NCBI GenBank assembly: GCA_963663235.2
Contig: CAXXNO010000009.1
Coordinates: 64,001-128,000, forward strand
Direction of reading: 5' to 3'
From: Dehalococcoidia bacterium
GTDB lineage: Bacteria > Chloroflexota > Dehalococcoidia > Bin125
Length of the DNA: 64,000 bases
How positions within the stretch are numbered: position 1 is the first letter of the stretch; each line of letters opens with the position of its first letter. The translations under genes were made by a program, and so were the position numbers. The notes beneath the pieces are model-generated. The model saw only the letters and a program-made list of their open reading frames with translations. It was not told where the DNA came from and made no database searches. Shown piece after piece: positions 1 to 64,000 of the stretch.

Positions 1-908
1 GCGTACTCCTTGAAGACCTCCACCTCGCCGGCCCGGGGGGTGGCCATCTCCAGGACCAACTGGTCCACGTTCATCTGCACGAGATACGGCAGCAGCGGCC
101 CGTAGTTGCCGCTGAGGAGCACGTCCTCGCGGCGGCTCCAGTTGCCACGGCAGACGTGGACGCCCAAGCGGACGCCGTCGATGCCGTCGACGGTCTCGTT
201 CATGAGTTGGAGCGCGAACTCCATCTCCTCGGTGGGGTCGCGGCGCGATCCCAGCGCCGCGCACATGAACGTCTCCTGGCTCTCCTCGCCGTAGACCACC
301 TGCGTCAAGGTCGGTTCGTCCAGCTGGATGAAGGCCACGCCCATATCGCGCAAGGCGATGATCTCGTCGCGGAGGATCTGCACGACATCCGCGGCGAGGT
401 CCTCCTGCGTGGGATAGGCGTCGCGCGAGAGTTGCTCGAACCAGGCGGCGCGGCTCAACAGGTAGGGGCCGGGCAGCGGGACCTTGATGGGCTTCTGGGT
501 GTGCCGCTGGAGGAAGGCGACCTCGTCGCGGGCGAGGCCGTCGCGGACCCGGAGCTTTTCGACGGCGACCGGGCTCTTGATGGCGAAGGAGGGGACATCG
601 AGGGCGCGCAGGGTTTCCTCGAAGCGGGCGCGGTCGGGGACGTAGTCCAGCAACTCGGAGACCGCCATGAGGCGCATGCCCTGGATCTTGTCGACGACGA
701 AGGAGTAGAAGTTATCGCGGCGCTGTTCGCCGTCCGTGATGATGTCGACCCCGGCGTCCTCCTGGTAGCGGAGCGCCTCCAGGACGGCCTGATCTGCCAC
801 GGCGGCGAAGTCGGCTTCGGAGATCTCCCCGGCCTGGCGCCCCCGGAGGGCGCGGATCAGGTCCGGGGGACGAGCCCAGCTCCCAACGGTGGTCACCGGA
901 AACAGCAT
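1..908 (-). CDS. Cobalamin-independent methionine synthase II family protein (MetE C-terminal-like); 3' end runs off the window
   Basis: Manual translation from the ATG at 908: MLFPVTTVGSWARP...AGVDIITDGEQRRDNF...KVPLPGPY...FIQLDEP...HVCRGNW, motifs typical of the family. Not in the ORF track because it is truncated. Confidence 0.88.
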   Translation of the reverse strand, partial: MLFPVTTVGSWARPPDLIRALRGRQAGEISEADFAAVADQAVLEALRYQEDAGVDIITDGEQRRDNFYSFVVDKIQGMRLMAVSELLDYVPDRARFEETLRALDVPSFAIKSPVAVEKLRVRDGLARDEVAFLQRHTQKPIKVPLPGPYLLSRAAWFEQLSRDAYPTQEDLAADVVQILRDEIIALRDMGVAFIQLDEPTLTQVVYGEESQETFMCAALGSRRDPTEEMEFALQLMNETVDGIDGVRLGVHVCRGNWSRREDVLLSGNYGPLLPYLVQMNVDQLVLEMATPRAGEVEVFKEY

Positions 909-1079
909 GGTCGCCTGCCCTCCACACCGAATCAGCATCAGAGACGCGCCGACAGGCGCTCAGCCTAACATGCCCCCCCCGAAATTCCACAGCAACCGCG
1001 GCGCGCCTGGGCTCCCTTCCGCCGCCCGACCTGCTAGTCTTTCCGCCGTCAACCGAAAGGGCACGAGAGGAGAGAGTGA

Positions 1080-1547
1080 ATGGCGACGCTTGAGCAACGA
1101 GTCCAGCTTCTGGAGGACACCGAGGCGATCCGGCGGCATAAGCACGTGTACGCAAAGGTTGTCGACGCTTTCTCATCGGGCGAGGAATACGCCGCGCTCT
1201 TCACCGAGGACGGCATCATCGACGGCGACTTCGGGCCGTTCAACGGGCGCAAGGAGATCTCGGATTTCTTCGGCAGCGTGGGGGACAACATCACCTTCTT
1301 CCTCCACTTCATGACTGGGGAGATCATCGACGTGGCGCCATCGGGGACCGAGGCGAAAGCCTACTGGTACCTGTGGGAGCCCGCCACGGTCAATGGGGAA
1401 GCGGTCTTCATCGCGATCACGTACGACGACGAGTACCGCAAGGTGAACGGGAAGTGGCTGATCTCGCGGCAGACGTTCCACAACCAATTCCTCACGCCGG
1501 TCGATAAGGGCTGGGTGAAGCAGCAGTTCGTCGAGATGGAGACCTAG
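1080..1547 (+). CDS. SnoaL-like/NTF2-fold protein
   Basis: LEDTEAIRR..YA..VD..LFTEDG, YDDEYRKVNGKWLI motifs; GGAG upstream. Confidence 0.85.
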   Translation: MATLEQRVQLLEDTEAIRRHKHVYAKVVDAFSSGEEYAALFTEDGIIDGDFGPFNGRKEISDFFGSVGDNITFFLHFMTGEIIDVAPSGTEAKAYWYLWEPATVNGEAVFIAITYDDEYRKVNGKWLISRQTFHNQFLTPVDKGWVKQQFVEMET

Positions 1548-1681
1548 CCGCAGGCGCTCGACGGTCCAGCAGCCGATCGCAGCGGCGACCAGGGTCAGAC
1601 CGCGCGGCTCCATGGCGCGGTCTGATCCTGTGTGGCTCACAGCCGGAAGCACGAGCAGGGAGCGGAGAGGAGCAGCGCGCG

Positions 1682-2713
1682 ATGGAGATCGGCCTGTTCA
1701 TGGACACGCACGGGTTGGGCACGCGGGACGAGACGCAGTGGTGGCTGCAAGCGGTACCCGCGCCGGAGATGCAGCCGGTGGAGATCGCCAAGCTCGGGGA
1801 GGCGAACGGCTTCCATTCGCTGTGGTTCTCCGACCACGTGGCGATGCCGCCCACCAGCGTCCCCATCACCTACGTGAACACGGAGACGGCCCGGCGGCAC
1901 TATCCGGAGCGCTTCGACATGCTGGACGGGGCGGTGGTGATGGGCGCGGTGGCGACCCACACCACGCGGATCAAGCTGGCGCCGTCGGTGCTGGTGAGCC
2001 CGTACCGGCCCCCGATGAGCGACGCGCGGCAGTTCGCGACGATCGACGTGCTGTCCAACGGGCGGCTGATCATGGGGGTGGGCGCGGGGTGGTGCCGGGA
2101 GGAGTTCGAGGGGCTGGGGCTGCGCTTCGAGGATCGCTCGTCGATGACGGAGGAGTGCATCGAGATCTACAAGCGCGCCTGGACCGACGACCTGGTGGAG
2201 TTCCACGGGAAGCACTACGACTTCGCCAACCTGGTGATGAACCCCAAGCCGATCCAGAAACCGCATCCGCCGATCGTCTTTGGGGGCGTGACCAAAGAGG
2301 GCGCGCGCCGGGCGGCGCGCCTGTGCGACGGCTTCTACCCCATCTTCTCCGAGCCTGCCATCCGGGCGGACCACTACGACGCGATGCAGGACGAGATCCG
2401 GCGCGAAGCGGAGCGGATCGGGCGCGACCTCACCAACTTCCGCATGCTGGGGACGCTGGCCGCGCGCATCACCGACTCACATGACGCCTTCGGCAGCCGG
2501 GAGCCGCGCCCGCACGCGGCGGGCTCTGTCGAGCAGGTGCTGTCCGACCTGGAGAAGCTCTCCGAGGCCGGTTACTCGATGATGGCGGTGCACATGGATT
2601 GCCCGACGGGCACGGTCTCCGAGCTACGCGACCGCATCGCGCAGTTTGGGTCGGAGATCATCCCGACCGCGAAGAAATTCCAGGCCAAGGGGGAGTGGCG
2701 GCGGGACATCTAG
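1682..2713 (+). CDS. LLM-class flavin/F420-dependent oxidoreductase
   Basis: GFHSLWFSDHV, ATIDVLSNGRLIMGVGAGW, PKPIQKPHPPIVFGG. Confidence 0.92.
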   Translation: MEIGLFMDTHGLGTRDETQWWLQAVPAPEMQPVEIAKLGEANGFHSLWFSDHVAMPPTSVPITYVNTETARRHYPERFDMLDGAVVMGAVATHTTRIKLAPSVLVSPYRPPMSDARQFATIDVLSNGRLIMGVGAGWCREEFEGLGLRFEDRSSMTEECIEIYKRAWTDDLVEFHGKHYDFANLVMNPKPIQKPHPPIVFGGVTKEGARRAARLCDGFYPIFSEPAIRADHYDAMQDEIRREAERIGRDLTNFRMLGTLAARITDSHDAFGSREPRPHAAGSVEQVLSDLEKLSEAGYSMMAVHMDCPTGTVSELRDRIAQFGSEIIPTAKKFQAKGEWRRDI

Positions 2714-2749
2714 CGCCGCGGGCGGTGCAGGGCGTCTACGAGCGCTTGC

Positions 2750-3400
2750 CTACCCGCCTTGGGGGTCGCGCCACATGAGCCATTGTTTGGGCCCGCCCAT
2801 GGGCAGGACGACCTCTTCGGTCACGGCGAAGCCGTTGCGCTCGTAGAGCGGAACGTTGCGGACGTTGGTGCAGACGAGGTAGGCGGGGATGCGCTCCCGG
2901 TCGCAGCGCTCCAGCACGGGCTGCATGAGAGCCGTGGCCAGGCCGCGGAGGCCGCGCCCCTGCATCTCGGGCAGGACGCCGATCGCGAGCAGGTAAAAGT
3001 GCGGCACGTGCGGATGCCGCTCGTCCAAGAAGTCCAGGCTCTTGATCACCGCCCGCGCGTGGCGCAAGCCGGCGACCCCGGCCATGTGCCGGCGAAACGC
3101 CATCCTCTCCCGGAGACTCGGCGGCGGCTTCCCGGGCGGCTCCCAGAGCGCGGTACCGCGAAGGTCCGTGTCCGCGTACACCTCCCCAAAGGGGAGCGTG
3201 TCCGTTCGCAACGAGCGCGCGAAGAGCTTCTCGATGGAGGCGCCGCGCTTGCGGCCCTTGCGCGCCCACCAATCGACGAGCGGGTCCTTGTCGAAGGCCT
3301 TGGCCAGGACGGTCGTGAGCACAGGCGCGTCGGCCAGGGTCGCTTTCCGCACCGTGAGCGGCGCGGTCTGCGGCGATCGCACGGGTTGATCAGTGGTCAT
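2750..3400 (-). CDS. GNAT family N-acetyltransferase
   Basis: HFYLLAIGVLPEMQGRGL, PAYL..N..LYERNGF. Confidence 0.88.
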   Translation of the reverse strand: MTTDQPVRSPQTAPLTVRKATLADAPVLTTVLAKAFDKDPLVDWWARKGRKRGASIEKLFARSLRTDTLPFGEVYADTDLRGTALWEPPGKPPPSLRERMAFRRHMAGVAGLRHARAVIKSLDFLDERHPHVPHFYLLAIGVLPEMQGRGLRGLATALMQPVLERCDRERIPAYLVCTNVRNVPLYERNGFAVTEEVVLPMGGPKQWLMWRDPQGG

Positions 3401-3699
3401 GCGGCCCAGTCCTTCGTCCGCAAGCCAGGCGATGCAGTTGGGCCTTCACCCGGAACTCCCGATCGCCGCTCGGCCGCCGCACAGGTCCGCTGCGTCCGCG
3501 ACCCGTAGCCAGAGACTACAGGAGCGGGCGACGGTGGCGGCCACGCAGGCACGGCCCAGCCGCCCGCGCGGCGCCCAGAGTGGCGCCCCCCATCGCTTGA
3601 CGAGTCCGGCCGTCGGAGCGAGATTACACAGCAGGTGAGGCCGGTCGGCGCTCAGTCGCGCGGCTCGCGCCGGAGCCGGATGGATAGGAGAGCCGCAGG

Positions 3700-3819
3700 A
3701 TGGCCGAAAACAAGAGCATAGTGCGAAAGATCCACGACGCGACCTGCCTAGGAGCGGTGGCGAATTTCAAGCCGCTGCAAAAGGTCTGCCCCGTGTGCCG
3801 GAGCGATCAGGCCACGTAG
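3700..3819 (+). CDS. Putative 39-aa Cys-containing small protein
   Basis: AGGAG upstream of the ATG at 3700; MAENKSIVRKIHDATCLGAVANFKPLQKVCPVCRSDQAT*; too short for the ORF track. Confidence 0.45.
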   Translation: MAENKSIVRKIHDATCLGAVANFKPLQKVCPVCRSDQAT

Positions 3820-4080
3820 AGCGCAGGTTAGAGCCGACGGCGGCCCGCCGCCGGACGTCCAGATCGACGACCGACCGTGGCGGCGTGAGCCGCCGCGAGA
3901 GGCAGGCGCCGTCGCTCGACGGGCCATCGTTGGCCGAGCCGGAACTCGGCCCGCATCACGCGTCGCGATCCCGCGGCCGCGACTCGACCGGCCGCGGGCC
4001 CTCAGCGGCAACGACGCGCTAGCCTGACAGCGGACGGCGAAGGTGGCGGAGCAGACCGCCGCGCCATCCGGGATCGCACG

Positions 4081-5247
4081 GTGCCACAACCACGTCGCGA
4101 GGTTCGCCTGGGGATGACGGCGTCCCTGACCGGCCGCTACCGGATCCAGGGCGCCCAGGCTCTGGCCGGTGCCCGGCTGTGGGTGGAGCACGTGAACCGC
4201 TCGGGCGGCCTCCACATCGGTACAAGCAGTAGAGCCGTCTCCGTCCGCTTCTCCTCCTACGACGACCGCAGCGAGCCGCGGCTGGCGGCGTCGTACGCGC
4301 TGAAGCTGCTGGCGGTCGATCGTGTGGACGTGTTGCTGGGGCCGTACTCGAGCGGCCTGACGATGGCCGCGGCGCGCGTCGCGGACGAGTACGGAGCGCT
4401 GCTCTGGAACCACGGCGGCGCGGCGGACGGGCTCTACGAACGCGGGTATCCCGGGGTGGTCGGTGTGCTGCGGCCGGCCAGCGGCTACTTCGCCGGCGTC
4501 CTGGAACTGCTGCGGCAGGTCGACCCCTCGGCCCGACGGGTGGCGCTGCTGGGCGATGCTCGGCGCGGATTCGCCGGCGCCGTCCTGTCCGGCGCCGAGG
4601 CAGCCGCGCAGCGGTTGGGGTTCGAAGTGGTGCACCAGGATGACCACGGGGGGCCGGACGCCGGAGTCGATGGGCTGCTGGCCGTGCTGGGAGAGAGCCA
4701 CCCCGACGTGATCCTGGCCGCGGGCGAGCTGGAGAGCGACGTGCGCCTGGCGCGGCGGCTCGTCGATGGCTACGGGGGCGGCTACGGCGGCGCGAAGGCC
4801 GCGGCGCTCGTCGCGGCGGGGGTGGACGAGTTCCGGCGGCAGCTCGGCGACGCCGCCGACGGCTTCCTGGGCCCCAGCCAGTGGGAGCCCGTCGTCGACG
4901 CCGCCCCGGAGATCGGCCCGACCGCCGAGGAGTTCGCACAAGCGTTCCGGCAAGGCGGCTCCGACCCGGCGGGGTACCCGGCGGCACAGGCCTACGCAGC
5001 CGGCCTGGTGATCCAGCAGTGCGTGGAGCGCGCCGGCTCCCTGGAGGCGTCGCGGCTCCGCGCGGCCGCCGCCGAACTCGACTTCACGAGCTTCTACGGG
5101 CGTTTTCGCATCGATCCGGTCAGCGGCCGCCAGATCGGCGGCGAGCCCCTGGTGGTGCAGTGGCAGGACGGCGTCCGGCGGGTGGTGTGGCCGGCGGCGA
5201 TCGCGCAGGCCACACCGCTATACCCAGCGTGGGAGGGCGGAGCCTGA
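4081..5247 (+). CDS. Branched-chain amino acid ABC-type substrate-binding protein (PBP1 fold)
   Basis: SLTGRY, YDDRSEP, VDVLLGPYSSGLT, FYGRFRID, VVQWQDG. No obvious signal peptide and no permease nearby. Confidence 0.85.
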   Translation: MPQPRREVRLGMTASLTGRYRIQGAQALAGARLWVEHVNRSGGLHIGTSSRAVSVRFSSYDDRSEPRLAASYALKLLAVDRVDVLLGPYSSGLTMAAARVADEYGALLWNHGGAADGLYERGYPGVVGVLRPASGYFAGVLELLRQVDPSARRVALLGDARRGFAGAVLSGAEAAAQRLGFEVVHQDDHGGPDAGVDGLLAVLGESHPDVILAAGELESDVRLARRLVDGYGGGYGGAKAAALVAAGVDEFRRQLGDAADGFLGPSQWEPVVDAAPEIGPTAEEFAQAFRQGGSDPAGYPAAQAYAAGLVIQQCVERAGSLEASRLRAAAAELDFTSFYGRFRIDPVSGRQIGGEPLVVQWQDGVRRVVWPAAIAQATPLYPAWEGGA

Positions 5248-5403
5248 GCGCCGCGGACGCAGACGCGCATGCCGTCCGCGAGCGGGGCAAGGGCTGAGCC
5301 AGAGTCGTCGGCGGCATCGAATTTCTCCGTTGGACGGCCGGGCGCGAAGGCGCGCGCGATGCTAGCCTTCGCCACGCATCGCCGCGAGAGGGGGAGCATC
5401 GCC

Positions 5404-6342
5404 ATGCCCAAGCCGGGATTCATCATCAGCGCGCGGACGGGCCAGCGCAAACAGGTGGTCGAGCTGGCCCAAGAGTTGGACCGGCGGGGCTTCCCGCACG
5501 TCTTCTGCCCGCACGACTACAGCCCGATCCTGACGTCGAAGGGGACTAAGCCGCCGCCCTACGACGCCCTCAGCCTCACCACCGCCGTGATCCAAGCGAC
5601 GAAGCAGATCCGCGTGGGCAGCGGCATCGCCGTGACGTACACACGCCACCCGGTGGAGATGGCGGCAGCGGCGGCCTTCAACCACGAGATCAGCGACGGG
5701 CGGTTCGTGCTGGGCCTGGGGATCGGCCACGCCGACGTCCTCACGCGCTACGGGATCCCCTCCGAGCGGCCGATCCCGCACATGCGTCGCTACGTGGCGG
5801 AGGTCAAAGAGGCCGCCGCCGACTGGGCGATGCCGCCGATCATCCTTGCGGTCCTGCGACGCAAGATGACCTACCTCACCGGCGAGATCGCGGACGGGTT
5901 CCTGGCGAACAACTGGGCGCTCCCGCACTTCCCGACCACGCTCAAGGAGTTCCCCGGGAGCCAGCCGGAGGGCTTCATCCGCGGCGCGATCGTTCCCACG
6001 TACGTCTCGGAGGACCGCAGCGAGGGGCTGGCGGCCGTGCGCCACGTGCTGTCCTTCTACCTGCGGATGAACAATTATGTCGAGTATTACCGGGAGGTCG
6101 GGTACGGAAAGGACGCGGAGCGGGGGCTGGCGGCGCTGGCGGCGGGCGACGACGAGGCGATGCTGAACTCCATCTCGGAAGAGATGGCCGAGGGGATGGG
6201 GATCATCGGGACGGCATCGCAGGTGCGCAACAAGGTGGAGGAGTGGCAGGCGGCCGGCATCGAATGGCTGACCCTGTCCGCGCTGCAGTCGTCGGGGAGC
6301 CAGTACGACTCGATCATGCGCATCGCCAAGATCTTCGACTGA
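5404..6342 (+). CDS. LLM-class oxidoreductase
   Basis: IRVGSGIAVTYTRHP, ISDGRFVLGLGIGH; ATG at 5404 after GGGGAG. Confidence 0.88.
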   Translation: MPKPGFIISARTGQRKQVVELAQELDRRGFPHVFCPHDYSPILTSKGTKPPPYDALSLTTAVIQATKQIRVGSGIAVTYTRHPVEMAAAAAFNHEISDGRFVLGLGIGHADVLTRYGIPSERPIPHMRRYVAEVKEAAADWAMPPIILAVLRRKMTYLTGEIADGFLANNWALPHFPTTLKEFPGSQPEGFIRGAIVPTYVSEDRSEGLAAVRHVLSFYLRMNNYVEYYREVGYGKDAERGLAALAAGDDEAMLNSISEEMAEGMGIIGTASQVRNKVEEWQAAGIEWLTLSALQSSGSQYDSIMRIAKIFD

Positions 6343-6360
6343 CGGCGGCGGCCGCGCGCG

Positions 6361-7251
6361 TTACTCGTCGAAGAAGTCGCGGACCGTTCGCACGAACAGA
6401 TCCAGCTGGTCGTGGTGGACCCAGTGGCCCGCCTCGGGCACCGTCCAGAGTCGGGCGTCGGGAAACTCCTCGAGCAGGCCCTCCTCCATGGGATCGCTGG
6501 TGGGGCTCTCGGCCCCGTGGATCAACAGCGTGGGGGCCGTGATGCGACGCCAGAGCGCGCGCGCGATCTCCGCGGCCGCGGGGTCGGGCATCCAGATCCG
6601 CTCGTAGTTGTCGAACTTCCAGGTGTAGGTGCCGTCCTCGTTCTGGTTCATGCCGTGGATGGTGAGGTGGCGCGCCTGCTCGGGCGACAGGCGAGGATTC
6701 GCCTTGCGCATGCGCGCGATGGCGGCATCGATGCTCTCGTAGCGCCGTGGGAGACGGCCGGCCATGCCGCGAACGACGTCGATCCACTCCTGGAGTTGCT
6801 CGTGCACCTCCCTCGGCTTGCGGTCCTTGTTTCGCCGCCACAAGGGGCCCAGCCCCTCGATGGCCACGATCTTGCGCACCTTGTCCGGGTACAGACCGGC
6901 GTAGCGAAGGCTCACCGCCCCACCCCACGAGTGGGCGATGATGGTGACCGGCTCCAGGCTCTGCTGATGGACCAGTTGCGCGACGTCGTAGACGTAGTCG
7001 TTGATGGCGTAGCCAGAGCCGATGACCCACTGCGAGTCGCCGTGGCCGCGCAGGTCCGGCGCGATCACGTGGTAGCGATCGCGCAGGCGCTGCGCCACCC
7101 AGTCCCAAGAGCGGCAGTGATCGCGGCCGCCGTGGACCAGGAGAAGGGGCGGCGCGTCGTTGTTGCCCCAGTCGACGTAGTGCAGCCGCAGGCGCTGGGA
7201 GAAGTAGACGTGGGACGTGGGTCCGGACAGTCCCGGAGCATCGCTGGGCAT
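6361..7251 (-). CDS. Alpha/beta hydrolase
   Basis: LVHGGRDH, APDLRGHGDS, AHSWGG nucleophile, AGHWVHHD. Confidence 0.9.
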   Translation of the reverse strand: MPSDAPGLSGPTSHVYFSQRLRLHYVDWGNNDAPPLLLVHGGRDHCRSWDWVAQRLRDRYHVIAPDLRGHGDSQWVIGSGYAINDYVYDVAQLVHQQSLEPVTIIAHSWGGAVSLRYAGLYPDKVRKIVAIEGLGPLWRRNKDRKPREVHEQLQEWIDVVRGMAGRLPRRYESIDAAIARMRKANPRLSPEQARHLTIHGMNQNEDGTYTWKFDNYERIWMPDPAAAEIARALWRRITAPTLLIHGAESPTSDPMEEGLLEEFPDARLWTVPEAGHWVHHDQLDLFVRTVRDFFDE

Positions 7252-7255
7252 CAGG

Positions 7256-8611
7256 TCAGAACCAACGCGACACAGTGACCTTAGTGCTGGTGTAGAAATG
7301 GACCGAGTCCATGCCGGTGGCGTGCAGGTCGCCGTAGAACGACTGATTCCAGCCGCCGAAGGGGAAGATGCTGGCCATGTTCCCGTAGGTGCTGGCGTTG
7401 AGCAGCGTGAGCGCCTCATCGATGTCGGAGGCGCGCATCACCGAGAGCACCGGCCCGAAGAGCTCATCGCGCCAGATGCGCATGTCGGGCGTGACGTTAT
7501 CGAAGATGGTGGGGCCCAAGAAGAAGCCGTCGGCCGGGCCCGCGCCGCGGCCATCGGTGACCAGGCGAGCGCCCTGCCCGGCCGCCTCGTCGATGTAGGC
7601 GAGCAGCTCCGTGCGGCGCTCGTCGCGGATCACCGGCCCCATGTCGGTTTCGGGATCGCGGCCGGGGCCCAAGTGGAGGGCCTCGGCCTGATCCACGAGC
7701 CGGCGCACCATCTCATCGCCCACGGAGCCGACCCCCAGCGCCACGCTGCCGGCCAAGCAGCGCTGGCCGGCGCTGCCGAAGGCCGAGGCGATGAGGGCCG
7801 GGATCGATTGCTCCAAGTCGGCATCGTCCATGATCAGCATGTGGTTCTTGGCCCCGCCCAGCGCCTGCACGCGTTTGCCGTGGGCCGCGGCCGTCTCGTA
7901 GATGTAGCGCGCCACACCAGCCGAGCCGACGAACGACACGGCGGCGATATCCGGGTGAGCCAGGAGTTTGTTGACCGCGTCGTTTGCGCCGTGCACGACG
8001 TTGAAGACCCCGGGCGGCAGCCCCGCCTCCAGCAGCAGCTCCCCGAGCCGCACGCCCGAGAGCGGCGTCCGCTGCGAGGGCTTGAGCACGAAGGCGTTCC
8101 CACAGACCAGCGCCATGGGGATCATCCACATCGGCACCATCACGGGGAAGTTGAAGGGAGTGATGCCGGCGACCACGCCGACGGGGAAACGGCCGATCTC
8201 CTCGTCGATGCCGGGAGCGATCTGATCCAGGCTCGAGCCCATCAAGATCGTGGGCGCCGAGCAGGCGAAGTCCACCACCTCGATCCCGCGGCGTACCTCG
8301 CCGCGGGACTCCGCCAGCGTCTTGCCGTTCTCCAGGGTGACGAGTTGGGCGAGGTCCTCAAGGCGCTCCTCCATGAGCGCCTTGAGGCGGAACATCACCT
8401 GCGCGCGCTGCGGCGCCGGGGTATCGCTCCACTCCGGCAGCGCCGCCCGTGCCGCGGCGATGGCGCGATCGATCTCGTCCATCGTGGAATAGGGCAGCCG
8501 GGCGATGGTCTGACCGGTGCCCGGATCCGGAATCTCGTCCACAGTGGCGGAGACGGGCGTTTCCCACTCCGCGCCGATGAGGGTCGGGACGTCGGTACTT
8601 GTCGTCGTCAT
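7256..8611 (-). CDS. mmsA: CoA-acylating methylmalonate-semialdehyde dehydrogenase (MmsA/IolA family); appears to have an internal C-terminal deletion
   Basis: ITPFNFP, LGGAKNH, FGSAGQRCLA, DELFGPVL, SFYGDLH. Confidence 0.85.
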   Translation of the reverse strand: MTTTSTDVPTLIGAEWETPVSATVDEIPDPGTGQTIARLPYSTMDEIDRAIAAARAALPEWSDTPAPQRAQVMFRLKALMEERLEDLAQLVTLENGKTLAESRGEVRRGIEVVDFACSAPTILMGSSLDQIAPGIDEEIGRFPVGVVAGITPFNFPVMVPMWMIPMALVCGNAFVLKPSQRTPLSGVRLGELLLEAGLPPGVFNVVHGANDAVNKLLAHPDIAAVSFVGSAGVARYIYETAAAHGKRVQALGGAKNHMLIMDDADLEQSIPALIASAFGSAGQRCLAGSVALGVGSVGDEMVRRLVDQAEALHLGPGRDPETDMGPVIRDERRTELLAYIDEAAGQGARLVTDGRGAGPADGFFLGPTIFDNVTPDMRIWRDELFGPVLSVMRASDIDEALTLLNASTYGNMASIFPFGGWNQSFYGDLHATGMDSVHFYTSTKVTVSRWF

Positions 8612-8707
8612 TCGGGGCTCCTTCGGAACGGACTTAGGATAGGCGCGGTGAGTCGCACCGTTCCACCCGCGTCAGCGGTGTCCCGGCGGTGTCTCGGCGT
8701 CGCCGGC

Positions 8708-10318
8708 CTAACTCGACTCGTAGACGACGCGGCCCTGCACGAGGGTCGCCGCCACCGGCAGGTCGCGCATCTCGTCCGGCGGGAGCGATCGCAGGTCGGC
8801 GCTGAGCATCGTCAGGTCCGCGAGCTTGCCGACCTCGATGCTGCCCTTGCGGTCCTCCTCGAACGAGGCGTAAGCGCCGTTAATGGTGTGCATGCGGATG
8901 GCGGTGTTCAGGTCGACGCGCTCACCGGGCCCGCAGACGTCGCCGGACATCGTCGCGCGGGTCATCGCCTGCTCGATGCCAAAGAGGGGCCGATAGTCGG
9001 TGACCGGGGCGTCGGAGGAGCCAGCGACGGTAACGCCCGCCTCCAGCAGCGACCTGGCGGGGAACATGACGTCGGCCCGCTCACGGCCGTAGTTGCGGAT
9101 GTAGCCGTCGCCGAACTCCCAGAAGAAGGCGGGCTGCATTACGGGCAGGATGCCCTGGGCGATCACGCGCGCCTGGAGATCCGGCGGGGCGATGCCGCAG
9201 TGCTCGATGCGGTGGCGCAGTCCCCGGCGCGGGAACTCCCGCTGCGCGCGGGCCATGGCGTCGAGCGACTGCTCGATCGCTCGATCGCCCACGGCGTGGA
9301 CCGTGCACTGCCAGCCCGCCCGGTGCGCGCGGCCGACGAGGTCATCCAGGCCGTCCTGCGACCAGTAAGCGATGCCGGAGTCGTCCGGGTTGGAGGTGTA
9401 GGGGTCGCGGGTGGCGGCGGTCGGGCCGGAGCTGGAGCCGTCCGTGATCACCTTGAAGGCGCCGATACGCAGGCGATCGTCGCCGAAACCGGAGCGATAG
9501 CCGGTGGCGAGGACCGGAACGTGGGGATGATCGGCGGCGTTCACGGTGACGAAGCCGTAGAGCCGCACCTGCAACGCGCCGCTCTGCACCAGATCGGTGG
9601 CGTGGTTCATGGCGGGGCCGGTGAGGCCCAGCGCATCGTGCACGCTGGTGCAGCCGGCGGCCAGGTAGGCGCGGTTTGCGCCCACCAGCCAGGCGCGCGT
9701 CTCCTCCGCCGTGGCCTGCGAGGCGCTCGCGAGAGGGATATTGGCCCGCTCGTAGGCGACGCCCAGCAAGCGGCCGTCGCGGCGGTCGTAGCGGCCGCCC
9801 TCGGGGTCCGGGGTGTCATCGGTGAGGCCGGCGAGCTGCATCGCTTTGGTGTTCCAGGCAGTGATGTGGCCGCAAGTGCGGGTGATGAGGACGGGGTGGT
9901 CGGGGGAGACGGGGTCCAGGTCCAAGCGAGTGGGGTGGCGCCCCTCCGCCAGTTTTGACTGGTCGTAGCCCCAGCCGCGAATCCAGGTCTCGGCGGGAGC
10001 CCCTGCAGCGCGCTCGCCAACGGCGCGCACGATGGCGGCCATATTGTCCATCCCCGTCGCCTTGAAGCGGATCGACTCCTGCGTCTCGCCCAGCCAGGGG
10101 AAGTGCGCGTGGGCATCGATAAAGCCGGGGAGGAGGGAGCGCCCTCGGAGATCGACCCGCTGCGTCGACGGCCCCGCGGTCGCGAGCACGTCCGCCTTTG
10201 AGCCGACGGCCAGGATGTGGCCGTCGGAGACGGCGACGGCCTCGGCGAGGCGGTTCCCGGCGTCGACCGTGTGGACGACGCCGCCGTGCAGGATCAGGTC
10301 CGCGCGTTCCCCAGGCAT
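8708..10318 (-). CDS. YtcJ-like amidohydrolase (amidohydrolase 3 family)
   Basis: PGFIDAHAH, HAVGDRA, HRIEHC, GSSDAPV, GSIEVGKLAD. Confidence 0.92.
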   Translation of the reverse strand: MPGERADLILHGGVVHTVDAGNRLAEAVAVSDGHILAVGSKADVLATAGPSTQRVDLRGRSLLPGFIDAHAHFPWLGETQESIRFKATGMDNMAAIVRAVGERAAGAPAETWIRGWGYDQSKLAEGRHPTRLDLDPVSPDHPVLITRTCGHITAWNTKAMQLAGLTDDTPDPEGGRYDRRDGRLLGVAYERANIPLASASQATAEETRAWLVGANRAYLAAGCTSVHDALGLTGPAMNHATDLVQSGALQVRLYGFVTVNAADHPHVPVLATGYRSGFGDDRLRIGAFKVITDGSSSGPTAATRDPYTSNPDDSGIAYWSQDGLDDLVGRAHRAGWQCTVHAVGDRAIEQSLDAMARAQREFPRRGLRHRIEHCGIAPPDLQARVIAQGILPVMQPAFFWEFGDGYIRNYGRERADVMFPARSLLEAGVTVAGSSDAPVTDYRPLFGIEQAMTRATMSGDVCGPGERVDLNTAIRMHTINGAYASFEEDRKGSIEVGKLADLTMLSADLRSLPPDEMRDLPVAATLVQGRVVYESS

Positions 10319-10456
10319 CCCGGCCTCATTCCGTGCGCCCGCGCTCGTGCGGCTCCAGGGAGGATAGCGCCGAGGCGGTCGCGATGGGGCATGGCGTTGT
10401 AGCGAGGCGCTATGCTGCCCGCGGCCGATCCCTCGGCTCGCGTCTCGGAGGAGCCT

Positions 10457-10648
10457 ATGAGCGCCGACCCCAACGTGATCGAACGGCTGCGCGCGGTGGC
10501 GGAGGCCGCGGAGATCGAGATCAACGACGAGGGCCTGCGGGCCATCGCGCCGACGGTGCTGGCGATGTTAGCGCGCCCGTCCGGCGTCGCACCGCGTGAC
10601 CTGGGCGAGACGGAGCCCGCCTTCGGGCTGCGGATGCGCCGGGAGTAA
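10457..10648 (+). CDS. Small GatC/AtzG-like amidase partner protein
   Basis: 63 aa after GGAGGAG, ends 3 nt before the amidase; helical with a C-terminal 'ETEPAF' as in GatC-like subunits. Confidence 0.6.
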   Translation: MSADPNVIERLRAVAEAAEIEINDEGLRAIAPTVLAMLARPSGVAPRDLGETEPAFGLRMRRE

Positions 10649-10651
10649 GTC

Positions 10652-12028
10652 ATGGCGGGTGAGGCCTACGACCTGACGATCCGGCACGCCGCCGAGGCGC
10701 TGCGCGACGGGACGTTGACATCGGTGGCGCTGACGGAAGCGGTCCTGCGCCGGATCGAGCAGACCGAGCCGACGCTCAACGCCTACATCACCGTGACCGC
10801 CGACATCGCGCGCGAACAGGCAGCCGCCGCCGACGCGGAGTTGCAGGCCGGTCGCGAGCGCGGGCCGCTGCAGGGCATCCCCTTCGCGCTAAAGGATCTC
10901 TACGACACGGCGGGGATCCCCACCACCGCGGGCTCCAGCTTCCTGCGCGACCGCGTGCCCAGCGAAGACGGGTTCGTCACAAAGAAACTCAAGGACGCGG
11001 GCATCGTGCTGACGGGCAAGCTGACGCTGCACGAGTTCGCCCTGGGCACCACCAGCATCAACCCGCACTACGGGGCCGTGCACAATCCCTGGAACCCGGC
11101 GCACGTGTCGGGTGGCAGCAGCGGGGGGAGCGGTGCGGCGGTCGCCGCCGGGTCGTGCCTGGGGGCGCTGGGCACAGACACGGGGGGATCGATCCGGATC
11201 CCGGCGTCGCTGTGCGGCGTGGTGGGGCTGTTGCCCACCTACGGGCGCGTGAGCCGTCGCGGAGTGCTGCCGCTGTCGTGGACGCTGGACCACGTGGGGC
11301 CGCTGTCCAAGAGCGTGGAGGACGCGGCAATCATCCTCAACGCCATCGCCGGCTACGACCGCGAGGACCCCGGCAGCGCGGACGAGCCCGTGGACGACTA
11401 CACCAGCGCATTGGGTCGCGAGCTGCGGGGCCTGCGCGTCGGGCTGCCGCGCGACCCCTTCTGGCAGGCCTGCGACGACCCCGTGACCGCCGCCTGCGAA
11501 GCGGCAGTCGACGTGCTGCGGGAGCTGGGGGCCAGCGTGTCCGAGGTGGCGCTGCCCCTCCAGGCCGCGACGGGACGGCTCAACATCCTCTGGGCGGAGG
11601 CGGCGTCGTACCACATCGACACGCTGCGCGAGCACCCGGACGGCTACGGCCAAGACGTGCGCACGACGATGGAGGGCGGCCTGGCGGTTGCGGCGACGAC
11701 CTACATCAACGACCAGCGCCTGCGCCGCAAGTTGATCGAGGAGACACGGGCGGTGCTGCGGCAGGTCGACGTGCTGGTATCGCCGACCACGCCGCACACG
11801 GCGCCGACCATCGCCGCGGGCGACCCGACGCGGGACCTGGCGCGGCTGACGCACCCCTACGACGTGTCGGGCATCCCCGCGGTCAGCGTGCCTTGCGGCT
11901 TCGACGGCGAGGGTCTGCCGATCGGGCTGATGATCGGCGGGCGGCACTTCGACGAGGCGACGGTGCTGCAAGTCGCCCACGCCTACGAGCAGGCGACGGA
12001 GTGGCACCGGCGTCGGCCGGCGGTCTAG
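10652..12028 (+). CDS. Amidase signature family enzyme (GatA/AtzE-like)
   Basis: GIPFALKD, SGGSSGGSGAAVAA, GTDTGGSIRIPAS. Confidence 0.93.
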   Translation: MAGEAYDLTIRHAAEALRDGTLTSVALTEAVLRRIEQTEPTLNAYITVTADIAREQAAAADAELQAGRERGPLQGIPFALKDLYDTAGIPTTAGSSFLRDRVPSEDGFVTKKLKDAGIVLTGKLTLHEFALGTTSINPHYGAVHNPWNPAHVSGGSSGGSGAAVAAGSCLGALGTDTGGSIRIPASLCGVVGLLPTYGRVSRRGVLPLSWTLDHVGPLSKSVEDAAIILNAIAGYDREDPGSADEPVDDYTSALGRELRGLRVGLPRDPFWQACDDPVTAACEAAVDVLRELGASVSEVALPLQAATGRLNILWAEAASYHIDTLREHPDGYGQDVRTTMEGGLAVAATTYINDQRLRRKLIEETRAVLRQVDVLVSPTTPHTAPTIAAGDPTRDLARLTHPYDVSGIPAVSVPCGFDGEGLPIGLMIGGRHFDEATVLQVAHAYEQATEWHRRRPAV

Positions 12029-12615
12029 GCGGGTGTGATCCTGTTGGCGGCGGCGGGCTCCGTGGAAGGGTGGGCGAGGGCCCGCTCCAGGGCCTCAACC
12101 ACAGAGGCAGGCTCAGGATGGTCGCCGGAGAGGCGACTGCGGTAGCGGTACGGGATCGAGCCGTCCGGCAGCACGATAAACACCCCGCCCTGCTGCGTCG
12201 CCGAGCCCTTGGTGCTCGACTGCCGGTAGCCGCCGCGCATGGCGCGGAAGCGATAGAGAAAGGTCTTGGGATGGAGGAGCGTGAAGACTCCCTTCCGCGT
12301 CCCGAAGGCCTCGTAGACGGACAGCGTCGGGTCCGTGTAAACGGGGGTCTGGATTTCGCAGTCCTCAGCGAACCAGCCGGCCTGCTTCGGCGCGCCGTTG
12401 CCGACGATCACCAGTTCGGCGCCGGCGGCGTGGATGCGAGGCAGGACGTCGCGCAACTGCGCGACCTGCTCCTTGCAAAACACTCAACCGAAGTGCCGGA
12501 TGAGCGCCAGCATGATGGGCTGTCGCGCCCAGAGTGACGCCAAGCGGACGGCGTCGCCGGCCGGCGTGAGGACCTCAACCGAAGCCGGGTCCCGTGTGCC
12601 GGTCGCCGTGGTCAT
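12025..12615 (-). CDS. Peroxiredoxin-like (AhpC/TSA, PRXL2-like) selenoprotein with UxxC motif
   Basis: The ATG at 12615 reads MTTATG...LALIRHFG-TGA(12486-12484)-VFCKEQ, in frame with ORF 12025..12483. RHFG(C/U)xxC is the family active site, and a hairpin follows the TGA. Confidence 0.82.
12437..12470 (-). promoter_or_regulatory. Bacterial SECIS-like hairpin
   Basis: GTCGCGC-AGTT-GCGCGAC stem with outer GCAG/CTGC pairing; the apical loop begins 26 nt after the UGA and has G at its second position. Confidence 0.65.
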
Positions 12616-12651
12616 CGATGGCCCTCCGCGGGCTCCAGCGGCCGCGCGCCG

Positions 12652-13089
12652 CTACAACTCGAGCGAGGACATCTCCAGCATGCGCTCGGGATCGGTCTTC
12701 CAGACGTCGGACGTGTCCACGTAGAGCTCCACGCCGTTGCCGTCCGGGTCGCGGACGAAGATCGCCTTGGCCACGGTGTAGTCGGAGGTGTTGTCGATGG
12801 AGACGCCGGCCTCCTCGATGGTGCGCTTGACCTCGCGCAGCTCCTCCAGCGAGTCGCCGACCTTGAAGGCGACGTGCAGCAGGCCGGTCGCGCCGCGGGG
12901 CGGGGCGGGGGCGTCGTCCCCGACGCCGATCAGCGCCAGATCGTGGTGGCGGTGGATGGTGAGAAAGGATGCCGGGATGCGCGGGTCGCGGGCGGCGACG
13001 GGGATGCCCAGGAGGCCGTTGTAGAAGCGCTCGGCGCGCTCCACATCGCGCACCTTGATCGCCGCGTGGCCCAGCGCGTGCACCTTCAT
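12652..13089 (-). CDS. VOC/glyoxalase family protein
   Basis: LGHAAIKVRD, GLLHVAF, FVRDPDGNGVELY. Confidence 0.9.
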   Translation of the reverse strand: MKVHALGHAAIKVRDVERAERFYNGLLGIPVAARDPRIPASFLTIHRHHDLALIGVGDDAPAPPRGATGLLHVAFKVGDSLEELREVKRTIEEAGVSIDNTSDYTVAKAIFVRDPDGNGVELYVDTSDVWKTDPERMLEMSSLEL

Positions 13090-13127
13090 CGGTCGCCTCC
13101 TCTCGATGGCATGCGATGGTTGGCAGC

Positions 13128-14159
13128 CTAGGGGACCAGCTTCCACTCGCCGCCCGGCTTGAAGCCCTTGGCGATGGGGAAGATCTCCTGGCTGAACTGC
13201 TCCGTGCGCTCGAACAGCTCCTCGGCCGTGCTGGTCTGGCAATCCTGATGCACGACCATCAAGGAGTAGCCGGCCTCGGCGAACTCCTGGAGGTCGGAGA
13301 GGATCATCTCCGGCGTGCCCTCGCAGATCGGGCGCACCTTGCGCTGCAAGTGCGGATCATTGGCGTCGGTGATGCGGACGGCCACGAGCCCGATCATCAT
13401 GAAGTCGGAGAGGTCTCGGCCGATGCGCTGGGCCTCGCGCCGGATCTCATCCTGGAAGTGATCGAGCTCGTGGGGCCGCGCTCCGGGGTGCATGAAGATG
13501 GGGTAGAAGCCGTCGCAGAGCCGGGCCGCGCGGCGGGCCCCGGCCTTGGACATGCCGCCGAAGACGATGGGAGGCCGCGGCTTCTGTACCGGCTTGGGGT
13601 CCATGGTGATGTTCTGGAAGCTGTAGAACTCCCCATCGAAATTGGGGGTCCCGTCCTGCCAGGCGGTCTTGTAGACCTGGATGCACTCATCGGTCATCTC
13701 ACCGCGCTTCTCGTAGTTGAGGTGGAGGGCGTCGAACTCCTCCTTGGCCCAGCCGGCCCCGACGCCGGCGATGAGGCGGCCGTTGGACAGACGGTCGACC
13801 GTGGCGAACTGGCGGGCGTCGTGCAGAGGGGGGCGGTAGGGAGAGATCAGCACGGAGGTGGCCAGCTTGATGGTGCTGGTGGCGCCCGCCACAGCGCCCA
13901 TCGTGACGAGCGCGTCGAGCATCTCGGGCCGCTCGACGTAGTGGCGCTTGCCCGACTCCGGATTGGCGATGTGGACATCGGTGGTTTGGAGCGGCAGCGT
14001 GACGTGGTCCGGGAACCAGAGGGAATGATAGCCGAGGCGTTCGGCGCGCTGCGCAAACTCGATGGGGCGCATGTCGTCGGCGGCGAGGTTCTCCAGCCAG
14101 AACTCCGTCTCGCTGCGGAAAACCACGCCGTGGGTGTTCATGTAGGAGCCGATTTGCAT
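13128..14159 (-). CDS. LLM-class oxidoreductase (paralog of 1682..2713 and 56391..57479)
   Basis: MNTHG, LWFPDHV, DARQFATVDRLSNGRL, PKPVQKPRPPI. Confidence 0.92.
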   Translation of the reverse strand: MQIGSYMNTHGVVFRSETEFWLENLAADDMRPIEFAQRAERLGYHSLWFPDHVTLPLQTTDVHIANPESGKRHYVERPEMLDALVTMGAVAGATSTIKLATSVLISPYRPPLHDARQFATVDRLSNGRLIAGVGAGWAKEEFDALHLNYEKRGEMTDECIQVYKTAWQDGTPNFDGEFYSFQNITMDPKPVQKPRPPIVFGGMSKAGARRAARLCDGFYPIFMHPGARPHELDHFQDEIRREAQRIGRDLSDFMMIGLVAVRITDANDPHLQRKVRPICEGTPEMILSDLQEFAEAGYSLMVVHQDCQTSTAEELFERTEQFSQEIFPIAKGFKPGGEWKLVP

Positions 14160-14323
14160 CGATTGCGTCCTTTCGCCTGTCAGTCGCCGTTGCGGGCCAG
14201 GTGGCAGCGCGCGTCGAAGCGCCCCCGAGGCCGGAAGGCATTATCGCGGACCCGCGCCCGAAGCGAAACAGCCCTCGCGGCAAATGCGCCGGCCGGGGCG
14301 GCGCGGCGCTTTCGCGGCGGGGG

Positions 14324-14833
14324 CTACTCCACGGCGATGGAGATGGTCTTGATCGCCGCCCCAGGCGGAGCGCCGGGGACCGGATCGCGGGGCGTGATCT
14401 CTCGCACCACGTCCATGCCCTCCCGGACCTTGCCGAAGACCGTGTAGTCGCCGTCGAGGCTGGGCACGGCCGCCAGCGTGAGGTAGAACTGGCTGCCGGC
14501 CGAATTGGGCGCGGCCGTCTTGGCCATGGAGATCACGCCCTCTTCGTGTTTGTGCTCGTTGACCTCGTCGGGGAGCGTGTAGCCGGGGCCGCCGGAGCCG
14601 GATCCCGTGGGGTCGCCGCCCTGGGCGACGAAGCCGGGAATGACGCGGTGAAAGGTGACGCCGTCGTAGTAGCCCTCGCCGGCGAGGAAGACGAAGGAGT
14701 TGACGGTCTCGGGGGCGGCGTCGGGGAGGAGGTCGATGACGATGGAGCCGCCGCGCTCCATGTCGATCGTCGCCGTGTAGCGTTTGCCGGGTTCGAGCGC
14801 CATCTCGGGGCGGTTGGGGTACTGCTGAGCCAT
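14324..14833 (-). CDS. Cyclophilin-type peptidyl-prolyl isomerase
   Basis: FHRVIPGFVAQGGDPTG, SAGSQFY, LDGDYTVFGKV. Confidence 0.95.
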   Translation of the reverse strand: MAQQYPNRPEMALEPGKRYTATIDMERGGSIVIDLLPDAAPETVNSFVFLAGEGYYDGVTFHRVIPGFVAQGGDPTGSGSGGPGYTLPDEVNEHKHEEGVISMAKTAAPNSAGSQFYLTLAAVPSLDGDYTVFGKVREGMDVVREITPRDPVPGAPPGAAIKTISIAVE

Positions 14834-14954
14834 GGGCTGGGTCCTTCCGCGGGGAATCCGGGTCCGGCCCACACGGCGCCGACCCGCGTCGCGAAGCGAG
14901 GGTACTACCCGCCCGAGGGGCGCGCGATTGCGATGAAGAGAGCCGGAGGCGGCG

Positions 14955-15272
14955 TCAGCGCCCCTGCATCATCTGCCTGGCCGCCGCCAGCAGATCATCG
15001 GCGGCGGTGACCGGAGTGGCGTTCATTTCGGCGAACTCGCCGTAGGGGTTGGCATCGCCGAGGAAGGCGGCGATGTTCATGGGGCTGTCCGCCTCGGCGA
15101 TGAGGAACTCCACGTGCTCGGGCGCGGCGTTGTAGAGGCCGTGCACCTTGACCCCGTGCCGAGCGGCGATCTGGTCGATGTTCTCGAGCGCCTCGATAAT
15201 GTGGGGCATGAGCTCGGGGTGAAAGCCGGGGCAGTGGGCGCCATCGTGGCGCATGGTGCCGTGGAACAGCAT
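14955..15272 (-). CDS. Hypothetical small protein (GYD/DUF3303-like)
   Basis: ATG at 15272 after GGAG; MLFHGTMRHDGAHCPG...PEHVEFLIAEADS. Confidence 0.6.
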   Translation of the reverse strand: MLFHGTMRHDGAHCPGFHPELMPHIIEALENIDQIAARHGVKVHGLYNAAPEHVEFLIAEADSPMNIAAFLGDANPYGEFAEMNATPVTAADDLLAAARQMMQGR

Positions 15273-15339
15273 GCAGATCTCCTCCCCAAGGCTCGCCGTT
15301 CGAGTCGTTGACCGGGCGCGAGTATAGCGCGCCGCACGC

Positions 15340-16020
15340 TCACTGCGCGACGAACGTCGTCTCGATGTCGTTGACGAGGACGGAGTACTCGCGGCCGGAC
15401 TCGAAATCGGAGCCGAGGGCGACGTTGTGCTCCACGGTGCCGTAGATCGTGGTGCAGGCGATATCAGCCTCCGGCGCGGGGGCCAGGTTCCAGACGTCGA
15501 TGCGGATGGTGAGGCCGTCGCGGGCGACATCGAGGGCGTCGAACTCGTCGCAGCCGCTGGGCAAGCCGGAGAGGATGTGGACGAAGACCTGCACCGGGAA
15601 CGACTCGGCGATGTTGATCTCGACGGCGTCAATCGGCGCGCGCACTCGCACCTGGGGGAAGCCGGGCTCGATCACGATCTCCTGCGCCGCCTGGGAGACG
15701 ATCCAGAGGACATCGCCATCCCGCAGGGGGAAGTTCACGACACCGAGCGCCGGGATGAACGAGGTCCAGCTCAGGGCGCCCGGGTCGAAGAGCCAGGCGA
15801 TCTTGACGGGGCCGAAGAGGTCCGCCGCCTGGGCCGGGCCCAGGTCCCAGAACACGAACTGGCCGCCGGCGCTCAGGGAGAGGACGCGGGCGGGTTCCTC
15901 ATCGTCGGGCCGTGCGCCGGCGTCGGTCGCGGTGAGGCTCGACGCAAGAGCGACGGCGACGACGACCAGCAGCAGTAGCGCCAGCGCGAGTTTGCGCGGC
16001 TGCGCGAGTGCGACAGGCAT
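15340..16020 (-). CDS. Secreted hypothetical protein
   Basis: Signal-peptide-like N-terminus (PRKLALALLLLVVVAVALA); paired Cys in the C-terminal domain. Confidence 0.7.
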   Translation of the reverse strand: MPVALAQPRKLALALLLLVVVAVALASSLTATDAGARPDDEEPARVLSLSAGGQFVFWDLGPAQAADLFGPVKIAWLFDPGALSWTSFIPALGVVNFPLRDGDVLWIVSQAAQEIVIEPGFPQVRVRAPIDAVEINIAESFPVQVFVHILSGLPSGCDEFDALDVARDGLTIRIDVWNLAPAPEADIACTTIYGTVEHNVALGSDFESGREYSVLVNDIETTFVAQ

Positions 16021-16063
16021 GGTTTCTCTCCCTCGCGAGGCTAGACGCTGCACTTTGCCATTT

Positions 16064-16123
16064 GTTCCTGGGCCATTAGTTCCTGGGCCGGGGGTTCCTG
16101 GGTCATCGGTTCCTGGGGCATCG
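16064..16123. repeat. 4 x 15-bp tandem repeat (GTTCCTGGG core)
   Basis: gttcctgggccatta / gttcctgggccgggg / gttcctgggtcatcg / gttcctggggcatcg. Confidence 0.85.
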
Positions 16124-16346
16124 GCTCCGACGGTACCTGGTCCAACCGCCGGAGGTCGCGGCCATCATTATCGGACAGGCCGACGGACGGAGTCGCGGCC
16201 GGGCGCGATCGACGAGCGGGTGGTTTGCCGCCGAACAACCGCTGTGCTATCTCTGAGCGCGCTGTCAAACAGAGGAGCCGCGCGGGGCTCTGCTCTCTAG
16301 AGGCTGGGCCTCCAGAGGCGCGGAGCGCCAAGAAAGCTGGGAACGC

Positions 16347-16784
16347 ATGCCAACGCCCGACGAACTGCGCGCCGCGATCGCGAAGGGGCGGGCCGACTTC
16401 AAGGCCGCCATCGAAGCGGCCGGGGACAACTGGGAGCGGAAACCGTCCCCCGCCGAGGGCGCTGGTGAGGGCGAGGCGTCCTGGTCGGCGCGGGAGGCCG
16501 CGGAGCACACCATCGATGCGGAGGCCTGGTTCGTCACGGAGGCCTGCCAGGCCTGCGGCTACCCAGGCATCGACGCCGTCAAGCCCTCCTGTTCCAGCGC
16601 CGCCGACGCCGTTCAGGCGCTGGACGACATCTCGGCCAAGGCCGACGGCCGCCTGAAGTACATCACCGAGAAAGACCTGGAGATGGCCCACGAGCAGATG
16701 AAGACCGTAGCCGGGCTCCTGGACTACAACGCGCAGCACCTGCAGGAGCACGCCGCGCAGATCCGCGCCGCCGCCGGCGCGTAA
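16347..16784 (+). CDS. DinB-like family protein
   Basis: WSAREAAEH and C-terminal HLQEHAAQI motifs. Confidence 0.75.
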   Translation: MPTPDELRAAIAKGRADFKAAIEAAGDNWERKPSPAEGAGEGEASWSAREAAEHTIDAEAWFVTEACQACGYPGIDAVKPSCSSAADAVQALDDISAKADGRLKYITEKDLEMAHEQMKTVAGLLDYNAQHLQEHAAQIRAAAGA

Positions 16785-16804
16785 GCGCCGTTCGCGGGGG
16801 GGGG

Positions 16805-17965
16805 TTAGCGGTGCGCGGCGGCGGCGTGCCGCGCCAGCAGGCCGGCTCCGAAATCGCCCCGCGGGTCGCGCCAGACGGCGTGGATGTGGTTCACGTCGTG
16901 CTGGACGTTGTCGTACTCCACCAGGAATCGCGGCCCCTGGAGACGATAGTAGTGAGGCTGCCGACGCTCCAGGCCGCCGGCCCAGGCGAAGTGGACGGCG
17001 GCGAGGGCGTCGCCGCCGAGCTTGGCCGTCTCGACGGCGGCGATCTCGTCCGGCATGCGGTCGATGTACTGACGGATGAGAGCGGTTAGGGCATCTCGCT
17101 GGCCGGCGGTCATGTCCGCCGCGGGCAGCCCCTTGGGCCGGTCGCTGTAGCGCAGCGCCTCGAAATGCTCGTCGCGCAGGCCCAGCTCCTCGCGGTCGCG
17201 CTGCATGCGCTCTTTCCATCGCTCCGAAGTGGGGATGCCCATCATCTCGGGCGCGGGAATGGGCAGGGCGCCGTCGATGACACGGGGCCGGTTGCCCTGC
17301 ACGATGTCGGGCGGAGCGGCGGCGGAGATGATGGCGGTGGCGCGCTGGGCGTCGGTCAGCGCGTGGACGAGCGCGCGGGCCAGGTCCTCCTCACCGGCCA
17401 GCGGACGCAGCACCCCAGGGCCGACGAACGACACCTCCGCCGGGTCCGAGCCGAAGAAGGTGGGTGTGGGTGAGTCCACACGGCCGTCGGCGATGGTGTA
17501 GTGCAGCGAGACGTGATGCCCCTCGAAGCGCCAGCCCCACGGCCCGTTGCCCTGCGGCTCGCCGAACACGGTGACGAAGTACATGCCGGGGTCGCGACCG
17601 CGCTCGGGGTACCAGGTCCTGCGCCAGTCCTCCATCGCATCGAGGGTGTTTTCCAGCCCGATGATCGTGGAGGCGGTGACGTAGCCGGCGGGGCTGAGGC
17701 CGGAGGCGACGAGGGCGTGCGCCAGCCGCTGCTGCCTGGGCGTCATCTCCCCCAGGGGCAAGCCGCCGCGGGCGTTGGGCGTGTAGAACCAGCGGGTGCG
17801 CTCGGCGTCATCGGCGAAGTTGAACCGCGCCTTGGCGTTTTGGTCGCCGTCCAGCGCGGCAAGCAGGTCCGACGCCGCCTGCGCCATGCGCTCCGCGACG
17901 ACGCGCGCGCCCGTGCGGTCGCCGGGGGCCGACGGATCGGGGGCGGTGGGTGTCGTCTTGGCCAT
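16805..17965 (-). CDS. DUF3500 domain protein
   Basis: WGWRFEGHHVSL, PTFFGSDP, HYYRLQGPRFLVEYDN, NHIHAVWRD. Confidence 0.9.
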   Translation of the reverse strand: MAKTTPTAPDPSAPGDRTGARVVAERMAQAASDLLAALDGDQNAKARFNFADDAERTRWFYTPNARGGLPLGEMTPRQQRLAHALVASGLSPAGYVTASTIIGLENTLDAMEDWRRTWYPERGRDPGMYFVTVFGEPQGNGPWGWRFEGHHVSLHYTIADGRVDSPTPTFFGSDPAEVSFVGPGVLRPLAGEEDLARALVHALTDAQRATAIISAAAPPDIVQGNRPRVIDGALPIPAPEMMGIPTSERWKERMQRDREELGLRDEHFEALRYSDRPKGLPAADMTAGQRDALTALIRQYIDRMPDEIAAVETAKLGGDALAAVHFAWAGGLERRQPHYYRLQGPRFLVEYDNVQHDVNHIHAVWRDPRGDFGAGLLARHAAAAHR

Positions 17966-17985
17966 GCCCACTCCGCAGCCCGTCG

Positions 17986-18453
17986 CTAGCCGAGGGCCAT
18001 GGGCTCCTTGACCCAGCCGGACTCGTACGGGGTGATGAACTTCATGTTGATCTTCATGCGGCTGAAGAACCAGCGCCCGCTCAGCTTCTTGTAGTCCTCA
18101 TCGTAGGTGGCGGAGATGAACATCGCGCGGCCCGAGACCGTGGCGGGGAGCCACATATACCACGTCCCGGTCGCCGTCCGGCCGGAGGGGTCGACGTTAA
18201 TCTGCGGGCCCATGTAGTAGTGGAGTGCGAAGGTAAAGTCCTTGCGGACCTCCGCGAAGAAGTCCTGGATCGCCTGGCGTCCGTTGTGCACGCCAAAGCC
18301 CTCGCCGCCGTCCCAGACCCCATCCTCCGTGAAGAGCGCCCCGATGCCGGGTGGGTCATAGTTGTCGTCACAGACCTGGGCGTACTTGATCTTGAGCGCC
18401 TTGATCTCCTCGATGTCCTCAAGTTCTTGGACCCGTTGTTCCAGCGTGGTCAT
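17986..18453 (-). CDS. SnoaL-like/NTF2-fold protein (paralog of 1080..1547)
   Basis: TLEQRVQELEDIEEIKALK..Y, LFTEDGVWD, TYDEDY. Confidence 0.87.
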   Translation of the reverse strand: MTTLEQRVQELEDIEEIKALKIKYAQVCDDNYDPPGIGALFTEDGVWDGGEGFGVHNGRQAIQDFFAEVRKDFTFALHYYMGPQINVDPSGRTATGTWYMWLPATVSGRAMFISATYDEDYKKLSGRWFFSRMKINMKFITPYESGWVKEPMALG

Positions 18454-18672
18454 GGACTGCTCCTTCACCGTCTCGCGGCAGCGGGAACGCTAGCACCCAC
18501 CGGCGGCCGCTGTCCAGGAGCGGCGCCAGAGGTCGCGCCGATGTCGCAGGTGACATGCCGCGGCGGTCCGGGTATCGTTCTGCGTGTGCGCATATCGTGG
18601 GGGGGAGACTCCCGCGCGGCCCTCCGGCCTCCGGCCGGACTGCGCAAGGCGCGGTGAGCGCTGGAGGAAGTG

Positions 18673-19755
18673 ATGAAACTCGGCGTGTTCATGATGCCGC
18701 TGCACCCGCCCGGCTCCCCTCTGGCTAAGACGCTGCAGGACGATCTGGAGCAGATCGTGAAGATGGACGAGTGGGGCTACGAGGAGGCGTGGATCGGCGA
18801 GCACATGACGCTGGAGTGGGAGAACATCCCCTCGCCGGAGATCTTCATCGCCAACGCGCTGGCGAGGACGAAGAACATCGTGCTAGGGACGGGGGTGAGC
18901 TGCCTGCCGAACCACAACCCGTTCGCCCTGGCGCACCGGATCGCGCTGCTGGACCATCTGGCCAAGGGGCGGTTTCGCTGGGGCATCGGGGCGGGCGCGG
19001 CGCCGGGGGACTTCGACGCGTTCAACGTCGACGCGGCCGCGGGCGAGCACTGGGAGGTGACCAAAGAGACCGTGGCGATGGTGATCAAGATCTGGGAGGG
19101 GCTGCCGCCGGGCTACTACGGGAACCGCTGGTGGCGGTTCAAGATTACGGAGCCGATGGAGGACGTCGCCTCGCACGTCTACATCAAGCCGTACCAGATG
19201 CCCCACCCGCCGATCGCGGCGGCGGGCGTGACGGAGAAGTCCCCATCGCTCACGCTGGCGGGCGAGCGCGGTTGGATCCCGATGAGCATCGGCTACGCGG
19301 CGCGGCGCCTGTTGATCGAGCAGTGGGAAGCGGTGGAGACCGGGGCCAAGATATCGGGCCGAACGCCGGACCGCTCGGAGTGGCGGGTGTCGCGGGAGGT
19401 CATTGTGGCCGACACGACCGAGGAAGCGCGTGAGATCGCGCTGAACAGCCCGATCACGCGCGACTACGTCGAGTACAACCTGCCCCTGATGGGCAAGTTT
19501 CAATTCCTCAAGCTGTTCAAAGAAGACCCCGACATGCCGGATGCCGCCATCACCCCGGAGTACCTGGTGGACAACATCTGGATCGTGGGCACGGTGGACG
19601 AAGTGGAGGAGAAGATCCGGGCGCTGTACAAGCACGTCGGGGGCTTCGGCGTGTTGCTGACGATGGCGCACGAGTGGACGCCGCGGGACAAATGGGAGCG
19701 GAGCGTGTCGTTGCTGGCGAAAGAGGTCATGCCGCGGCTGACCGACCTTAAGTAG
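18673..19755 (+). CDS. LLM-class flavin-dependent monooxygenase
   Basis: KLGVFMMPLHPP, EAWIGEH, LDHLAKGR, KPYQMPHPPIA. Confidence 0.92.
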   Translation: MKLGVFMMPLHPPGSPLAKTLQDDLEQIVKMDEWGYEEAWIGEHMTLEWENIPSPEIFIANALARTKNIVLGTGVSCLPNHNPFALAHRIALLDHLAKGRFRWGIGAGAAPGDFDAFNVDAAAGEHWEVTKETVAMVIKIWEGLPPGYYGNRWWRFKITEPMEDVASHVYIKPYQMPHPPIAAAGVTEKSPSLTLAGERGWIPMSIGYAARRLLIEQWEAVETGAKISGRTPDRSEWRVSREVIVADTTEEAREIALNSPITRDYVEYNLPLMGKFQFLKLFKEDPDMPDAAITPEYLVDNIWIVGTVDEVEEKIRALYKHVGGFGVLLTMAHEWTPRDKWERSVSLLAKEVMPRLTDLK

Positions 19756-19779
19756 CGCCGCGCCCCGCGCCAATTGAAG

Positions 19780-19812
19780 GAGGCCCTCGCGTGCGAGGGC
19801 CTCTCATTTGTT
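19780..19812. terminator. Probable terminator hairpin between convergent genes
   Basis: GAGGCCCTCGC-GT-GCGAGGGCCTC perfect inverted repeat followed by a T-rich tail. Confidence 0.75.
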
Positions 19813-19827
19813 CTCCGAGTCCGGCGG

Positions 19828-21642
19828 TCAGACCTTGGAGCGATCCGCCGCCATCTTCTTGCGAAGCTTATCGGTCGCCTTCTGGTCGACCTCGTAGATC
19901 TGGCGGCGGCGGTCCTTCTCCTTGATGACCGCGCCGTACTCCTCGCGGGCCTCGGCGAGCGTGACGTAGTCGTCCTTGAGGTCCTCGATGATCAGGTCCA
20001 GCGATCGCTCCAGGGCATCGCCGTAGCCACCGCCCCCCGCCGACCAGAAGCTCATCGTCTCGCCCGCGTTCGCGGCGGCGTTGAGCGCGAAGATGCCGAT
20101 GTTGCGCTCGTTCTCCGTCTCGTGGTTGATCACCAGCCCGGCCTTGCCACCCACCTCGCCACCGAAGATGCCGGGCGGGCCGAAGCGCTCGCGGTCGCCG
20201 ATGCAGGTGATGGTGCCCGAGATCCAGGGGAACTCGACGATCTGGATCAGTCCCGTGCCGCCGCGGGTACGTCCCGCCCCACCGCCGCTGTCCTTGCACT
20301 GGTGCTTGCGCCAGAGGACGGGGTAGCGCCGCTCTTGCAGCTCCGCGGGGATGTTCATAGTGCTGGCGGAATAGGGCGAGCCGGTGACGTTGTGGCCGTC
20401 CTTGTACTTCGTGCCACCCAGACCGCCGAAGCCCCAGACGTAGTTGATGAAGGGGGCATCGAAGTCGGGCCGCGCGTCGTGTCCGGCGAACACCGTGTTG
20501 AGGATGCTGAACGGCGTGGCGGTGCCGCGCTCGGGCAGCGCCCGGCTGAGCGCGGCCATGCAAGCGCCCACCACGCACTCCATGCTGGTGGCGGCAAGGC
20601 CGGAGATCCCGACGGGCGGCTGGGCCCAAACGATGGAGCCGCGCTTGGCCTTGATCTCGATGGTGCGCATGACGCCGGTGTTCATCGGCATCGGCGGCAG
20701 CACGCCCCCGAGCCCGATGAACACGGCGGAGGTCGTGGCCGCGATGGTGCAGTTGATGGCCGACTCGGCGGCGGTGTCGCTTTCGGTGAGGTCGAAGATC
20801 GCGTGATCGCCATCGACCGTGAGGGTCAGCCTGATCGCCTTGGGCTCGCCGGTGTGGACGTCCTGGTCGATCCAGTCTTCCGACTGGTACTGACCGTCCG
20901 GCAGGCTGGTCCAGGAGGAACGGGCCAAGCGCTCGGAGTGGTTCTGGACCTCCTCCATGGTGTCCAAGACGGTCGGCAGGCCGAACTTCTCTATGAGGGC
21001 GAGGATGCGCTCCGCCCCGGCCTTGACGGCGGCCGTCTGGGCGTTGAGGTCTCCGACGCGCTCCCACGACTGCCGCATGTTGGCCAGGAGCACGGTCAGG
21101 ATGTCTTGATTCAGGACGCCTTCGCGATAGATGTGGAGGGCCGGGATCCGCACGCCCTCCTCAAAGTGGGAGCGGGCGCGGGCGTTGAGGGAGCCCGGGG
21201 CGACGCCGCCGACGTCCGACCAGTGCGCGGTGGAGGTGGTGAAGGCGATGAGCCGGCCGTCGTGGAAGACCGGGTTCACCAAGTGGATGTCGTTGCAGTG
21301 GGTGCTGGCGACGTAGGGGTCGTTGATCATGTAGATGTCGCCGGGCTTCATGTTCTCGAGGCCGATGGCCCGGACGACCTCGGGCACGGTCAAGAGCGTC
21401 AGTCCCACGAAGGCCGGGAGGTCGAACTGGCCCTGGGAGACGAGCTTGCCGTGGCGGTCGTAGACGGAGCCGGAGAAGTCCCGTCCCTCGTTCACGGGCG
21501 TGGAGTAGGCGGTCTTGGCGACCACCAAGGCCATCTCGTTGCTGACGGCCCCGAAGGCGTTGCGCAGCACTTCAAAGGTGATGGGATCGACCTTCAGATC
21601 CGCGGCGCCGGCAGGCGCCGCCTCCTGGCTCTGTTGCGACAT
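19828..21642 (-). CDS. Hydantoinase B/oxoprolinase family protein
   Basis: DPITFEVL, NDPY..THCND, HWSDVGG, EEGVRIP, GGGGYGD. Confidence 0.93.
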   Translation of the reverse strand: MSQQSQEAAPAGAADLKVDPITFEVLRNAFGAVSNEMALVVAKTAYSTPVNEGRDFSGSVYDRHGKLVSQGQFDLPAFVGLTLLTVPEVVRAIGLENMKPGDIYMINDPYVASTHCNDIHLVNPVFHDGRLIAFTTSTAHWSDVGGVAPGSLNARARSHFEEGVRIPALHIYREGVLNQDILTVLLANMRQSWERVGDLNAQTAAVKAGAERILALIEKFGLPTVLDTMEEVQNHSERLARSSWTSLPDGQYQSEDWIDQDVHTGEPKAIRLTLTVDGDHAIFDLTESDTAAESAINCTIAATTSAVFIGLGGVLPPMPMNTGVMRTIEIKAKRGSIVWAQPPVGISGLAATSMECVVGACMAALSRALPERGTATPFSILNTVFAGHDARPDFDAPFINYVWGFGGLGGTKYKDGHNVTGSPYSASTMNIPAELQERRYPVLWRKHQCKDSGGGAGRTRGGTGLIQIVEFPWISGTITCIGDRERFGPPGIFGGEVGGKAGLVINHETENERNIGIFALNAAANAGETMSFWSAGGGGYGDALERSLDLIIEDLKDDYVTLAEAREEYGAVIKEKDRRRQIYEVDQKATDKLRKKMAADRSKV

Positions 21643-21762
21643 GCATGCCCCTTCCCTCGATGCGCGGCTATCGGCGCCAGGCTAGCACCGGAGCCCGAGC
21701 GGGGCCACGCTCGTACCGGGTTGCGGGACGGGCTAGCATAGCGAGCGCGGAAAGGACGACCC

Positions 21763-22671
21763 ATGGCATCTCCCCAACTGCAAGAAATGGTCCAGAAGAT
21801 GCGAGCCGCGCCCGTGCTGGACCCCAGCATGAGCGTGGCCGAGCTGCGCGCGGCCTACAACGCCGTCACCTACCCGATGCCGCCGAACACGACCCTGACG
21901 CCCGTGAACGTGAAGGGTGTCTCGGCCGAGTGGGCCGTGGCGGAGGGGGCCGACCCGACGCGCCGCGTGCTCTATTTTCACGGCGGCGGCTACGTCATCG
22001 GCAACGTGGTGACGCACCGCGACCTGGCGGCCGCGATCTCCCACGCCAGCGGCTGCGCGGCGCTGAACGTGGACTACCGGCTGGGGCCCGAGCATCGGTT
22101 CCCGGCCGCCGTCGATGACGCTGTGGCCGCCTATCGCTGGATGCGCGCGAACGGACCCGACGGCGCCTCGCCGGCCGCCGCCACCTTCATCCTGGGAGAC
22201 TCCGCGGGCGGCGGCCTGACGCTGGCCATGATGCTGGCCCTCCGCGACACGGGCGCTCCCCTGCCCGACGCGGCGGTCACCATCTCCGCCTGGACCGACC
22301 TGGCCAACAGCGGCGACGCGATCAAAGGCCGCGCCGAGGCCGATCCTCGACTGAGCCTGGAGATGCTGGAATCGATGGCGTCGAACTACCTAGGCGACAC
22401 GGACCCGAAGACGCCGCTGGCGTCGCCGCTGTACGCGGACGCGACCGGGCTGCCACCGCTCCTCATGCAGGTGGGCGACGCGGAGATCGTGCTGGACGAC
22501 ACGACGCGGTTCGCGGCCAAGGCGCGCGCCGCCGGCGTCGACGTGACGGAAGAGGTGTGGCCGGAGATGTTCCACGTCTGGCAGCACCAGTGGGCGGCGC
22601 TGCCGGAAGGGCAGGAGGCGGTCGACCGGATCGGGGCGTACCTCAAGGAGCACGTGCCCGCGACGGGCTAG
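21763..22671 (+). CDS. HSL/Aes-family alpha/beta hydrolase (esterase)
   Basis: HGGGY, DYRLGPEH, GDSAGG, MFHVW. Confidence 0.93.
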   Translation: MASPQLQEMVQKMRAAPVLDPSMSVAELRAAYNAVTYPMPPNTTLTPVNVKGVSAEWAVAEGADPTRRVLYFHGGGYVIGNVVTHRDLAAAISHASGCAALNVDYRLGPEHRFPAAVDDAVAAYRWMRANGPDGASPAAATFILGDSAGGGLTLAMMLALRDTGAPLPDAAVTISAWTDLANSGDAIKGRAEADPRLSLEMLESMASNYLGDTDPKTPLASPLYADATGLPPLLMQVGDAEIVLDDTTRFAAKARAAGVDVTEEVWPEMFHVWQHQWAALPEGQEAVDRIGAYLKEHVPATG

Positions 22672-22697
22672 CCGCGCTGCGGCGGAAGGAGAGTCCC

Positions 22698-23276
22698 ATG
22701 TCAGAGCCTCGGCTTGTCCCCGGGGACGCCCTGCTGATCGTCGATATGCAGAACGACTTCTTACCCGGCGGCCTGTTGCCCCTGGAGAGCGGCCTGGAGG
22801 TGATCCCCGTCCTCAACCGCTGGATCGAAGCCGCCAGCAAGGCGGGTTACCCCATCTTCGCATCGCGCGACTGGCATGCGGCGAGCCACGTCAGCTTCGT
22901 GGAGCGCGGCGGGCCCTGGCCGGTGCACTGCCTGATGAACACGCCGGGCGCCGAGATCAGCCCGGACCTGAAGTTGCCGCCGGACGCAGTCATCATCGAC
23001 AAGGGAAGCGAGCCGGACAAAGAGGCGTACTCGGCGTTCGACGGCACGGAGTTGGGCGAGCATCTGCGGCGCGGGGGCGTGAGGCGGCTGTGGGTTGGGG
23101 GGGTGGCGCTGGACTATTGCGTGCGCGCCAGCGTGCTGGACGGGGTGAAGTTGGGAGCCTTCGAGGTGCACCTCATCCTCGACGCCACCCGCGCGGCCGA
23201 CGTGGAGCCGGGAGACGGCGAGCGTGCGGTGGAGGAGATGCGGACGGCCGGGGCGCTCATCGAGGAAGTGGCCTGA
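22698..23276 (+). CDS. pncA: Nicotinamidase/pyrazinamidase
   Basis: VDMQNDF, DWH, WPVHC, YSAF, GVALDYCV; adjacent to pncB. Confidence 0.92.
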   Translation: MSEPRLVPGDALLIVDMQNDFLPGGLLPLESGLEVIPVLNRWIEAASKAGYPIFASRDWHAASHVSFVERGGPWPVHCLMNTPGAEISPDLKLPPDAVIIDKGSEPDKEAYSAFDGTELGEHLRRGGVRRLWVGGVALDYCVRASVLDGVKLGAFEVHLILDATRAADVEPGDGERAVEEMRTAGALIEEVA

Positions 23277-23278
23277 CG

Positions 23279-24658
23279 ATGAGCGAGGGCGTGTCGCCGC
23301 GCCGCGCGTGGGTCACGGACGCCAACGCCGCCCTCCTGACCGACCTCTACCAACTCAAGATGCTCCAGGCCTACCTGCGCGAGGGCCTGGTGGAGACCGC
23401 CGTCTTCGACCTGTTCGCGCGCCGGCTCCCGCGGCAGCGCAACTACCTGGTCGCGGCCGGGCTGGACGACGCCCTGCACTACCTGGAGACGATGACGTTC
23501 TCCGCGGAAGCGCTGGAGTATATCGCCTCGCTGCCGCAGTTCTCGCGCGAGTTCGTCGATTACCTGGCCACGTTCCGCTTCCGCGGCGACGTGTACGCGG
23601 CGCCGGAGGGCACGGTGGTGTTCGCGGAGGAGCCCATCATCGAAGTCGTTGCACCCGTCCATGAGGCGCAACTGGTGGAGAGCTTCCTGCTCAACCAGAT
23701 CCACTTCCAGACCGTGGTGGCCTCCAAGGCGGCCAGGGTAGTGAGCGCCGCCGGCGGCCGGCCCGTCATCGAGTTCGGCCTGCGGCGGCTGCACGGCACC
23801 GACGCCGGGATGAAGGCCGCGCGGGCCGCTTACATCGCCGGCGTCGCGGCCACATCCAACGTGCTGGCCGCGCAGGTCTACGGCATCGAGCCCAGCGGCA
23901 CCATGGCGCACTCCTACATCGAGGCGCACGAGGACGAATACAGCGCCTTCCGCGAGTACGTGGCCCTGTACCCGGAGACCGTGCTCCTGGTCGACACCTA
24001 CGACACGCTCCACAGCGTCCGCGAGGTGGTGCGACTGGCGCGCGAGCTGGGGCCGGAGTTCCGGGTGAGCGCGATCCGCCTCGACTCGGGGGACATCGCG
24101 ACCCTGGCGAAGGATGCGCGCCAGATCCTGGACGAGGGCGGACTCCCGCAGGTGGAGATCTTCGTGAGCGGCAGCCTGGACGAGTACATCGTGGCGGAGC
24201 TGCTGGAGAAAGGCGCGCCGATCGACGCCTTCGCCGTGGGCACGCACATGGGCATCTCCGCGGACGCGCCCTACGTCGACAGCGCCTACAAGCTGGTCGC
24301 GTACGGCGGGCGCGGGCGGATGAAGCTCTCGACGGGCAAGACGATCTTGCCGGGACGGAAGCAAGTGTTTCGCACGGGCGAAGGCAGCGACGACGCGCAC
24401 GACGTCATCGCGCTACACGAGGAAACGCTGCCGGGCCGTCCGCTGCTGCTGCCGGTGATGCGCGGGGGAAAGCGGCTCCCGGCGGGGCGGGCCACGCTAT
24501 CCGAGGCGCGCGATTTCGCCCGCGACGAGCTGGCGCGCCTGCCCGCGCGGTTGCACAGCCTGGCGCCCGCGGATCCGGCCTATCGGGTCGAGATCAGTCC
24601 CGCTCTCGGCGCCGAGCGCGACCGCATCCGCCAGGACATCGAACGAGCGATAGGATAG
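23279..24658 (+). CDS. pncB: Nicotinate phosphoribosyltransferase
   Basis: LLTDLYQ, EFGLRR, GTMAHSY, LVDTYD, IRLDSGD. Confidence 0.95.
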   Translation: MSEGVSPRRAWVTDANAALLTDLYQLKMLQAYLREGLVETAVFDLFARRLPRQRNYLVAAGLDDALHYLETMTFSAEALEYIASLPQFSREFVDYLATFRFRGDVYAAPEGTVVFAEEPIIEVVAPVHEAQLVESFLLNQIHFQTVVASKAARVVSAAGGRPVIEFGLRRLHGTDAGMKAARAAYIAGVAATSNVLAAQVYGIEPSGTMAHSYIEAHEDEYSAFREYVALYPETVLLVDTYDTLHSVREVVRLARELGPEFRVSAIRLDSGDIATLAKDARQILDEGGLPQVEIFVSGSLDEYIVAELLEKGAPIDAFAVGTHMGISADAPYVDSAYKLVAYGGRGRMKLSTGKTILPGRKQVFRTGEGSDDAHDVIALHEETLPGRPLLLPVMRGGKRLPAGRATLSEARDFARDELARLPARLHSLAPADPAYRVEISPALGAERDRIRQDIERAIG

Positions 24659-24678
24659 CCGCCCAGCGCGCTCACGGA

Positions 24679-25746
24679 TCAGCTGAGGGCGCCCCCGCAG
24701 CTGGAGCCCGCCCCCGCGGTGCAGCCGAAGCAGTGCGGCCCCACCGTGATCCGCCGGGCCGCGGCGGCGGCGAGATCGACGTCGAAAATTGTCTGGGGGG
24801 CGTCGTCCGCGCAAGCGATCTCCAGCATCTGGTTGAAGTCGCAGTCGTAGAGACGGCCGTCCCAGCCGACGGACAGCGTGGAGCGACACATCAAAGCGGG
24901 AACCGTGGCCGGATTGAACGACGCGACCAGGAGATGCAAGTAGTCCTCCAGGTTGCCGGAATCGTGGAGGTACTCCAGGAAGCGGCCGATCGGCATGTTG
25001 GTCAGCGTGTAGAGATCGTTGAAGGCGATGCCGTAGCGGCGATCCAACTCGCGCCGCCAGTCGCGCGCGGCCGCGGCCTGGTCCGGCGGGAGGAAGGCGC
25101 CCACCGGGTTGAGCACGAGATTCAGCACCAAGCCGCTGCCCTCGCGCCCGTACCCGAGCGCGTTCAGCCGTCGCAGGGCTGTGATACTGGCGTCGAAGAC
25201 ACCGGCGCCGCGCTGGGCGTCGGTCTGCTGTGCGAGGTAATACGGCAGCGAGGCCACCACCTCGACCTCTCGATCCGCCAGAAAGGCGGGGAGGTCGTCG
25301 TAGTTGGGCAACAGCAGAGCGGTGAGGTTGGCGCGATCGATGACGTGGCGCCCCAGGCCGCGCGCCCGCTCCACGATCTCCCGAAACTGCGGATGCAACT
25401 CCGGCGCCCCGCCGGTAATGTCCAGCGTCGGGATGTCGCTGCGGGCCAGGAGGTCCAAGCAGGCATCGACGACGTCGGAGGGCATCACCTCCGGCCGGTC
25501 CGGACCGGCATCGACATGGCAGTGACGGCAGGTCTGGTTACAGCGCTTGCCGACGTTGACCTGGAGCACGTCGATCGTCACCGCGCGGAGCGGGCCGTCG
25601 CCCGCGCGCGCGACGGCCTGGGCAAACGACCCCGCGATCGGGATCGCGTCCAGCGCCCGGCGCTGCACCGCGACGTCCGCGAGAGCGTGGCCGCGCCTAC
25701 GCAGCGATCCCGTCAGGGCCTGCGTGGCAGTGGGTGCGCCCGTCAC
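24679..25746 (-). CDS. arsS: Arsenosugar biosynthesis-type radical SAM protein (ArsS/DUF3641 family)
   Basis: CNQTCRHCHVDAGP, LDITGGAPE, NMPIGRF, YDCDFNQML, HCFGCTAGAGSSCGG. Confidence 0.88.
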   Translation of the reverse strand: MTGAPTATQALTGSLRRRGHALADVAVQRRALDAIPIAGSFAQAVARAGDGPLRAVTIDVLQVNVGKRCNQTCRHCHVDAGPDRPEVMPSDVVDACLDLLARSDIPTLDITGGAPELHPQFREIVERARGLGRHVIDRANLTALLLPNYDDLPAFLADREVEVVASLPYYLAQQTDAQRGAGVFDASITALRRLNALGYGREGSGLVLNLVLNPVGAFLPPDQAAAARDWRRELDRRYGIAFNDLYTLTNMPIGRFLEYLHDSGNLEDYLHLLVASFNPATVPALMCRSTLSVGWDGRLYDCDFNQMLEIACADDAPQTIFDVDLAAAAARRITVGPHCFGCTAGAGSSCGGALS

Positions 25747-26084
25747 ATCGACAGTTTCGCGACGTGGTCACGCATCTGGACGCCGTGCACCAGCGTCGAG
25801 CCGCCGGTGATCGCGGAGGCGACGTGCACCGCCTCGGTCATCTGCGCGATGTTGGAGCCCTTCTCCAAGGACGCCTGACTGTAAGCGTCGATGCAGTAGG
25901 GGCATTGCACCGCGTGCGCCACGCCCAAGGCGATGAGAGCCTTCTCGCGCGCGCTGAGAGCGCCCTCCTCGAACACGGCGCCGTACCAGGCGGAAAACTT
26001 TTCCCACAGATCGGGCGCCTCTTCCCCCATCTGCGCGAATTGCCCCAGCCCGTCCCGGCTGTAGTACGGGTGCTCGTTCGCCAT
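25743..26084 (-). CDS. ArsS-associated peroxidase-like CMD/AhpD family protein
   Basis: REKALIALGVAHAVQCPYCIDAY, TLVHGVQM; GTGA overlap with arsS. Confidence 0.88.
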   Translation of the reverse strand: MANEHPYYSRDGLGQFAQMGEEAPDLWEKFSAWYGAVFEEGALSAREKALIALGVAHAVQCPYCIDAYSQASLEKGSNIAQMTEAVHVASAITGGSTLVHGVQMRDHVAKLSM

Positions 26085-26138
26085 CGCATGCCTCCTCCCA
26101 GCCACCGCCCGTGGATCGGCGCGGCCCGCCGGGAGATA

Positions 26139-27371
26139 TTACGCCTCAGCCTGCATGCCAGATCGCTGCGCCTCCCGGCCGCCGCCAGCGAGCGGCCAGG
26201 GCTCCACGGCCAGCGGATCCTCCGCCGCGGCGTCGCGCACGCGCAGGGCAACGCCCCCGCTGAGCGTCTTCTCCAGCAGATCGCCGCACAACTCCGCGCG
26301 CCAGCCCTGCAGCAAGGAGGGCATCGCCTCCGTCTTGGCGTCCGCCAGGCGCCAGGCGACGAGATCGCGCAAGGCGTGCGCGCTGCCCACCAAACCGGCA
26401 TCGACCTGCCGCTCGGCGCAAAGGGACTCCAGCACCGCCTCCAGCAAGAGCCCCAGCATGCGGCTCTGGGGCGGCGGCCGCCCGGGGCGGCGGCGGGCCG
26501 GCAGCTCCGACTCCGGCAGCCGCAGCGCCCGCTCGACGGCGGCCAGCAGGGCCTCCACGTCCCGGGCGCGGATACGCTCCGTGCCGCGCAGGCGTCGCAG
26601 ATCCTCGGGCGCGCGGGGCAGGGCCTGGGCGATTGCCGTGATGAGGTGGTCCGGCAGCACCCAGCCGCGCGGCAGGTCTCGGCTCTGCGCCGTCGTTTCG
26701 CGCCACTCTCCAATCTCCCGCACCACCGCGAGCGCCCGACGGCCGAAACCCTGGCTGCCGCCGACTCGCTCCCAGCGTGGCGCGCTCAAGTCCTTCTGCA
26801 CCGCTGCGAGGCGGCGCTCGGTCTCCTCCGTCAGCCAGCCGTCTCGCTTGAGCCGCGCAAGCCGCTCCCGCAGTCGCTCCCAGAGGGGGATGAGGTAGCG
26901 CACGTCTTCCAGGGCGTAAGACAGTTGCGCGTCCGCCAAGGGACGGCGCAGCCAATCGGTGCGCGCCTGCCCCTGCCGGGGACGGGCACGGACGACGCGC
27001 TCCACCAGGTTGGCGTAGGAAAGTGGATAGCGCTCACCAAGCAGGCCCGCGGCCAGTTGCACATCGAAGAGAGCGCCGGGCAGCGCGCCGGCGGCCGCCA
27101 GGCAGAAGCGGGTCTCCTGCTCACCGGCGTGCACCACGGTCGTGACCGTGGGATCGGCGACTAAGCGCCAGAGCGCGCTCAGGTCCGGCACGGCCAGCGG
27201 GTCGATGGCGACGATCCGCTCCGCGGTCGCCACCTGCACCAGGCCCAGTTGCGGGTGGTAGGTCCGCTCGGAGACGAACTCCGTGTCCAGAGCGAACAAC
27301 CCGGCGCGCGCGATGTCATCGCAGAGCCGGGAGACCGAGGCGGGATCGTCCAGGAGGGACAGATCGGTCAC
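26139..27371 (-). CDS. rnd: Ribonuclease D
   Basis: ALDTEFVSERTY, LFDVQLAAG, TDWLRRPL..QLSYALEDV, HRDC-like region. Confidence 0.9.
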   Translation of the reverse strand: MTDLSLLDDPASVSRLCDDIARAGLFALDTEFVSERTYHPQLGLVQVATAERIVAIDPLAVPDLSALWRLVADPTVTTVVHAGEQETRFCLAAAGALPGALFDVQLAAGLLGERYPLSYANLVERVVRARPRQGQARTDWLRRPLADAQLSYALEDVRYLIPLWERLRERLARLKRDGWLTEETERRLAAVQKDLSAPRWERVGGSQGFGRRALAVVREIGEWRETTAQSRDLPRGWVLPDHLITAIAQALPRAPEDLRRLRGTERIRARDVEALLAAVERALRLPESELPARRRPGRPPPQSRMLGLLLEAVLESLCAERQVDAGLVGSAHALRDLVAWRLADAKTEAMPSLLQGWRAELCGDLLEKTLSGGVALRVRDAAAEDPLAVEPWPLAGGGREAQRSGMQAEA

Positions 27372-27466
27372 ACGTCCATGCTAGCGCCGGTTCATCCAGC
27401 GCACGACGCGTGTCGGCCCGGCGCATCCCCATCGACGGTTCCGGCGGCGGCTGTGTGGGGGAAACG

Positions 27467-27521
27467 ACCTCACCCCCTCACCCCCTCACCCCCTCTCCAT
27501 CGGCAAGCGATGGAGAGGGGG
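27467..27521 (+). repeat. REP-like element, copy 1
   Basis: ACCTCACCCCC... then CCCCCTCTCCATCG-GCAAG-CGATGGAGAGGGGG. Confidence 0.9.
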
Positions 27522-27630
27522 GACCGGAATGCCTGCGCCCGCCGCTGGTCAAGCTGGAGAACGTGCTGTGACGGAGCGCCGACCCGGGGTGCTGCTTTTG
27601 GAGAACGGCGGCGGCTCTGTGGGGGAAACG

Positions 27631-27677
27631 ACCTCACCCCCTCACCCCCTCTCCATCGGCAAGCGATGGAGAGGGGG
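27631..27677 (+). repeat. REP-like element, copy 2
   Basis: Same 14-bp perfect stem, GCAAG loop. Confidence 0.9.
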
Positions 27678-27810
27678 GACCGGAATGCCTGCGCCCGCCG
27701 CTGGCCAAGCTAGAGAACGTGCTGTGACGGAACGTCGACCCGGCGTGCTGCTTTTGGAGGACGGCGGCGGCTGTGTGGTACGGTGAGAGCCGCTGCCGCC
27801 GGAGGGCAAG

Positions 27811-27927
27811 ATGAAAGTCCGTGCCTCGATCAAAAAGCGATCCAAGGACGACAAGATCGTCCGGCGTAAGGGTCGCGTGTACATCATCAACAAGAAGAAT
27901 CCCCGCAACAAGCAGCGACAGGGCTAG
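27811..27927 (+). CDS. rpmJ: 50S ribosomal protein L36, cysteine-free (zinc-independent) form
   Basis: GGAGG RBS; [38 protein letters not shown]; too short for the ORF track. Confidence 0.95.
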
Positions 27928-27948
27928 CGTCCCAACGGCCGACAAGGG

Positions 27949-28887
27949 ATGAACCCAACCCGCCACGCCCTGCTCTGGCTCGCGGCCAAGCCGGCCGTCG
28001 GAAGCTGGCTGGAGCGGAGCCCGCTGTGCGAGCGGCTCATCCGCCGCTTCGTCGCCGGCCGAACCAGCGCCGAAGCCCTCGCCGCGGCCGCTCCCTTGGT
28101 CGCGCAGGGATACGGGGTCACCTTTTCCTACCTCGGTGAAGACGTAGCGACCGAGGCAGAGGCCGAGGAAGCGGTCGAGGAGTATCTGGCCCTGATCGCC
28201 GCGGTCGGCGCAGCCAGCGTCGCGAAGAGGACGAAGATCGCGGTGAAGCCGTCGCTGATCGGGCTCCAGCTCGCGCCGGCCGCCGCGTTGCGCAACCTCG
28301 AGCGCATCCTCGTGGCGACGGCCCAGCATGAAATGTCCGTGGAGCTGGACATGGAGCGCTCGGCCTTCGTGGATAGCACGCTGACGTTGTACCGCGCCGC
28401 GCGCGAGCATCACGCGACCCTCGGTGTTGCGTTGCAGGCTTCCCTGCGCCGCACGGAGGCCGACCTGCAGGCGCTCCTGGACGAACAGATCGCGAACGTG
28501 CGCCTGGTCAAGGGGGCCTACGATGAGCCCGCGAGCGTGGCGTATCGCTCGCGGGCGGCGATCGAGCGGGCCTACCAGCGCCTCCTACGCGCCATGCTCT
28601 CGTCCCAAGGCACCTCGGCGGGGGCGTTCACGGCGGTCGCCACGCACGACCTGCGGCTCATCGCGACCGCGCGCACGCTCTCGTTTCGGCAGCGGATCGC
28701 GCCGGACCGCTGGGAGGTGCAGATGCTGTACGGCGTGCGGCGTCCGCTGCAAGAGCGCCTGCGGCGCGACGGCTACCCCATGCGAGTCTACCTCCCCTAC
28801 GGGGAGCGCTGGTACCCCTACTTCGTCCGCCGGTTGGCGGAGCGCCCCGCCAACCTCTGGTTCGCGCTGCGGCAGCTGTTGCCCTAG
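27949..28887 (+). CDS. Proline dehydrogenase (monofunctional family)
   Basis: RRFVAG, LDME, VRLVKGAYDEP, VATHD, QMLYGVR, YFVRRLAERPAN. Confidence 0.92.
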   Translation: MNPTRHALLWLAAKPAVGSWLERSPLCERLIRRFVAGRTSAEALAAAAPLVAQGYGVTFSYLGEDVATEAEAEEAVEEYLALIAAVGAASVAKRTKIAVKPSLIGLQLAPAAALRNLERILVATAQHEMSVELDMERSAFVDSTLTLYRAAREHHATLGVALQASLRRTEADLQALLDEQIANVRLVKGAYDEPASVAYRSRAAIERAYQRLLRAMLSSQGTSAGAFTAVATHDLRLIATARTLSFRQRIAPDRWEVQMLYGVRRPLQERLRRDGYPMRVYLPYGERWYPYFVRRLAERPANLWFALRQLLP

Positions 28888-29130
28888 CGCCCTGCCATAA
28901 CGCCCGGGACGCGCCCCGCCCTCAGGGAAATCCCGGAGACCGCAGGGGTCGTAGTGGAGCGTGGTCGCCGTGATGGGGCCATTTACCGATGCGCCGGCAC
29001 CGCGTCCCGCACCTACGCTGAACTCCAGTGCAAGAGAACGGCGGCCCGCGCATCGCGAAGAGCGCGGGTCCCGGTCACGACATCGAGTCCGGCCAGGCCG
29101 GCGGACCGGCAGCAGAAAAGGAGCAGTGGG

Positions 29131-29646
29131 ATGACCGACCTCAGCAGCGCGAACGAAGGCGAGCGCCACGACCCAGACGAGAGCGCCGGTACGGAACAGC
29201 TCGTCGTCATGCGGCTGGCGAACGAGGACTACGGCGTGGACATCACCACCGTCCGCGAGATCATCCGCATGCAGAAGATCACCGACGTGCCGCAGGCGCC
29301 GACCTATGTGGAAGGCATCATTAACTTGCGGGGCTCGGTGATCCCCGTCGTGGATCTGCGCAAGCGCTTCGGGCTATCCGCCGCCGAGGAATCGGCCGAT
29401 ACGCGGATCGTGGTGGTGGACGTCAAGGATCACACCGTGGGGCTCGTGGTGGACGGCGTGTCCGAGGTAATCTCCGTACCGGCGAACTCGATCGAGCCGG
29501 TGGGGAACTTCGCCGGCGGCTCCATGGCCAACGACCTGCGCGGCATCGTGAACCTGAGCGAGAAGATGATCATCCTGATCAACCTGGAGACGATGCTCGA
29601 CGCGATCGCCGGCACGGAACTGGAAGAGGCCGTTCGCGTCTCCTGA
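29131..29646 (+). CDS. cheW: Chemotaxis coupling protein CheW
   Basis: YGVDITTVREII, VPQAPTYVEGIINLRGSVIPVVDLRKRF, GLVVDGVSEV; AAGGAG RBS. Confidence 0.93.
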   Translation: MTDLSSANEGERHDPDESAGTEQLVVMRLANEDYGVDITTVREIIRMQKITDVPQAPTYVEGIINLRGSVIPVVDLRKRFGLSAAEESADTRIVVVDVKDHTVGLVVDGVSEVISVPANSIEPVGNFAGGSMANDLRGIVNLSEKMIILINLETMLDAIAGTELEEAVRVS

Positions 29647-29738
29647 CAGCGACTGCCGGCCCGCGCCCCTTGGCCGCGCCTGCGCTATTCTGAGCCGCAG
29701 ATTCACAGCCATCGGCGGCTCAGAGCAGGGAGAGGCGC

Positions 29739-30224
29739 GTGAGCGAAGCGGCCGCTGCGGACCGGGGTCCAGGCGTTACCCCTAACGAGACCGGCGAGCC
29801 CGACTGGCTGGAGTCGCTGGAATACATTCGCCAGACCTACGAGTTCATCGCCGGGAAGGCGCTCTTCGGCGCACATCTGGACGCGGTGGAGCGGGGTCGC
29901 GCTGTTTTCAAGCTGCCGATCTCGCCCATGCTGGGCGGGGGCGTGGCCGGCGGGGTGCACGGCGGCGTGCTGTCCGCTCTGGCGGACATCGCCGTCGTTT
30001 CCGCGGTGCGCACGGTCTGCGTCCAGGGAGACGTGATGCGCGGCACCGCCGAACTGAACATCTCCTACCTGCGCCCGGCGATCGGGCGGGAGTTAACGGT
30101 GACCGGCAGCATTCTGAAGAAGGGCAGCAGCCTGGCGGTCGGCGATGCCGAGATCCACAACGACGAGGGCAAGCTGATCGCCAAGGCGCGCGTCACCTAC
30201 GTGCTGGGGCAGGACGGAGGCTAG
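29739..30224 (+). CDS. PaaI family thioesterase (hotdog fold)
   Basis: VHGGVLSALAD, TAELNISYLRPA. Confidence 0.9.
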   Translation: MSEAAAADRGPGVTPNETGEPDWLESLEYIRQTYEFIAGKALFGAHLDAVERGRAVFKLPISPMLGGGVAGGVHGGVLSALADIAVVSAVRTVCVQGDVMRGTAELNISYLRPAIGRELTVTGSILKKGSSLAVGDAEIHNDEGKLIAKARVTYVLGQDGG

Positions 30225-30234
30225 CGGCACCCCC

Positions 30235-30906
30235 TCACTGCACAGTCTGCGACGCCAGCGACTGCTTGGCGGCGAACAGTTGCAGATCCTGCGCTCCCCG
30301 CAGCCCAAGCTTCTTCACAATATTCGCCTTGTGCTGCGCCACTGTCTTGGGACTGATCACCAGTCCGCCGGCGATATCCCGCGTGCTCTGGCCCTCGCCG
30401 ATCAACTGGATGACCTCCCGCTCGCGGCTGCTCAGCAGCGCCAGGTCATCCTGGCGGTCGAGATCGCTCCGCACCGCCAGCGACACCAGGAGCGGCCCCG
30501 CCAGTTCGGGACTGATGTAGGTCTCGCCCCGCGCCACAGCCCGGATCGCCCGTTCCAGCTCCGCCAGGTCGGCGGCCTTCGATACCAGGCCGACCGCGCC
30601 GGCCCGCAGGACATCGAACACGGTCTCCACCCGCGCCGCCGCGGTCAGCACCACAATGCGCGTCTGCGGGCATTCGCGCTGGATGCGCCGGGTCGCCTCC
30701 AGGCCGTCCAGCAGCGGCATCACGATGTCCATCAAGACAACGTCCGGCCGGATCTCAACGACGGCCTCCACCGCCTGGCGCCCGTTCGCCGCCTGGCCCG
30801 CTACCCGGACACCGTCCATGGACTCCAGCGCGATGGCCATGACGCCGCGCAAGAGGCCGTGATCATCGACGATGAAGACCGAGATCTCTTCGGTGGCGGT
30901 GGTCAT
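30235..30906 (-). CDS. NarL/LuxR family response regulator
   Basis: IVDDH, DVVLMDIVMP, LSSREREVIQLIGEG, ISPKTV. Confidence 0.93.
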   Translation of the reverse strand: MTTATEEISVFIVDDHGLLRGVMAIALESMDGVRVAGQAANGRQAVEAVVEIRPDVVLMDIVMPLLDGLEATRRIQRECPQTRIVVLTAAARVETVFDVLRAGAVGLVSKAADLAELERAIRAVARGETYISPELAGPLLVSLAVRSDLDRQDDLALLSSREREVIQLIGEGQSTRDIAGGLVISPKTVAQHKANIVKKLGLRGAQDLQLFAAKQSLASQTVQ

Positions 30907-31044
30907 GGGCAGCTCCCGCGGGGCCGGAGTTCCTAGGACACCGGCTGAACGAGCCTAGGACAGGGATCATCACCGCCACGTCTTAGGACGGGGCGCGTCG
31001 ATCACGGATCGATCACATGACGGCGGGGGCCGGCGACCCGGAGC

Positions 31045-31751
31045 CTAGGGCGTCCCGGCACCAAGGGTGTAGCCAACTCGGTTGACCGTGACCACGAAGC
31101 GGGCTCCTTGGGATTGGGCTCCAGCTTCCGCCGCAGCCGCCACACGGCCGTGCGCAGGAGGCCGAAGTCATCGACGTAGGCGGGCCCCCAGACGGCGCGA
31201 AGCAAATCGGCCGGCATCAGAACAGCGCCGGCATGCCGGATCAGCTCGGCCAGGAGCCCAAACTCCGTAGGCGTCAACACAACCGGCCGGTTATCGACCA
31301 GCACACGATGCTTGGCGAAGTCAACGGTGAGGCCATCCAGCCGGAACGGCTGGGACGGCGGGGCCGGGTGGTCCGCCGCCCGGCGGAGATTGGCGCGCAC
31401 GCGCGCGATCAATTCCCGCATGCCGAAGGGCTTGATGACGTAGTCATCGGCGCCGAGGTCCAGGCCGCGGACGCGGGAATCTTCGCTGTCCCGCGCGGTC
31501 AGCATGATGATGGGGACGTCGGAGAACTCGCGCACCAGGTGCACCACGTCGAAGCCGTCGAGGTCCGGCAGCATGAGGTCCAGGAGCATGCAGTCCGGCG
31601 CGCTGTCGCGCGCGCGGGCGATGGCCTGGCCGCCGTCGGCCGCTTCCACCACCCGCCAGCCGATCCGTTCCATCTCCATGCGCACGTACCGGCGGATGCG
31701 CGGCTGGTCATCCACGACGAGGATGGTGATGTCCTTGGCTGCGTTCACCAT
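31045..31751 (-). CDS. OmpR/KdpE-like response regulator (single-base frameshift near the C-terminus)
   Basis: VVDDQ, LLDLMLP, GADDYVIKPF, LRRKLEPNP. Adding one C at 31101-31103 restores ..PRFVVTVNRVGY.. ending at the TAG at 31045. Confidence 0.88.
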
Positions 31752-31904
31752 GCAAGTCCCGCGAGCCGTGCTGGAAGGAGGCGACAACCGCGGATGGGTC
31801 CATCCGGCAGGCTCAGTTTGCCCCGTCCATCGCCGTCCCGGCGCCGATAGGCATCACCGGCCCCGACAGCCGTCCCGCATCTATCCTGCGAGAAGCACGG
31901 TACC

Positions 31905-32008
31905 GTTTGCAAGGGCCGCTGTCGCGGCGGTTTTGCACGGGCCGCTGTCGCGGCGGTTTTGCACGGGCCGCTGTCGCGGCGGTTTTGCACGGGCCGCTGT
32001 CGCGGCGG
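31905..32008. repeat. 4 x 26-bp tandem repeat TTTTGCACGGGCCGCTGTCGCGGCGG
   Basis: Units at 31905 (2 mismatches), 31931, 31957 and 31983; no spacers. Confidence 0.93.
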
Positions 32009-32054
32009 GCAGCTCCCTGCTAGCCTGAGCGCCGATGCACGGAACGGACGAGCG

Positions 32055-32255
32055 ATGCAACGTGACCTAGTCGAGATTCTGGTCTGCCCCGTCACCAAAG
32101 AGCCGTTGGAGCTGGTGGTGGAAGAGACGGACGGCGACGAGATCATCCGCGGCCACCTCTACTCCCGCTCCATCGACTTCAAGTACCCGATAGAAGACGG
32201 GATCCCGAACCTCCTGCCGCCGGAGATGCAGAAGGCGCCCAGCGAGGACGACTAG
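32055..32255 (+). CDS. Trm112/YcaR family protein
   Basis: LVEILVCPVTKEPL, YPIEDGIPNLL. Confidence 0.9.
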   Translation: MQRDLVEILVCPVTKEPLELVVEETDGDEIIRGHLYSRSIDFKYPIEDGIPNLLPPEMQKAPSEDD

Positions 32256-32264
32256 CGGCCGCGG

Positions 32265-32924
32265 CTATCCCTCCGCCGCGGCCTCCCGCTGATCGAACTC
32301 GATTGCGGCGTCCAGATCCGCCAGCAGCGCGTCCAGGTCCAACGGCTGCCGGAAATCGGGCGGCCGACGGTAGGTCACGAGGGCGATGATATCGCCCCGG
32401 AGCAGGGCGGCGGCCTCGGCGTCGTCGCCCTCCACCGTGAAAGCGTAGCGACGGGCGCTGTCTCCCAGGCCGCGGACCACCCCGATCGATCGCACGCCAC
32501 GGAAGTTGGGATTGTCCGCCAAGGTGTCGACGAAGGCCGTGAAGAACGGGCCGGGGTCGACGTCGGGCTCCAGCATGAGCACGTCCACGGAGAGCACTTC
32601 GTTCGTGATGGCGACCCGGTAGGTGGCGCGGGCGGCGCCGGTCACCAGGCCCAGGGAGAGGATCGGTTCGCGGTCGTCGCGGGCGACTTCCAGAAAGCGG
32701 TCCGGCAACTCCACGCTGTCGCGCAGCAGGTATCGCTCCAGGAAGGGATCGTTGACGAAGGGCGCCGATTCATCGACGGGCAGTTGGAACGCGGGCGGGA
32801 GCGGCTGGGGAGGCGGCGGCGGGGCCGTTTCCGCCTCCTCCTCGCCGTCGCCCGAGCAGGCGGCGCTCAGGACAATCACGACGCCCGCCAGCGCCGCCGT
32901 GGGGATGAAGCCGCGTCGGATCAT
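32265..32924 (-). CDS. Putative lipoprotein
   Basis: MIRRGF..hydrophobic stretch..LSAAC lipobox, then an acidic/Pro-rich linker. Confidence 0.7.
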   Translation of the reverse strand: MIRRGFIPTAALAGVVIVLSAACSGDGEEEAETAPPPPPQPLPPAFQLPVDESAPFVNDPFLERYLLRDSVELPDRFLEVARDDREPILSLGLVTGAARATYRVAITNEVLSVDVLMLEPDVDPGPFFTAFVDTLADNPNFRGVRSIGVVRGLGDSARRYAFTVEGDDAEAAALLRGDIIALVTYRRPPDFRQPLDLDALLADLDAAIEFDQREAAAEG

Positions 32925-33076
32925 CGCAACGCCTGCAACCCGCCAGCCTGGTCGCCAGTGTATGGGGGTTGCCAGTGTATGGAGAGCCCGGCGCGGCGCC
33001 CGAGCAGTCTGCGCGCGCCGACCATCGTTCTGGTCGCGAACGTCTGTGCTATGCTCGCTCGGACGGAAACGTTGGA

Positions 33077-33107
33077 CTTTAATCCCGGTCCCGTGAGGCC
33101 GGAAAGG
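33077..33107 (+). promoter_or_regulatory. PyrR-binding RNA element in the pyr operon leader
   Basis: CTTTAATCCCGGTCCCGTGAGGCCGGAAAG closely resembles the RUCCNGNGAGGY loop with CUUUAA/AAAG flanks, directly upstream of pyrR. Confidence 0.88.
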
Positions 33108-33180
33108 ACAACGGGGCGCAGCATGCGCGAAGGACACCCGAGAGCCGGGCGCCGCCCCCTACACGGGAGAGCGCGGCCCC

Positions 33181-33747
33181 GTGAGTAGCCCTCACCCGAT
33201 CCCCACGACCGAGGTCCTCTCCGCCGCCGCGATCCGGCGCGCGCTGGTCCGGATCGCCCACGAGATCGTCGAGCGTCACGACGACCCGGCCCGCTTGGTG
33301 CTGGTGGGCATGCGCACGCGCGGCGTCCCGCTGGCCGAGCGGATCGCGGGGGCGATCGAGCAATTCGAGGCGGTCCGCGTACCCGTCGGGGCACTGGACA
33401 TCGGGCTGCACCGCGACGATCTGCCGCTGCGCGGCACCGCGCCACGGCTGCAACCCAGCAACCTCCCGGCCGCCATCGACGAGCAGGTCGTGGTGCTCGT
33501 CGACGACGTCCTCTTCACAGGCCGCTCGATCCGGGCCGCGCTGGACGCACTGATCGACTACGGCCGTCCCGGCGCCATCGAACTGGCCGTGCTGATCGAC
33601 CGCGGCCACCGCGAGTTGCCCATCCGGCCGGACTACGTAGGCAAGAACGTGCCCACGCAGCGAGCGGACGACGTGGTGGTGCGGCTGACGGAGACGGACG
33701 GGTGCGACGAGGTCATTCTGCGCTCCAGGGCGCCATCGCCCGCGTAG
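33181..33747 (+). CDS. pyrR: Pyrimidine operon attenuation regulator/uracil phosphoribosyltransferase
   Basis: [45 protein letters not shown]. Confidence 0.97.
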
Positions 33748-33760
33748 GAGAGGAGCAGCC

Positions 33761-34771
33761 ATGGTCACCAAGCCCCGGACCGAAGCGGCCGCCGGCCGCG
33801 CGGCCGAACCCGCCGAAGAGGCCTCTGCGCAGCCGTGGCCGCACCGCCACCTCCTGGACGTGGACCAACTCACGGCCGCGGAGATCTTGCGTCTGATCGA
33901 GACCACCGAAGCCATGGAGGAGGTCCTGCACCGCCGCGTGCCGCGAACGCCCACCCTGCGCGGCGTCACTCTGTTCACGCTCTTCTACGAGGCCAGCACC
34001 CGCACGCGCGCCTCGTTCGAGCTAGCGGGCAAGGTGCTGGGCGCCGACGTCATCAACATCGCCGCGGGCAGTGCGAGCATCGAGAAGGGGGAGTCGCTGC
34101 TCGATACCGTGCGCACGCTCCAGGCCATCGGCGCGGACATCATCGCGCTGCGCCACCCGCACGCCGGCGCGCCCTATCTCGCCGCCCGCCACGGCAGCGC
34201 GCACATCGTCAACGCGGGCGACGGCGCGCACGCCCACCCGACGCAGGCCCTGCTCGACGCCTACACGCTGCGCAAGGCGCTGGGAACCATTGAGGGCAAG
34301 CGAGTGTGCATCGTGGGGGACATCAAGCACTCGCGTGTAGCGCGATCAAACATCTGGGCGCTGACGAAGTTGGGGGCGCAGGTGACCCTGGTCGGCCCCA
34401 GCACCCTGATGCCCGCCGGGCTCAATGCGTCGCATCCGCTGGCGCTGCCATCGGTCACAACGGATGACGACTTGGACCGCGCGATCGCCGGAGCGGACGC
34501 AGTGATGACCCTGCGCCTGCAGCGGGAGCGCATGCAGAGCGCGTTGTTGCCGTCGGAGCGCGAGTACGCGCGTCGCTACCAGATCACGCCCGCCCGCCTC
34601 GCGCGCGCCGCGCGCGGAGCGCCCGTCCTCCACCCCGGTCCGATGAACGAGGGGATCGAGATCGCGCCGGAGGTGGCGCACGGCAGGCAAAGCGAGATCG
34701 AAAGACAGGTCGAGCACGGCGTAGCCGTGCGCATGGCCGTGCTCTACCTCTTGGGCCGGGGCACAGAATGA
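33761..34771 (+). CDS. pyrB: Aspartate carbamoyltransferase catalytic subunit
   Basis: FYEASTRTRASFE, HPTQALLD, GDIKHSRVARSN, HPGPMNEG. Confidence 0.97.
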   Translation: MVTKPRTEAAAGRAAEPAEEASAQPWPHRHLLDVDQLTAAEILRLIETTEAMEEVLHRRVPRTPTLRGVTLFTLFYEASTRTRASFELAGKVLGADVINIAAGSASIEKGESLLDTVRTLQAIGADIIALRHPHAGAPYLAARHGSAHIVNAGDGAHAHPTQALLDAYTLRKALGTIEGKRVCIVGDIKHSRVARSNIWALTKLGAQVTLVGPSTLMPAGLNASHPLALPSVTTDDDLDRAIAGADAVMTLRLQRERMQSALLPSEREYARRYQITPARLARAARGAPVLHPGPMNEGIEIAPEVAHGRQSEIERQVEHGVAVRMAVLYLLGRGTE

Positions 34772-34908
34772 CCGCCCTGCTGATCCGCGGGGGGCGGGTG
34801 ATGGACCTCACCCCCCGGCCCCCTCTCCATCGTGACCGATGGAGAGGGGGAGAAAGAATGGGGACGGTGTTGAGCCGGGATGCGGCGCACGAGGAGCCGG
34901 CGCGATGA
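34768..34908 (+). other. Extra pyrC 5' end plus REP-like element (copy 3, 34805-34850), forming a 46-aa translationally coupled mini-ORF
   Basis: MTALLIRGGRVMD versus the real pyrC MTDLLIRGGRVID (36/40 nt identical); ATGA overlaps with both the pyrB stop and the pyrC start. Confidence 0.85.
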
Positions 34909-36236
34909 CGGATCTGCTGATCCGCGGGGGGCGGGTGATAGACCCGGCGAACGGCGTGGATGCCCTCCTGGACGTGCTCGTGCAAGACGGGCGGATCGCG
35001 GCCGTCGGCGTCGACGCGCCGGTCGACGCGCCCGTGCTGGACGCCAGCGGGCTGGTCGTGGCGGCCGGCTTCGTCGACCTGCACACGCACCTGCGGGAGC
35101 CGGGCGAAGAGCACAAAGAGACCATCGCCAGCGGGACCGCCGCCGCCGCCCGTGGCGGCTTCACCACCGTCTGTGCCATGCCGAACACGAGCCCAGCGAT
35201 GGACAGCGCGGCCGTGGTGGCGCAGGTGCTGAACGCCGCCCGGGGAGCGCCGGCCCGGGTGCTGCCCGTCGGCGCGATCACCAAGGGACGCGCCGGCAAA
35301 GAGCTGGCCGAGATGGAGGAGTTGCGCGCGGCCGGCGTCGTGGCGTTCAGCGACGACGGCGCCGGCGTCGCCGACGGCGGCGTAGCCCGCCGGGCCTGCG
35401 AGTACGCCGCCGACCTGGGCCTACCGATCAGCGAACACTGCGAGGACCCGGCCCTGGCCGAGGGCGGCCTGATGCACGAAGGCGCCATCGCAACGCGGCT
35501 CGGCCTGCCCGCACAGCCGGCCGAAGCCGAAGTGGCCATGGTCGAGCGCGACCTGCGCCTGGCGGAACGGACCGGCGTCCGCCTGCACCTGGCCCATATC
35601 AGCACGGCGGCGGCGTGCGCGGCGATCGCAAGCGCCAAGGCGCGCGGTCTCTTGGTGACCGCGGAAGTCACGCCCCATCACCTCTTCCTCACCGACGCCG
35701 CCGTCGCCGGAGCCGCCGAGACGCCAGGCGCCCTCGCCTACGACACCAACGCCAAGGTCAACCCGCCGCTGCGCAGCGCGGACGACATCGCCGCCTGCAT
35801 CGAGGCGCTGGCGGAGGGCGTGCTGGATGCCGTGGCCACGGACCACGCCCCACACGCGATCCCCGACAAGCTTTGCGAGTTCGACCGCGCCGCTTTCGGG
35901 ATCAGTGGCTTGGAGACGGCCTTCGGCGTGCTGGGGACGCTGGTGGCGCGGGGCGCGTTTCCACTGGCGACTCCTCTGGCGACCGTGATCGAGCGGCTGA
36001 CCATCGGGCCGGTGCGGGCGTGGGGGCTGGACCGGGGCGACTTGACCGGGCTGGGGACGTTGGGCATCGGCGCGCCCGCGGACGTGGCGATCATCGATCC
36101 GGACGCGGTGTGGACGGTGAAGCCTGAGAGGTTCGCATCGATGGGGAAGAACACGCCGCTGGCGGGGCGGGAGCTGACGGGCCGGGTGGTGGCGACGGTG
36201 TTCGGGGGTCGGGTGGTACACGAGGAACGGGAGTAG
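34905..36236 (+). CDS. pyrC: Dihydroorotase
   Basis: GFVDLHTHLREPG, CAMPNT, KVNPPLR, ATDHAPH. Confidence 0.96.
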   Translation: MTDLLIRGGRVIDPANGVDALLDVLVQDGRIAAVGVDAPVDAPVLDASGLVVAAGFVDLHTHLREPGEEHKETIASGTAAAARGGFTTVCAMPNTSPAMDSAAVVAQVLNAARGAPARVLPVGAITKGRAGKELAEMEELRAAGVVAFSDDGAGVADGGVARRACEYAADLGLPISEHCEDPALAEGGLMHEGAIATRLGLPAQPAEAEVAMVERDLRLAERTGVRLHLAHISTAAACAAIASAKARGLLVTAEVTPHHLFLTDAAVAGAAETPGALAYDTNAKVNPPLRSADDIAACIEALAEGVLDAVATDHAPHAIPDKLCEFDRAAFGISGLETAFGVLGTLVARGAFPLATPLATVIERLTIGPVRAWGLDRGDLTGLGTLGIGAPADVAIIDPDAVWTVKPERFASMGKNTPLAGRELTGRVVATVFGGRVVHEERE

Positions 36237-36468
36237 ATGAGCGAGCGGCAGCCGGCGGCGCTGGTGCTGGAGGACGGGGGCGTCTTCTGGGGGGAACGAC
36301 CTCACCCCCTAACCCCCTCTCCATCGGCAAGCGATGGAGAGGGGGAACGCGCGAGGATACTCCCTGTTCGGGCGGGGCAGGCCGGCACGAGTGGATCCCA
36401 GGAGGGAAGGATGGAGAGGGGGGACCGGAATACCTGCGCCCGCCGATGGCCAAGCTGGAGAACGTGCT
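36237..36468 (+). other. Extra carA 5' end plus REP-like element (copy 4, 36299-36345), spacer and REP half-site (36410-36423)
   Basis: MSERQPAALVLEDGGVFWG begins immediately after the pyrC stop; it is out of frame with the full carA. Confidence 0.85.
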
Positions 36469-37584
36469 GTGACGGAGCGCCGGCCCGGCGTGCTGGTTTT
36501 GGAGGACGGCGGTGTCCTGCGCGGCCATCGCATCGGCGCGGACGGCGAGGCGTGGGGCGAAGTGGTGTTCAACACATCGATGACCGGCTACCAAGAGATG
36601 TTGACCGACCCCTCCTACGCCGGGCAGATCCTGGCGCTCACGTATCCGCTGATCGGCAACTACGGGCTGGAACCCCCGATCGACGAGAGCGCGCGGGTGC
36701 AGGTGCGCGGCCTGGTGGTGCGCGAAGACTGCCAAGCGCCCAGCCATCCTCACGGCGGCGTCACGCTGCACGAGTACCTCCTGGCCGCCGGCATCCCCGG
36801 CCTGGCGGGGGTCGACACGCGCGCGCTCACGCGCCGGCTGCGGAAGCGGGGCGTGATGCAAGGGCTGATCGTCGAGCCCGCGGAGATCGAGCGCGCGCGC
36901 GCGCGCCTGGCGGACCTGCCCGCCTACGACAGCCAGGACTTCACGGGGTCGGTGAGCGCGGCGGCGGCGTACGACTGGGAGCGGGGGCCGGTCGATGTGG
37001 GATCGACGCGAGGCGGTCACCGCATCGTCGTGCTGGACGAAGGCTTGAAGTACAACATCCTGCGCAGCCTGCGGGCGCGCGACTGTCGAGTGACCGTCGT
37101 GCCGGCGCACACCCCGGCGGCGGAGGTGTTGGCGCTGGAGCCGGACGGGGTGGTGCTATCGCCGGGGCCCGGCGACCCGGCGCTGCGCGACGCGCAGGTG
37201 GAGACGACCAAGCGGCTGCTGGGTCGCGTGCCGCTGATGGGCATCTGCCTGGGGCACCAAATGATCGCGCGGGCGCTGGGGGCTGGCACGTTCAAGCTGA
37301 AGTTCGGCCACCGCGGCGGCAACCATCCGGTCAAGGAGCTGAGCACGGGGCGCGTTTCCATCACGGCGCAGAACCACGGCTACGCGGTCGACCCGGAGAG
37401 GCTGGAGGGGGGCGCGTCGGTGAGCCACATCAACCTGCACGACGGGACGGTCGAGGGGCTGACGCATCGCGAGTATCCATTGGTGTCGATCCAGTACCAC
37501 TCGGAGGCGTCGCCGGGGCCGCTGGACAACGGGTATTTGTTCGACCGGTTCTTGGAGATGGTGCGTGAGGCGAAGGGGGGCTGA
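36469..37584 (+). CDS. carA: Carbamoyl-phosphate synthase small subunit
   Basis: LVLEDG, GEVVFNTSMTGYQE..TDPSY, GICLGHQ, FGHRGGNHPV, QYHSEASPGP; GTG start after GGAG. Confidence 0.96.
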   Translation: MTERRPGVLVLEDGGVLRGHRIGADGEAWGEVVFNTSMTGYQEMLTDPSYAGQILALTYPLIGNYGLEPPIDESARVQVRGLVVREDCQAPSHPHGGVTLHEYLLAAGIPGLAGVDTRALTRRLRKRGVMQGLIVEPAEIERARARLADLPAYDSQDFTGSVSAAAAYDWERGPVDVGSTRGGHRIVVLDEGLKYNILRSLRARDCRVTVVPAHTPAAEVLALEPDGVVLSPGPGDPALRDAQVETTKRLLGRVPLMGICLGHQMIARALGAGTFKLKFGHRGGNHPVKELSTGRVSITAQNHGYAVDPERLEGGASVSHINLHDGTVEGLTHREYPLVSIQYHSEASPGPLDNGYLFDRFLEMVREAKGG

Positions 37585-37922
37585 TGGGCACACGGTTGCC
37601 GGGAACCGGCATGCTCCTGTTGCTCGCGGTAACGGCGGGAACCGTCGGGACCGTGTCGTTCGGGTTCGGGCTGGCGTGCTTCGCGAGCGGCGACGCGGGG
37701 GTTGACTGCGCGGTCCTCACGGTTGCCGTGCCGTTCGTCGCGTGGCCGTTGGGGATCGCGCTGGCGATCCTGGGAGCGGCGCGGCGGGGCTGGCTGGTGG
37801 CTTTCGAGGAGGAGGAGAGAACCTCACCCCCCGGCCCCCTCTCCATCGTGACCGATGGAGAGGGGGAGCAAGCATCGGCATCGTCGAAGGCACGCTCGAC
37901 GGCGGGGGAGAGGCGAGGATGA
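37584..37922 (+). CDS. Small two-TM hypothetical protein between carA and carB, containing REP-like copy 5 (37821-37866)
   Basis: TGATG overlap with the carA stop; two hydrophobic segments; the 3' part reads through the hairpin. Confidence 0.55.
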   Translation: MGTRLPGTGMLLLLAVTAGTVGTVSFGFGLACFASGDAGVDCAVLTVAVPFVAWPLGIALAILGAARRGWLVAFEEEERTSPPGPLSIVTDGEGEQASASSKARSTAGERRG

Positions 37923-37936
37923 ACGGGTGAGCAGCC

Positions 37937-40900
37937 GTGCATAAGCCTCGCAAGGTGCTGATCATCGGCAGCGGGCCGATCGTCATCGGGCAGGCGGCCG
38001 AGTTCGACTACGCCGGCACGCAGGCCTGCAAGGCGATGCGCGAGGAGGGCGTGACCTCCGTCCTAGTGAACTCGAACCCGGCGACGATCATGACCGACGA
38101 GGACGTGGCGGACGTGGTCTACATCGAACCGCTGACCGTCGACGTGCTCACCCGCGTGATCGAGCGGGAGCGGCCGGACGGCCTGCTGCCCACGCTGGGC
38201 GGGCAAACGGCGCTGAACCTGGCGGTGGAGCTGGCCGACGCGGGGGTGCTAGAGCGCCACAACGTGCGGCTGCTGGGCACGCCGCTGGAGACGATCAAGA
38301 ACGCCGAGGACCGCGAGCGCTTCAAAACCATGCTGCGAGCGATCGACGAGCCATCGCCGCCGAGCCGCACGGTTACCACGGCGAAGGAAGCGGACCAAGC
38401 GCTCGCGGAGATCGGCCTGCCGGCGGTGATCCGCCCCGCGTACACCCTGGGAGGAACGGGCGGCGGCATCGCGCGGACGAGCGACGAGTTCGCCACGCTC
38501 GTCCGCGGCGGACTGGCGGCCAGCCCAATCACCCAAGTGTTAATCGAGCAGTCCCTGCTGGGCTGGAAGGAGATCGAGTACGAGGTGATGCGGGACGCCG
38601 CCGACACCTGCATCACGGTCTGCAACATGGAAAACCTGGACCCGATGGGCGTGCACACGGGCGACTCGATCGTCGTCGCGCCCAGCCAGACGCTCTCCGA
38701 CAAAGACTACCAGCGGCTGCGATCGGCGGCGCTCAAGATCATCCGGGCGCTGGGGATCGAAGGCGGCTGCAACATCCAGTTCGCGCTTGCGCCGCGTCCC
38801 GACATCGTGGAGTGGGGCCCTGCGCCGGACGACGGCTCCCTGCCCTACCACGTGATTGAGGTCAACCCGCGCGTCAGCCGATCATCGGCGCTGGCCAGCA
38901 AAGCGACCGGCTACCCGATCGCACGGGTGGCGGCGAAGATCGCCGCGGGGAAGCGGCTGGACGAAATCCCGAACGCGGTCACGAGCAAGACCAGCGCCGC
39001 GTTCGAGCCGGCGCTGGACTACGTCGTGGTCAAGATCCCGCGGTGGCCGTTCGACAAGTTCGGCGCCGGCGACCGTTCCCTGGGCACGCAGATGAAGGCC
39101 ACCGGGGAAGTCATGGCTATCGAGCGCAGCTTCGGCGCTGCCTTGCAGAAGGCCGTGCGCTCGCTGGAGATCGGTGGCCGCACATTGCTGTGGGAGGAGC
39201 GCGGGGATCTGGATCCCTCGACCGCCGCGCAGACCGCCACGGACAACCGCCTCTGGCACCTCATGGCCGCGCTGCGTCGCGACGCGGATCCCATCGCCCT
39301 AGCCAAGCGGACGGGGATCGATCCGTGGTTCCTGGACCGACTGCTAGAGCTGGTCCGCATGGAGCAGCGGCTGCTGTCGGAGCCGCTGCTCCACGCCTTG
39401 CTCTACGAGGCCAAGCGCACGGGGTTCAGCGACGAACAGATCGCCAACCTGTCCGGCTCCGTCACCGAGAAAGTGCGCCAGCTGCGGATCGATCGGGGCA
39501 TCCGACCCGTCTACAAGATGGTCGATACCTGCGCCGCCGAGTTCGACGCCGCCACGCCGTATTTCTACTCCACCTACGAGGAGGAGAATGAAGCGCTCCC
39601 CGACGCGACTCCCAGGGCGCTAGTCATCGGCAGCGGGCCGATCCGCATCGGCCAGGGGATCGAGTTCGACTACTGCTCGGTGAAAGCGGCGCAGGCGCTG
39701 CAGGCGGCCGGCTACGCGGCGATCATGGCCAACAGCAACCCGGAGACGGTCTCCACCGACTTCGACACCTCCAACCGCCTCTATTTTGAGCCGCTCGACG
39801 AAGAGGCCGTGCGCGACATCCTGGACAACGAACAAGGGCGCGACGGCGGCGCCCCCGTGGCCAGCATCCTGCAGTTCGGCGGCCAGACCGCGATCAACCT
39901 CGCCGAACCGCTCAGCGTCGCGGCGCAGCCCATCCTGGGCTCATCCGCGGAGGCCATCGATCGGGCCGAAGACCGCAAGCGCTTCGAGGCGTTCCTGGCG
40001 GACCTCGGCATCCCCCAGCCCCCCGGCACCACCGTCACCAACGTCGAGGATGCGGTGATCGCGGCGGAGACCATCGGCTATCCGGTGGTGGTACGCCCGT
40101 CCTACGTGCTCGGCGGGCGGGCGATGGAGATCGTGCAGGATCCGAGCGAGGTGGCACGCTACATGAACGAAGCGCTGGAGTCGTCACCCGACCGGCCGGT
40201 GCTGATCGACAGGTACCTCGCCGGGCTGGAGGTGGAGGTCGACGCCATCTGCGACGGCCAGCAGGTGCTGATCCCCGGCATCATGGAGCACATCGAGCGG
40301 GCTGGCGTCCACTCCGGCGACTCCATGGCCGTCTATCCCGCCCCCAGCCTGCGCCCCGAAGAGGTGGAGACGATCACCGCCTACACGCGGCAGATCGGCC
40401 TGGCGTTGGAGGTGCGCGGCCTGATGAACGCCCAGTACGTCGTGATGCGGCGCGGGGAGGAGAGCGACATCTTCGTCCTGGAGGTGAACCCCCGCGCCAG
40501 CCGCACCGTCCCCTTTCTCAGCAAAGTGACCACCGTGCCCATGGTCCACGTGGCCGATCAATGTGATGCTGGGTCGCAGCCTGGCGGATCAGGGCTACCC
40601 CGACGGTCTCTGGCCGGAGCGCGACCTCGTGGCGATCAAAGCGCCGGTGTTCAGCATGGCCAAGCTCACCGGCGTCGACACCTACCTGGGCCCCGAGATG
40701 AAATCCACCGGCGAAGTGATGGGCATCGACCGGACCCTGGAGCGCGCCCTGGCCAAGGCGCTGCTGGCCGCGGACGCATCGCTGCCGCGCGACGGGACCG
40801 TGCTGCTGAGCATCGCCGACAGGGACAAGCCCAGCGCGATTCCCATGATCCGCAACCTGGGCGCCGCGGGCTACCGCATCTTTGCCACGCCCGGCACCGC

Positions 40901-41258
40901 CGACCTCGTCCAAGGACTGGGGGTGAAGGTGACCATCGTGCCCAAGCGGCTGCATGAGGGTGATCCCACGGTGATCGAGCTGGTGCGCCAGCACACGGTC
41001 GATTTCGTGGTCAACACGCCGGAGGGACGCCGGGCGCCGCTGCGGGACGGGTTCGCCATCCGCCGCGCCGCCAGCGAGGAGGGCATCCCCTGCTTCACCA
41101 GCATCGACACCGCGGCTCAGGCGGTGGCGGCCATGGTCACACACAGCGGCGACTACAACGTGCTGCCGCTGAGCGACTACACGGGGCGGGGGCAGTCAGC
41201 ATCGCGCGCGCGGGCGCGCTCAAGCGAACCGGTGACCGAGCCGGAGCGTCCCGCGTGA
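37937..41258 (+). CDS. carB: Carbamoyl-phosphate synthase large subunit (one extra base at about 40554)
   Basis: [38 protein letters not shown], second half [16 protein letters not shown]; continues [13 protein letters not shown] and the MGS domain in the shifted frame. Confidence 0.95.
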
Positions 41259-42028
41259 TCCCCCACGGCCCGGCGACCGTTCTCAGCAGCGAGGAGATCT
41301 ATCCCGGCACGTTCGTCACCTGGTACGCGGGCAAGGAGTTCTGCCGCGCCGCCGAACCAGGCCAGTTCGTGATGGTGCAGCCGCGAGACGGGCTCGATCC
41401 GTTTCTGCCCCGCGCCTTCTCCTTCTATCGCTTCCGCGGGGAGGACGAGCAGCGCGAGTTCGCGCTGCTGTACAGCGTGATCGGCGCCGCGACGGAGTTG
41501 ATGGCGGCCCAGGAAGTGGGCGACACGATCATCGCGACCGGGCCGCTGGGCCACGGCTTCCAAGTGCGCCCGGGCGCCGGCAACCTCCTCCTGATCGGCG
41601 GCGGCGTGGGCATGGCGCCGCTGGTGGCGCTGGCCGAGCGGGAGGTGGCGGCGGGCCGGACGGTGGTGATGTGCTGCGGCGCGCGCACGGCGGCGTCGGT
41701 GTTTCCCGCCTCGCTGCTGCCGGCCGAGGTGGAGTACGCCGTGACGACGGAGGACGGATCGATGGGGCAGCAGGGGCTGGTCACCGACCTCTTCGCCCGC
41801 TACCTGCCCTGGGCGGACCAGACACTGGCCTGCGGTCCGGTGCCGATGTTTCGCAGCATGGCGGAGGTCGTGCGGCGGGACGGGATGCGCCGGCCGGCGC
41901 AGATCCTGATGGAGACGGAGATGGCCTGCGGGACCGGCATCTGCTACGGCTGCGCCGTCTTCACCAAGAAGGGCGTCAAGCTGTGCTGCAAGGACGGTCC
42001 GCGCTTCGAGCTGTTGGACGTGTTCTAG
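41255..42028 (+). CDS. pyrK: Dihydroorotate dehydrogenase electron transfer subunit
   Basis: PGQFVMV, GPLGHGF, GGGVGMAP, MACGTGICYGC..C..GP. Confidence 0.93.
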   Translation: MIPHGPATVLSSEEIYPGTFVTWYAGKEFCRAAEPGQFVMVQPRDGLDPFLPRAFSFYRFRGEDEQREFALLYSVIGAATELMAAQEVGDTIIATGPLGHGFQVRPGAGNLLLIGGGVGMAPLVALAEREVAAGRTVVMCCGARTAASVFPASLLPAEVEYAVTTEDGSMGQQGLVTDLFARYLPWADQTLACGPVPMFRSMAEVVRRDGMRRPAQILMETEMACGTGICYGCAVFTKKGVKLCCKDGPRFELLDVF

Positions 42029-42910
42029 GCCGACTCAGCGAAGCGCTTGACGATCGCTTCCGCAATCTCGTCGGGCGCGTCTTCCTGGATGTAGTGTTTC
42101 GCCTTGGGCAGCTCAACCAGCGTGTGATCAGGGAAGGTCTCCTGCCAGCGCGGCAGGAAGGCACCCGGCTTGAAGCCGAAGTCGCGCATGCCCCAGACGA
42201 GCAGCAGGGGTTTGTCTCCGAGCGCTTGCGGGACGCGCCTCTCGAGATCAGCCAACCACGGCCCGGCGCCGCGAATCTGCCGCGGAAACACCGCCACGCC
42301 GCGCCGCGCCGCCGGGCGTCGGCTGAACCGCCCGGTAGTGCTCCTTCTCCTCGTCCGTCAGCTTGGTCGCCATAGCCATCGGCATCACGCGCTTGACAAA
42401 GAAGTTGCGCTTCAGGATCGACCACTGCACGGGCGGCGACGACATCACGATCCCGAAGGTATTCATCATGCGGGAGTCGGCCGGCCAGAACCAGGTGTTG
42501 CCCATGACAAGCCCGTGCACTCGATCAGGCGCAGCCGCGGCAACCGACATGCCGATGGGCCCTCCCCAGTCCTGCCCCATGACGATGAAGCCGTCGAGCT
42601 CGAGATAGTCAACGAGCTCGGCAACAACCGTTGCGTGCTCGCCGGGCGTGTAGCCGTAACCGGCGGGCCGCACCGAGAGGCCGAAGCCCGGGTAGTCCAG
42701 GGCCACGCAGCGGAAGCGGTCGCGCAGGCGGCTCACGATCTTGCGGTAGAGGAAGCTCCAGGTCGGGTTTCCGTGGAGAAAAAGAATCGGCCGTCCGCTT
42801 CCCTCGTCGATGTAGTGCACACGACCCACCGAGCTATCGAACCACTGTGATGTGAAGGGGAACAGCGAAGGCGAGGGGGTGAAATCGACCTGGCCTTGCG
42901 TCGGCGTCAT
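42025..42910 (-). CDS. Haloalkane dehalogenase-like alpha/beta hydrolase (frameshift at about 42315)
   Basis: LHGNPTWSFLYR, QDWGGPIG; the C-terminal WGMRD..AKHYIQEDAP is in the adjacent frame. Confidence 0.85.
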
Positions 42911-43021
42911 CGGAGCCCCTTTCACGGAACGTGCGCGCGGTGCTGACATCGAGCAAGTCTAAGCGCGTCGTCAAGCAACAGCGAGGGTGTATCGTCGTGA
43001 CGCCGCGCATCAGGAGACGCC

Positions 43022-43916
43022 GTGTCCGTTCGCTACGAACTGCTTCAGGTCGACGCCTTCACCAGGCACGCCGCTGGAGGGGAACGCCTGCGCCGTCCTG
43101 CCCGACGCCCAAGGCCTGAGCGACGAGCGGATGCAAGCGATTGCGCGGGAGATGAACCTCTCGGAGACGACGTTCGTCTTCCCTTCCGACGTCGCGGACT
43201 TCCGCTGCCGCTACTTCACGCCGCTGGAGGAGATACCGCTGGCCGGGCATCCAACCATCGCGACCGTCCATGCCCTGGCGGAGATCGGGCGCATCGCCGC
43301 GGAGACCACCGCGGTCACCCTGGAGCTGGCCGTCGGCGTGATCGCGGTGGAGCGGCGACTCGATGGCAGCAGCGATCCACTCATCGTGATGACGCAACTG
43401 GCGCCGACGTTCGGGCGGCGGATGAACCGCGGCGAGATCGCGGTGGCGCTGCGCGTCCCGGAGACGAGCGTGCGGGCGGACCTGCCGGTGCAAGTCGTGA
43501 GCACCGGCACGCCGCAACTGATGGCGCCGCTGACGTCGCGAACGTCACTGGACAACGCCCGCGCCGACGCCGCGGCGCTGCGTGAGCTGCGCGAGAAGGG
43601 CGAGTTCTTCAGCGTCCACGCCTTCACGCTGGAAACGCTGGAGCCGGAGAGCACGACCCACAGCCGTCACTGGGGCTTCGCCGCGTCCGGGGTGTTCGAG
43701 GACCCGGTCACAGGATCGGCGTCGGGGGGGATGGTGGCCTATCTCCTCCAGTACGGGATGATCGAGCCGGGGGTGCACCGGCTGGAGCAAGGCGACCGCA
43801 TGAAGCGGCCCGGTCGAGTGACGGCGGAGGTCGGCTACGCGGAGGACGGGAGCATCGCGCCGCCGAAGATCGGGGGACGGGCGGTGACGGTGATGCGGGG
43901 GACGATAACCAGCTGA
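43022..43916 (+). CDS. PhzF family isomerase (frameshift at about 43064)
   Basis: MSVRYELLQVDAFT, then after the shift GTPLEGN..MQAIAREMNLSETTF..EIPLAGHPT..EDPVTGSA. Confidence 0.88.
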
Positions 43917-43955
43917 GGCCTTCCCCCCCGATCGGCGACGTGATCAAATAGAGGC

Positions 43956-44742
43956 ATGGCGCGCGCTCCCCGACGCAACAGCATCCTCCACGGCGACGCG
44001 CTGGAGGTGATGCGCGGCTGGCCCGACGGCTGCGTGGACCATTGCATCGCCGACCCGCCGTTCAACATGAGCAAGAAGAAGGGGCTGGGCTGGGCGTTCT
44101 CATCGCACGTCACGATGGAGGAGACGTGGGGACCGGTTCACGGAGGACGACTTCTTCCACTTCAACGTGGAGTGGCTGCGCGAAGTGTGCCGGGTGGTCA
44201 AGCCGAACGGGAACGTCATCGTGTTCGGGACGTACCACAACATCTACCAGCTGGGGTTCATCCTGCAGAGCGGGCTGAACCGTCGGATCCTGAACTCCAT
44301 CGTCTGGTACAAGCCCAACGCGCAGCCCAACATCACGGCACGCATGCTGACGGAGAGCACGGAGCACCTGATCTGGGCGGTGAACGGGGCGCCGGCGGGG
44401 AAGGATAAGGCGTCGAAGTGGACGTTCGACTACTGGGGGGCCAAGGAGCTGAACGGCGGCAAGCAGATGCGCAACCTGTGGGAGTTCCCCGTCACCCCGA
44501 AGAGCGAGCGACGGAACGGCAAGCATCCGTCGCAGAAGCCGCTGGGGGTGCTGGAGCGGCTGGTGCTCATCGCCACGCAGCCCGACGACCTGGTCCTGGA
44601 CCCGTTCGGCGGCGCGGGGACGCTGGCGCTGGCGGCGGAACGGCAGGGGCGGAACTGGCTGCTGATTGAAACCGTGGAGGAATACGCTACCCTCGCCCGG
44701 ACCCGGCTGCAGGCACAGCGCGAAGACCAGGCCGACGGGTAA
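43956..44742 (+). CDS. Beta-class N6/N4 DNA methyltransferase, DpnA-like (frameshift at about 44130)
   Basis: IADPPF, GTYHNIY, KELNGGKQMRNLW, KHPSQKP, VLDPFGGAGT. Confidence 0.88.
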
Positions 44743-44759
44743 GGCCAGCGGAGGGCACG

Positions 44760-45605
44760 ATGAACCGATACGAAAAGTTCAGCGTGGGCAACGCGGAACT
44801 GATCCACATGCAAGACACGTGGATGGCGCTGCCCCCCACCGACCTATTCCCCACGTCCACGGCCAAGGACTGGGACGCCTACCGCGAATTCGTGGACGCC
44901 GAGGGCAACATCACGCTCAACACGGGCAGCTGGCTGGTGCGCAGCGGGGGCCAAACGATCCTGGTGGACACGGGCTTCGGCGACCGGCCGCCGGTGGATT
45001 TCCCCACCCGCGAGCAGCCCCACCTCCCCGACGTCATGGAGGCCGTGGGGCTGCGCGCCGAGGAGGTGGACATCGTCCTGTTCACCCACCTGCACTTCGA
45101 CCACACGGGCTGGAACACCGTCGACGAGGGGGGCGCGATCACGCCGCGGTTCCGCAACGCCCGCCACATCGTGCAACAGAAGGACTGGGACTACTGGCGG
45201 AGCAGTGACGCGGAGCGGGAGTTCGCCAACTACGACTACTCCCTGGCGCCTCTCGAAGCGGCGGGGCTGCTGGACCTCGTGGACGGCGAGTACGTGGTGA
45301 ACCAAGAGATCGTCACGGTCCCGACCCCCGGACACACGCCCGGGCATGTCGCCTTCGTGCTCACGAGCGGCGGCGAGCGGGTGTATCTCATCGGCGACGC
45401 GGCCCACCACCCGGCGCAGCTGAGCGCGACCGACTGGTGCCCCGACTTCGACGTGAACAAAGACGACGCCCGACGCAGCCGTCACGCCATCCTCGACCGC
45501 ATCGAGAAGGAAGGGGCGATCATGGCCAGCGCGCACTTCCCCTTCCCGAGCATCGGTCGCGCCGAGCGGAGCGGGGGCCGGCGCATCTTCTCGCCGCTGT
45601 CCTGA
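44760..45605 (+). CDS. MBL-fold metallo-hydrolase
   Basis: LVDTG, THLHFDHTGWN, TPGHTPGH, GDAAH. Confidence 0.92.
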   Translation: MNRYEKFSVGNAELIHMQDTWMALPPTDLFPTSTAKDWDAYREFVDAEGNITLNTGSWLVRSGGQTILVDTGFGDRPPVDFPTREQPHLPDVMEAVGLRAEEVDIVLFTHLHFDHTGWNTVDEGGAITPRFRNARHIVQQKDWDYWRSSDAEREFANYDYSLAPLEAAGLLDLVDGEYVVNQEIVTVPTPGHTPGHVAFVLTSGGERVYLIGDAAHHPAQLSATDWCPDFDVNKDDARRSRHAILDRIEKEGAIMASAHFPFPSIGRAERSGGRRIFSPLS

Positions 45606-45625
45606 CCGTCAGCGCCGGAGCGATC

Positions 45626-46477
45626 GTGGGGAACTTCCAGAAGCGCAACGTCGGAGCCGTAGAGCTGATCACGCTCCAGGACAGTTGGGCGACGGCGCCC
45701 GCGACCGAGTTCTTCCCCAGCACCAACGCAAGCGACTGGGAGCCGTACCTCGAATTCCTGGACTTGGAGGGCAACTTCACCCTCAACCTCAGCGTGTGGC
45801 TGGTGCGCAGCGGAGGCCGGACCATCCTGGTGGACACGGGCGTCGGTCCGCGCGACGAGCAGAAGCAGCGCCTCACGCTCCAGGCACCCACCGCGCTGCC
45901 GTCGGTGATGGAGGAAGCGGGGATCCGGCCGGAGGAGATCGAGATCGTCCTGCACACGCACCTGCACTTCGACCACACGGGCTGGAACACCATCGACCGG
46001 GACGGCGCGCCGGTTCCGCTCTTTGCGAACGCTCGACACATCATCCAGCGCCGCGAATGGGACTACTGGACCGAGACGGAGGAGCGCAAAGGGAACGCGC
46101 TCTACGACATGCTGCTGCGGCCCCTGGAAACAGAGGGGCGCATTGACCTGGTCGAGGGAGAGCACGTGCTCACCTCCGAGGTCGTGACCGTGCCGACGCC
46201 GGGGCACACGCCGGGGCACGTCTCCTTCGTCGTCGCCAGCGCGGGAGAGCGCGCCTACATCCTGGGCGACGCCGCGCACTCGCCGGTGCAACTGACGCGG
46301 CCCGACTGGTCCTCGCGCGCAGACATCGACCCTGTGCAGTCTGCGTCCACCCGTCGCGCGCTGTTCGACCGGATCGAGCAAGAGGGGGCGCTGATCGCCA
46401 GCGGCCACTTCCCCTACCCGGGGCTCGGCCACGCAGTGCGGGTGAACGACACACAGGTCTTCCAGCCCGCGCCGTGA
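45626..46477 (+). CDS. MBL-fold metallo-hydrolase (tandem paralog)
   Basis: Same motifs as the upstream gene; GTG start after GGAG. Confidence 0.9.
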   Translation: MGNFQKRNVGAVELITLQDSWATAPATEFFPSTNASDWEPYLEFLDLEGNFTLNLSVWLVRSGGRTILVDTGVGPRDEQKQRLTLQAPTALPSVMEEAGIRPEEIEIVLHTHLHFDHTGWNTIDRDGAPVPLFANARHIIQRREWDYWTETEERKGNALYDMLLRPLETEGRIDLVEGEHVLTSEVVTVPTPGHTPGHVSFVVASAGERAYILGDAAHSPVQLTRPDWSSRADIDPVQSASTRRALFDRIEQEGALIASGHFPYPGLGHAVRVNDTQVFQPAP

Positions 46478-46526
46478 CCAGGGCGCGGCGCGTCTCGACT
46501 GAGGGCTAGGGAAAGGAACGGCGAGC

Positions 46527-47123
46527 GTGGATATCGAGAAGGCCAGGACGGCGCTGCTGCTGATGGACTTTCAGAACGACATCGTGGACCCCAAGGGCAA
46601 GTTCGGCTCGCAGGGGATGGCCGCAGAAGTCCAAGAGAAAGGCGCGATCGAAAACACGGCGCGCGCGTTGAAGGCGGCGCGGCGCGCCGGCCTGCGGGTG
46701 GTGCACGTCGCCGTCGCGTTCCGCCCCGGGCATCCCGACGTCAACCAACACTCGCCGCTGATGGGCGGCATCGGCAAGGCCGAGGCGCTGGTGGAGGGGA
46801 CGTGGGGCGCGGAGTTCCACCCCGGCGTCAAGCCGACAGAAGGGGAGCTGGTTGTAGTGAAGCGCGGGGTCAGCGCGCTCGCTGGCACGGACCTGCCGCC
46901 GATCTTGCGGGCGCAGGGCATCGACACGCTGGTGCTGACGGGGATCGCCACGACGTTCGTGGTCGAAGGGACCGCGCGCGAGGCGCTCGACAACGGCTAC
47001 CGGGTGATCGTGCTGCAGGATTGCTGCGCCAGCTTCAGCGAAGAGCAGCACCAGGCGTCGCTGGCGGTGCTGGGGCAACTGGCGCTGCTGGGCAGCGCCG
47101 ACGAGTTCGCGAAGGCGCTCTAG
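46527..47123 (+). CDS. Isochorismatase/cysteine hydrolase family protein
   Basis: ALLLMDFQND, GTWGAEF, K..VSAL.GTDL, GIATTFVVEGTAR. Confidence 0.88.
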   Translation: MDIEKARTALLLMDFQNDIVDPKGKFGSQGMAAEVQEKGAIENTARALKAARRAGLRVVHVAVAFRPGHPDVNQHSPLMGGIGKAEALVEGTWGAEFHPGVKPTEGELVVVKRGVSALAGTDLPPILRAQGIDTLVLTGIATTFVVEGTAREALDNGYRVIVLQDCCASFSEEQHQASLAVLGQLALLGSADEFAKAL

Positions 47124-48121
47124 CGGCGGCCCGTCCCGGCGGTCTTCTTGTCCACGCTGAGCTGGGGCACATAGGCCGCGATGTCCACGTAGCGGTCGGC
47201 CACGGCGCGCAACTCAGCCGCCGTGCTCTGCCCGAAGGCGACGACCTCCACGCGCACCCCCCGGGAGGCCACGATCTCCACCAAGCGGCGGAAGTCGCCG
47301 TCGCCGGAGACTAGCGCCACCACGTCCAAGCGGTCGGAGAGTATGAGGATATCGATCGCGAGCTCGACGTCGAAGTTGGCCTTGACCCCGCCGTCGCTGA
47401 AGCGCTTCAGCGGCTTAGTCACGATGCGATAACCGTGACCTAGGAAGGGGAGCACGAAGCGTTCGTTCTCCACGCGGGTGTTGGGGTCGTCCGAGATGGG
47501 GGCGTAGGCCATGGCCCGCACCACCGTGCGCCCGTCGCCGAGGAACTCCGCGACCTTGCCCCAATCGAGCTCCACGCCCGATCGCTCAGCGGCGTAGATG
47601 ATGTTGGGCACGTCGACGAAGATTCCCAGCCTGGGGCGGAGCCCGACGCTCACCGGCATGGCGCCATCGCCGGGTGCGAGCGCGGGCGCGGGCGCGGCCG
47701 CCAGTTGCTCCATGAACTGGTTCTGGCGCTCTTGCGCGCCGGCGATCCACTCCAACACCGTGTTCTGCCGCTCGATCAGCTCGGTCTGGCGGGCCAGGAT
47801 CGCGGGGAGGTCCGCCGGGCGGGGTTCCGGCGGGCGGGGTTCCGGCGGAGCCACCGGCTCCGGCTCCGGCTCCGCCGCGGGCCGCCGTCCCGTGCGCCGA
47901 CGGGGGGCGGCGGTCGCTCCGTCTGTCGGCTCGGGCGACGTCGCGGCGGTCTTGCGGCTTCCGCTGGAGCGCGAGCGCCGTCGTCGTGGCGCCCTGCTGC
48001 GGGCCGCCGGCTCGCCGCTGTTGGGCGCCGGCTCGCTAGGCGTAGGCTGATGCTGGACCGGATCGTCGCTTTCGCCGCTCGTCGCGGGCGCGGCCGTCTT
48101 GCGTCGCAAGATTCTTGGCAT
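47120..48121 (-). CDS. NYN (LabA-like PIN) domain protein with a disordered N-terminus
   Basis: IFVDVPN, KANFDVELAID, LVSGDGDF, GVRVEVV. Confidence 0.9.
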   Translation of the reverse strand: MPRILRRKTAAPATSGESDDPVQHQPTPSEPAPNSGEPAARSRAPRRRRSRSSGSRKTAATSPEPTDGATAAPRRRTGRRPAAEPEPEPVAPPEPRPPEPRPADLPAILARQTELIERQNTVLEWIAGAQERQNQFMEQLAAAPAPALAPGDGAMPVSVGLRPRLGIFVDVPNIIYAAERSGVELDWGKVAEFLGDGRTVVRAMAYAPISDDPNTRVENERFVLPFLGHGYRIVTKPLKRFSDGGVKANFDVELAIDILILSDRLDVVALVSGDGDFRRLVEIVASRGVRVEVVAFGQSTAAELRAVADRYVDIAAYVPQLSVDKKTAGTGRR

Positions 48122-48130
48122 GGTTTTCGT

Positions 48131-49183
48131 CTATACCTGCATCAATGTGAGAACGCTCAGTTTCGCGGCCACGCGCTGCGCGACGTCCACGAACGCCTGG
48201 CTCGTGGGATGATCGGGATCGCTGTCCACGATGGGCACGCCGGTGTCACCGGCCACCCGCACCTCCGTGGCTAGGGGGATTTCGCCCAGGAAGTCGATCC
48301 CCTGCTCATCGGCCGCCTCGCGCCCGCCGCCGTGGCCGAAGATCTCCAGCCGCTGCCCGGTGTCCGGGGTGATGAAATACGACATGTTCTCCACGATCCC
48401 GAAGACCGGCACCTGGAGCTTCTCGAACATCGCCACCGCCTTGGCGGCGTCTTCCAGCGCCACCTTCTGGGGCGTGGTGACGATCACCGCCCCGGCGATG
48501 GGCGCCTCCTGGGCCATGGACATGGGCGCGTCGCTGGTCCCGGGCGGGAGATCGATCAAGAGATAGTCCAGATCCCCCCAGGAGACGTCGTGCAGGAGTT
48601 GCCGCACCGCGGTGCCGACCATGGGGCCGCGCCAGACGACCGGCGCACCGCGCGGGATGATGAACCCGATCGAGACCACCTTCACACCATAGCGCGAGAT
48701 CGGATGCAGGCCTTGCTCGCTCTCGGCCTGGAAGGCCGCGGGCAGGCCGACCATCGTGGGGATGTTGGGGCCGGTGATATCGGCGTCGATCAGGCCGACG
48801 CTCGCGCCCGCCCGCGCCAGCGCCACGGCTAGATTGACCGCCAGCGTGGTCTTGCCCACGCCGCCCTTGTTGGAAGCGATGGCGACGATGTTCTTGACCC
48901 CGGCCACCTCCTTCGCGCCTCCGGGCTGCTTGAAGGTCGGCACCTTGGCGCCCCAGTCGATCGTGACGGCGCCGGCGCCCACCGCCTGGATGGCGGCGGT
49001 CACCTCGCTCTCGATCTGCGAGCGCAGGGGGCAGGCGGGGGTCGTCAGGATCACCTTGAGGGAGACGGCGTCGCCATCGATGCGGATGTCTTGCACCATG
49101 TTGAGGCTGACGAGATCCTGGTGCAGTTCCGGATCTTGGACGGCGCTCAAGGCGCTCAGCACAGCGTCTTCGGTCACCGGCAT
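48131..49183 (-). CDS. Mrp/NBP35 (ApbC) Fe-S carrier ATPase
   Basis: VQDPEL..LTTPACP, KGGVGKTT, WRGPMV, DLPPGTSD, GIVENMS. Confidence 0.93.
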   Translation of the reverse strand: MPVTEDAVLSALSAVQDPELHQDLVSLNMVQDIRIDGDAVSLKVILTTPACPLRSQIESEVTAAIQAVGAGAVTIDWGAKVPTFKQPGGAKEVAGVKNIVAIASNKGGVGKTTLAVNLAVALARAGASVGLIDADITGPNIPTMVGLPAAFQAESEQGLHPISRYGVKVVSIGFIIPRGAPVVWRGPMVGTAVRQLLHDVSWGDLDYLLIDLPPGTSDAPMSMAQEAPIAGAVIVTTPQKVALEDAAKAVAMFEKLQVPVFGIVENMSYFITPDTGQRLEIFGHGGGREAADEQGIDFLGEIPLATEVRVAGDTGVPIVDSDPDHPTSQAFVDVAQRVAAKLSVLTLMQV

Positions 49184-49241
49184 GCAATACTCCTCAACAT
49201 GGGCTCGGCCCACGGAGCGCGCGGCCCCGGGACGTGTGTCT

Positions 49242-49880
49242 CTATAGCGTGACGCGGAAGCAGCAGGCTTCCGCCCCCGAAAACTGACAGGACGTGAGTT
49301 CGACGGGAGCACCCATCAGGCGGCCGGCGTAGGCCGTGTGAAAGGTGCACAGATCATCGTTTGATTGCGCCACGCGCCCGTAGATGCAGTTGTAGTCGCG
49401 CACCGCCAGCCCGTCCTCGCTGGACTCCACTTCGACGAAGCCGCTCTCTTCTTGCATGATCTCCGCAGCGGCCAGCGCACGCTCTCGCCCGTCCATGCGC
49501 CGCAGCCGCTCCAGATAGGGGGCGGCGGCACGCTCGGCCATCCGCCGCATCACGAGCGTCCGCTTGTCCGCCTGCGAGAGGCCGGCGATGTCCCCGGCGT
49601 CGAGGGTGGTGACTTCTTGCAGGAGGAGCGCCGCCAGACGGTCGTAGGCTTTGGGGAACTGATCATCCCCGTTGGGCGTCAGGCTATAGACATGCGCAGG
49701 CCGCCCAGTGGGTCGACGCTCGGACTCGGCCACCAGCAGCCCTTCGCCCTGCATGCGGGCCAAGTGCTGGCGAATGGTCATGGGCGCGAGGTTCAGGCTC
49801 TGGGCGAGCGCCTCGACATCCGTGCCGGGGCGCCGCTTGAGGTGGGCCAAGATGCGTTCACGACTGCTGTGGACGGTCAA
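49242..49880 (-). CDS. SufR-like winged-helix transcription regulator
   Basis: N-terminal HTH, GRPAHVYSLT, FPKAY, C-terminal NC..C..CC residues. Confidence 0.82.
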   Translation of the reverse strand: MTVHSSRERILAHLKRRPGTDVEALAQSLNLAPMTIRQHLARMQGEGLLVAESERRPTGRPAHVYSLTPNGDDQFPKAYDRLAALLLQEVTTLDAGDIAGLSQADKRTLVMRRMAERAAAPYLERLRRMDGRERALAAAEIMQEESGFVEVESSEDGLAVRDYNCIYGRVAQSNDDLCTFHTAYAGRLMGAPVELTSCQFSGAEACCFRVTL

Positions 49881-49954
49881 ATAGGGGCCCTCGCGGCTCG
49901 GCCCCGGGACGCATCCAGGGGCAGCCAGCGCACTGAATCCGCCGTTTCGCTCGG

Positions 49955-50050
49955 ATCGTATAGAGAAGCAGAGCGAGGTGTCAAGGATTACACGTTGTAA
50001 ACGGTTTCAACGTTATTTTCCTTGACAGTGATCAGGCCCCTTCATATTGT
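49955..50050. promoter_or_regulatory. Divergent sigma70-type promoters with a central palindromic operator
   Basis: + strand TTGACA(50022)-17 nt-TATTGT; - strand TTGACA(49984-49979)-18 nt-TACGAT; ACGTTGTAAACGGTTTCAACGT at 49992-50013. Confidence 0.7.
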
Positions 50051-50116
50051 TGGAGAGGCGATTCCGGCGGAGCCGGGGCGCAGCGCGCTCCCGGAAGCGT
50101 CGGCACTGGAGGCGTC

Positions 50117-50407
50117 ATGGCGAGGCAGAGCATGAAGGAGCGAGCACCGCGCGGGAGTGTCGGCGTCCGGCATGGAGCCGGCCGGGTCGGCGCCTGCAAC
50201 CACCACTGGATCATCGATCCGCCCAACGGCCCGACCAGTTCCGGAAACTGCAAGCTGTGCGGCCGCAAGCGGAAGTTCCCCAACTCCTCCGAAGACTCGA
50301 TCTGGGACGGGGGGGAGGGGCGCTCACGCTGGAACGACATGAGGATCGCCCGCCGCCGACGGCCCGCGGATGAGCCGGTGGCCGAGGAGAACATCGTCGT
50401 CTTCTGA
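50117..50407 (+). CDS. Small zinc-ribbon-like protein
   Basis: GGAGG RBS; CNHHWII..PNGPTS.G.CKLCG..KFPNS. Confidence 0.75.
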   Translation: MARQSMKERAPRGSVGVRHGAGRVGACNHHWIIDPPNGPTSSGNCKLCGRKRKFPNSSEDSIWDGGEGRSRWNDMRIARRRRPADEPVAEENIVVF

Positions 50408-50492
50408 GGGTCTTCTGACGAGGTCTTCTGAGGTCTTCTGACGGGTCTTCTGACAGGGTCTTCTGACGAGGTCTTCTGACGGGGTCTTCTGA
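50399..50492. repeat. 8 copies of GTCTTCTGA with 1-4 nt spacers
   Basis: Copies at 50399, 50410, 50423, 50433, 50445, 50458, 50471 and 50484. Confidence 0.93.
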
Positions 50493-50511
50493 CGGGCACC
50501 CGTTGATCGCA

Positions 50512-50546
50512 ACGAAAACGCCGCCCTCCGGGGCGGCGTTTTTCGT
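50512..50546 (+). terminator. Rho-independent terminator
   Basis: AAAACGCCGCCC-TCCG-GGGCGGCGTTTTT. Confidence 0.85.
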
Positions 50547-50599
50547 CGCCGGGTGCCGAGCGCCGGGAGCGGGTAGAATCGAAGCGGAGCGCGCCTATC

Positions 50600-51526
50600 G
50601 TGGACCTGTCGGTTGACCTCGCGCAGGACTCCAAGCGGGGGTTGCCGCTGCGGAACCCCGTGATGACCGCCTCGGGCACGTTCTCGAACGGGCTGGAGTT
50701 CGCCAAGGTCTTCGACATCCAGCGGCTGGGCGGCATCGTCTCCAAGGGGCTGACGCTGCAGCCGCGTCGCGGCAACCCGAACCCGCGCATCGCAGAGACG
50801 CCGGCCGGGATGCTCAACAGCATCGGCTTCCAGAATGTGGGTCTGCGCCGGCTGGTGCGCGACGTCTGTCCCGTGTGGGCGACCTGGGAGACGCCGGTGA
50901 TCGTGAACATCTTGGGCGACACCGTCGATGAGTTCGCCAGGTTGGCGCGCGCGTTGGACGCCGTGCCGGGCGTGGCTGGGCTAGAGGTAAACATCTCCTG
51001 CCCCAACCTGGACGTGGGGGGGATGGAGTTCGGGCAGGATCCCGAGCAGGCCGCCGCGGTGACGGCCGCCGTCGTCCGCTCCACGACGCTGCCGGTCATC
51101 GTGAAGCTCACGCCGAACGTCGCCCAGATCGCGCCCATCGCCCTGGCCGTCGAGGCGGCGGGGGCGCATGCTCTCTGCGTGTCGAACTCGTTTCTGGGAA
51201 TGGCGATCGACGTGCGGACGCGGCGGCCGCGGACCTGCCGCCCCACCGCCGGGCTCACCGGCCCGGCGATCAAGCCGCTGGCGCTGCGCCTGGCCTACGA
51301 GACGGCCGCGGCGGTCTCGATTCCCGTCATCGGCTGCGGTGGGATCGAGAGCGGCCGCGACGCCGTGGAGTATCTGCTGGCGGGAGCGAGCGCGGTGCAG
51401 GTGGGCACGGCGACGTATCGCGACCCCTGCGCCCCGCTCCGGGTCTTGGAAGAGATCGAGGCGTTCTGCGCCGAGCAGGGAGTCGAGTCGCTCACGGAGT
51501 TGATCGGCGCGGCGCGGGAGTCGTGA
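50600..51526 (+). CDS. pyrD: Dihydroorotate dehydrogenase family 1B catalytic subunit
   Basis: NPVMTASGTF, GNPNPRIAETPAGMLNSIG, EVNISCPN, VKLTPN, GPAIKP. Confidence 0.95.
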   Translation: MDLSVDLAQDSKRGLPLRNPVMTASGTFSNGLEFAKVFDIQRLGGIVSKGLTLQPRRGNPNPRIAETPAGMLNSIGFQNVGLRRLVRDVCPVWATWETPVIVNILGDTVDEFARLARALDAVPGVAGLEVNISCPNLDVGGMEFGQDPEQAAAVTAAVVRSTTLPVIVKLTPNVAQIAPIALAVEAAGAHALCVSNSFLGMAIDVRTRRPRTCRPTAGLTGPAIKPLALRLAYETAAAVSIPVIGCGGIESGRDAVEYLLAGASAVQVGTATYRDPCAPLRVLEEIEAFCAEQGVESLTELIGAARES

Positions 51527-51617
51527 GGGCGTGGTGGTGAGGCTGGACGGGCAAACTCCGCGCCGGTTGCGGGCCGTCGATCCGGGCCGTACGGTGACAC
51601 TCCAAGAACCTTCGCAC

Positions 51618-51694
51618 CGGGGTGTAGCTCAGCCCGGCAGAGCGCGCGGTTTGGGGCCGTGAGGCCGGCGGTTCGAATCCGCCCACCCCGACCA
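51618..51694 (+). tRNA. tRNA-Pro (TGG)
   Basis: Acceptor stem CGGGGTG/CACCCCG, D arm TAGCTCAGCCCGGCAGAGC, anticodon loop TTTGGGG, T arm GGTTCGAATCC, encoded CCA. Confidence 0.96.
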
Positions 51695-51874
51695 TCCTCC
51701 CCACCCGGCTGTTCCCCTCGATGACGCGTCCCGGCGTCCAGGGGACGCCGCGCTCGGTGTCCGAGTCGTGCGTCGGAGGGGGTGAGGGGCCGTGCTAGAC
51801 TGCGGCCGTTTCTCCGGTACGGCGCGCGCGGCCATCTGGCCGCGCGCCGCACGGCGTGAGCGAAGGAGCACACC

Positions 51875-53014
51875 ATGGACGTCGGCGTGACCTTGACATT
51901 CCAGAACTTCCACGACTGGGAGCGCTACAACGCGAAGTCCTCCGCGGCCCCGATCGTGCCGGACTCGCAGATCTACGAGGAGGACCTGCACCTGGGGAGC
52001 CTGGTGGAGCCGCTGGGCTTCGATTCGCTGTGGGCCGTCGACCACCACTTCTCGCCCTACGTCATGACCGGCGGCGCGATGCAGAACCTGACCTACTTCG
52101 CCGGGCAGTCGAAGCGGCTGGACTTCGGCACGATGGTGATCGTGCTGCCGTGGTACGACCCGGTCGTGGTGGCGGAGCAGATCGCGGTGCTGGACAACAT
52201 GCTGCAGGGACGCCGCTTCACGATCGGGCTGGGACGCGGCGCAGCGCAGCGGGAGTTCGACGCCTACCGGATTCCGCTGGGCGAATCGCGCGGCCGCTTC
52301 ATGGAGTCGCTGGAGATCGTGCGCAAGGCGCTCACGCAAGAGTGGTTCTCCCACGAGGGCGAATTCTACACGATCCCGGAGACGACGATCCGGCCGCGGC
52401 CACGCACGCCGGACCTGGTGGACAGGATGAAGGTCGCTTGGGTGAGCCCGGAGACCCTGGGCATCGCCGCGAACGCCGGGCTGGGGATGCTGTTCGCGAA
52501 CCAGAAGAGTTGGGACGCCTACCAGGATGACTACAAGGAGTTCAACGCCGTGCGGGCCGAGCACAACTGGGCGCCGGTCCAGCCGACGGTGGTGGTGAGC
52601 GTCGCGTGCGCCGAATCGGAGGAGGAGGCGTGGGAGACGATCCTCAAGCACACCACCGAGGCCATGGACAGCGTGGAGCACCACTACCACTTCGGCGACA
52701 GCGCGCACTTCAAGCGGGCCGGAGGGTACGAGTTCTACGAAACCTTCGCGGAGACGCTGGAGTCAAAGAGTGCAAAGCAGATCGGGAAGTTCAACGCCAA
52801 GCCCCAGGCGTGGGGAACGCCCGCCCAGTGCCTGGAGAAGCTCCAGTACATCAAAGAGATGACGAGCGCCTCGGAGCTCGTGCTGGGGTTCCGCTACGGC
52901 GGGATGCCGGCCGAGGTCGCGGAGCGGAGCATGCGGCTGTTCGCCAAGGAGGTACTGCCCGCCGTGAAGGCGATGGATCCCGCTCCGCTCGCCGCGGCCG
53001 GGCGCGGCGGCTGA
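51875..53014 (+). CDS. LLM-class flavin-dependent oxidoreductase
   Basis: LGFDSLWAVDHHF, IAVLDNML.GR..IGLGRG, MRLFAKEVLP. Confidence 0.92.
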   Translation: MDVGVTLTFQNFHDWERYNAKSSAAPIVPDSQIYEEDLHLGSLVEPLGFDSLWAVDHHFSPYVMTGGAMQNLTYFAGQSKRLDFGTMVIVLPWYDPVVVAEQIAVLDNMLQGRRFTIGLGRGAAQREFDAYRIPLGESRGRFMESLEIVRKALTQEWFSHEGEFYTIPETTIRPRPRTPDLVDRMKVAWVSPETLGIAANAGLGMLFANQKSWDAYQDDYKEFNAVRAEHNWAPVQPTVVVSVACAESEEEAWETILKHTTEAMDSVEHHYHFGDSAHFKRAGGYEFYETFAETLESKSAKQIGKFNAKPQAWGTPAQCLEKLQYIKEMTSASELVLGFRYGGMPAEVAERSMRLFAKEVLPAVKAMDPAPLAAAGRGG

Positions 53015-53019
53015 CGCCG

Positions 53020-53207
53020 GCCGGTCGCGCGCGTGTGCGGCCGGGGAAGCGGCGGACGAGGCTCGCGCGAATCACGGCACAGCCGTCGCAGGCAACGCGA
53101 GGCCATTCGAGTAAGGCATCGACATCACGCAGGGCCTCTGGCGGAACGCCCAGTTCCCGCGCCAGCGCCTCCTCGTCGCGGTACGTGAGGGTGTAGCGGG
53201 CACACAT
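53020..53207 (-). pseudogene. Probable SOS response-associated peptidase (SRAP) 5' fragment
   Basis: GGAG then MCARYTL..EALARELG resembles the SRAP N-terminus (MCGRY/F); similarity is lost after about 25 aa. Confidence 0.5.
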
Positions 53208-53259
53208 GGGCGAGTCTCCGATGCGGGCCTCCCGCCGTCCCCTATGGTACCTTTCCGCC

Positions 53260-54603
<1,344 letters not shown>

Positions 54604-54791
54604 CGCGACGGACTCACCGCCCAGGGAACGTGACGGCTGCCGCCGCTCCCATCTGGACGCTCATCACCTCGGCGATCGCTTGGATCGGCGACTGACGGCG
54701 CTGTCACTCCCTGCCGCGACAAAATGGTGGCAAGCATCCGACGAGGTCGTTCGGCCCTCCTCGCTCCCGGGAGGGGCTCCCCGCGGGCGGG

Positions 54792-55427
54792 TCAATCGTC
54801 GAGCCGCTGGTCGCCCCAGCGGTTCCAGTGGGTAACGGCGCGGGCGGGGACGCGCTTGGGTTCGCCCCAGCGCCCCTGCGGGTAGCCGACGGGGATGATG
54901 GCGATCGGGTTCACGTCCTCGGGCAGACCCAAGATCGTCTGCACCTCCCGGTGGCGACGCGTGAGCAGCGTCGTCAGGGTGGTGCCCAAGCCTCGCGCCC
55001 GCGCGGCGAGCATGAGGTTCTGGACCGCCGGAAAGATCGACCCGTAGTAGGCGGCGGCGCCCTCGGGCGATGTTGGAAGCGGACCGCGCATACAGGCGGC
55101 GATGATGGCGGGCGCCTCGCCGAGATGATCGACGAGGTGCATCGCGCCTTGGTAGACCTTGCGCTGATCGGGCGGCAGGTCCGGATCCGCCAGGACGGTG
55201 TCCCGGAACAGGGCGTTGCCCAGTTCCCGGTAGTGCTGGGCCAGCCGCCGGCGCAGCTCCGCGTCGGACACGATGACGAAGGCCCAGCTCTGCCGGTTGG
55301 CGCCGCTCGGCGCTTGCGTGGCCGCAGCGACGATGTCGCGCAGGTCCTCGTCGGGGACGGGGTCGGGCTTGAGCCGCCGCATGGCGCGCGTGGTCGTCAT
55401 CACCTCGTCCATCGAGAGATCGGCCAT
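54792..55427 (-). CDS. Nitroreductase family protein
   Basis: TRAMRRLKPDPV, APSGANRQSWAF, QNLMLAARARGLG. Confidence 0.92.
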   Translation of the reverse strand: MADLSMDEVMTTTRAMRRLKPDPVPDEDLRDIVAAATQAPSGANRQSWAFVIVSDAELRRRLAQHYRELGNALFRDTVLADPDLPPDQRKVYQGAMHLVDHLGEAPAIIAACMRGPLPTSPEGAAAYYGSIFPAVQNLMLAARARGLGTTLTTLLTRRHREVQTILGLPEDVNPIAIIPVGYPQGRWGEPKRVPARAVTHWNRWGDQRLDD

Positions 55428-55594
55428 CCTCAATCCTCCATCGGCTGGGGGTGCAGGCTTCGTCCAGGCAAACCTTAGTGGCAGAGCTGAAGGAAGGCGA
55501 TGCGGGGCCCGCCAGGATCTCCCACCCCCGTGCACGGAGCGGATCGCGGTACCCTGTGCCCCTGGCGGCGAGAGGCCTGCCGAAGGGAGCCACG

Positions 55595-56371
55595 ATGCCG
55601 ACCCTGGCGACGAACGGAACCACCCTGCACTACGACGAGGCCGGGAGCGGGCCGGCACTGGTCCTCACGCACGGCTTCGGCGATTCCGGCCTTCTGTGGA
55701 CCGCGCAGATCGAGCGCTTCCGGGATCGCTACCGCGTCGTCACGCACGACCTGCGCGGCCACGCGCGATCCGGCGCCCCTGAGGAGTTGTGGGCGTACAC
55801 GCAGGATCTGATGGTGGAGGACCTGCGCGCGATCATGGACCATCTGGGCATCGAGCGCGCCGTCCTCGGAGGGCACTCCCTGGGCGGCTACACGTCGCTG
55901 CGGTTCTACCAACGCTACCCCGATCGCGTGCGAGCGCTGATCCTGTCCGGCACGGGTCCGGGCTACCGGCGGCAAGCGGGGGCGCGGGAGTGGACCGCGC
56001 GCGGCGAGGCCGCCGCCGCGGAATATGAGAAGCGCGGGCTGGATACGACCGTCGATGCGCGCGGCGAGGGCATCGGTCGGCACGGCGGCAGCGAATCGAT
56101 CCAGCACACGTTGCGGGGCTTGGCGTTCGTGCGACGCGGGGTCATGCGTATGCCGCCGCTGGTGGACTGCACCGAGATCACGACGCCGGCGATCGTGCTG
56201 GTGGGCGAGGAGGACACGCCGTTCCGCAACTCATCTGCGTACATGGCGGCCAAGATCCCGGAGGGGACGGGGCCGGTCGTGATCCCCGGCGCATCGCACT
56301 GGGCCAACTTCGACGACGCCCCGCGCTGGAACGAGGCCGTGGCAGCGTTCCTGGCAGCCCTGCCCACCTAG
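55595..56371 (+). CDS. Alpha/beta hydrolase
   Basis: THGFG, HDLRGH, GHSLGG, GEED, ASHW. Confidence 0.9.
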   Translation: MPTLATNGTTLHYDEAGSGPALVLTHGFGDSGLLWTAQIERFRDRYRVVTHDLRGHARSGAPEELWAYTQDLMVEDLRAIMDHLGIERAVLGGHSLGGYTSLRFYQRYPDRVRALILSGTGPGYRRQAGAREWTARGEAAAAEYEKRGLDTTVDARGEGIGRHGGSESIQHTLRGLAFVRRGVMRMPPLVDCTEITTPAIVLVGEEDTPFRNSSAYMAAKIPEGTGPVVIPGASHWANFDDAPRWNEAVAAFLAALPT

Positions 56372-56390
56372 GACAGGAGGAATCAGCCTC

Positions 56391-57479
56391 ATGGAGTTCG
56401 CGCTCTTCTTGAACACGCACGGTGTGGGCACTCGCGACGATCACGACTGGTGGCACCAGCCCATGAACCCGGCGGAGATGCGGCCGGTGGAGTCGGCGCA
56501 ACTGGCGGAGCGGCTGGGCTTCCACTCGGTCTTCATGGGGGACCATGTCGCAATGCCGGAGCAGTCGCCAGAGTCGGTCTCCCCGGGGCACTTGGAGGGC
56601 GCATCTGATCCCGAGGTGCGTCAGCGGGGAACGGCAGAAGACGACGTGGGCGGCAGCAAGCGGCATTACCCGCCGCGCCCCAGCATCCTGGATGGCGCCG
56701 TGGTGATGGGCGCCATCGCCACGCACACGAGTCGCATCAAGATGGGGCCCAGCGTGCTGATCGCGCCGTATCGCCACCCCCTCAGCGACGCCCGGCAGTT
56801 CGCCACGATCGATTACCTCTCCAACGGCCGGTTGATCATGGGAGTGGGCGCCGGCTGGATGAAGGAGGAGTTCGACGCGCTGGGGCAGCCGCACGCATCG
56901 CGATTACAGATGCTGGAGGAGTGCATCCAGGTCTACGACCGGTGCTGGACCGAGCCGCTGGCCTCCTTCCAGGGCGACTTCCACCGCTTCGAAAACATCG
57001 CCATGGATCCCAAGCCGGTGCGGAAGCCGCGCCCGCCGATCGTCGTGGGCGCCACGACTAAGGCGGGCGCCCGCGTGGCCGCTCGCCACAGCGACGGGCT
57101 GATGCCGATCTTGGCGCGGCCTCACGACCAGCCACAGCAGTGCGCCCCCCTCCAAGACGAGATCCGGCGCGAAGCAGCGAAGATCGGCCGCGACCCCAGC
57201 GAGATCGCCATGTTGGGCACCGTGTCGATGCGGATCACGGACGCCGGCGACCCCGAGGCGACGCGCAGGCCCCGGCGGTCCTGCGGCGGCACGGCCGAGC
57301 AGATCCTCAGTGACCTGGAGCGCTTCGCAGAGGCCGGGTACTCCCTTATATGGATCGCGCCCGACTGCCCGTCGCGGACCTACGCCGAGTATCGAGAGCA
57401 GGTGGAACGGTTCGCGGCGGAGGTCATGCCGGAGGGCAAGAAGTTGCGGCCGCAAGGTGAGTGGCGCACGGACCTCTAA
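56391..57479 (+). CDS. LLM-class oxidoreductase (third NTHG/DTHG-type paralog)
   Basis: LNTHG, GDHVAMP, DARQFATIDYLSNGRL. Confidence 0.92.
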   Translation: MEFALFLNTHGVGTRDDHDWWHQPMNPAEMRPVESAQLAERLGFHSVFMGDHVAMPEQSPESVSPGHLEGASDPEVRQRGTAEDDVGGSKRHYPPRPSILDGAVVMGAIATHTSRIKMGPSVLIAPYRHPLSDARQFATIDYLSNGRLIMGVGAGWMKEEFDALGQPHASRLQMLEECIQVYDRCWTEPLASFQGDFHRFENIAMDPKPVRKPRPPIVVGATTKAGARVAARHSDGLMPILARPHDQPQQCAPLQDEIRREAAKIGRDPSEIAMLGTVSMRITDAGDPEATRRPRRSCGGTAEQILSDLERFAEAGYSLIWIAPDCPSRTYAEYREQVERFAAEVMPEGKKLRPQGEWRTDL

Positions 57480-57653
57480 TGGCGGCGCGGTACTCGGGAG
57501 AGGGGGGCGGATCCTGCGTGTGGCGCTACCTCGGCACGGGCGCGTCCAAGCCCATCTTCAGTCACATAGCCTCCGTGTCGAATACAGACCATGTATGTGG
57601 TTGCGTTAGGCTCGGGCTCCCCCGATCGACGCGCTGACAGGGTCTAGGAACCA

Positions 57654-60269
57654 ATGATCTCATCATCCGAGTTAGCAGGCCTCTTCGGACAGAGCCTGGA
57701 CATGTATCTAGATAGCTGCATTGTCGTAGGTGACGACGGTACGATCTTGCTGGCGAACCAACGGGTGCGGCGCGACTTCGGGTACAAGCCGCACGAGCTC
57801 GTGGGAAAATCGATCGAGACCTTGGTGCCCGAGCGCTTCCTCGAGGCCCACAGGCGAGGTTTCGCGGGCTTCTGGGAGGAGCCCACTGTACTCCACATGG
57901 ATCTCAGCAGAAATCTCGTCGGACGGCGCAAAGACGGCTCCGAGCTTCCACTGACTATCGGCCTCAGCCCGGCGCAGACCGACAGCGGCCTGGTGGTGCT
58001 CGCCGAATTGCGCGATATGAGCGAACAGCGCCGCGCTGAGCAAGCGCTGCAACCCAGCGAACAGCGGCATCGCGCCCTCATCGAGAGTGCCGCCGTGGCC
58101 ATCGTGCAGCTCGATCGAGATCTGATGGTCGAGTACGCCAACCCGGCCTTGTGCGAGCTGCTCGAAGTGCCCGACCCAGGGGACCTCATCGGGACATCCT
58201 ATCGCCGGTTCTATAAAGGCAAGAATCGGGCGCTCCTTGAACAGGCGTTCGCGCGGCGCCTTCAAGGCGACACGGGAGCCAACGAATGAGAGCTCACGAC
58301 GCAGAAGGGACGAACGCGGACCGTGATCGCTGGGGGTGGGGCGGTCACGGACGCCGCCGGCGAACTCGTGGGTACGATCGGCACCCTCGTTGACATCACG
58401 GAGCGGAAACGTCTGGAAAAGACCGTCGCGGCAAGTGCGGCGCTACTGGCGCGGGCCGAGGCGATGGTCCACGTCGGAACCTGGTCCTTGAATCTCACGA
58501 GTAACAAAGTGACCGCGTCCGAGGAAGTCTACCGGATGCATGGCTTGGATCCGAAAGGCGCCAACGAGGTCACGGACCCGCAAACATTCCTTGCCCTCGT
58601 GCAGCCGGACGACCGAGCCGTGCTGCAACAAAGGCAGTTGTCCCACAGCGCAGGAGGCGTGCAGGACGAAGTCGACTTCCGCGTCGTGCGACCGGACGGA
58701 AGCGAACGGGTTCTCCGCGCACGGCATGACGTAGTGTTCGACGAGGCTGGGGCGCCAGTCACCCTCGTGGGCGTAACCTGGGACGTCACCGAGCGGAAGC
58801 GTCTGGAAACGGCCACCAAGGAAAGTGCTGCGCTCCTCGCGGAGGCCGCGGCGCTCGCCCACGTGGGGAGCTGGTCCCTCAATATCGCCGCGACCGAGCT
58901 GAGTGTATCCGAGGAGTACTGCCGGATACATGGCTTGGACTCGGAGGACGTCAAGGGCACCTTGGATCTGTTAGCGATCCGTGCCTTCGTGCACGTCGAC
59001 GACCGGGCCATGGTGGAACGAGCGCTGGAGAAGAGCCTCGAGGAAGACGTGCATGACGAACTCGAGGTCCGTATTGTGCGACCGGACGGGAGCGAGCGGG
59101 TCATACGTTCGCGGCGTACAGTAACTCGCGACGAGGCCGGGGCGCCGGTCCGGATGGTCGGCGTAGGCCAGGACATCACGGAGCAGAAGCGTCTGGAAAC
59201 GGCCGCCGCGGAAAGTGCGGCGCTACTCCTGAGGGCCGAGGCGATGGCGCACACGGGGGCCTGGTCCTTGGATCTGGCGACGAACAAGGTGACCGCGTCC
59301 CGCGAGCTCTACCTCATTCATGGCTTGGATCCGAAGGGCGCCAACGAACGCACGGATCCGCAAACATTCAGGGCCCTCGTGCACCCGGACGACCGCGCCT
59401 TAGTGGATCGCGTGCAGGCGCCCAGCAGTGAAAGAGGCGTACACGACGCCATCGAGTTCCGCATCGAGCGAGAGGGTGGAGGCGAGAGGGTTCTCCGCTC
59501 GCGCCATGAGGTACTTTTCGACGAGACGGGGGCAGCGGTGGAGATGGTGGGCACAGCCCAGGACATCACCGGGCGCGAGAAGGATGAGATGGCACTCAAG
59601 CGACTCTATGGAGAGCGCAGTCATTTAGTTCAGCGCTTAGTGGAGGCGCAAGAGGGGGAGCGCCAACAGATCGCCTATGACCTCCATGATGGAGTGGCCC
59701 AACATCTGACGGCCGCGGCCATGTTCCTGGACGTCTATGCGTTGGAGCGGGAGGACCGGCAAGGGGAGGCCGAGGGGTATCTCAGGCGGGCGAAGCAATC
59801 GCTGGACATCGTGCTCCGGGAGACGCAGCGGATCATGTCCGGGCTGCGGCCGCCGGCCCTGGATGACCTCGGCCTTGCGGGCGCTTTGCAAGGCGCGCTT
59901 GAGGACCTGCGGGCGGTCAGCGATGGCAAGCTGGAGATTGACTCCGATCTGAGTAACGTGCGCTTGTCCGGGGATGTGGAGATCTTGCTGTTCCGCATTG
60001 CGCAGGAAGCCCTCAACAACGCGCTGAAGCATGCGTCGGCGACACACATCCAGGTCAGTCTGCACATGGAGGGATCCCGGTTGACGCTGGCCGTGCGCGA
60101 CAACGGCGAGGGATTCGATCGACGTGCGGAGGCAGGACCCGGCAATCGTCCGCACATGGGGCTTGAAAGCATGCAGGAGCGGGCAAAGCTAATCGGCGCC
60201 ACCTGCGAGGTGATCTCCACGCCGGGGCAGGGCACTACGGTGCGCGTCATGATGCCGGTGCCGGAATAG
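57654..60269 (+). pseudogene. Multi-PAS HisKA_3 sensor histidine kinase interrupted by an in-frame TGA (58287-58289)
   Basis: The two ORFs are in the same frame; PAS/PAC repeats, IAYDLHDGVAQ, QEALNNALKHA, DNGEGF, GLESMQERA. Confidence 0.82.
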
Positions 60270-60308
60270 ACGCGAGGGACCCACAAGGAAACGGGACTGA
60301 GATGCCCA

Positions 60309-61001
60309 GTGGCTGAGGCACAGCGAGACGACGCAGATTCAGGCGGCGGCGGGATCCGGGTGCTGATTGTGGACGATCATCGCGCCATGCGCGAGGGGCT
60401 GCGGGCGCTGCTCGACGTGCCGGAAATTCACGTGGTCGGCGAAGCCGCATCCGGCCGCGAAGCGGTCGCGTGCGTTCGCGAAGCGCAGCCCGACATCATT
60501 CTCCTCGACGTGCGCATGCCAGACATGGACGGGCTGACGGCGATCCCGCTGATCAAAGAGGAGTTGCCGTCCGTCGCGGTGATCATATTGACGAGCTTCG
60601 AGAGTTCCACATACGTGGCAGAGGCTCTTGCCGCCAGCGCCGCCGGGTATGTGCTGAAGGGTGTCGGGCGGGTCGCCCTGGTGAGGGCCGCCCAGACCGT
60701 GCACGAAGGCGGGGCCACTTTCGACCCGGTGGCTCTCGGGGGTTTAATTCGCAGCGTGAGATCTTCAGCAGGGCCTCTACCCGACAGCGCGGGCCATGAC
60801 TTGGTATCGCTGAGCGCAGGGGAGCAAGAAACGCTCAAGCTCGTGGCGAGCGGCCGGACCGACCAGCAGATCGCAGAGCAGATCCATTCCAGCGTCGCCA
60901 CGGTCGAGAACACCGTGCAGAGCATCATCGAAAAGCTGGGCGCTCCAGACCGGATCTAGGCTGCCGTGCTCACCGGCTGCGCAGGATTCGCCATCGGTTA
61001 G
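60309..61001 (+). pseudogene. NarL-family response regulator with a probable premature TAG at 60957-60959
   Basis: IVDDH, LLDVRMP; ends LGAPDRI*AAVL where the family has LG..DRTQAA (CAG>TAG). Confidence 0.7.
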
Positions 61002-61156
61002 GCAGCGGCGTGGGGATCGAGACGGCTCAGAGCCCTGCGACGGCCATGCGGCCCGGCCTGGGAAACCGATCCAGGTGCAGCGACGAGAAGCGGAAGAGGC
61101 CGGCGAGGCGACGAAGGAACCGTCGGCGGGGTCAGTGCCGCGCATCAGCCTTGGTC

Positions 61157-62094
61157 TCAATGCATGATCGACGAGGGGCTGCCGCCGGCGACGACTGCGT
61201 TGATCGGGGCGGGCAGCACGTGCATCGATTGCCACGGGCCCCCGGCGCTCTGGGCTCGGAACAGCGCGCCGGCGTCGGTGCCGATCCAGGCGCCGTTCTC
61301 GGCGAAGAACGGAACCGGCGCGCGCGCATGGCGTCCCGGAAGGACCGAGTCGGTTAGCTCGATCCAGGTCTGGCCGGCGTCCAGCGAGTGGTAGAGGCGA
61401 CCGTTCATGCCGGGCGGGCGGTCGCCGGCCGCGACCAGCACCTCGCCCGCGCGGTCCGGATTGATCCCGAGGCCCACGGTATAGCCGTTGTCCATCCCCG
61501 CCATGCGACGCTCCCAGCTTCCGCCCGCGTCCTCACTTGCGTAGAAGCCCGACCCGGTGACGGCCAGCAAGCGCCCCGGCTGAGACGGGTCGGGCCGGAC
61601 GGAGTGGACATCGACGTAGAGGCCGGCGTTGCGTTCGACCCAGGTCTCGCCCCGGTCCGGCGAGAGGATGACGCCGCCCACCTCCACGCCCGCGAGCAGG
61701 GCGGCAGGGTCCTCGGGAAGGAAATCGATGGAGAGCACGTGCGGCTCGTGGGGCGGCGGCGGGAAGGTCCATTCGGCGCGGGTGGGCAGCGCGTCGATGG
61801 GGTCAAGGCGGCGCCAGGTGTCGCCGCCGTCGTCGCTGCGATAGCTCATCGCCGGCTCGACGCCGGCGATGAGCGCGCCGTCCGGTCCAATCGCGCAGGA
61901 GCGGGCATCGCCCTCCCACAAGAGCCGCTCGCCCTCCGGGGTGACCGGTAGATCCCCGTCCGCGCGACCGCCGCCAGTACCCGATCGCCGCGGCTCGCCA
62001 CGTGGTTGATCCTCACGCCGGCTAGCGCCAGGCGCCGGCAGCCGTCCGCCTGGACGGTCCAGACCCCGTCATCGGTGCCGACGATAAGCGCTAT
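61157..62094 (-). CDS. BNR/WD40-like beta-propeller protein (frameshift at about 61945; start uncertain)
   Basis: SxDxGxTW repeats (RSDDGGDTW, SPDRGETW, SEDAGGSW, SLDAGQTW); the N-terminal IVGTDDGVW.. is in the adjacent frame. Confidence 0.75.
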
Positions 62095-62256
62095 GCGCCA
62101 CTCCCTCCACAGGTCGCGTGTGCGAACCCGTCAGCCTTCGCCGATCGACTATCTCTGATCGGAGCGGGCGCGTCGAGACGGCCGGTGCGGCGTCCCGCCG
62201 AAGCCGGGAGCCGTCCGCATCTCCGAGCGTCTCCCGGCTTCGGCTATGATGCCGGC

Positions 62257-63162
62257 ATGTCGCCCGCGGAGACGGTGTCCACGGACGGGCCGGTGCTGCC
62301 TTCGGATCTCGTGGGGCAGTACACCATTGCGCAGAGCTACGAGCTGACGCCGCGCAAGTGCATGGCGTTCGCGGCCGGCGTGCACGATTACAAGGCGTGC
62401 TACTTCGACGACACGCGCCCCGAGGAGCTGGTGGGGCACCCGGGACTGGCGTTCGCGTTCCAGTGGAACAGCCACTACACGGCGGGGCGCCCCTACGACG
62501 TGCGCGCGCCGATGTGGCGGCACCTGCTGCACGCGGGGTCGGACGTGCGCTACGCGCGGCCGTTCCGCATCGGCGACCAGATCACCTGCCAGGGGCGGAC
62601 GGTCAGGCTGCGCCCGATCAAGCCGGGCCTGCTGTGGGAGCAGCGCTACACGATGGTCGACGCGAGCGGGGCGACGGTGGTGGAGCTGGACCACAGCGCC
62701 ATTGTGCGGAACGCGCGGCTGGAGGGGCCGCCGCGGGAGATCGACGAGTCGCCGCCGCTGCCGCAGCCGGCCGGGCCTGTGGACGAGCCACTGTGGACGG
62801 CGTCGGTCCCGATTGCACCGGAAGCGCCGCACGTCTACAGCGAGTGCGCGGACATCTGGAACCCGATCCACACGGAGCGCGCCGCGGCGCTGGCGGCGGG
62901 GCTGCCGGACATCGTGCTGCACGGCACGGCGACGTTGACCATCGCCGCCCGCGAGTTGATCGACCGTGAGGTTGACGGCGACCCCAGGCGGCTGAGTCGC
63001 ATCGCCGGTCAATACCGGGCGATGGTCTTCCCCGGGCATCCTCTGACGGTCCGGCTCCTGGAGCGCCGGAGGCTGGACGACGGCTCCACCGCGATCTTCT
63101 TCGACGCGCTGAACCACGAAGGGCAAGCGGCCGTGAAGAGCGGCGTGCTGGTAAGCCGCTGA
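62257..63162 (+). CDS. MaoC-like double-hotdog dehydratase
   Basis: LLHAGSD, DIWNPIH..AALAAGLPDIVLHG, MVFPG. Confidence 0.88.
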   Translation: MSPAETVSTDGPVLPSDLVGQYTIAQSYELTPRKCMAFAAGVHDYKACYFDDTRPEELVGHPGLAFAFQWNSHYTAGRPYDVRAPMWRHLLHAGSDVRYARPFRIGDQITCQGRTVRLRPIKPGLLWEQRYTMVDASGATVVELDHSAIVRNARLEGPPREIDESPPLPQPAGPVDEPLWTASVPIAPEAPHVYSECADIWNPIHTERAAALAAGLPDIVLHGTATLTIAARELIDREVDGDPRRLSRIAGQYRAMVFPGHPLTVRLLERRRLDDGSTAIFFDALNHEGQAAVKSGVLVSR

Positions 63163-63209
63163 GGCCGGTTCCGGCGCCCTCCTCCACAACGGCGCGATCA
63201 CGGACGGCG

Positions 63210-64000
63210 CTGGACCCGATCACCCTGGAAGTCGTGCGCGCAGGGCTGACGGCCGTCTGCAACGAGATGGCGCTGGTGGTCGCCAAGACGGCCTACTCGA
63301 CGCCGGTCAACGAGGGCATGGACTTCGCCGGCACCGTCTACGACGCGGGCGGCGAGCTGGTGGCGCAGGGGGAGTTCGACCTGCCGGCATTCGTCGGGCT
63401 CACGCACCTCACGGTGCCGGAGATCATCCGCGCCGTCGGGCGGGAGAACATGGCGCCGGGCGACGTCTACCTGATCAACGACCCCTACACGGCCAACACG
63501 CACTGCAACGACATCCACTTCATCAAGCCGATCTTCCACGACGGGCGGCTGGTGGCGTTTACCTCGTCGACGGCGCACTGGGCGGACGTGGGCGGGGCGG
63601 CGGCGGGATCGATGAACTGCCGGGCCCGCACGCATTTCGAGGAGGGGATGCGGATCCCCGCCGTCGCGCTGTACAAGCGGGGGGTCATCAACCAAGACAT
63701 CCTCTCGCTGCTGCTCATCAACATGCGCCAGTCGTGGGAGCGGCTGGGCGACCTCAACGCTCAGGTCGCCGCCGTACGGGCCGGGGACGCCCGCATGCAG
63801 CTCCTCATCGAGAAGCACGGCCTGGAGACCGTGCTCGCGGGGATGGACGAGGTGAAGGACTACACGGAGCGCTTGGCCCGCGCCGCCTGGGCGCGTCTGC
63901 CAGACGGCGGATATGAGGTGGAGGATCGGGTCGATCAGGACGTGCTCAGCGGCGAGCCGAAGACGGTGCGGCTCACGCTGACGATCGCCGGCGACCAGGC
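63210..64000 (+). CDS. Hydantoinase B/oxoprolinase family protein (paralog of 19828..21642); partial, start uncertain
   Basis: LDPITLEVV..NEMALVVAKTAYSTPVNEG, NDPY..THCND, HWADVGG, FEEGMRIP; runs off the window. Confidence 0.9.
   Translation, partial: MDPITLEVVRAGLTAVCNEMALVVAKTAYSTPVNEGMDFAGTVYDAGGELVAQGEFDLPAFVGLTHLTVPEIIRAVGRENMAPGDVYLINDPYTANTHCNDIHFIKPIFHDGRLVAFTSSTAHWADVGGAAAGSMNCRARTHFEEGMRIPAVALYKRGVINQDILSLLLINMRQSWERLGDLNAQVAAVRAGDARMQLLIEKHGLETVLAGMDEVKDYTERLARAAWARLPDGGYEVEDRVDQDVLSGEPKTVRLTLTIAGDQ

Follow-up and report, generated by a model that had tools for sequence, protein, structure and literature searches.

Orphaned and working starts of pyrC and carA flank a triplex-type hairpin repeat in the pyr operon of a Dehalococcoidia bacterium

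How can a hairpin repeat settle in a pyrimidine operon whose genes adjoin without gaps? The question arises from a window of 64,000 nucleotides, the whole stretch of DNA analyzed here, from the genome of a Dehalococcoidia bacterium (G000; a 2.75 Mb assembly of 14 contigs, 92% complete). We confirm that pyrC and carA share one layout (Table 1), in which an orphaned start of 13 or 19 codons, respectively, is followed by a GC-rich hairpin repeat, a spacer carrying a Shine-Dalgarno sequence, and the working gene. The repeat sits 13 codons inside pyrC and 19 codons inside carA, and both genes survive because each start exists twice. Thus, insertion in two gap-free junctions breaks nothing. Both cassettes contain CCTCACCCCC, a 3-nt linker and a hairpin with a perfect 14-bp stem. 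Folded as DNA, this hairpin reaches -18.1 to -18.6 kcal/mol, with z values of -4.2 to -6.7 relative to shuffled sequences. Its arm occurs 13 times in the window when up to 2 mismatches are permitted, versus 1.55 expected, and 13 occurrences were reached in 0 of 100 shuffles.

Table 1. Coordinates of the pyr operon features and of the related array upstream of rpmJ
Feature	Position	Strand	Description
rpmJ-upstream array	27442..27778	+	two 156-nt units of repeat, GACCGGAA spacer and carA codons 1-15; hairpins 27489-27521 and 27645-27677; carA codons from 27568 and 27724
pyrB (aspartate carbamoyltransferase)	33761..34771	+	ORF; Pfam OTCace_N and OTCace; stop is the TGA within ATGA 34768-34771
relic pyrC start	34768..34807	+	13 codons at the ancestral coupled position; pyrC starts there in 10/10 relatives
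bridging ORF (predicted)	34768..34908	+	46 codons, from relic ATG to a TGA overlapping the working pyrC ATG
repeat copy 1	34805..34862	+	CCTCACCCCC third block 34806-34815, linker 34816-34818, hairpin 34819-34850, short tail
pyrC spacer	34863..34904	+	unique; Shine-Dalgarno GAGGAG 34891-34896, ATG 8 nt later
working pyrC (dihydroorotase)	34905..36236	+	Pfam amidohydrolase/DHOase; N-terminus aligns with relatives; first 40 nt (34905-34944) are the second copy
relic carA start	36237..36293	+	19 codons directly 3' of the pyrC TAG (TAG-ATG); coupled as in relatives
repeat copy 2	36294..36346	+	5' extension, third block CCTCACCCCC 36300-36309, linker TAA, hairpin 36313-36345
post-hairpin carA segment	36347..36468	+	unique filler 36347-36395; 3' half of second hairpin variant 36396-36422; GACCGGAA tail and spacer, then Shine-Dalgarno GGAGAA 36457-36462
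working carA	36469..37584	+	GTG start; Pfam CPSase_sm_chain from residue 9, GATase; alignment with relatives; first 57 nt are a divergent second copy
small membrane ORF	37584..37922	+	112 aa, between carA and carB; no Pfam family; homologues in relatives; contains repeat copy 3 (37821-37878, hairpin 37835-37866)
carB (context)	37937..40957	+	Pfam

The first-pass annotation had taken the upstream copies for the original starts, and comparison of both junctions across relatives bears this out. The pyrB stop overlaps the pyrC start in all 10 relatives, and only empty alleles occur at the ancestral coupled positions: the hairpin is absent from 10 of 10 pyrB-pyrC junctions and 11 of 11 pyrC-carA junctions. 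None of the 10 relatives has an uncoupled pyrB-pyrC pair. In G003 pyrC and carA are uncoupled, with a different repeat in their 55-nt spacer. The two pyrC start copies are identical at 36 of 40 nt, and the four differences carry no polarity. The predicted bridging ORF is coupled at both ends: its ATG lies in the ATGA that contains the pyrB stop, and its TGA overlaps the ATG of working pyrC. The ORF of the carA relic runs on out of frame through carA. A third copy of the repeat is read in frame in the C-terminal tail of the small membrane ORF, with no flanking duplication, and homologues of this ORF in G004, G012, G017, G016 and G009 are repeat-free. Three repeat copies have come into an operon that lacked intergenic DNA in its ancestral state. 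Copies 1 and 3 are 95% identical across 58 nt and share only these 58 nt, which shows that the 3' side is variable.

Repeats might have been mis-joined in a metagenome-assembled genome, and both the fragmentation and incompleteness of the assembly and the tendency of public-run contigs to break at hairpins would suit such an error. The stretch is present in 20 public runs from 8 studies, and we compared contigs from 4 runs of 4 studies; one of the runs may be G000's own source sample. A contig from another study (X20 record 24) matches 34777-35580 with 0 differences and includes the pyrC cassette in full; positions 33619-34834 are found in X1 record 3. Contigs from three studies connect pyrC to the hairpin across the relic carA start (X1 record 6, X3 record 31 and X18 record 15), and two others (X1 record 7 from 36396, X3 record 32 from 36453) reach carA. 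Positions 36346-36395 are bridged by no contig among the matches listed. The cassettes are therefore not assembly chimeras in the view of these contigs, and mis-assembly is the least credible of all the explanations considered here.

The dispersed GC-rich repeat measures 57-80 nt and has the hairpin as its core; 42 such hairpins occur genome-wide, in agreement with the earlier description of the repeat as a dispersed unit without genes. The repeat begins with a pyrimidine block, continues with a linker, and ends with a hairpin whose purine arm mirrors that block. This third block lies on exactly one side of 32 of the 42 hairpins, with a 3-nt linker in 25, and agrees with the mirror image of the purine arm at 9 of 10 positions, T replacing A. 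The repeat belongs, as a long-stem form, to the BoxC/PIT/TM "intrastrand triplex" family, which is known in bacteria and unexplained. The TM_ECO sequences in Table 1 of Holder 2015 (PMC4666352) have exactly this T-for-A mirror block. The same source gives, for the purine strand, a CCCTCTCC arm, a loop, a GGAGAGGG arm, a 3-nt linker (TTA or CCG/CCR) and a GGGTGAGG mirror block, and it describes dozens of copies, inverted pairs among them, with a transposase nowhere near; our repeat is alike in each respect. Its authors tie triplex repeats to local genome instability. In contrast to the repeats described there, the stem here is extended to 14 bp. The E. coli motif is reported as always intergenic (PMC4666352), whereas our copies lie in operon junctions and gene ends, with duplications of 10-57 bp and co-carried flanks. 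The main text of that paper uses the word "duplication" 0 times and leaves flank duplication undescribed.

The order of relic end, repeat 5' end, repeat tail and working end recurs at purS/hisB, at a gene pair near C4:656 kb, and at the rpmJ promoter. The convergent purS and hisB genes, whose stops abut in relatives G012, G004 and G005, show a 22-nt duplication (21/22 identical), and an overlap between the relic purS tail and the end of hisB persists. At the convergent C4:656 kb pair, the relic end retains the shared CTAG stops, as in G009. A copy of CGGCGGCGGCTGTGTGG stands at each end of the array upstream of rpmJ, whose product is L36 (Pfam): the left one is at 27442-27458, and the right one, at 27762-27778, runs on into the rpmJ -10 region. 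In G003, G012 and G005 the array is absent and a TGTG..TA..GT promoter-like motif is kept. The array units are 92-95% identical to the carA cassette. The carA spacer and 45 nt of carA have been carried to this locus; the working carA copy differs from each copy there at 5 of 45 nt. The proposal that repeat, spacer and carA start form a unit is strengthened by this second occurrence.

Filled and empty sites can be compared in G009 and G015, which are congeneric and about 94% identical. One recent event between them left 14 nt at the 3' end of a gene perfectly duplicated, and there the repeat tail supplies the new stop. Another, between convergent genes in G015, is a tail-to-tail repeat pair with 5' ends outward and a 10-nt duplication (9/10 identical). 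Many G009-G015 polymorphisms are gains or losses beside other copies that cannot be polarized. An extra unit beside a resident copy in G015 has no duplication, and neither does a repeat copy between hisB and purS in G003. Flanking duplication is enriched around the repeat genome-wide: 10 of 42 copies score at least 19.5, compared with a 99th percentile of 19 among 500 random sites. The score is 30 for pyrC, 19.5 for purS and 17 for carA.

The family behaves as a one-ended insert. The 5' (third-block) end always adjoins the orphaned copy, the 3' side is variable and can take neighboring DNA along, and a direct duplication of 10-57 bp brackets the insert, though not universally. A replacement N-terminus built into the element, as originally proposed, does not fit these observations: the same family also duplicates gene 3' ends and a promoter piece, recent insertions leave 14- and 10-bp target duplications, and copy 3 lies in frame without any.

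Where did the second starts come from? The inference of the first-pass annotation that the second start came from a divergent allele fares well for carA. For pyrC, where the 4 differences in 40 nt lack polarity, a local target duplication is enough. The counts previously given for carA hold, with 13 of 19 residues identical and 7 codons differing synonymously. At the nucleotide level 18 of 57 sites differ (4, 4 and 10 at codon positions 1, 2 and 3), and the 39 matches compare with 45.4 +/- 4.0 in coding windows of G000 and G003. The carA start of G003, the nearest relative, differs from the relic at 8 of 57 nt and from the working copy at 17 of 57. Of the 18 sites at which the copies disagree, G003 has the base of the upstream copy at 12, that of the downstream copy at 3 and that of neither at 3, a polarity that, with only 57 nt to draw on, is suggestive and not decisive. 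The percentiles among the coding windows, about the top 20% for the relic and the bottom 10% for the working copy, are equally suggestive and not decisive. Because the relic matches G003 at 49 of 57 nt, as conserved as live coding sequence, it appears to be young.

Repeat copy 2 also has a foreign look. Its TTA-type linker is found in 1 of 24 G000 copies versus 16 of 26 in G009 and 17 of 27 in G015, and is the majority type in genus g10. The GACCGGA-type tail occurs 3 times in G000's 2.75 Mb, always in this copy lineage, versus 23 times per 600 kb in G009 and in G015. The arm and tail of the post-hairpin segment match 32 places in G009 and 30 in G015; the rest has no match in G000 and 30 relatives beyond the two rpmJ-locus copies. 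The 27-nt hairpin half (query positions 51-77) matches G000's own other hairpin variant, so the carA cassette is a mosaic. The divergence between the carA copies is like that of orthologues in separate genera, and the subtype of the repeat is foreign to G000; the second carA start therefore probably arrived together with the repeat, from another lineage. The pyrC spacer has no second copy in G000 or in 30 relatives, and resembles the pyrB 3' end no more than chance predicts (p 0.39-0.53). No source of either spacer was found in those genomes, and the closest pyrC in metagenome contigs has 66% protein identity.

The explanation we favor, and place a little above an even chance, is a one-ended insert that leaves an orphaned original and a second, working start, with an immigrant start at carA and possibly a plain duplication at pyrC. 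A DNA piece beginning at the repeat's 5' end would be pasted in. Its far end would be resolved first, by homology if the end of the same gene is carried along and otherwise by microhomology, and an illegitimate join of the 5' end, placed from a few to some tens of bases beyond, would then create the duplication. The original start stays joined to the upstream gene as an orphan, and the working start is the second copy, which is preceded by a new spacer and a ribosome-binding site of its own. Only events leaving both neighbors complete would survive. The left joins share short bases, namely GA(C/T)CC native to pyrC in relatives against ..ACC in the element, and GGGG at carA.

The main competitor, which we rate as rather unlikely, holds that all duplications, carA included, are target-site duplications from staggered breaks that were filled in, with carA diverging in place or being converted from the rpmJ-locus copies. 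The G015 pair and the rpmJ locus are clean cases in which homologous cargo is not possible, identity is high in five of six cases (9/10, 14/14, 16-17/17, 21/22 and 36/40), and the 5/45 difference makes exchange between working carA and the rpmJ locus conceivable. However, a relic that had drifted neutrally for long should have departed further from the ancestral state than the working copy, which is the opposite of the 49/57 match and the 12 to 3 count, and the carA repeat subtype is atypical for G000. The lengths at pyrC and carA (40 and 57 nt) would be outliers; that they far exceed the clean cases of 10-17 nt also tells against the explanation we favor. A further point against the latter is that the duplications begin exactly at start codons, which a random staggered cut does not predict unless only the shortest viable duplication is likely. 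With a steep fall-off in length, such a duplication would end just at the start codon, as observed, and this speaks for the competitor. A passive repeat is less probable than that: the loci would be scars of homology-facilitated illegitimate recombination with related lineages whose spacers bear repeats, the repeat marking the foreign end. Copy similarity that starts and stops exactly at start and stop codons, natural-looking leaders with Shine-Dalgarno sequences before working copies, a purS tail resembling that of relatives, the carA divergence and foreign subtype, and the repeat-bearing spacer of G003 all speak for this reading. A passive marker does not predict that the illegitimate join is the repeat's 5' boundary in 6 of 6 single-copy cases, and insertion went into non-homologous targets at the rpmJ locus and at the G015 pair. 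Nor do the uniformly coupled pyrB-pyrC pairs of the relatives suit it, and no donor was found in G000, 30 relatives or metagenome contigs.

Two further explanations are very improbable. The duplications might have come first, in a genome prone to short tandem duplications of gene ends, with the repeat later settling in dispensable DNA. A 147-bp array does repeat the nth 3' end 5.4 times with no copy of a triplex-type repeat, and several repeat-bearing arrays have 2-3 units; but without exception the repeat occupies the precise junction of the two copies, the sequence upstream of the first copy is not the source of the spacers, and a 40-nt tandem copy of the pyrC start on its own would cause a frameshift. 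Filled G009/G015 sites, moreover, differ from the empty allele by insert and duplication in one step. Less probable still is that the cassettes evolved as leaders regulating the pyr operon, with leader peptides and attenuator hairpins that respond, for example, to PyrR. A PyrR-like gene lies upstream (Pfam), the hairpin is strong, and the predicted 46-codon ORF is coupled at both ends. Against this, the same unit occurs 42 times at unrelated loci, the cassettes are missing from all relatives' operons, the carA relic ORF is out of frame, and positions 26500-41500 have no Rfam match, PyrR element included, at E up to 1.

Returning to the one-ended insert, what enzyme might move it? No Y1 transposase is found in G000 and 18 family relatives (19 genomes), and no dedicated transposase of the tested families was found. 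Genes for DUF559, reverse transcriptase, TnpB, an IS110-type transposase and Ku are all absent from the 92% assembly of G000. In G009 and G015 the only DUF559 gene of each genome sits within a repeat array, with repeat tails facing the gene and 5' ends outward; in G024 the DUF559 gene is split and is found within that genome's repeat cluster. The DUF559 nuclease of these relatives, which we take to have a Vsr-like fold, is thus a candidate enzyme. The first-pass annotation had suggested a DUF559 gene flanked by the hairpin, which is found in relatives and not in G000, and a REP-like element served by a RAYT, which gives way to the triplex-type repeat.

The comparison with known systems follows from these features. 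Like REPs and REPINs, the repeat is a short GC-rich hairpin found in clusters and inverted pairs, and in relatives a small nuclease gene lies between inward-facing copies. It differs in having no GTAG/CGTC tag and in flanking DUF559 instead of a Y1 transposase, and we know of no REPINs that leave long duplications. Homology-facilitated illegitimate recombination, reportedly described in natural transformation by de Vries and Wackernagel in 2002 and by Prudhomme et al. in 2002, combines one homologous and one microhomology join, adds foreign DNA beside a homologous anchor, and can yield short duplications or deletions of recipient DNA. The two joins proposed here are of these kinds, but the illegitimate one is always the repeat's 5' end, and the repeat also enters non-homologous targets. 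MIRU repeats of mycobacterial operons, said to have been described by Supply et al. in 1997, lie between operon genes and carry a small ORF whose start and stop overlap the neighbors' stop and start, as the 46-codon pyrB-pyrC bridge does at both ends. Our repeat, in contrast, is no tandem VNTR unit of 40-100 bp, the carA cassette lacks an in-frame bridge, and to our knowledge no duplicated gene starts have been described for MIRUs. Unlike MITEs and Rickettsia palindromic elements, it has duplications of variable length (0, 10, 14, 17, 22, 40 and 57 nt), single units without terminal inverted repeats, and a variable 3' end with transduced flank. It resembles MITEs as a gene-less, structured repeat with flanking direct repeats, and resembles Rickettsia palindromic elements in that copy 3 is read in frame within a protein.

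Two genes of the pyrimidine operon in G000, the source genome (Dehalococcoidia bacterium, GCA_963663235.2), carry a relic copy of their own start upstream of the complete working gene, and the two copies are separated by a cassette composed of a GC hairpin repeat and a spacer (see table). The stop codon of pyrB is located inside the ATGA at positions 34768-34771, whose ATG also opens the relic pyrC start. The ORF of 46 codons that begins at this ATG ends in a TGA that overlaps the ATG of working pyrC. At carA, the hairpin is followed by 49 nt of unique filler and then by the 3' half of a second hairpin variant, and the cassette ends with a tail and spacer that place GGAGAA 6 nt 5' of the GTG start. 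Two further repeat units reside 5' of rpmJ. The counts given for the two carA copies in the first-pass annotation, with 13 of 19 residues identical and 7 codons differing synonymously, were reproduced.

Features of the pyrimidine operon and its repeat cassettes (window coordinates)
Feature	Position	Strand	Basis or remark
Pyrimidine operon: PyrR-like gene, pyrB, pyrC, carA, small membrane ORF, carB	window	+	ORFs and Pfam
Relic pyrC start, 40 nt	34768-34807	+	36/40 identical to the first 40 nt of working pyrC
pyrC cassette repeat: CCTCACCCCC, 3-nt linker, perfect hairpin with 14-bp stem	34819-34850 (hairpin)	+	sequence reading
pyrC spacer, 42 nt		+	unique; GAGGAG 8 nt 5' of ATG
Working pyrC	34905-36236	+	
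Relic carA start, 57 nt	36237-36293	+	directly 3' of the pyrC TAG
carA cassette hairpin	36313-36345	+	same kind of unit as at pyrC
Working carA	36469-37584	+	GTG start
Third repeat unit, in the small ORF before carB	37835-37866 (hairpin)	+	read in frame within the ORF's C-terminal tail

The hairpin arm occurs 13 times in the window versus 1.55 expected, a count that was reached by 0 of 100 shuffles, and the computed folding energy of the hairpins as DNA is about -18 kcal/mol (z -4.2 to -6.7). The stretch is present in 20 public runs from 8 studies, and the contigs of 4 of these runs were aligned to the window. One contig spans positions 34777-35580 with 0 differences and therefore covers the whole pyrC cassette, although one public run may itself be the source of the assembly. 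Contigs from three studies proceed from pyrC through the relic carA copy and into the hairpin, and two others enter carA from positions 36396 and 36453; among the contigs listed for the 4 runs, none bridges 36346-36395. These data make it very unlikely that the cassettes are an assembly chimera. No strain with an empty allele was evident, in that none of the 15 joints listed for the 4 runs skips a cassette (190 further joints exist beyond these). No RNA run is present among the listed public runs that hold the stretch.

The nearest genomes compared belong to other genera of the same family (~70-80% DNA identity); the species representatives include no genome of the same genus, and a search of metagenome contigs with pyrC gave a best protein identity of 66%. 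In these relatives, pyrB and pyrC are joined by a stop-start overlap (ATGA or GTGA) and the hairpin is absent from all 10 junctions read. Likewise, the hairpin is absent from 11 of 11 pyrC-carA junctions, most of which also lack a spacer (two additional loci without the pyrC end are not counted among the 11). The empty junctions, which were sought as a check on the original proposal, argue that the upstream copies represent the original gene starts and that the cassettes are insertions in the G000 lineage.

The nearest relative, G003, carries its own 55-nt insert at the pyrC-carA junction (L014) with a different hairpin repeat, CCGTTCGTCC..GGACGAACGG. The pyrC stop retains the old ATGA, and a TTG/GTG start is located 3' of the insert. 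Coupled junctions seem to be struck repeatedly by different repeats. The corresponding junction in G005 (L022) has ~470 nt of extra sequence with lower GC content that contains an ORF.

A small two-helix membrane ORF (37584-37922, +) located between carA and carB is kept in at least five relatives, where its stop overlaps the carB start or falls just 5' of it. The ORF matches no Pfam family, and G003 has a repeat-filled spacer of ~100 nt at this position instead. Another ORF begins at the relic carA ATG (36237-37568, +) with GGGAG retained just 5', and remains open for 443 codons off frame through nearly all of carA. This is probably an effect of GC composition, because a comparable off-frame ORF of 415 codons extends through pyrC (34880-36127). 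Ribosomes that initiate at the relic carA start could interfere with carA.

The same layout is found elsewhere in G000. For each copy of the repeat, 260 nt on either side were aligned with 15-mer masking and compared with 500 random sites as a control. Flank scores of at least 19.5 were obtained for 10 of 42 copies, whereas the 99th percentile of the random sites is 19, which is an enrichment of flanking duplications; several of these high scores reflect tandem arrays of repeat plus spacer. The scores for pyrC, purS and carA are 30, 19.5 and 17, respectively.

Three of these other sites can be read in detail. The stops of the convergent genes purS and hisB overlap or abut in three relatives (G012, G004 and G005). 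In G000, hisB is overlapped by a 41-nt relic of the end of purS, which is followed by the repeat, by a spacer that forms a new purS tail, and by purS; the insert is flanked by a 22-nt duplication (21/22 identical). At a second convergent pair (C4:656 kb), two repeat units are located among three copies of the last codons of a gene, the outermost of which retains the CTAG where both stops overlap, as in G009. At the rpmJ promoter, a 17-nt stretch occurs on both sides of a pair of 156-nt units. Its right-hand copy runs on into a TGTG..TA..GT motif that is conserved in G003, G012 and G005, all of which lack the insert. In all six single-copy cases (one of them in G009), the orphaned copy adjoins the third-block (5') end of the repeat and the working part is on the hairpin-tail side.

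The full rpmJ motif, TGTG(G/C)TA(C/G)GGTGA, is located ~30 nt 5' of the gene (27769-27800), is conserved across four genera, and is probably an extended -10 promoter. G003 carries the repeat at the same two places as G000, namely hisB/purS (L123, C1:1083918) and the C4:656 kb pair (L118/L228, C2:144757), where both genomes have the unusual loop ATGTCA.AGC. Thus, these copies may have persisted since the two genera split, or the same sites may have been hit repeatedly. Another array in G000 (C8:33892-34686) has 5.4 units of 147 nt with 92% matches and repeats the end of the gene nth; the repeat is absent from this array.

Recent events can be viewed in G009 and G015, which are members of one genus, are ~94% identical and are collinear. 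Spanning alignments of 600 kb from each revealed two clean pairs of filled and empty sites. In G009 (~452.3 kb), the repeat lies in the last codons of a gene, is flanked by a perfect 14-nt duplication, and provides a new stop codon from its tail. In G015 (~2546.5 kb), a tail-to-tail pair of units (209 nt, both 5' ends outward) separates two convergent genes, the stops of which overlap in G009, and the flanking duplication is 10 nt (9/10 identical). An additional 57-nt unit in G015 is situated directly beside a resident copy and has no duplication. Most other differences between the two genomes are gains or losses next to other copies, with no readable duplication and with unreadable polarity.

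The original proposal, in which a REP-like cassette inserts at gene 5' ends and supplies a replacement N-terminus from a divergent allele, described the arrangement correctly and was right in part about its meaning. A decayed larger duplication that included the 3' end of the upstream gene was considered as a source of the spacers, which are no closer to the sequence 5' of the first copy than are shuffles (p 0.39-0.995). Therefore, the duplications truly begin at the start codons. No source was found in G000 for the pyrC spacer, the carA filler, or the carB and purS spacers, and none was found in 30 relatives. The pyrC copies differ at 4 of 40 nt without polarity and the repeat is of the type usual for G000, and here target duplication is enough.

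The carA copies match at only 39 of 57 nt. The carA start of G003 matches the relic at 49 of 57 nt versus 40 of 57 for the working copy, and live coding windows of 57 nt give 45.4 +/- 4.0 matches between G000 and G003. The relic therefore appears as conserved as functional sequence, which suggests that it is young, and the two copies appear to have diverged like orthologues of different genera. At the 18 sites that differ between the copies, G003 agrees with the relic at 12, with the working copy at 3, and with neither at 3. The carA unit is also the only one of 24 in G000 with a TTA-type linker, which is the majority type in G009 (16/26) and G015 (17/27). In G000, the GACCGGA-type tail is present only in the carA copy and two rpmJ derivatives, whereas G009 and G015 each have 23 per 600 kb. 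The divergence of the copies, the young relic, the polarity, and the atypical linker and tail favor the view that the working carA start was brought in with the repeat and derives from a divergent allele, as judged over the 57 nt on which this reading rests. However, the half hairpin in the cassette is G000's own variant. In a scar of homology-facilitated illegitimate recombination, one join of the foreign segment is made by homology and the other by microhomology. The carA site has a foreign-like start and repeat subtype and a GGGG at the left join that is common to element and target; a donor was sought in 30 relatives and in metagenome contigs, and none was found. At the left join of pyrC, relatives have GA(C/T)CC where the element begins with ..ACC.

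The 3' side of the element is variable. Sister copies 1 and 3 have 58 nt in common and then diverge. Each rpmJ unit consists of the repeat with the unusual 5' extension of the carA copy, followed by the carA spacer and carA codons 1-15, and is 92-95% identical to the carA cassette. The repeat and its 3' flank were therefore copied out of a carA locus into an unrelated site.

There are 42 such hairpins in the G000 genome, 32 of which have the CCTCACCCCC third block on exactly one side, in 25 cases with a 3-nt linker. Read in mirror image, the purine arm agrees with this block at 9 of 10 positions. Dozens of copies are present in each of G003, G005, G009, G015 and G024; a strict pattern search of five relatives returned only 5 because their loops differ. 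By block pattern and copy number, the G000 element appears to be a member of the known BoxC/PIT/TM triplex-motif family. The fold was computed for the hairpin alone, and the triplex is predicted from the block pattern. Rfam gave no match across 26500-41500 at E values up to 1. In addition, G000 has at least two other repeat modules that form BIME-like mosaics with the triplex repeat (e.g., C9:1827-5221, C6:126594-150700 and C12:104969-107100). One begins with ACCTCACCCTTCCGCTGTGCGAAGGGCGCAAGCGCC and the other is the CCTTCGAC..GCTCAGGAC.. hairpin family; the word ACCTCACCC occurs 111 times in the genome.

Two other classes of mobile repeat were considered. A MITE of a DDE transposon has terminal inverted repeats and generates a target duplication whose length is constant, but the duplications observed here are 0, 10, 14, 11-17, 22, 40 and 57 nt, and the single units have unlike ends. 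REP/REPIN-RAYT systems are recognized by a Y1 (RAYT) transposase gene flanked by the repeats. Y1 transposase (PF01797) was detected in 0 of 19 family genomes (G000 and 18 relatives, including the complete genomes G005 and G009), and control genomes were positive. The foot of a REP hairpin is described as having a conserved GTAG or CGTC tetranucleotide (PMC3733652). The G000 copies begin with ..ACCTCACCCC and the linker and carry neither tag, and the REP identity was abandoned.

The first-pass annotation had also suggested a search for a RAYT or DUF559 gene flanked by the hairpin, and the DUF559 half of this suggestion holds in three relatives. The single DUF559 gene of G009 (C1:1734872-1735942) lies inside repeat arrays of 5+5 copies and that of G015 (C3:607643-608401) inside arrays of 2+3 copies, and in both cases the tails face the gene and the 5' ends point away from it. 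A split DUF559 gene in G024 (C1:374359-375142) lies inside a repeat cluster with copies on both sides. Overall, 8 of the 12 loci read have a third-block or hairpin motif no more than ~200 nt from DUF559. The open reading frame of the G015 gene extends 5' into a repeat copy. No DUF559 gene bracketed by inward-facing repeat copies was found in G000 (92% complete) or in G003. The assembled 92% of G000 yielded no Y1_Tnp, RVT_1, TnpB zinc ribbon, IS110 Transposase_20, Ku or DUF559, and the best tblastn match there to the G009 and G015 DUF559 proteins has an E value of 0.05. The first and last 400 nt of the 14 G000 contigs contain almost no repeat words, and there is no sign of a nuclease unit concealed in a gap between contigs.

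Compared with the relatives, the footprints are those of an insertion whose 5' end is fixed and whose 3' end varies and carries flanking DNA. The flanking duplications span 10-57 nt and leave both neighboring genes complete. At a dispensable target, the tail of the small membrane ORF that five relatives conserve without the repeat, there is no duplication. In the reading that we consider slightly more likely than not, a piece of DNA that starts at the third-block end would be pasted into the target, and its far end would be resolved by homology or microhomology. Joining of the 5' end slightly further along would create the duplication, and selection would retain only events that regenerate gene ends. 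Unequal exchange between two copies might then produce the observed arrays of two to three units, and also precise loss. A further-reaching reading, possible but doubtful, is that BoxC/TM repeats are one-ended mobile units that would be cut at the third-block end, perhaps by a DUF559 nuclease, and would drag the adjoining gene end as a homology arm into the same gene of other cells.

It is rather unlikely that plain target duplication explains every case, since this process fits five of the six duplications and accommodates non-homologous targets, but does not fit the polarity at carA. A passive scar of recombination with foreign DNA would account for the codon-exact boundaries and natural-looking leaders, and yet we consider it improbable given that the constant join at the 5' end and the rpmJ and G015 insertions would be left unexplained. 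The nth array demonstrates that G000 does make tandem repeats of gene ends, and so the duplication might have come first and the repeat later. This order is highly improbable, however, as it does not explain why the repeat is located exactly at every joint. Proposals that the cassettes are a regulatory leader or an assembly artefact are poorly supported.

Filled and empty sites with exact boundaries reveal a fixed 5' end, a variable 3' end with carried DNA, and flanking duplications by which gene starts, gene ends and a promoter are restored. Any mechanism for the spread of BoxC/PIT/TM repeats, including one based on DUF559, must reproduce these footprints. Genes that are coupled in translation or have overlapping stops can be invaded harmlessly by a selfish repeat. 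Such insertions can give rise to orphaned gene starts, small bridging ORFs and long out-of-frame ORFs, a point of caution for annotators. If the repeats are indeed one-ended mobile units, then the outcome of a relic plus a working gene end would represent a self-repairing insertion, by which a selfish repeat colonizes zero-spacer operon junctions and convergent-gene junctions and moves gene ends across lineages.

The repeat family itself is already known, and what is new is the set of insertion footprints and the regeneration of gene ends at zero-spacer junctions. 'Duplication' occurs 0 times in the main text of Holder 2015 (PMC4666352), where flanking duplications go unmentioned, and no open-access paper was found that describes duplications where BoxC/TM repeats insert or that links these repeats to DUF559. 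That report describes a motif in which a pyrimidine arm and a purine arm form a hairpin and a G-rich third block mirrors the purine arm, all on one strand, with triplex formation examined by CD/NMR. The motif is present in >260 genomes and is tied to local instability, and its authors report no transposase nearby and found no mobility function (PMC4666352). The TM_ECO/BoxC/PIT sequences in its Table 1 have three blocks, T-for-A in the mirror block, and TTA or CCG linkers (Holder 2015, PMC4666352), and the G000 repeat has the same three blocks, the same T-for-A exchange and the same TTA or CCG linkers. In E. coli, the motif is reported to be always intergenic (PMC4666352), whereas in G000 the repeat occupies stretches of pyrC, carA and purS that were once coding, and one copy is read in frame within the small ORF. 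An exclusively intergenic location is a habit reported in one species rather than a structural criterion for this family.
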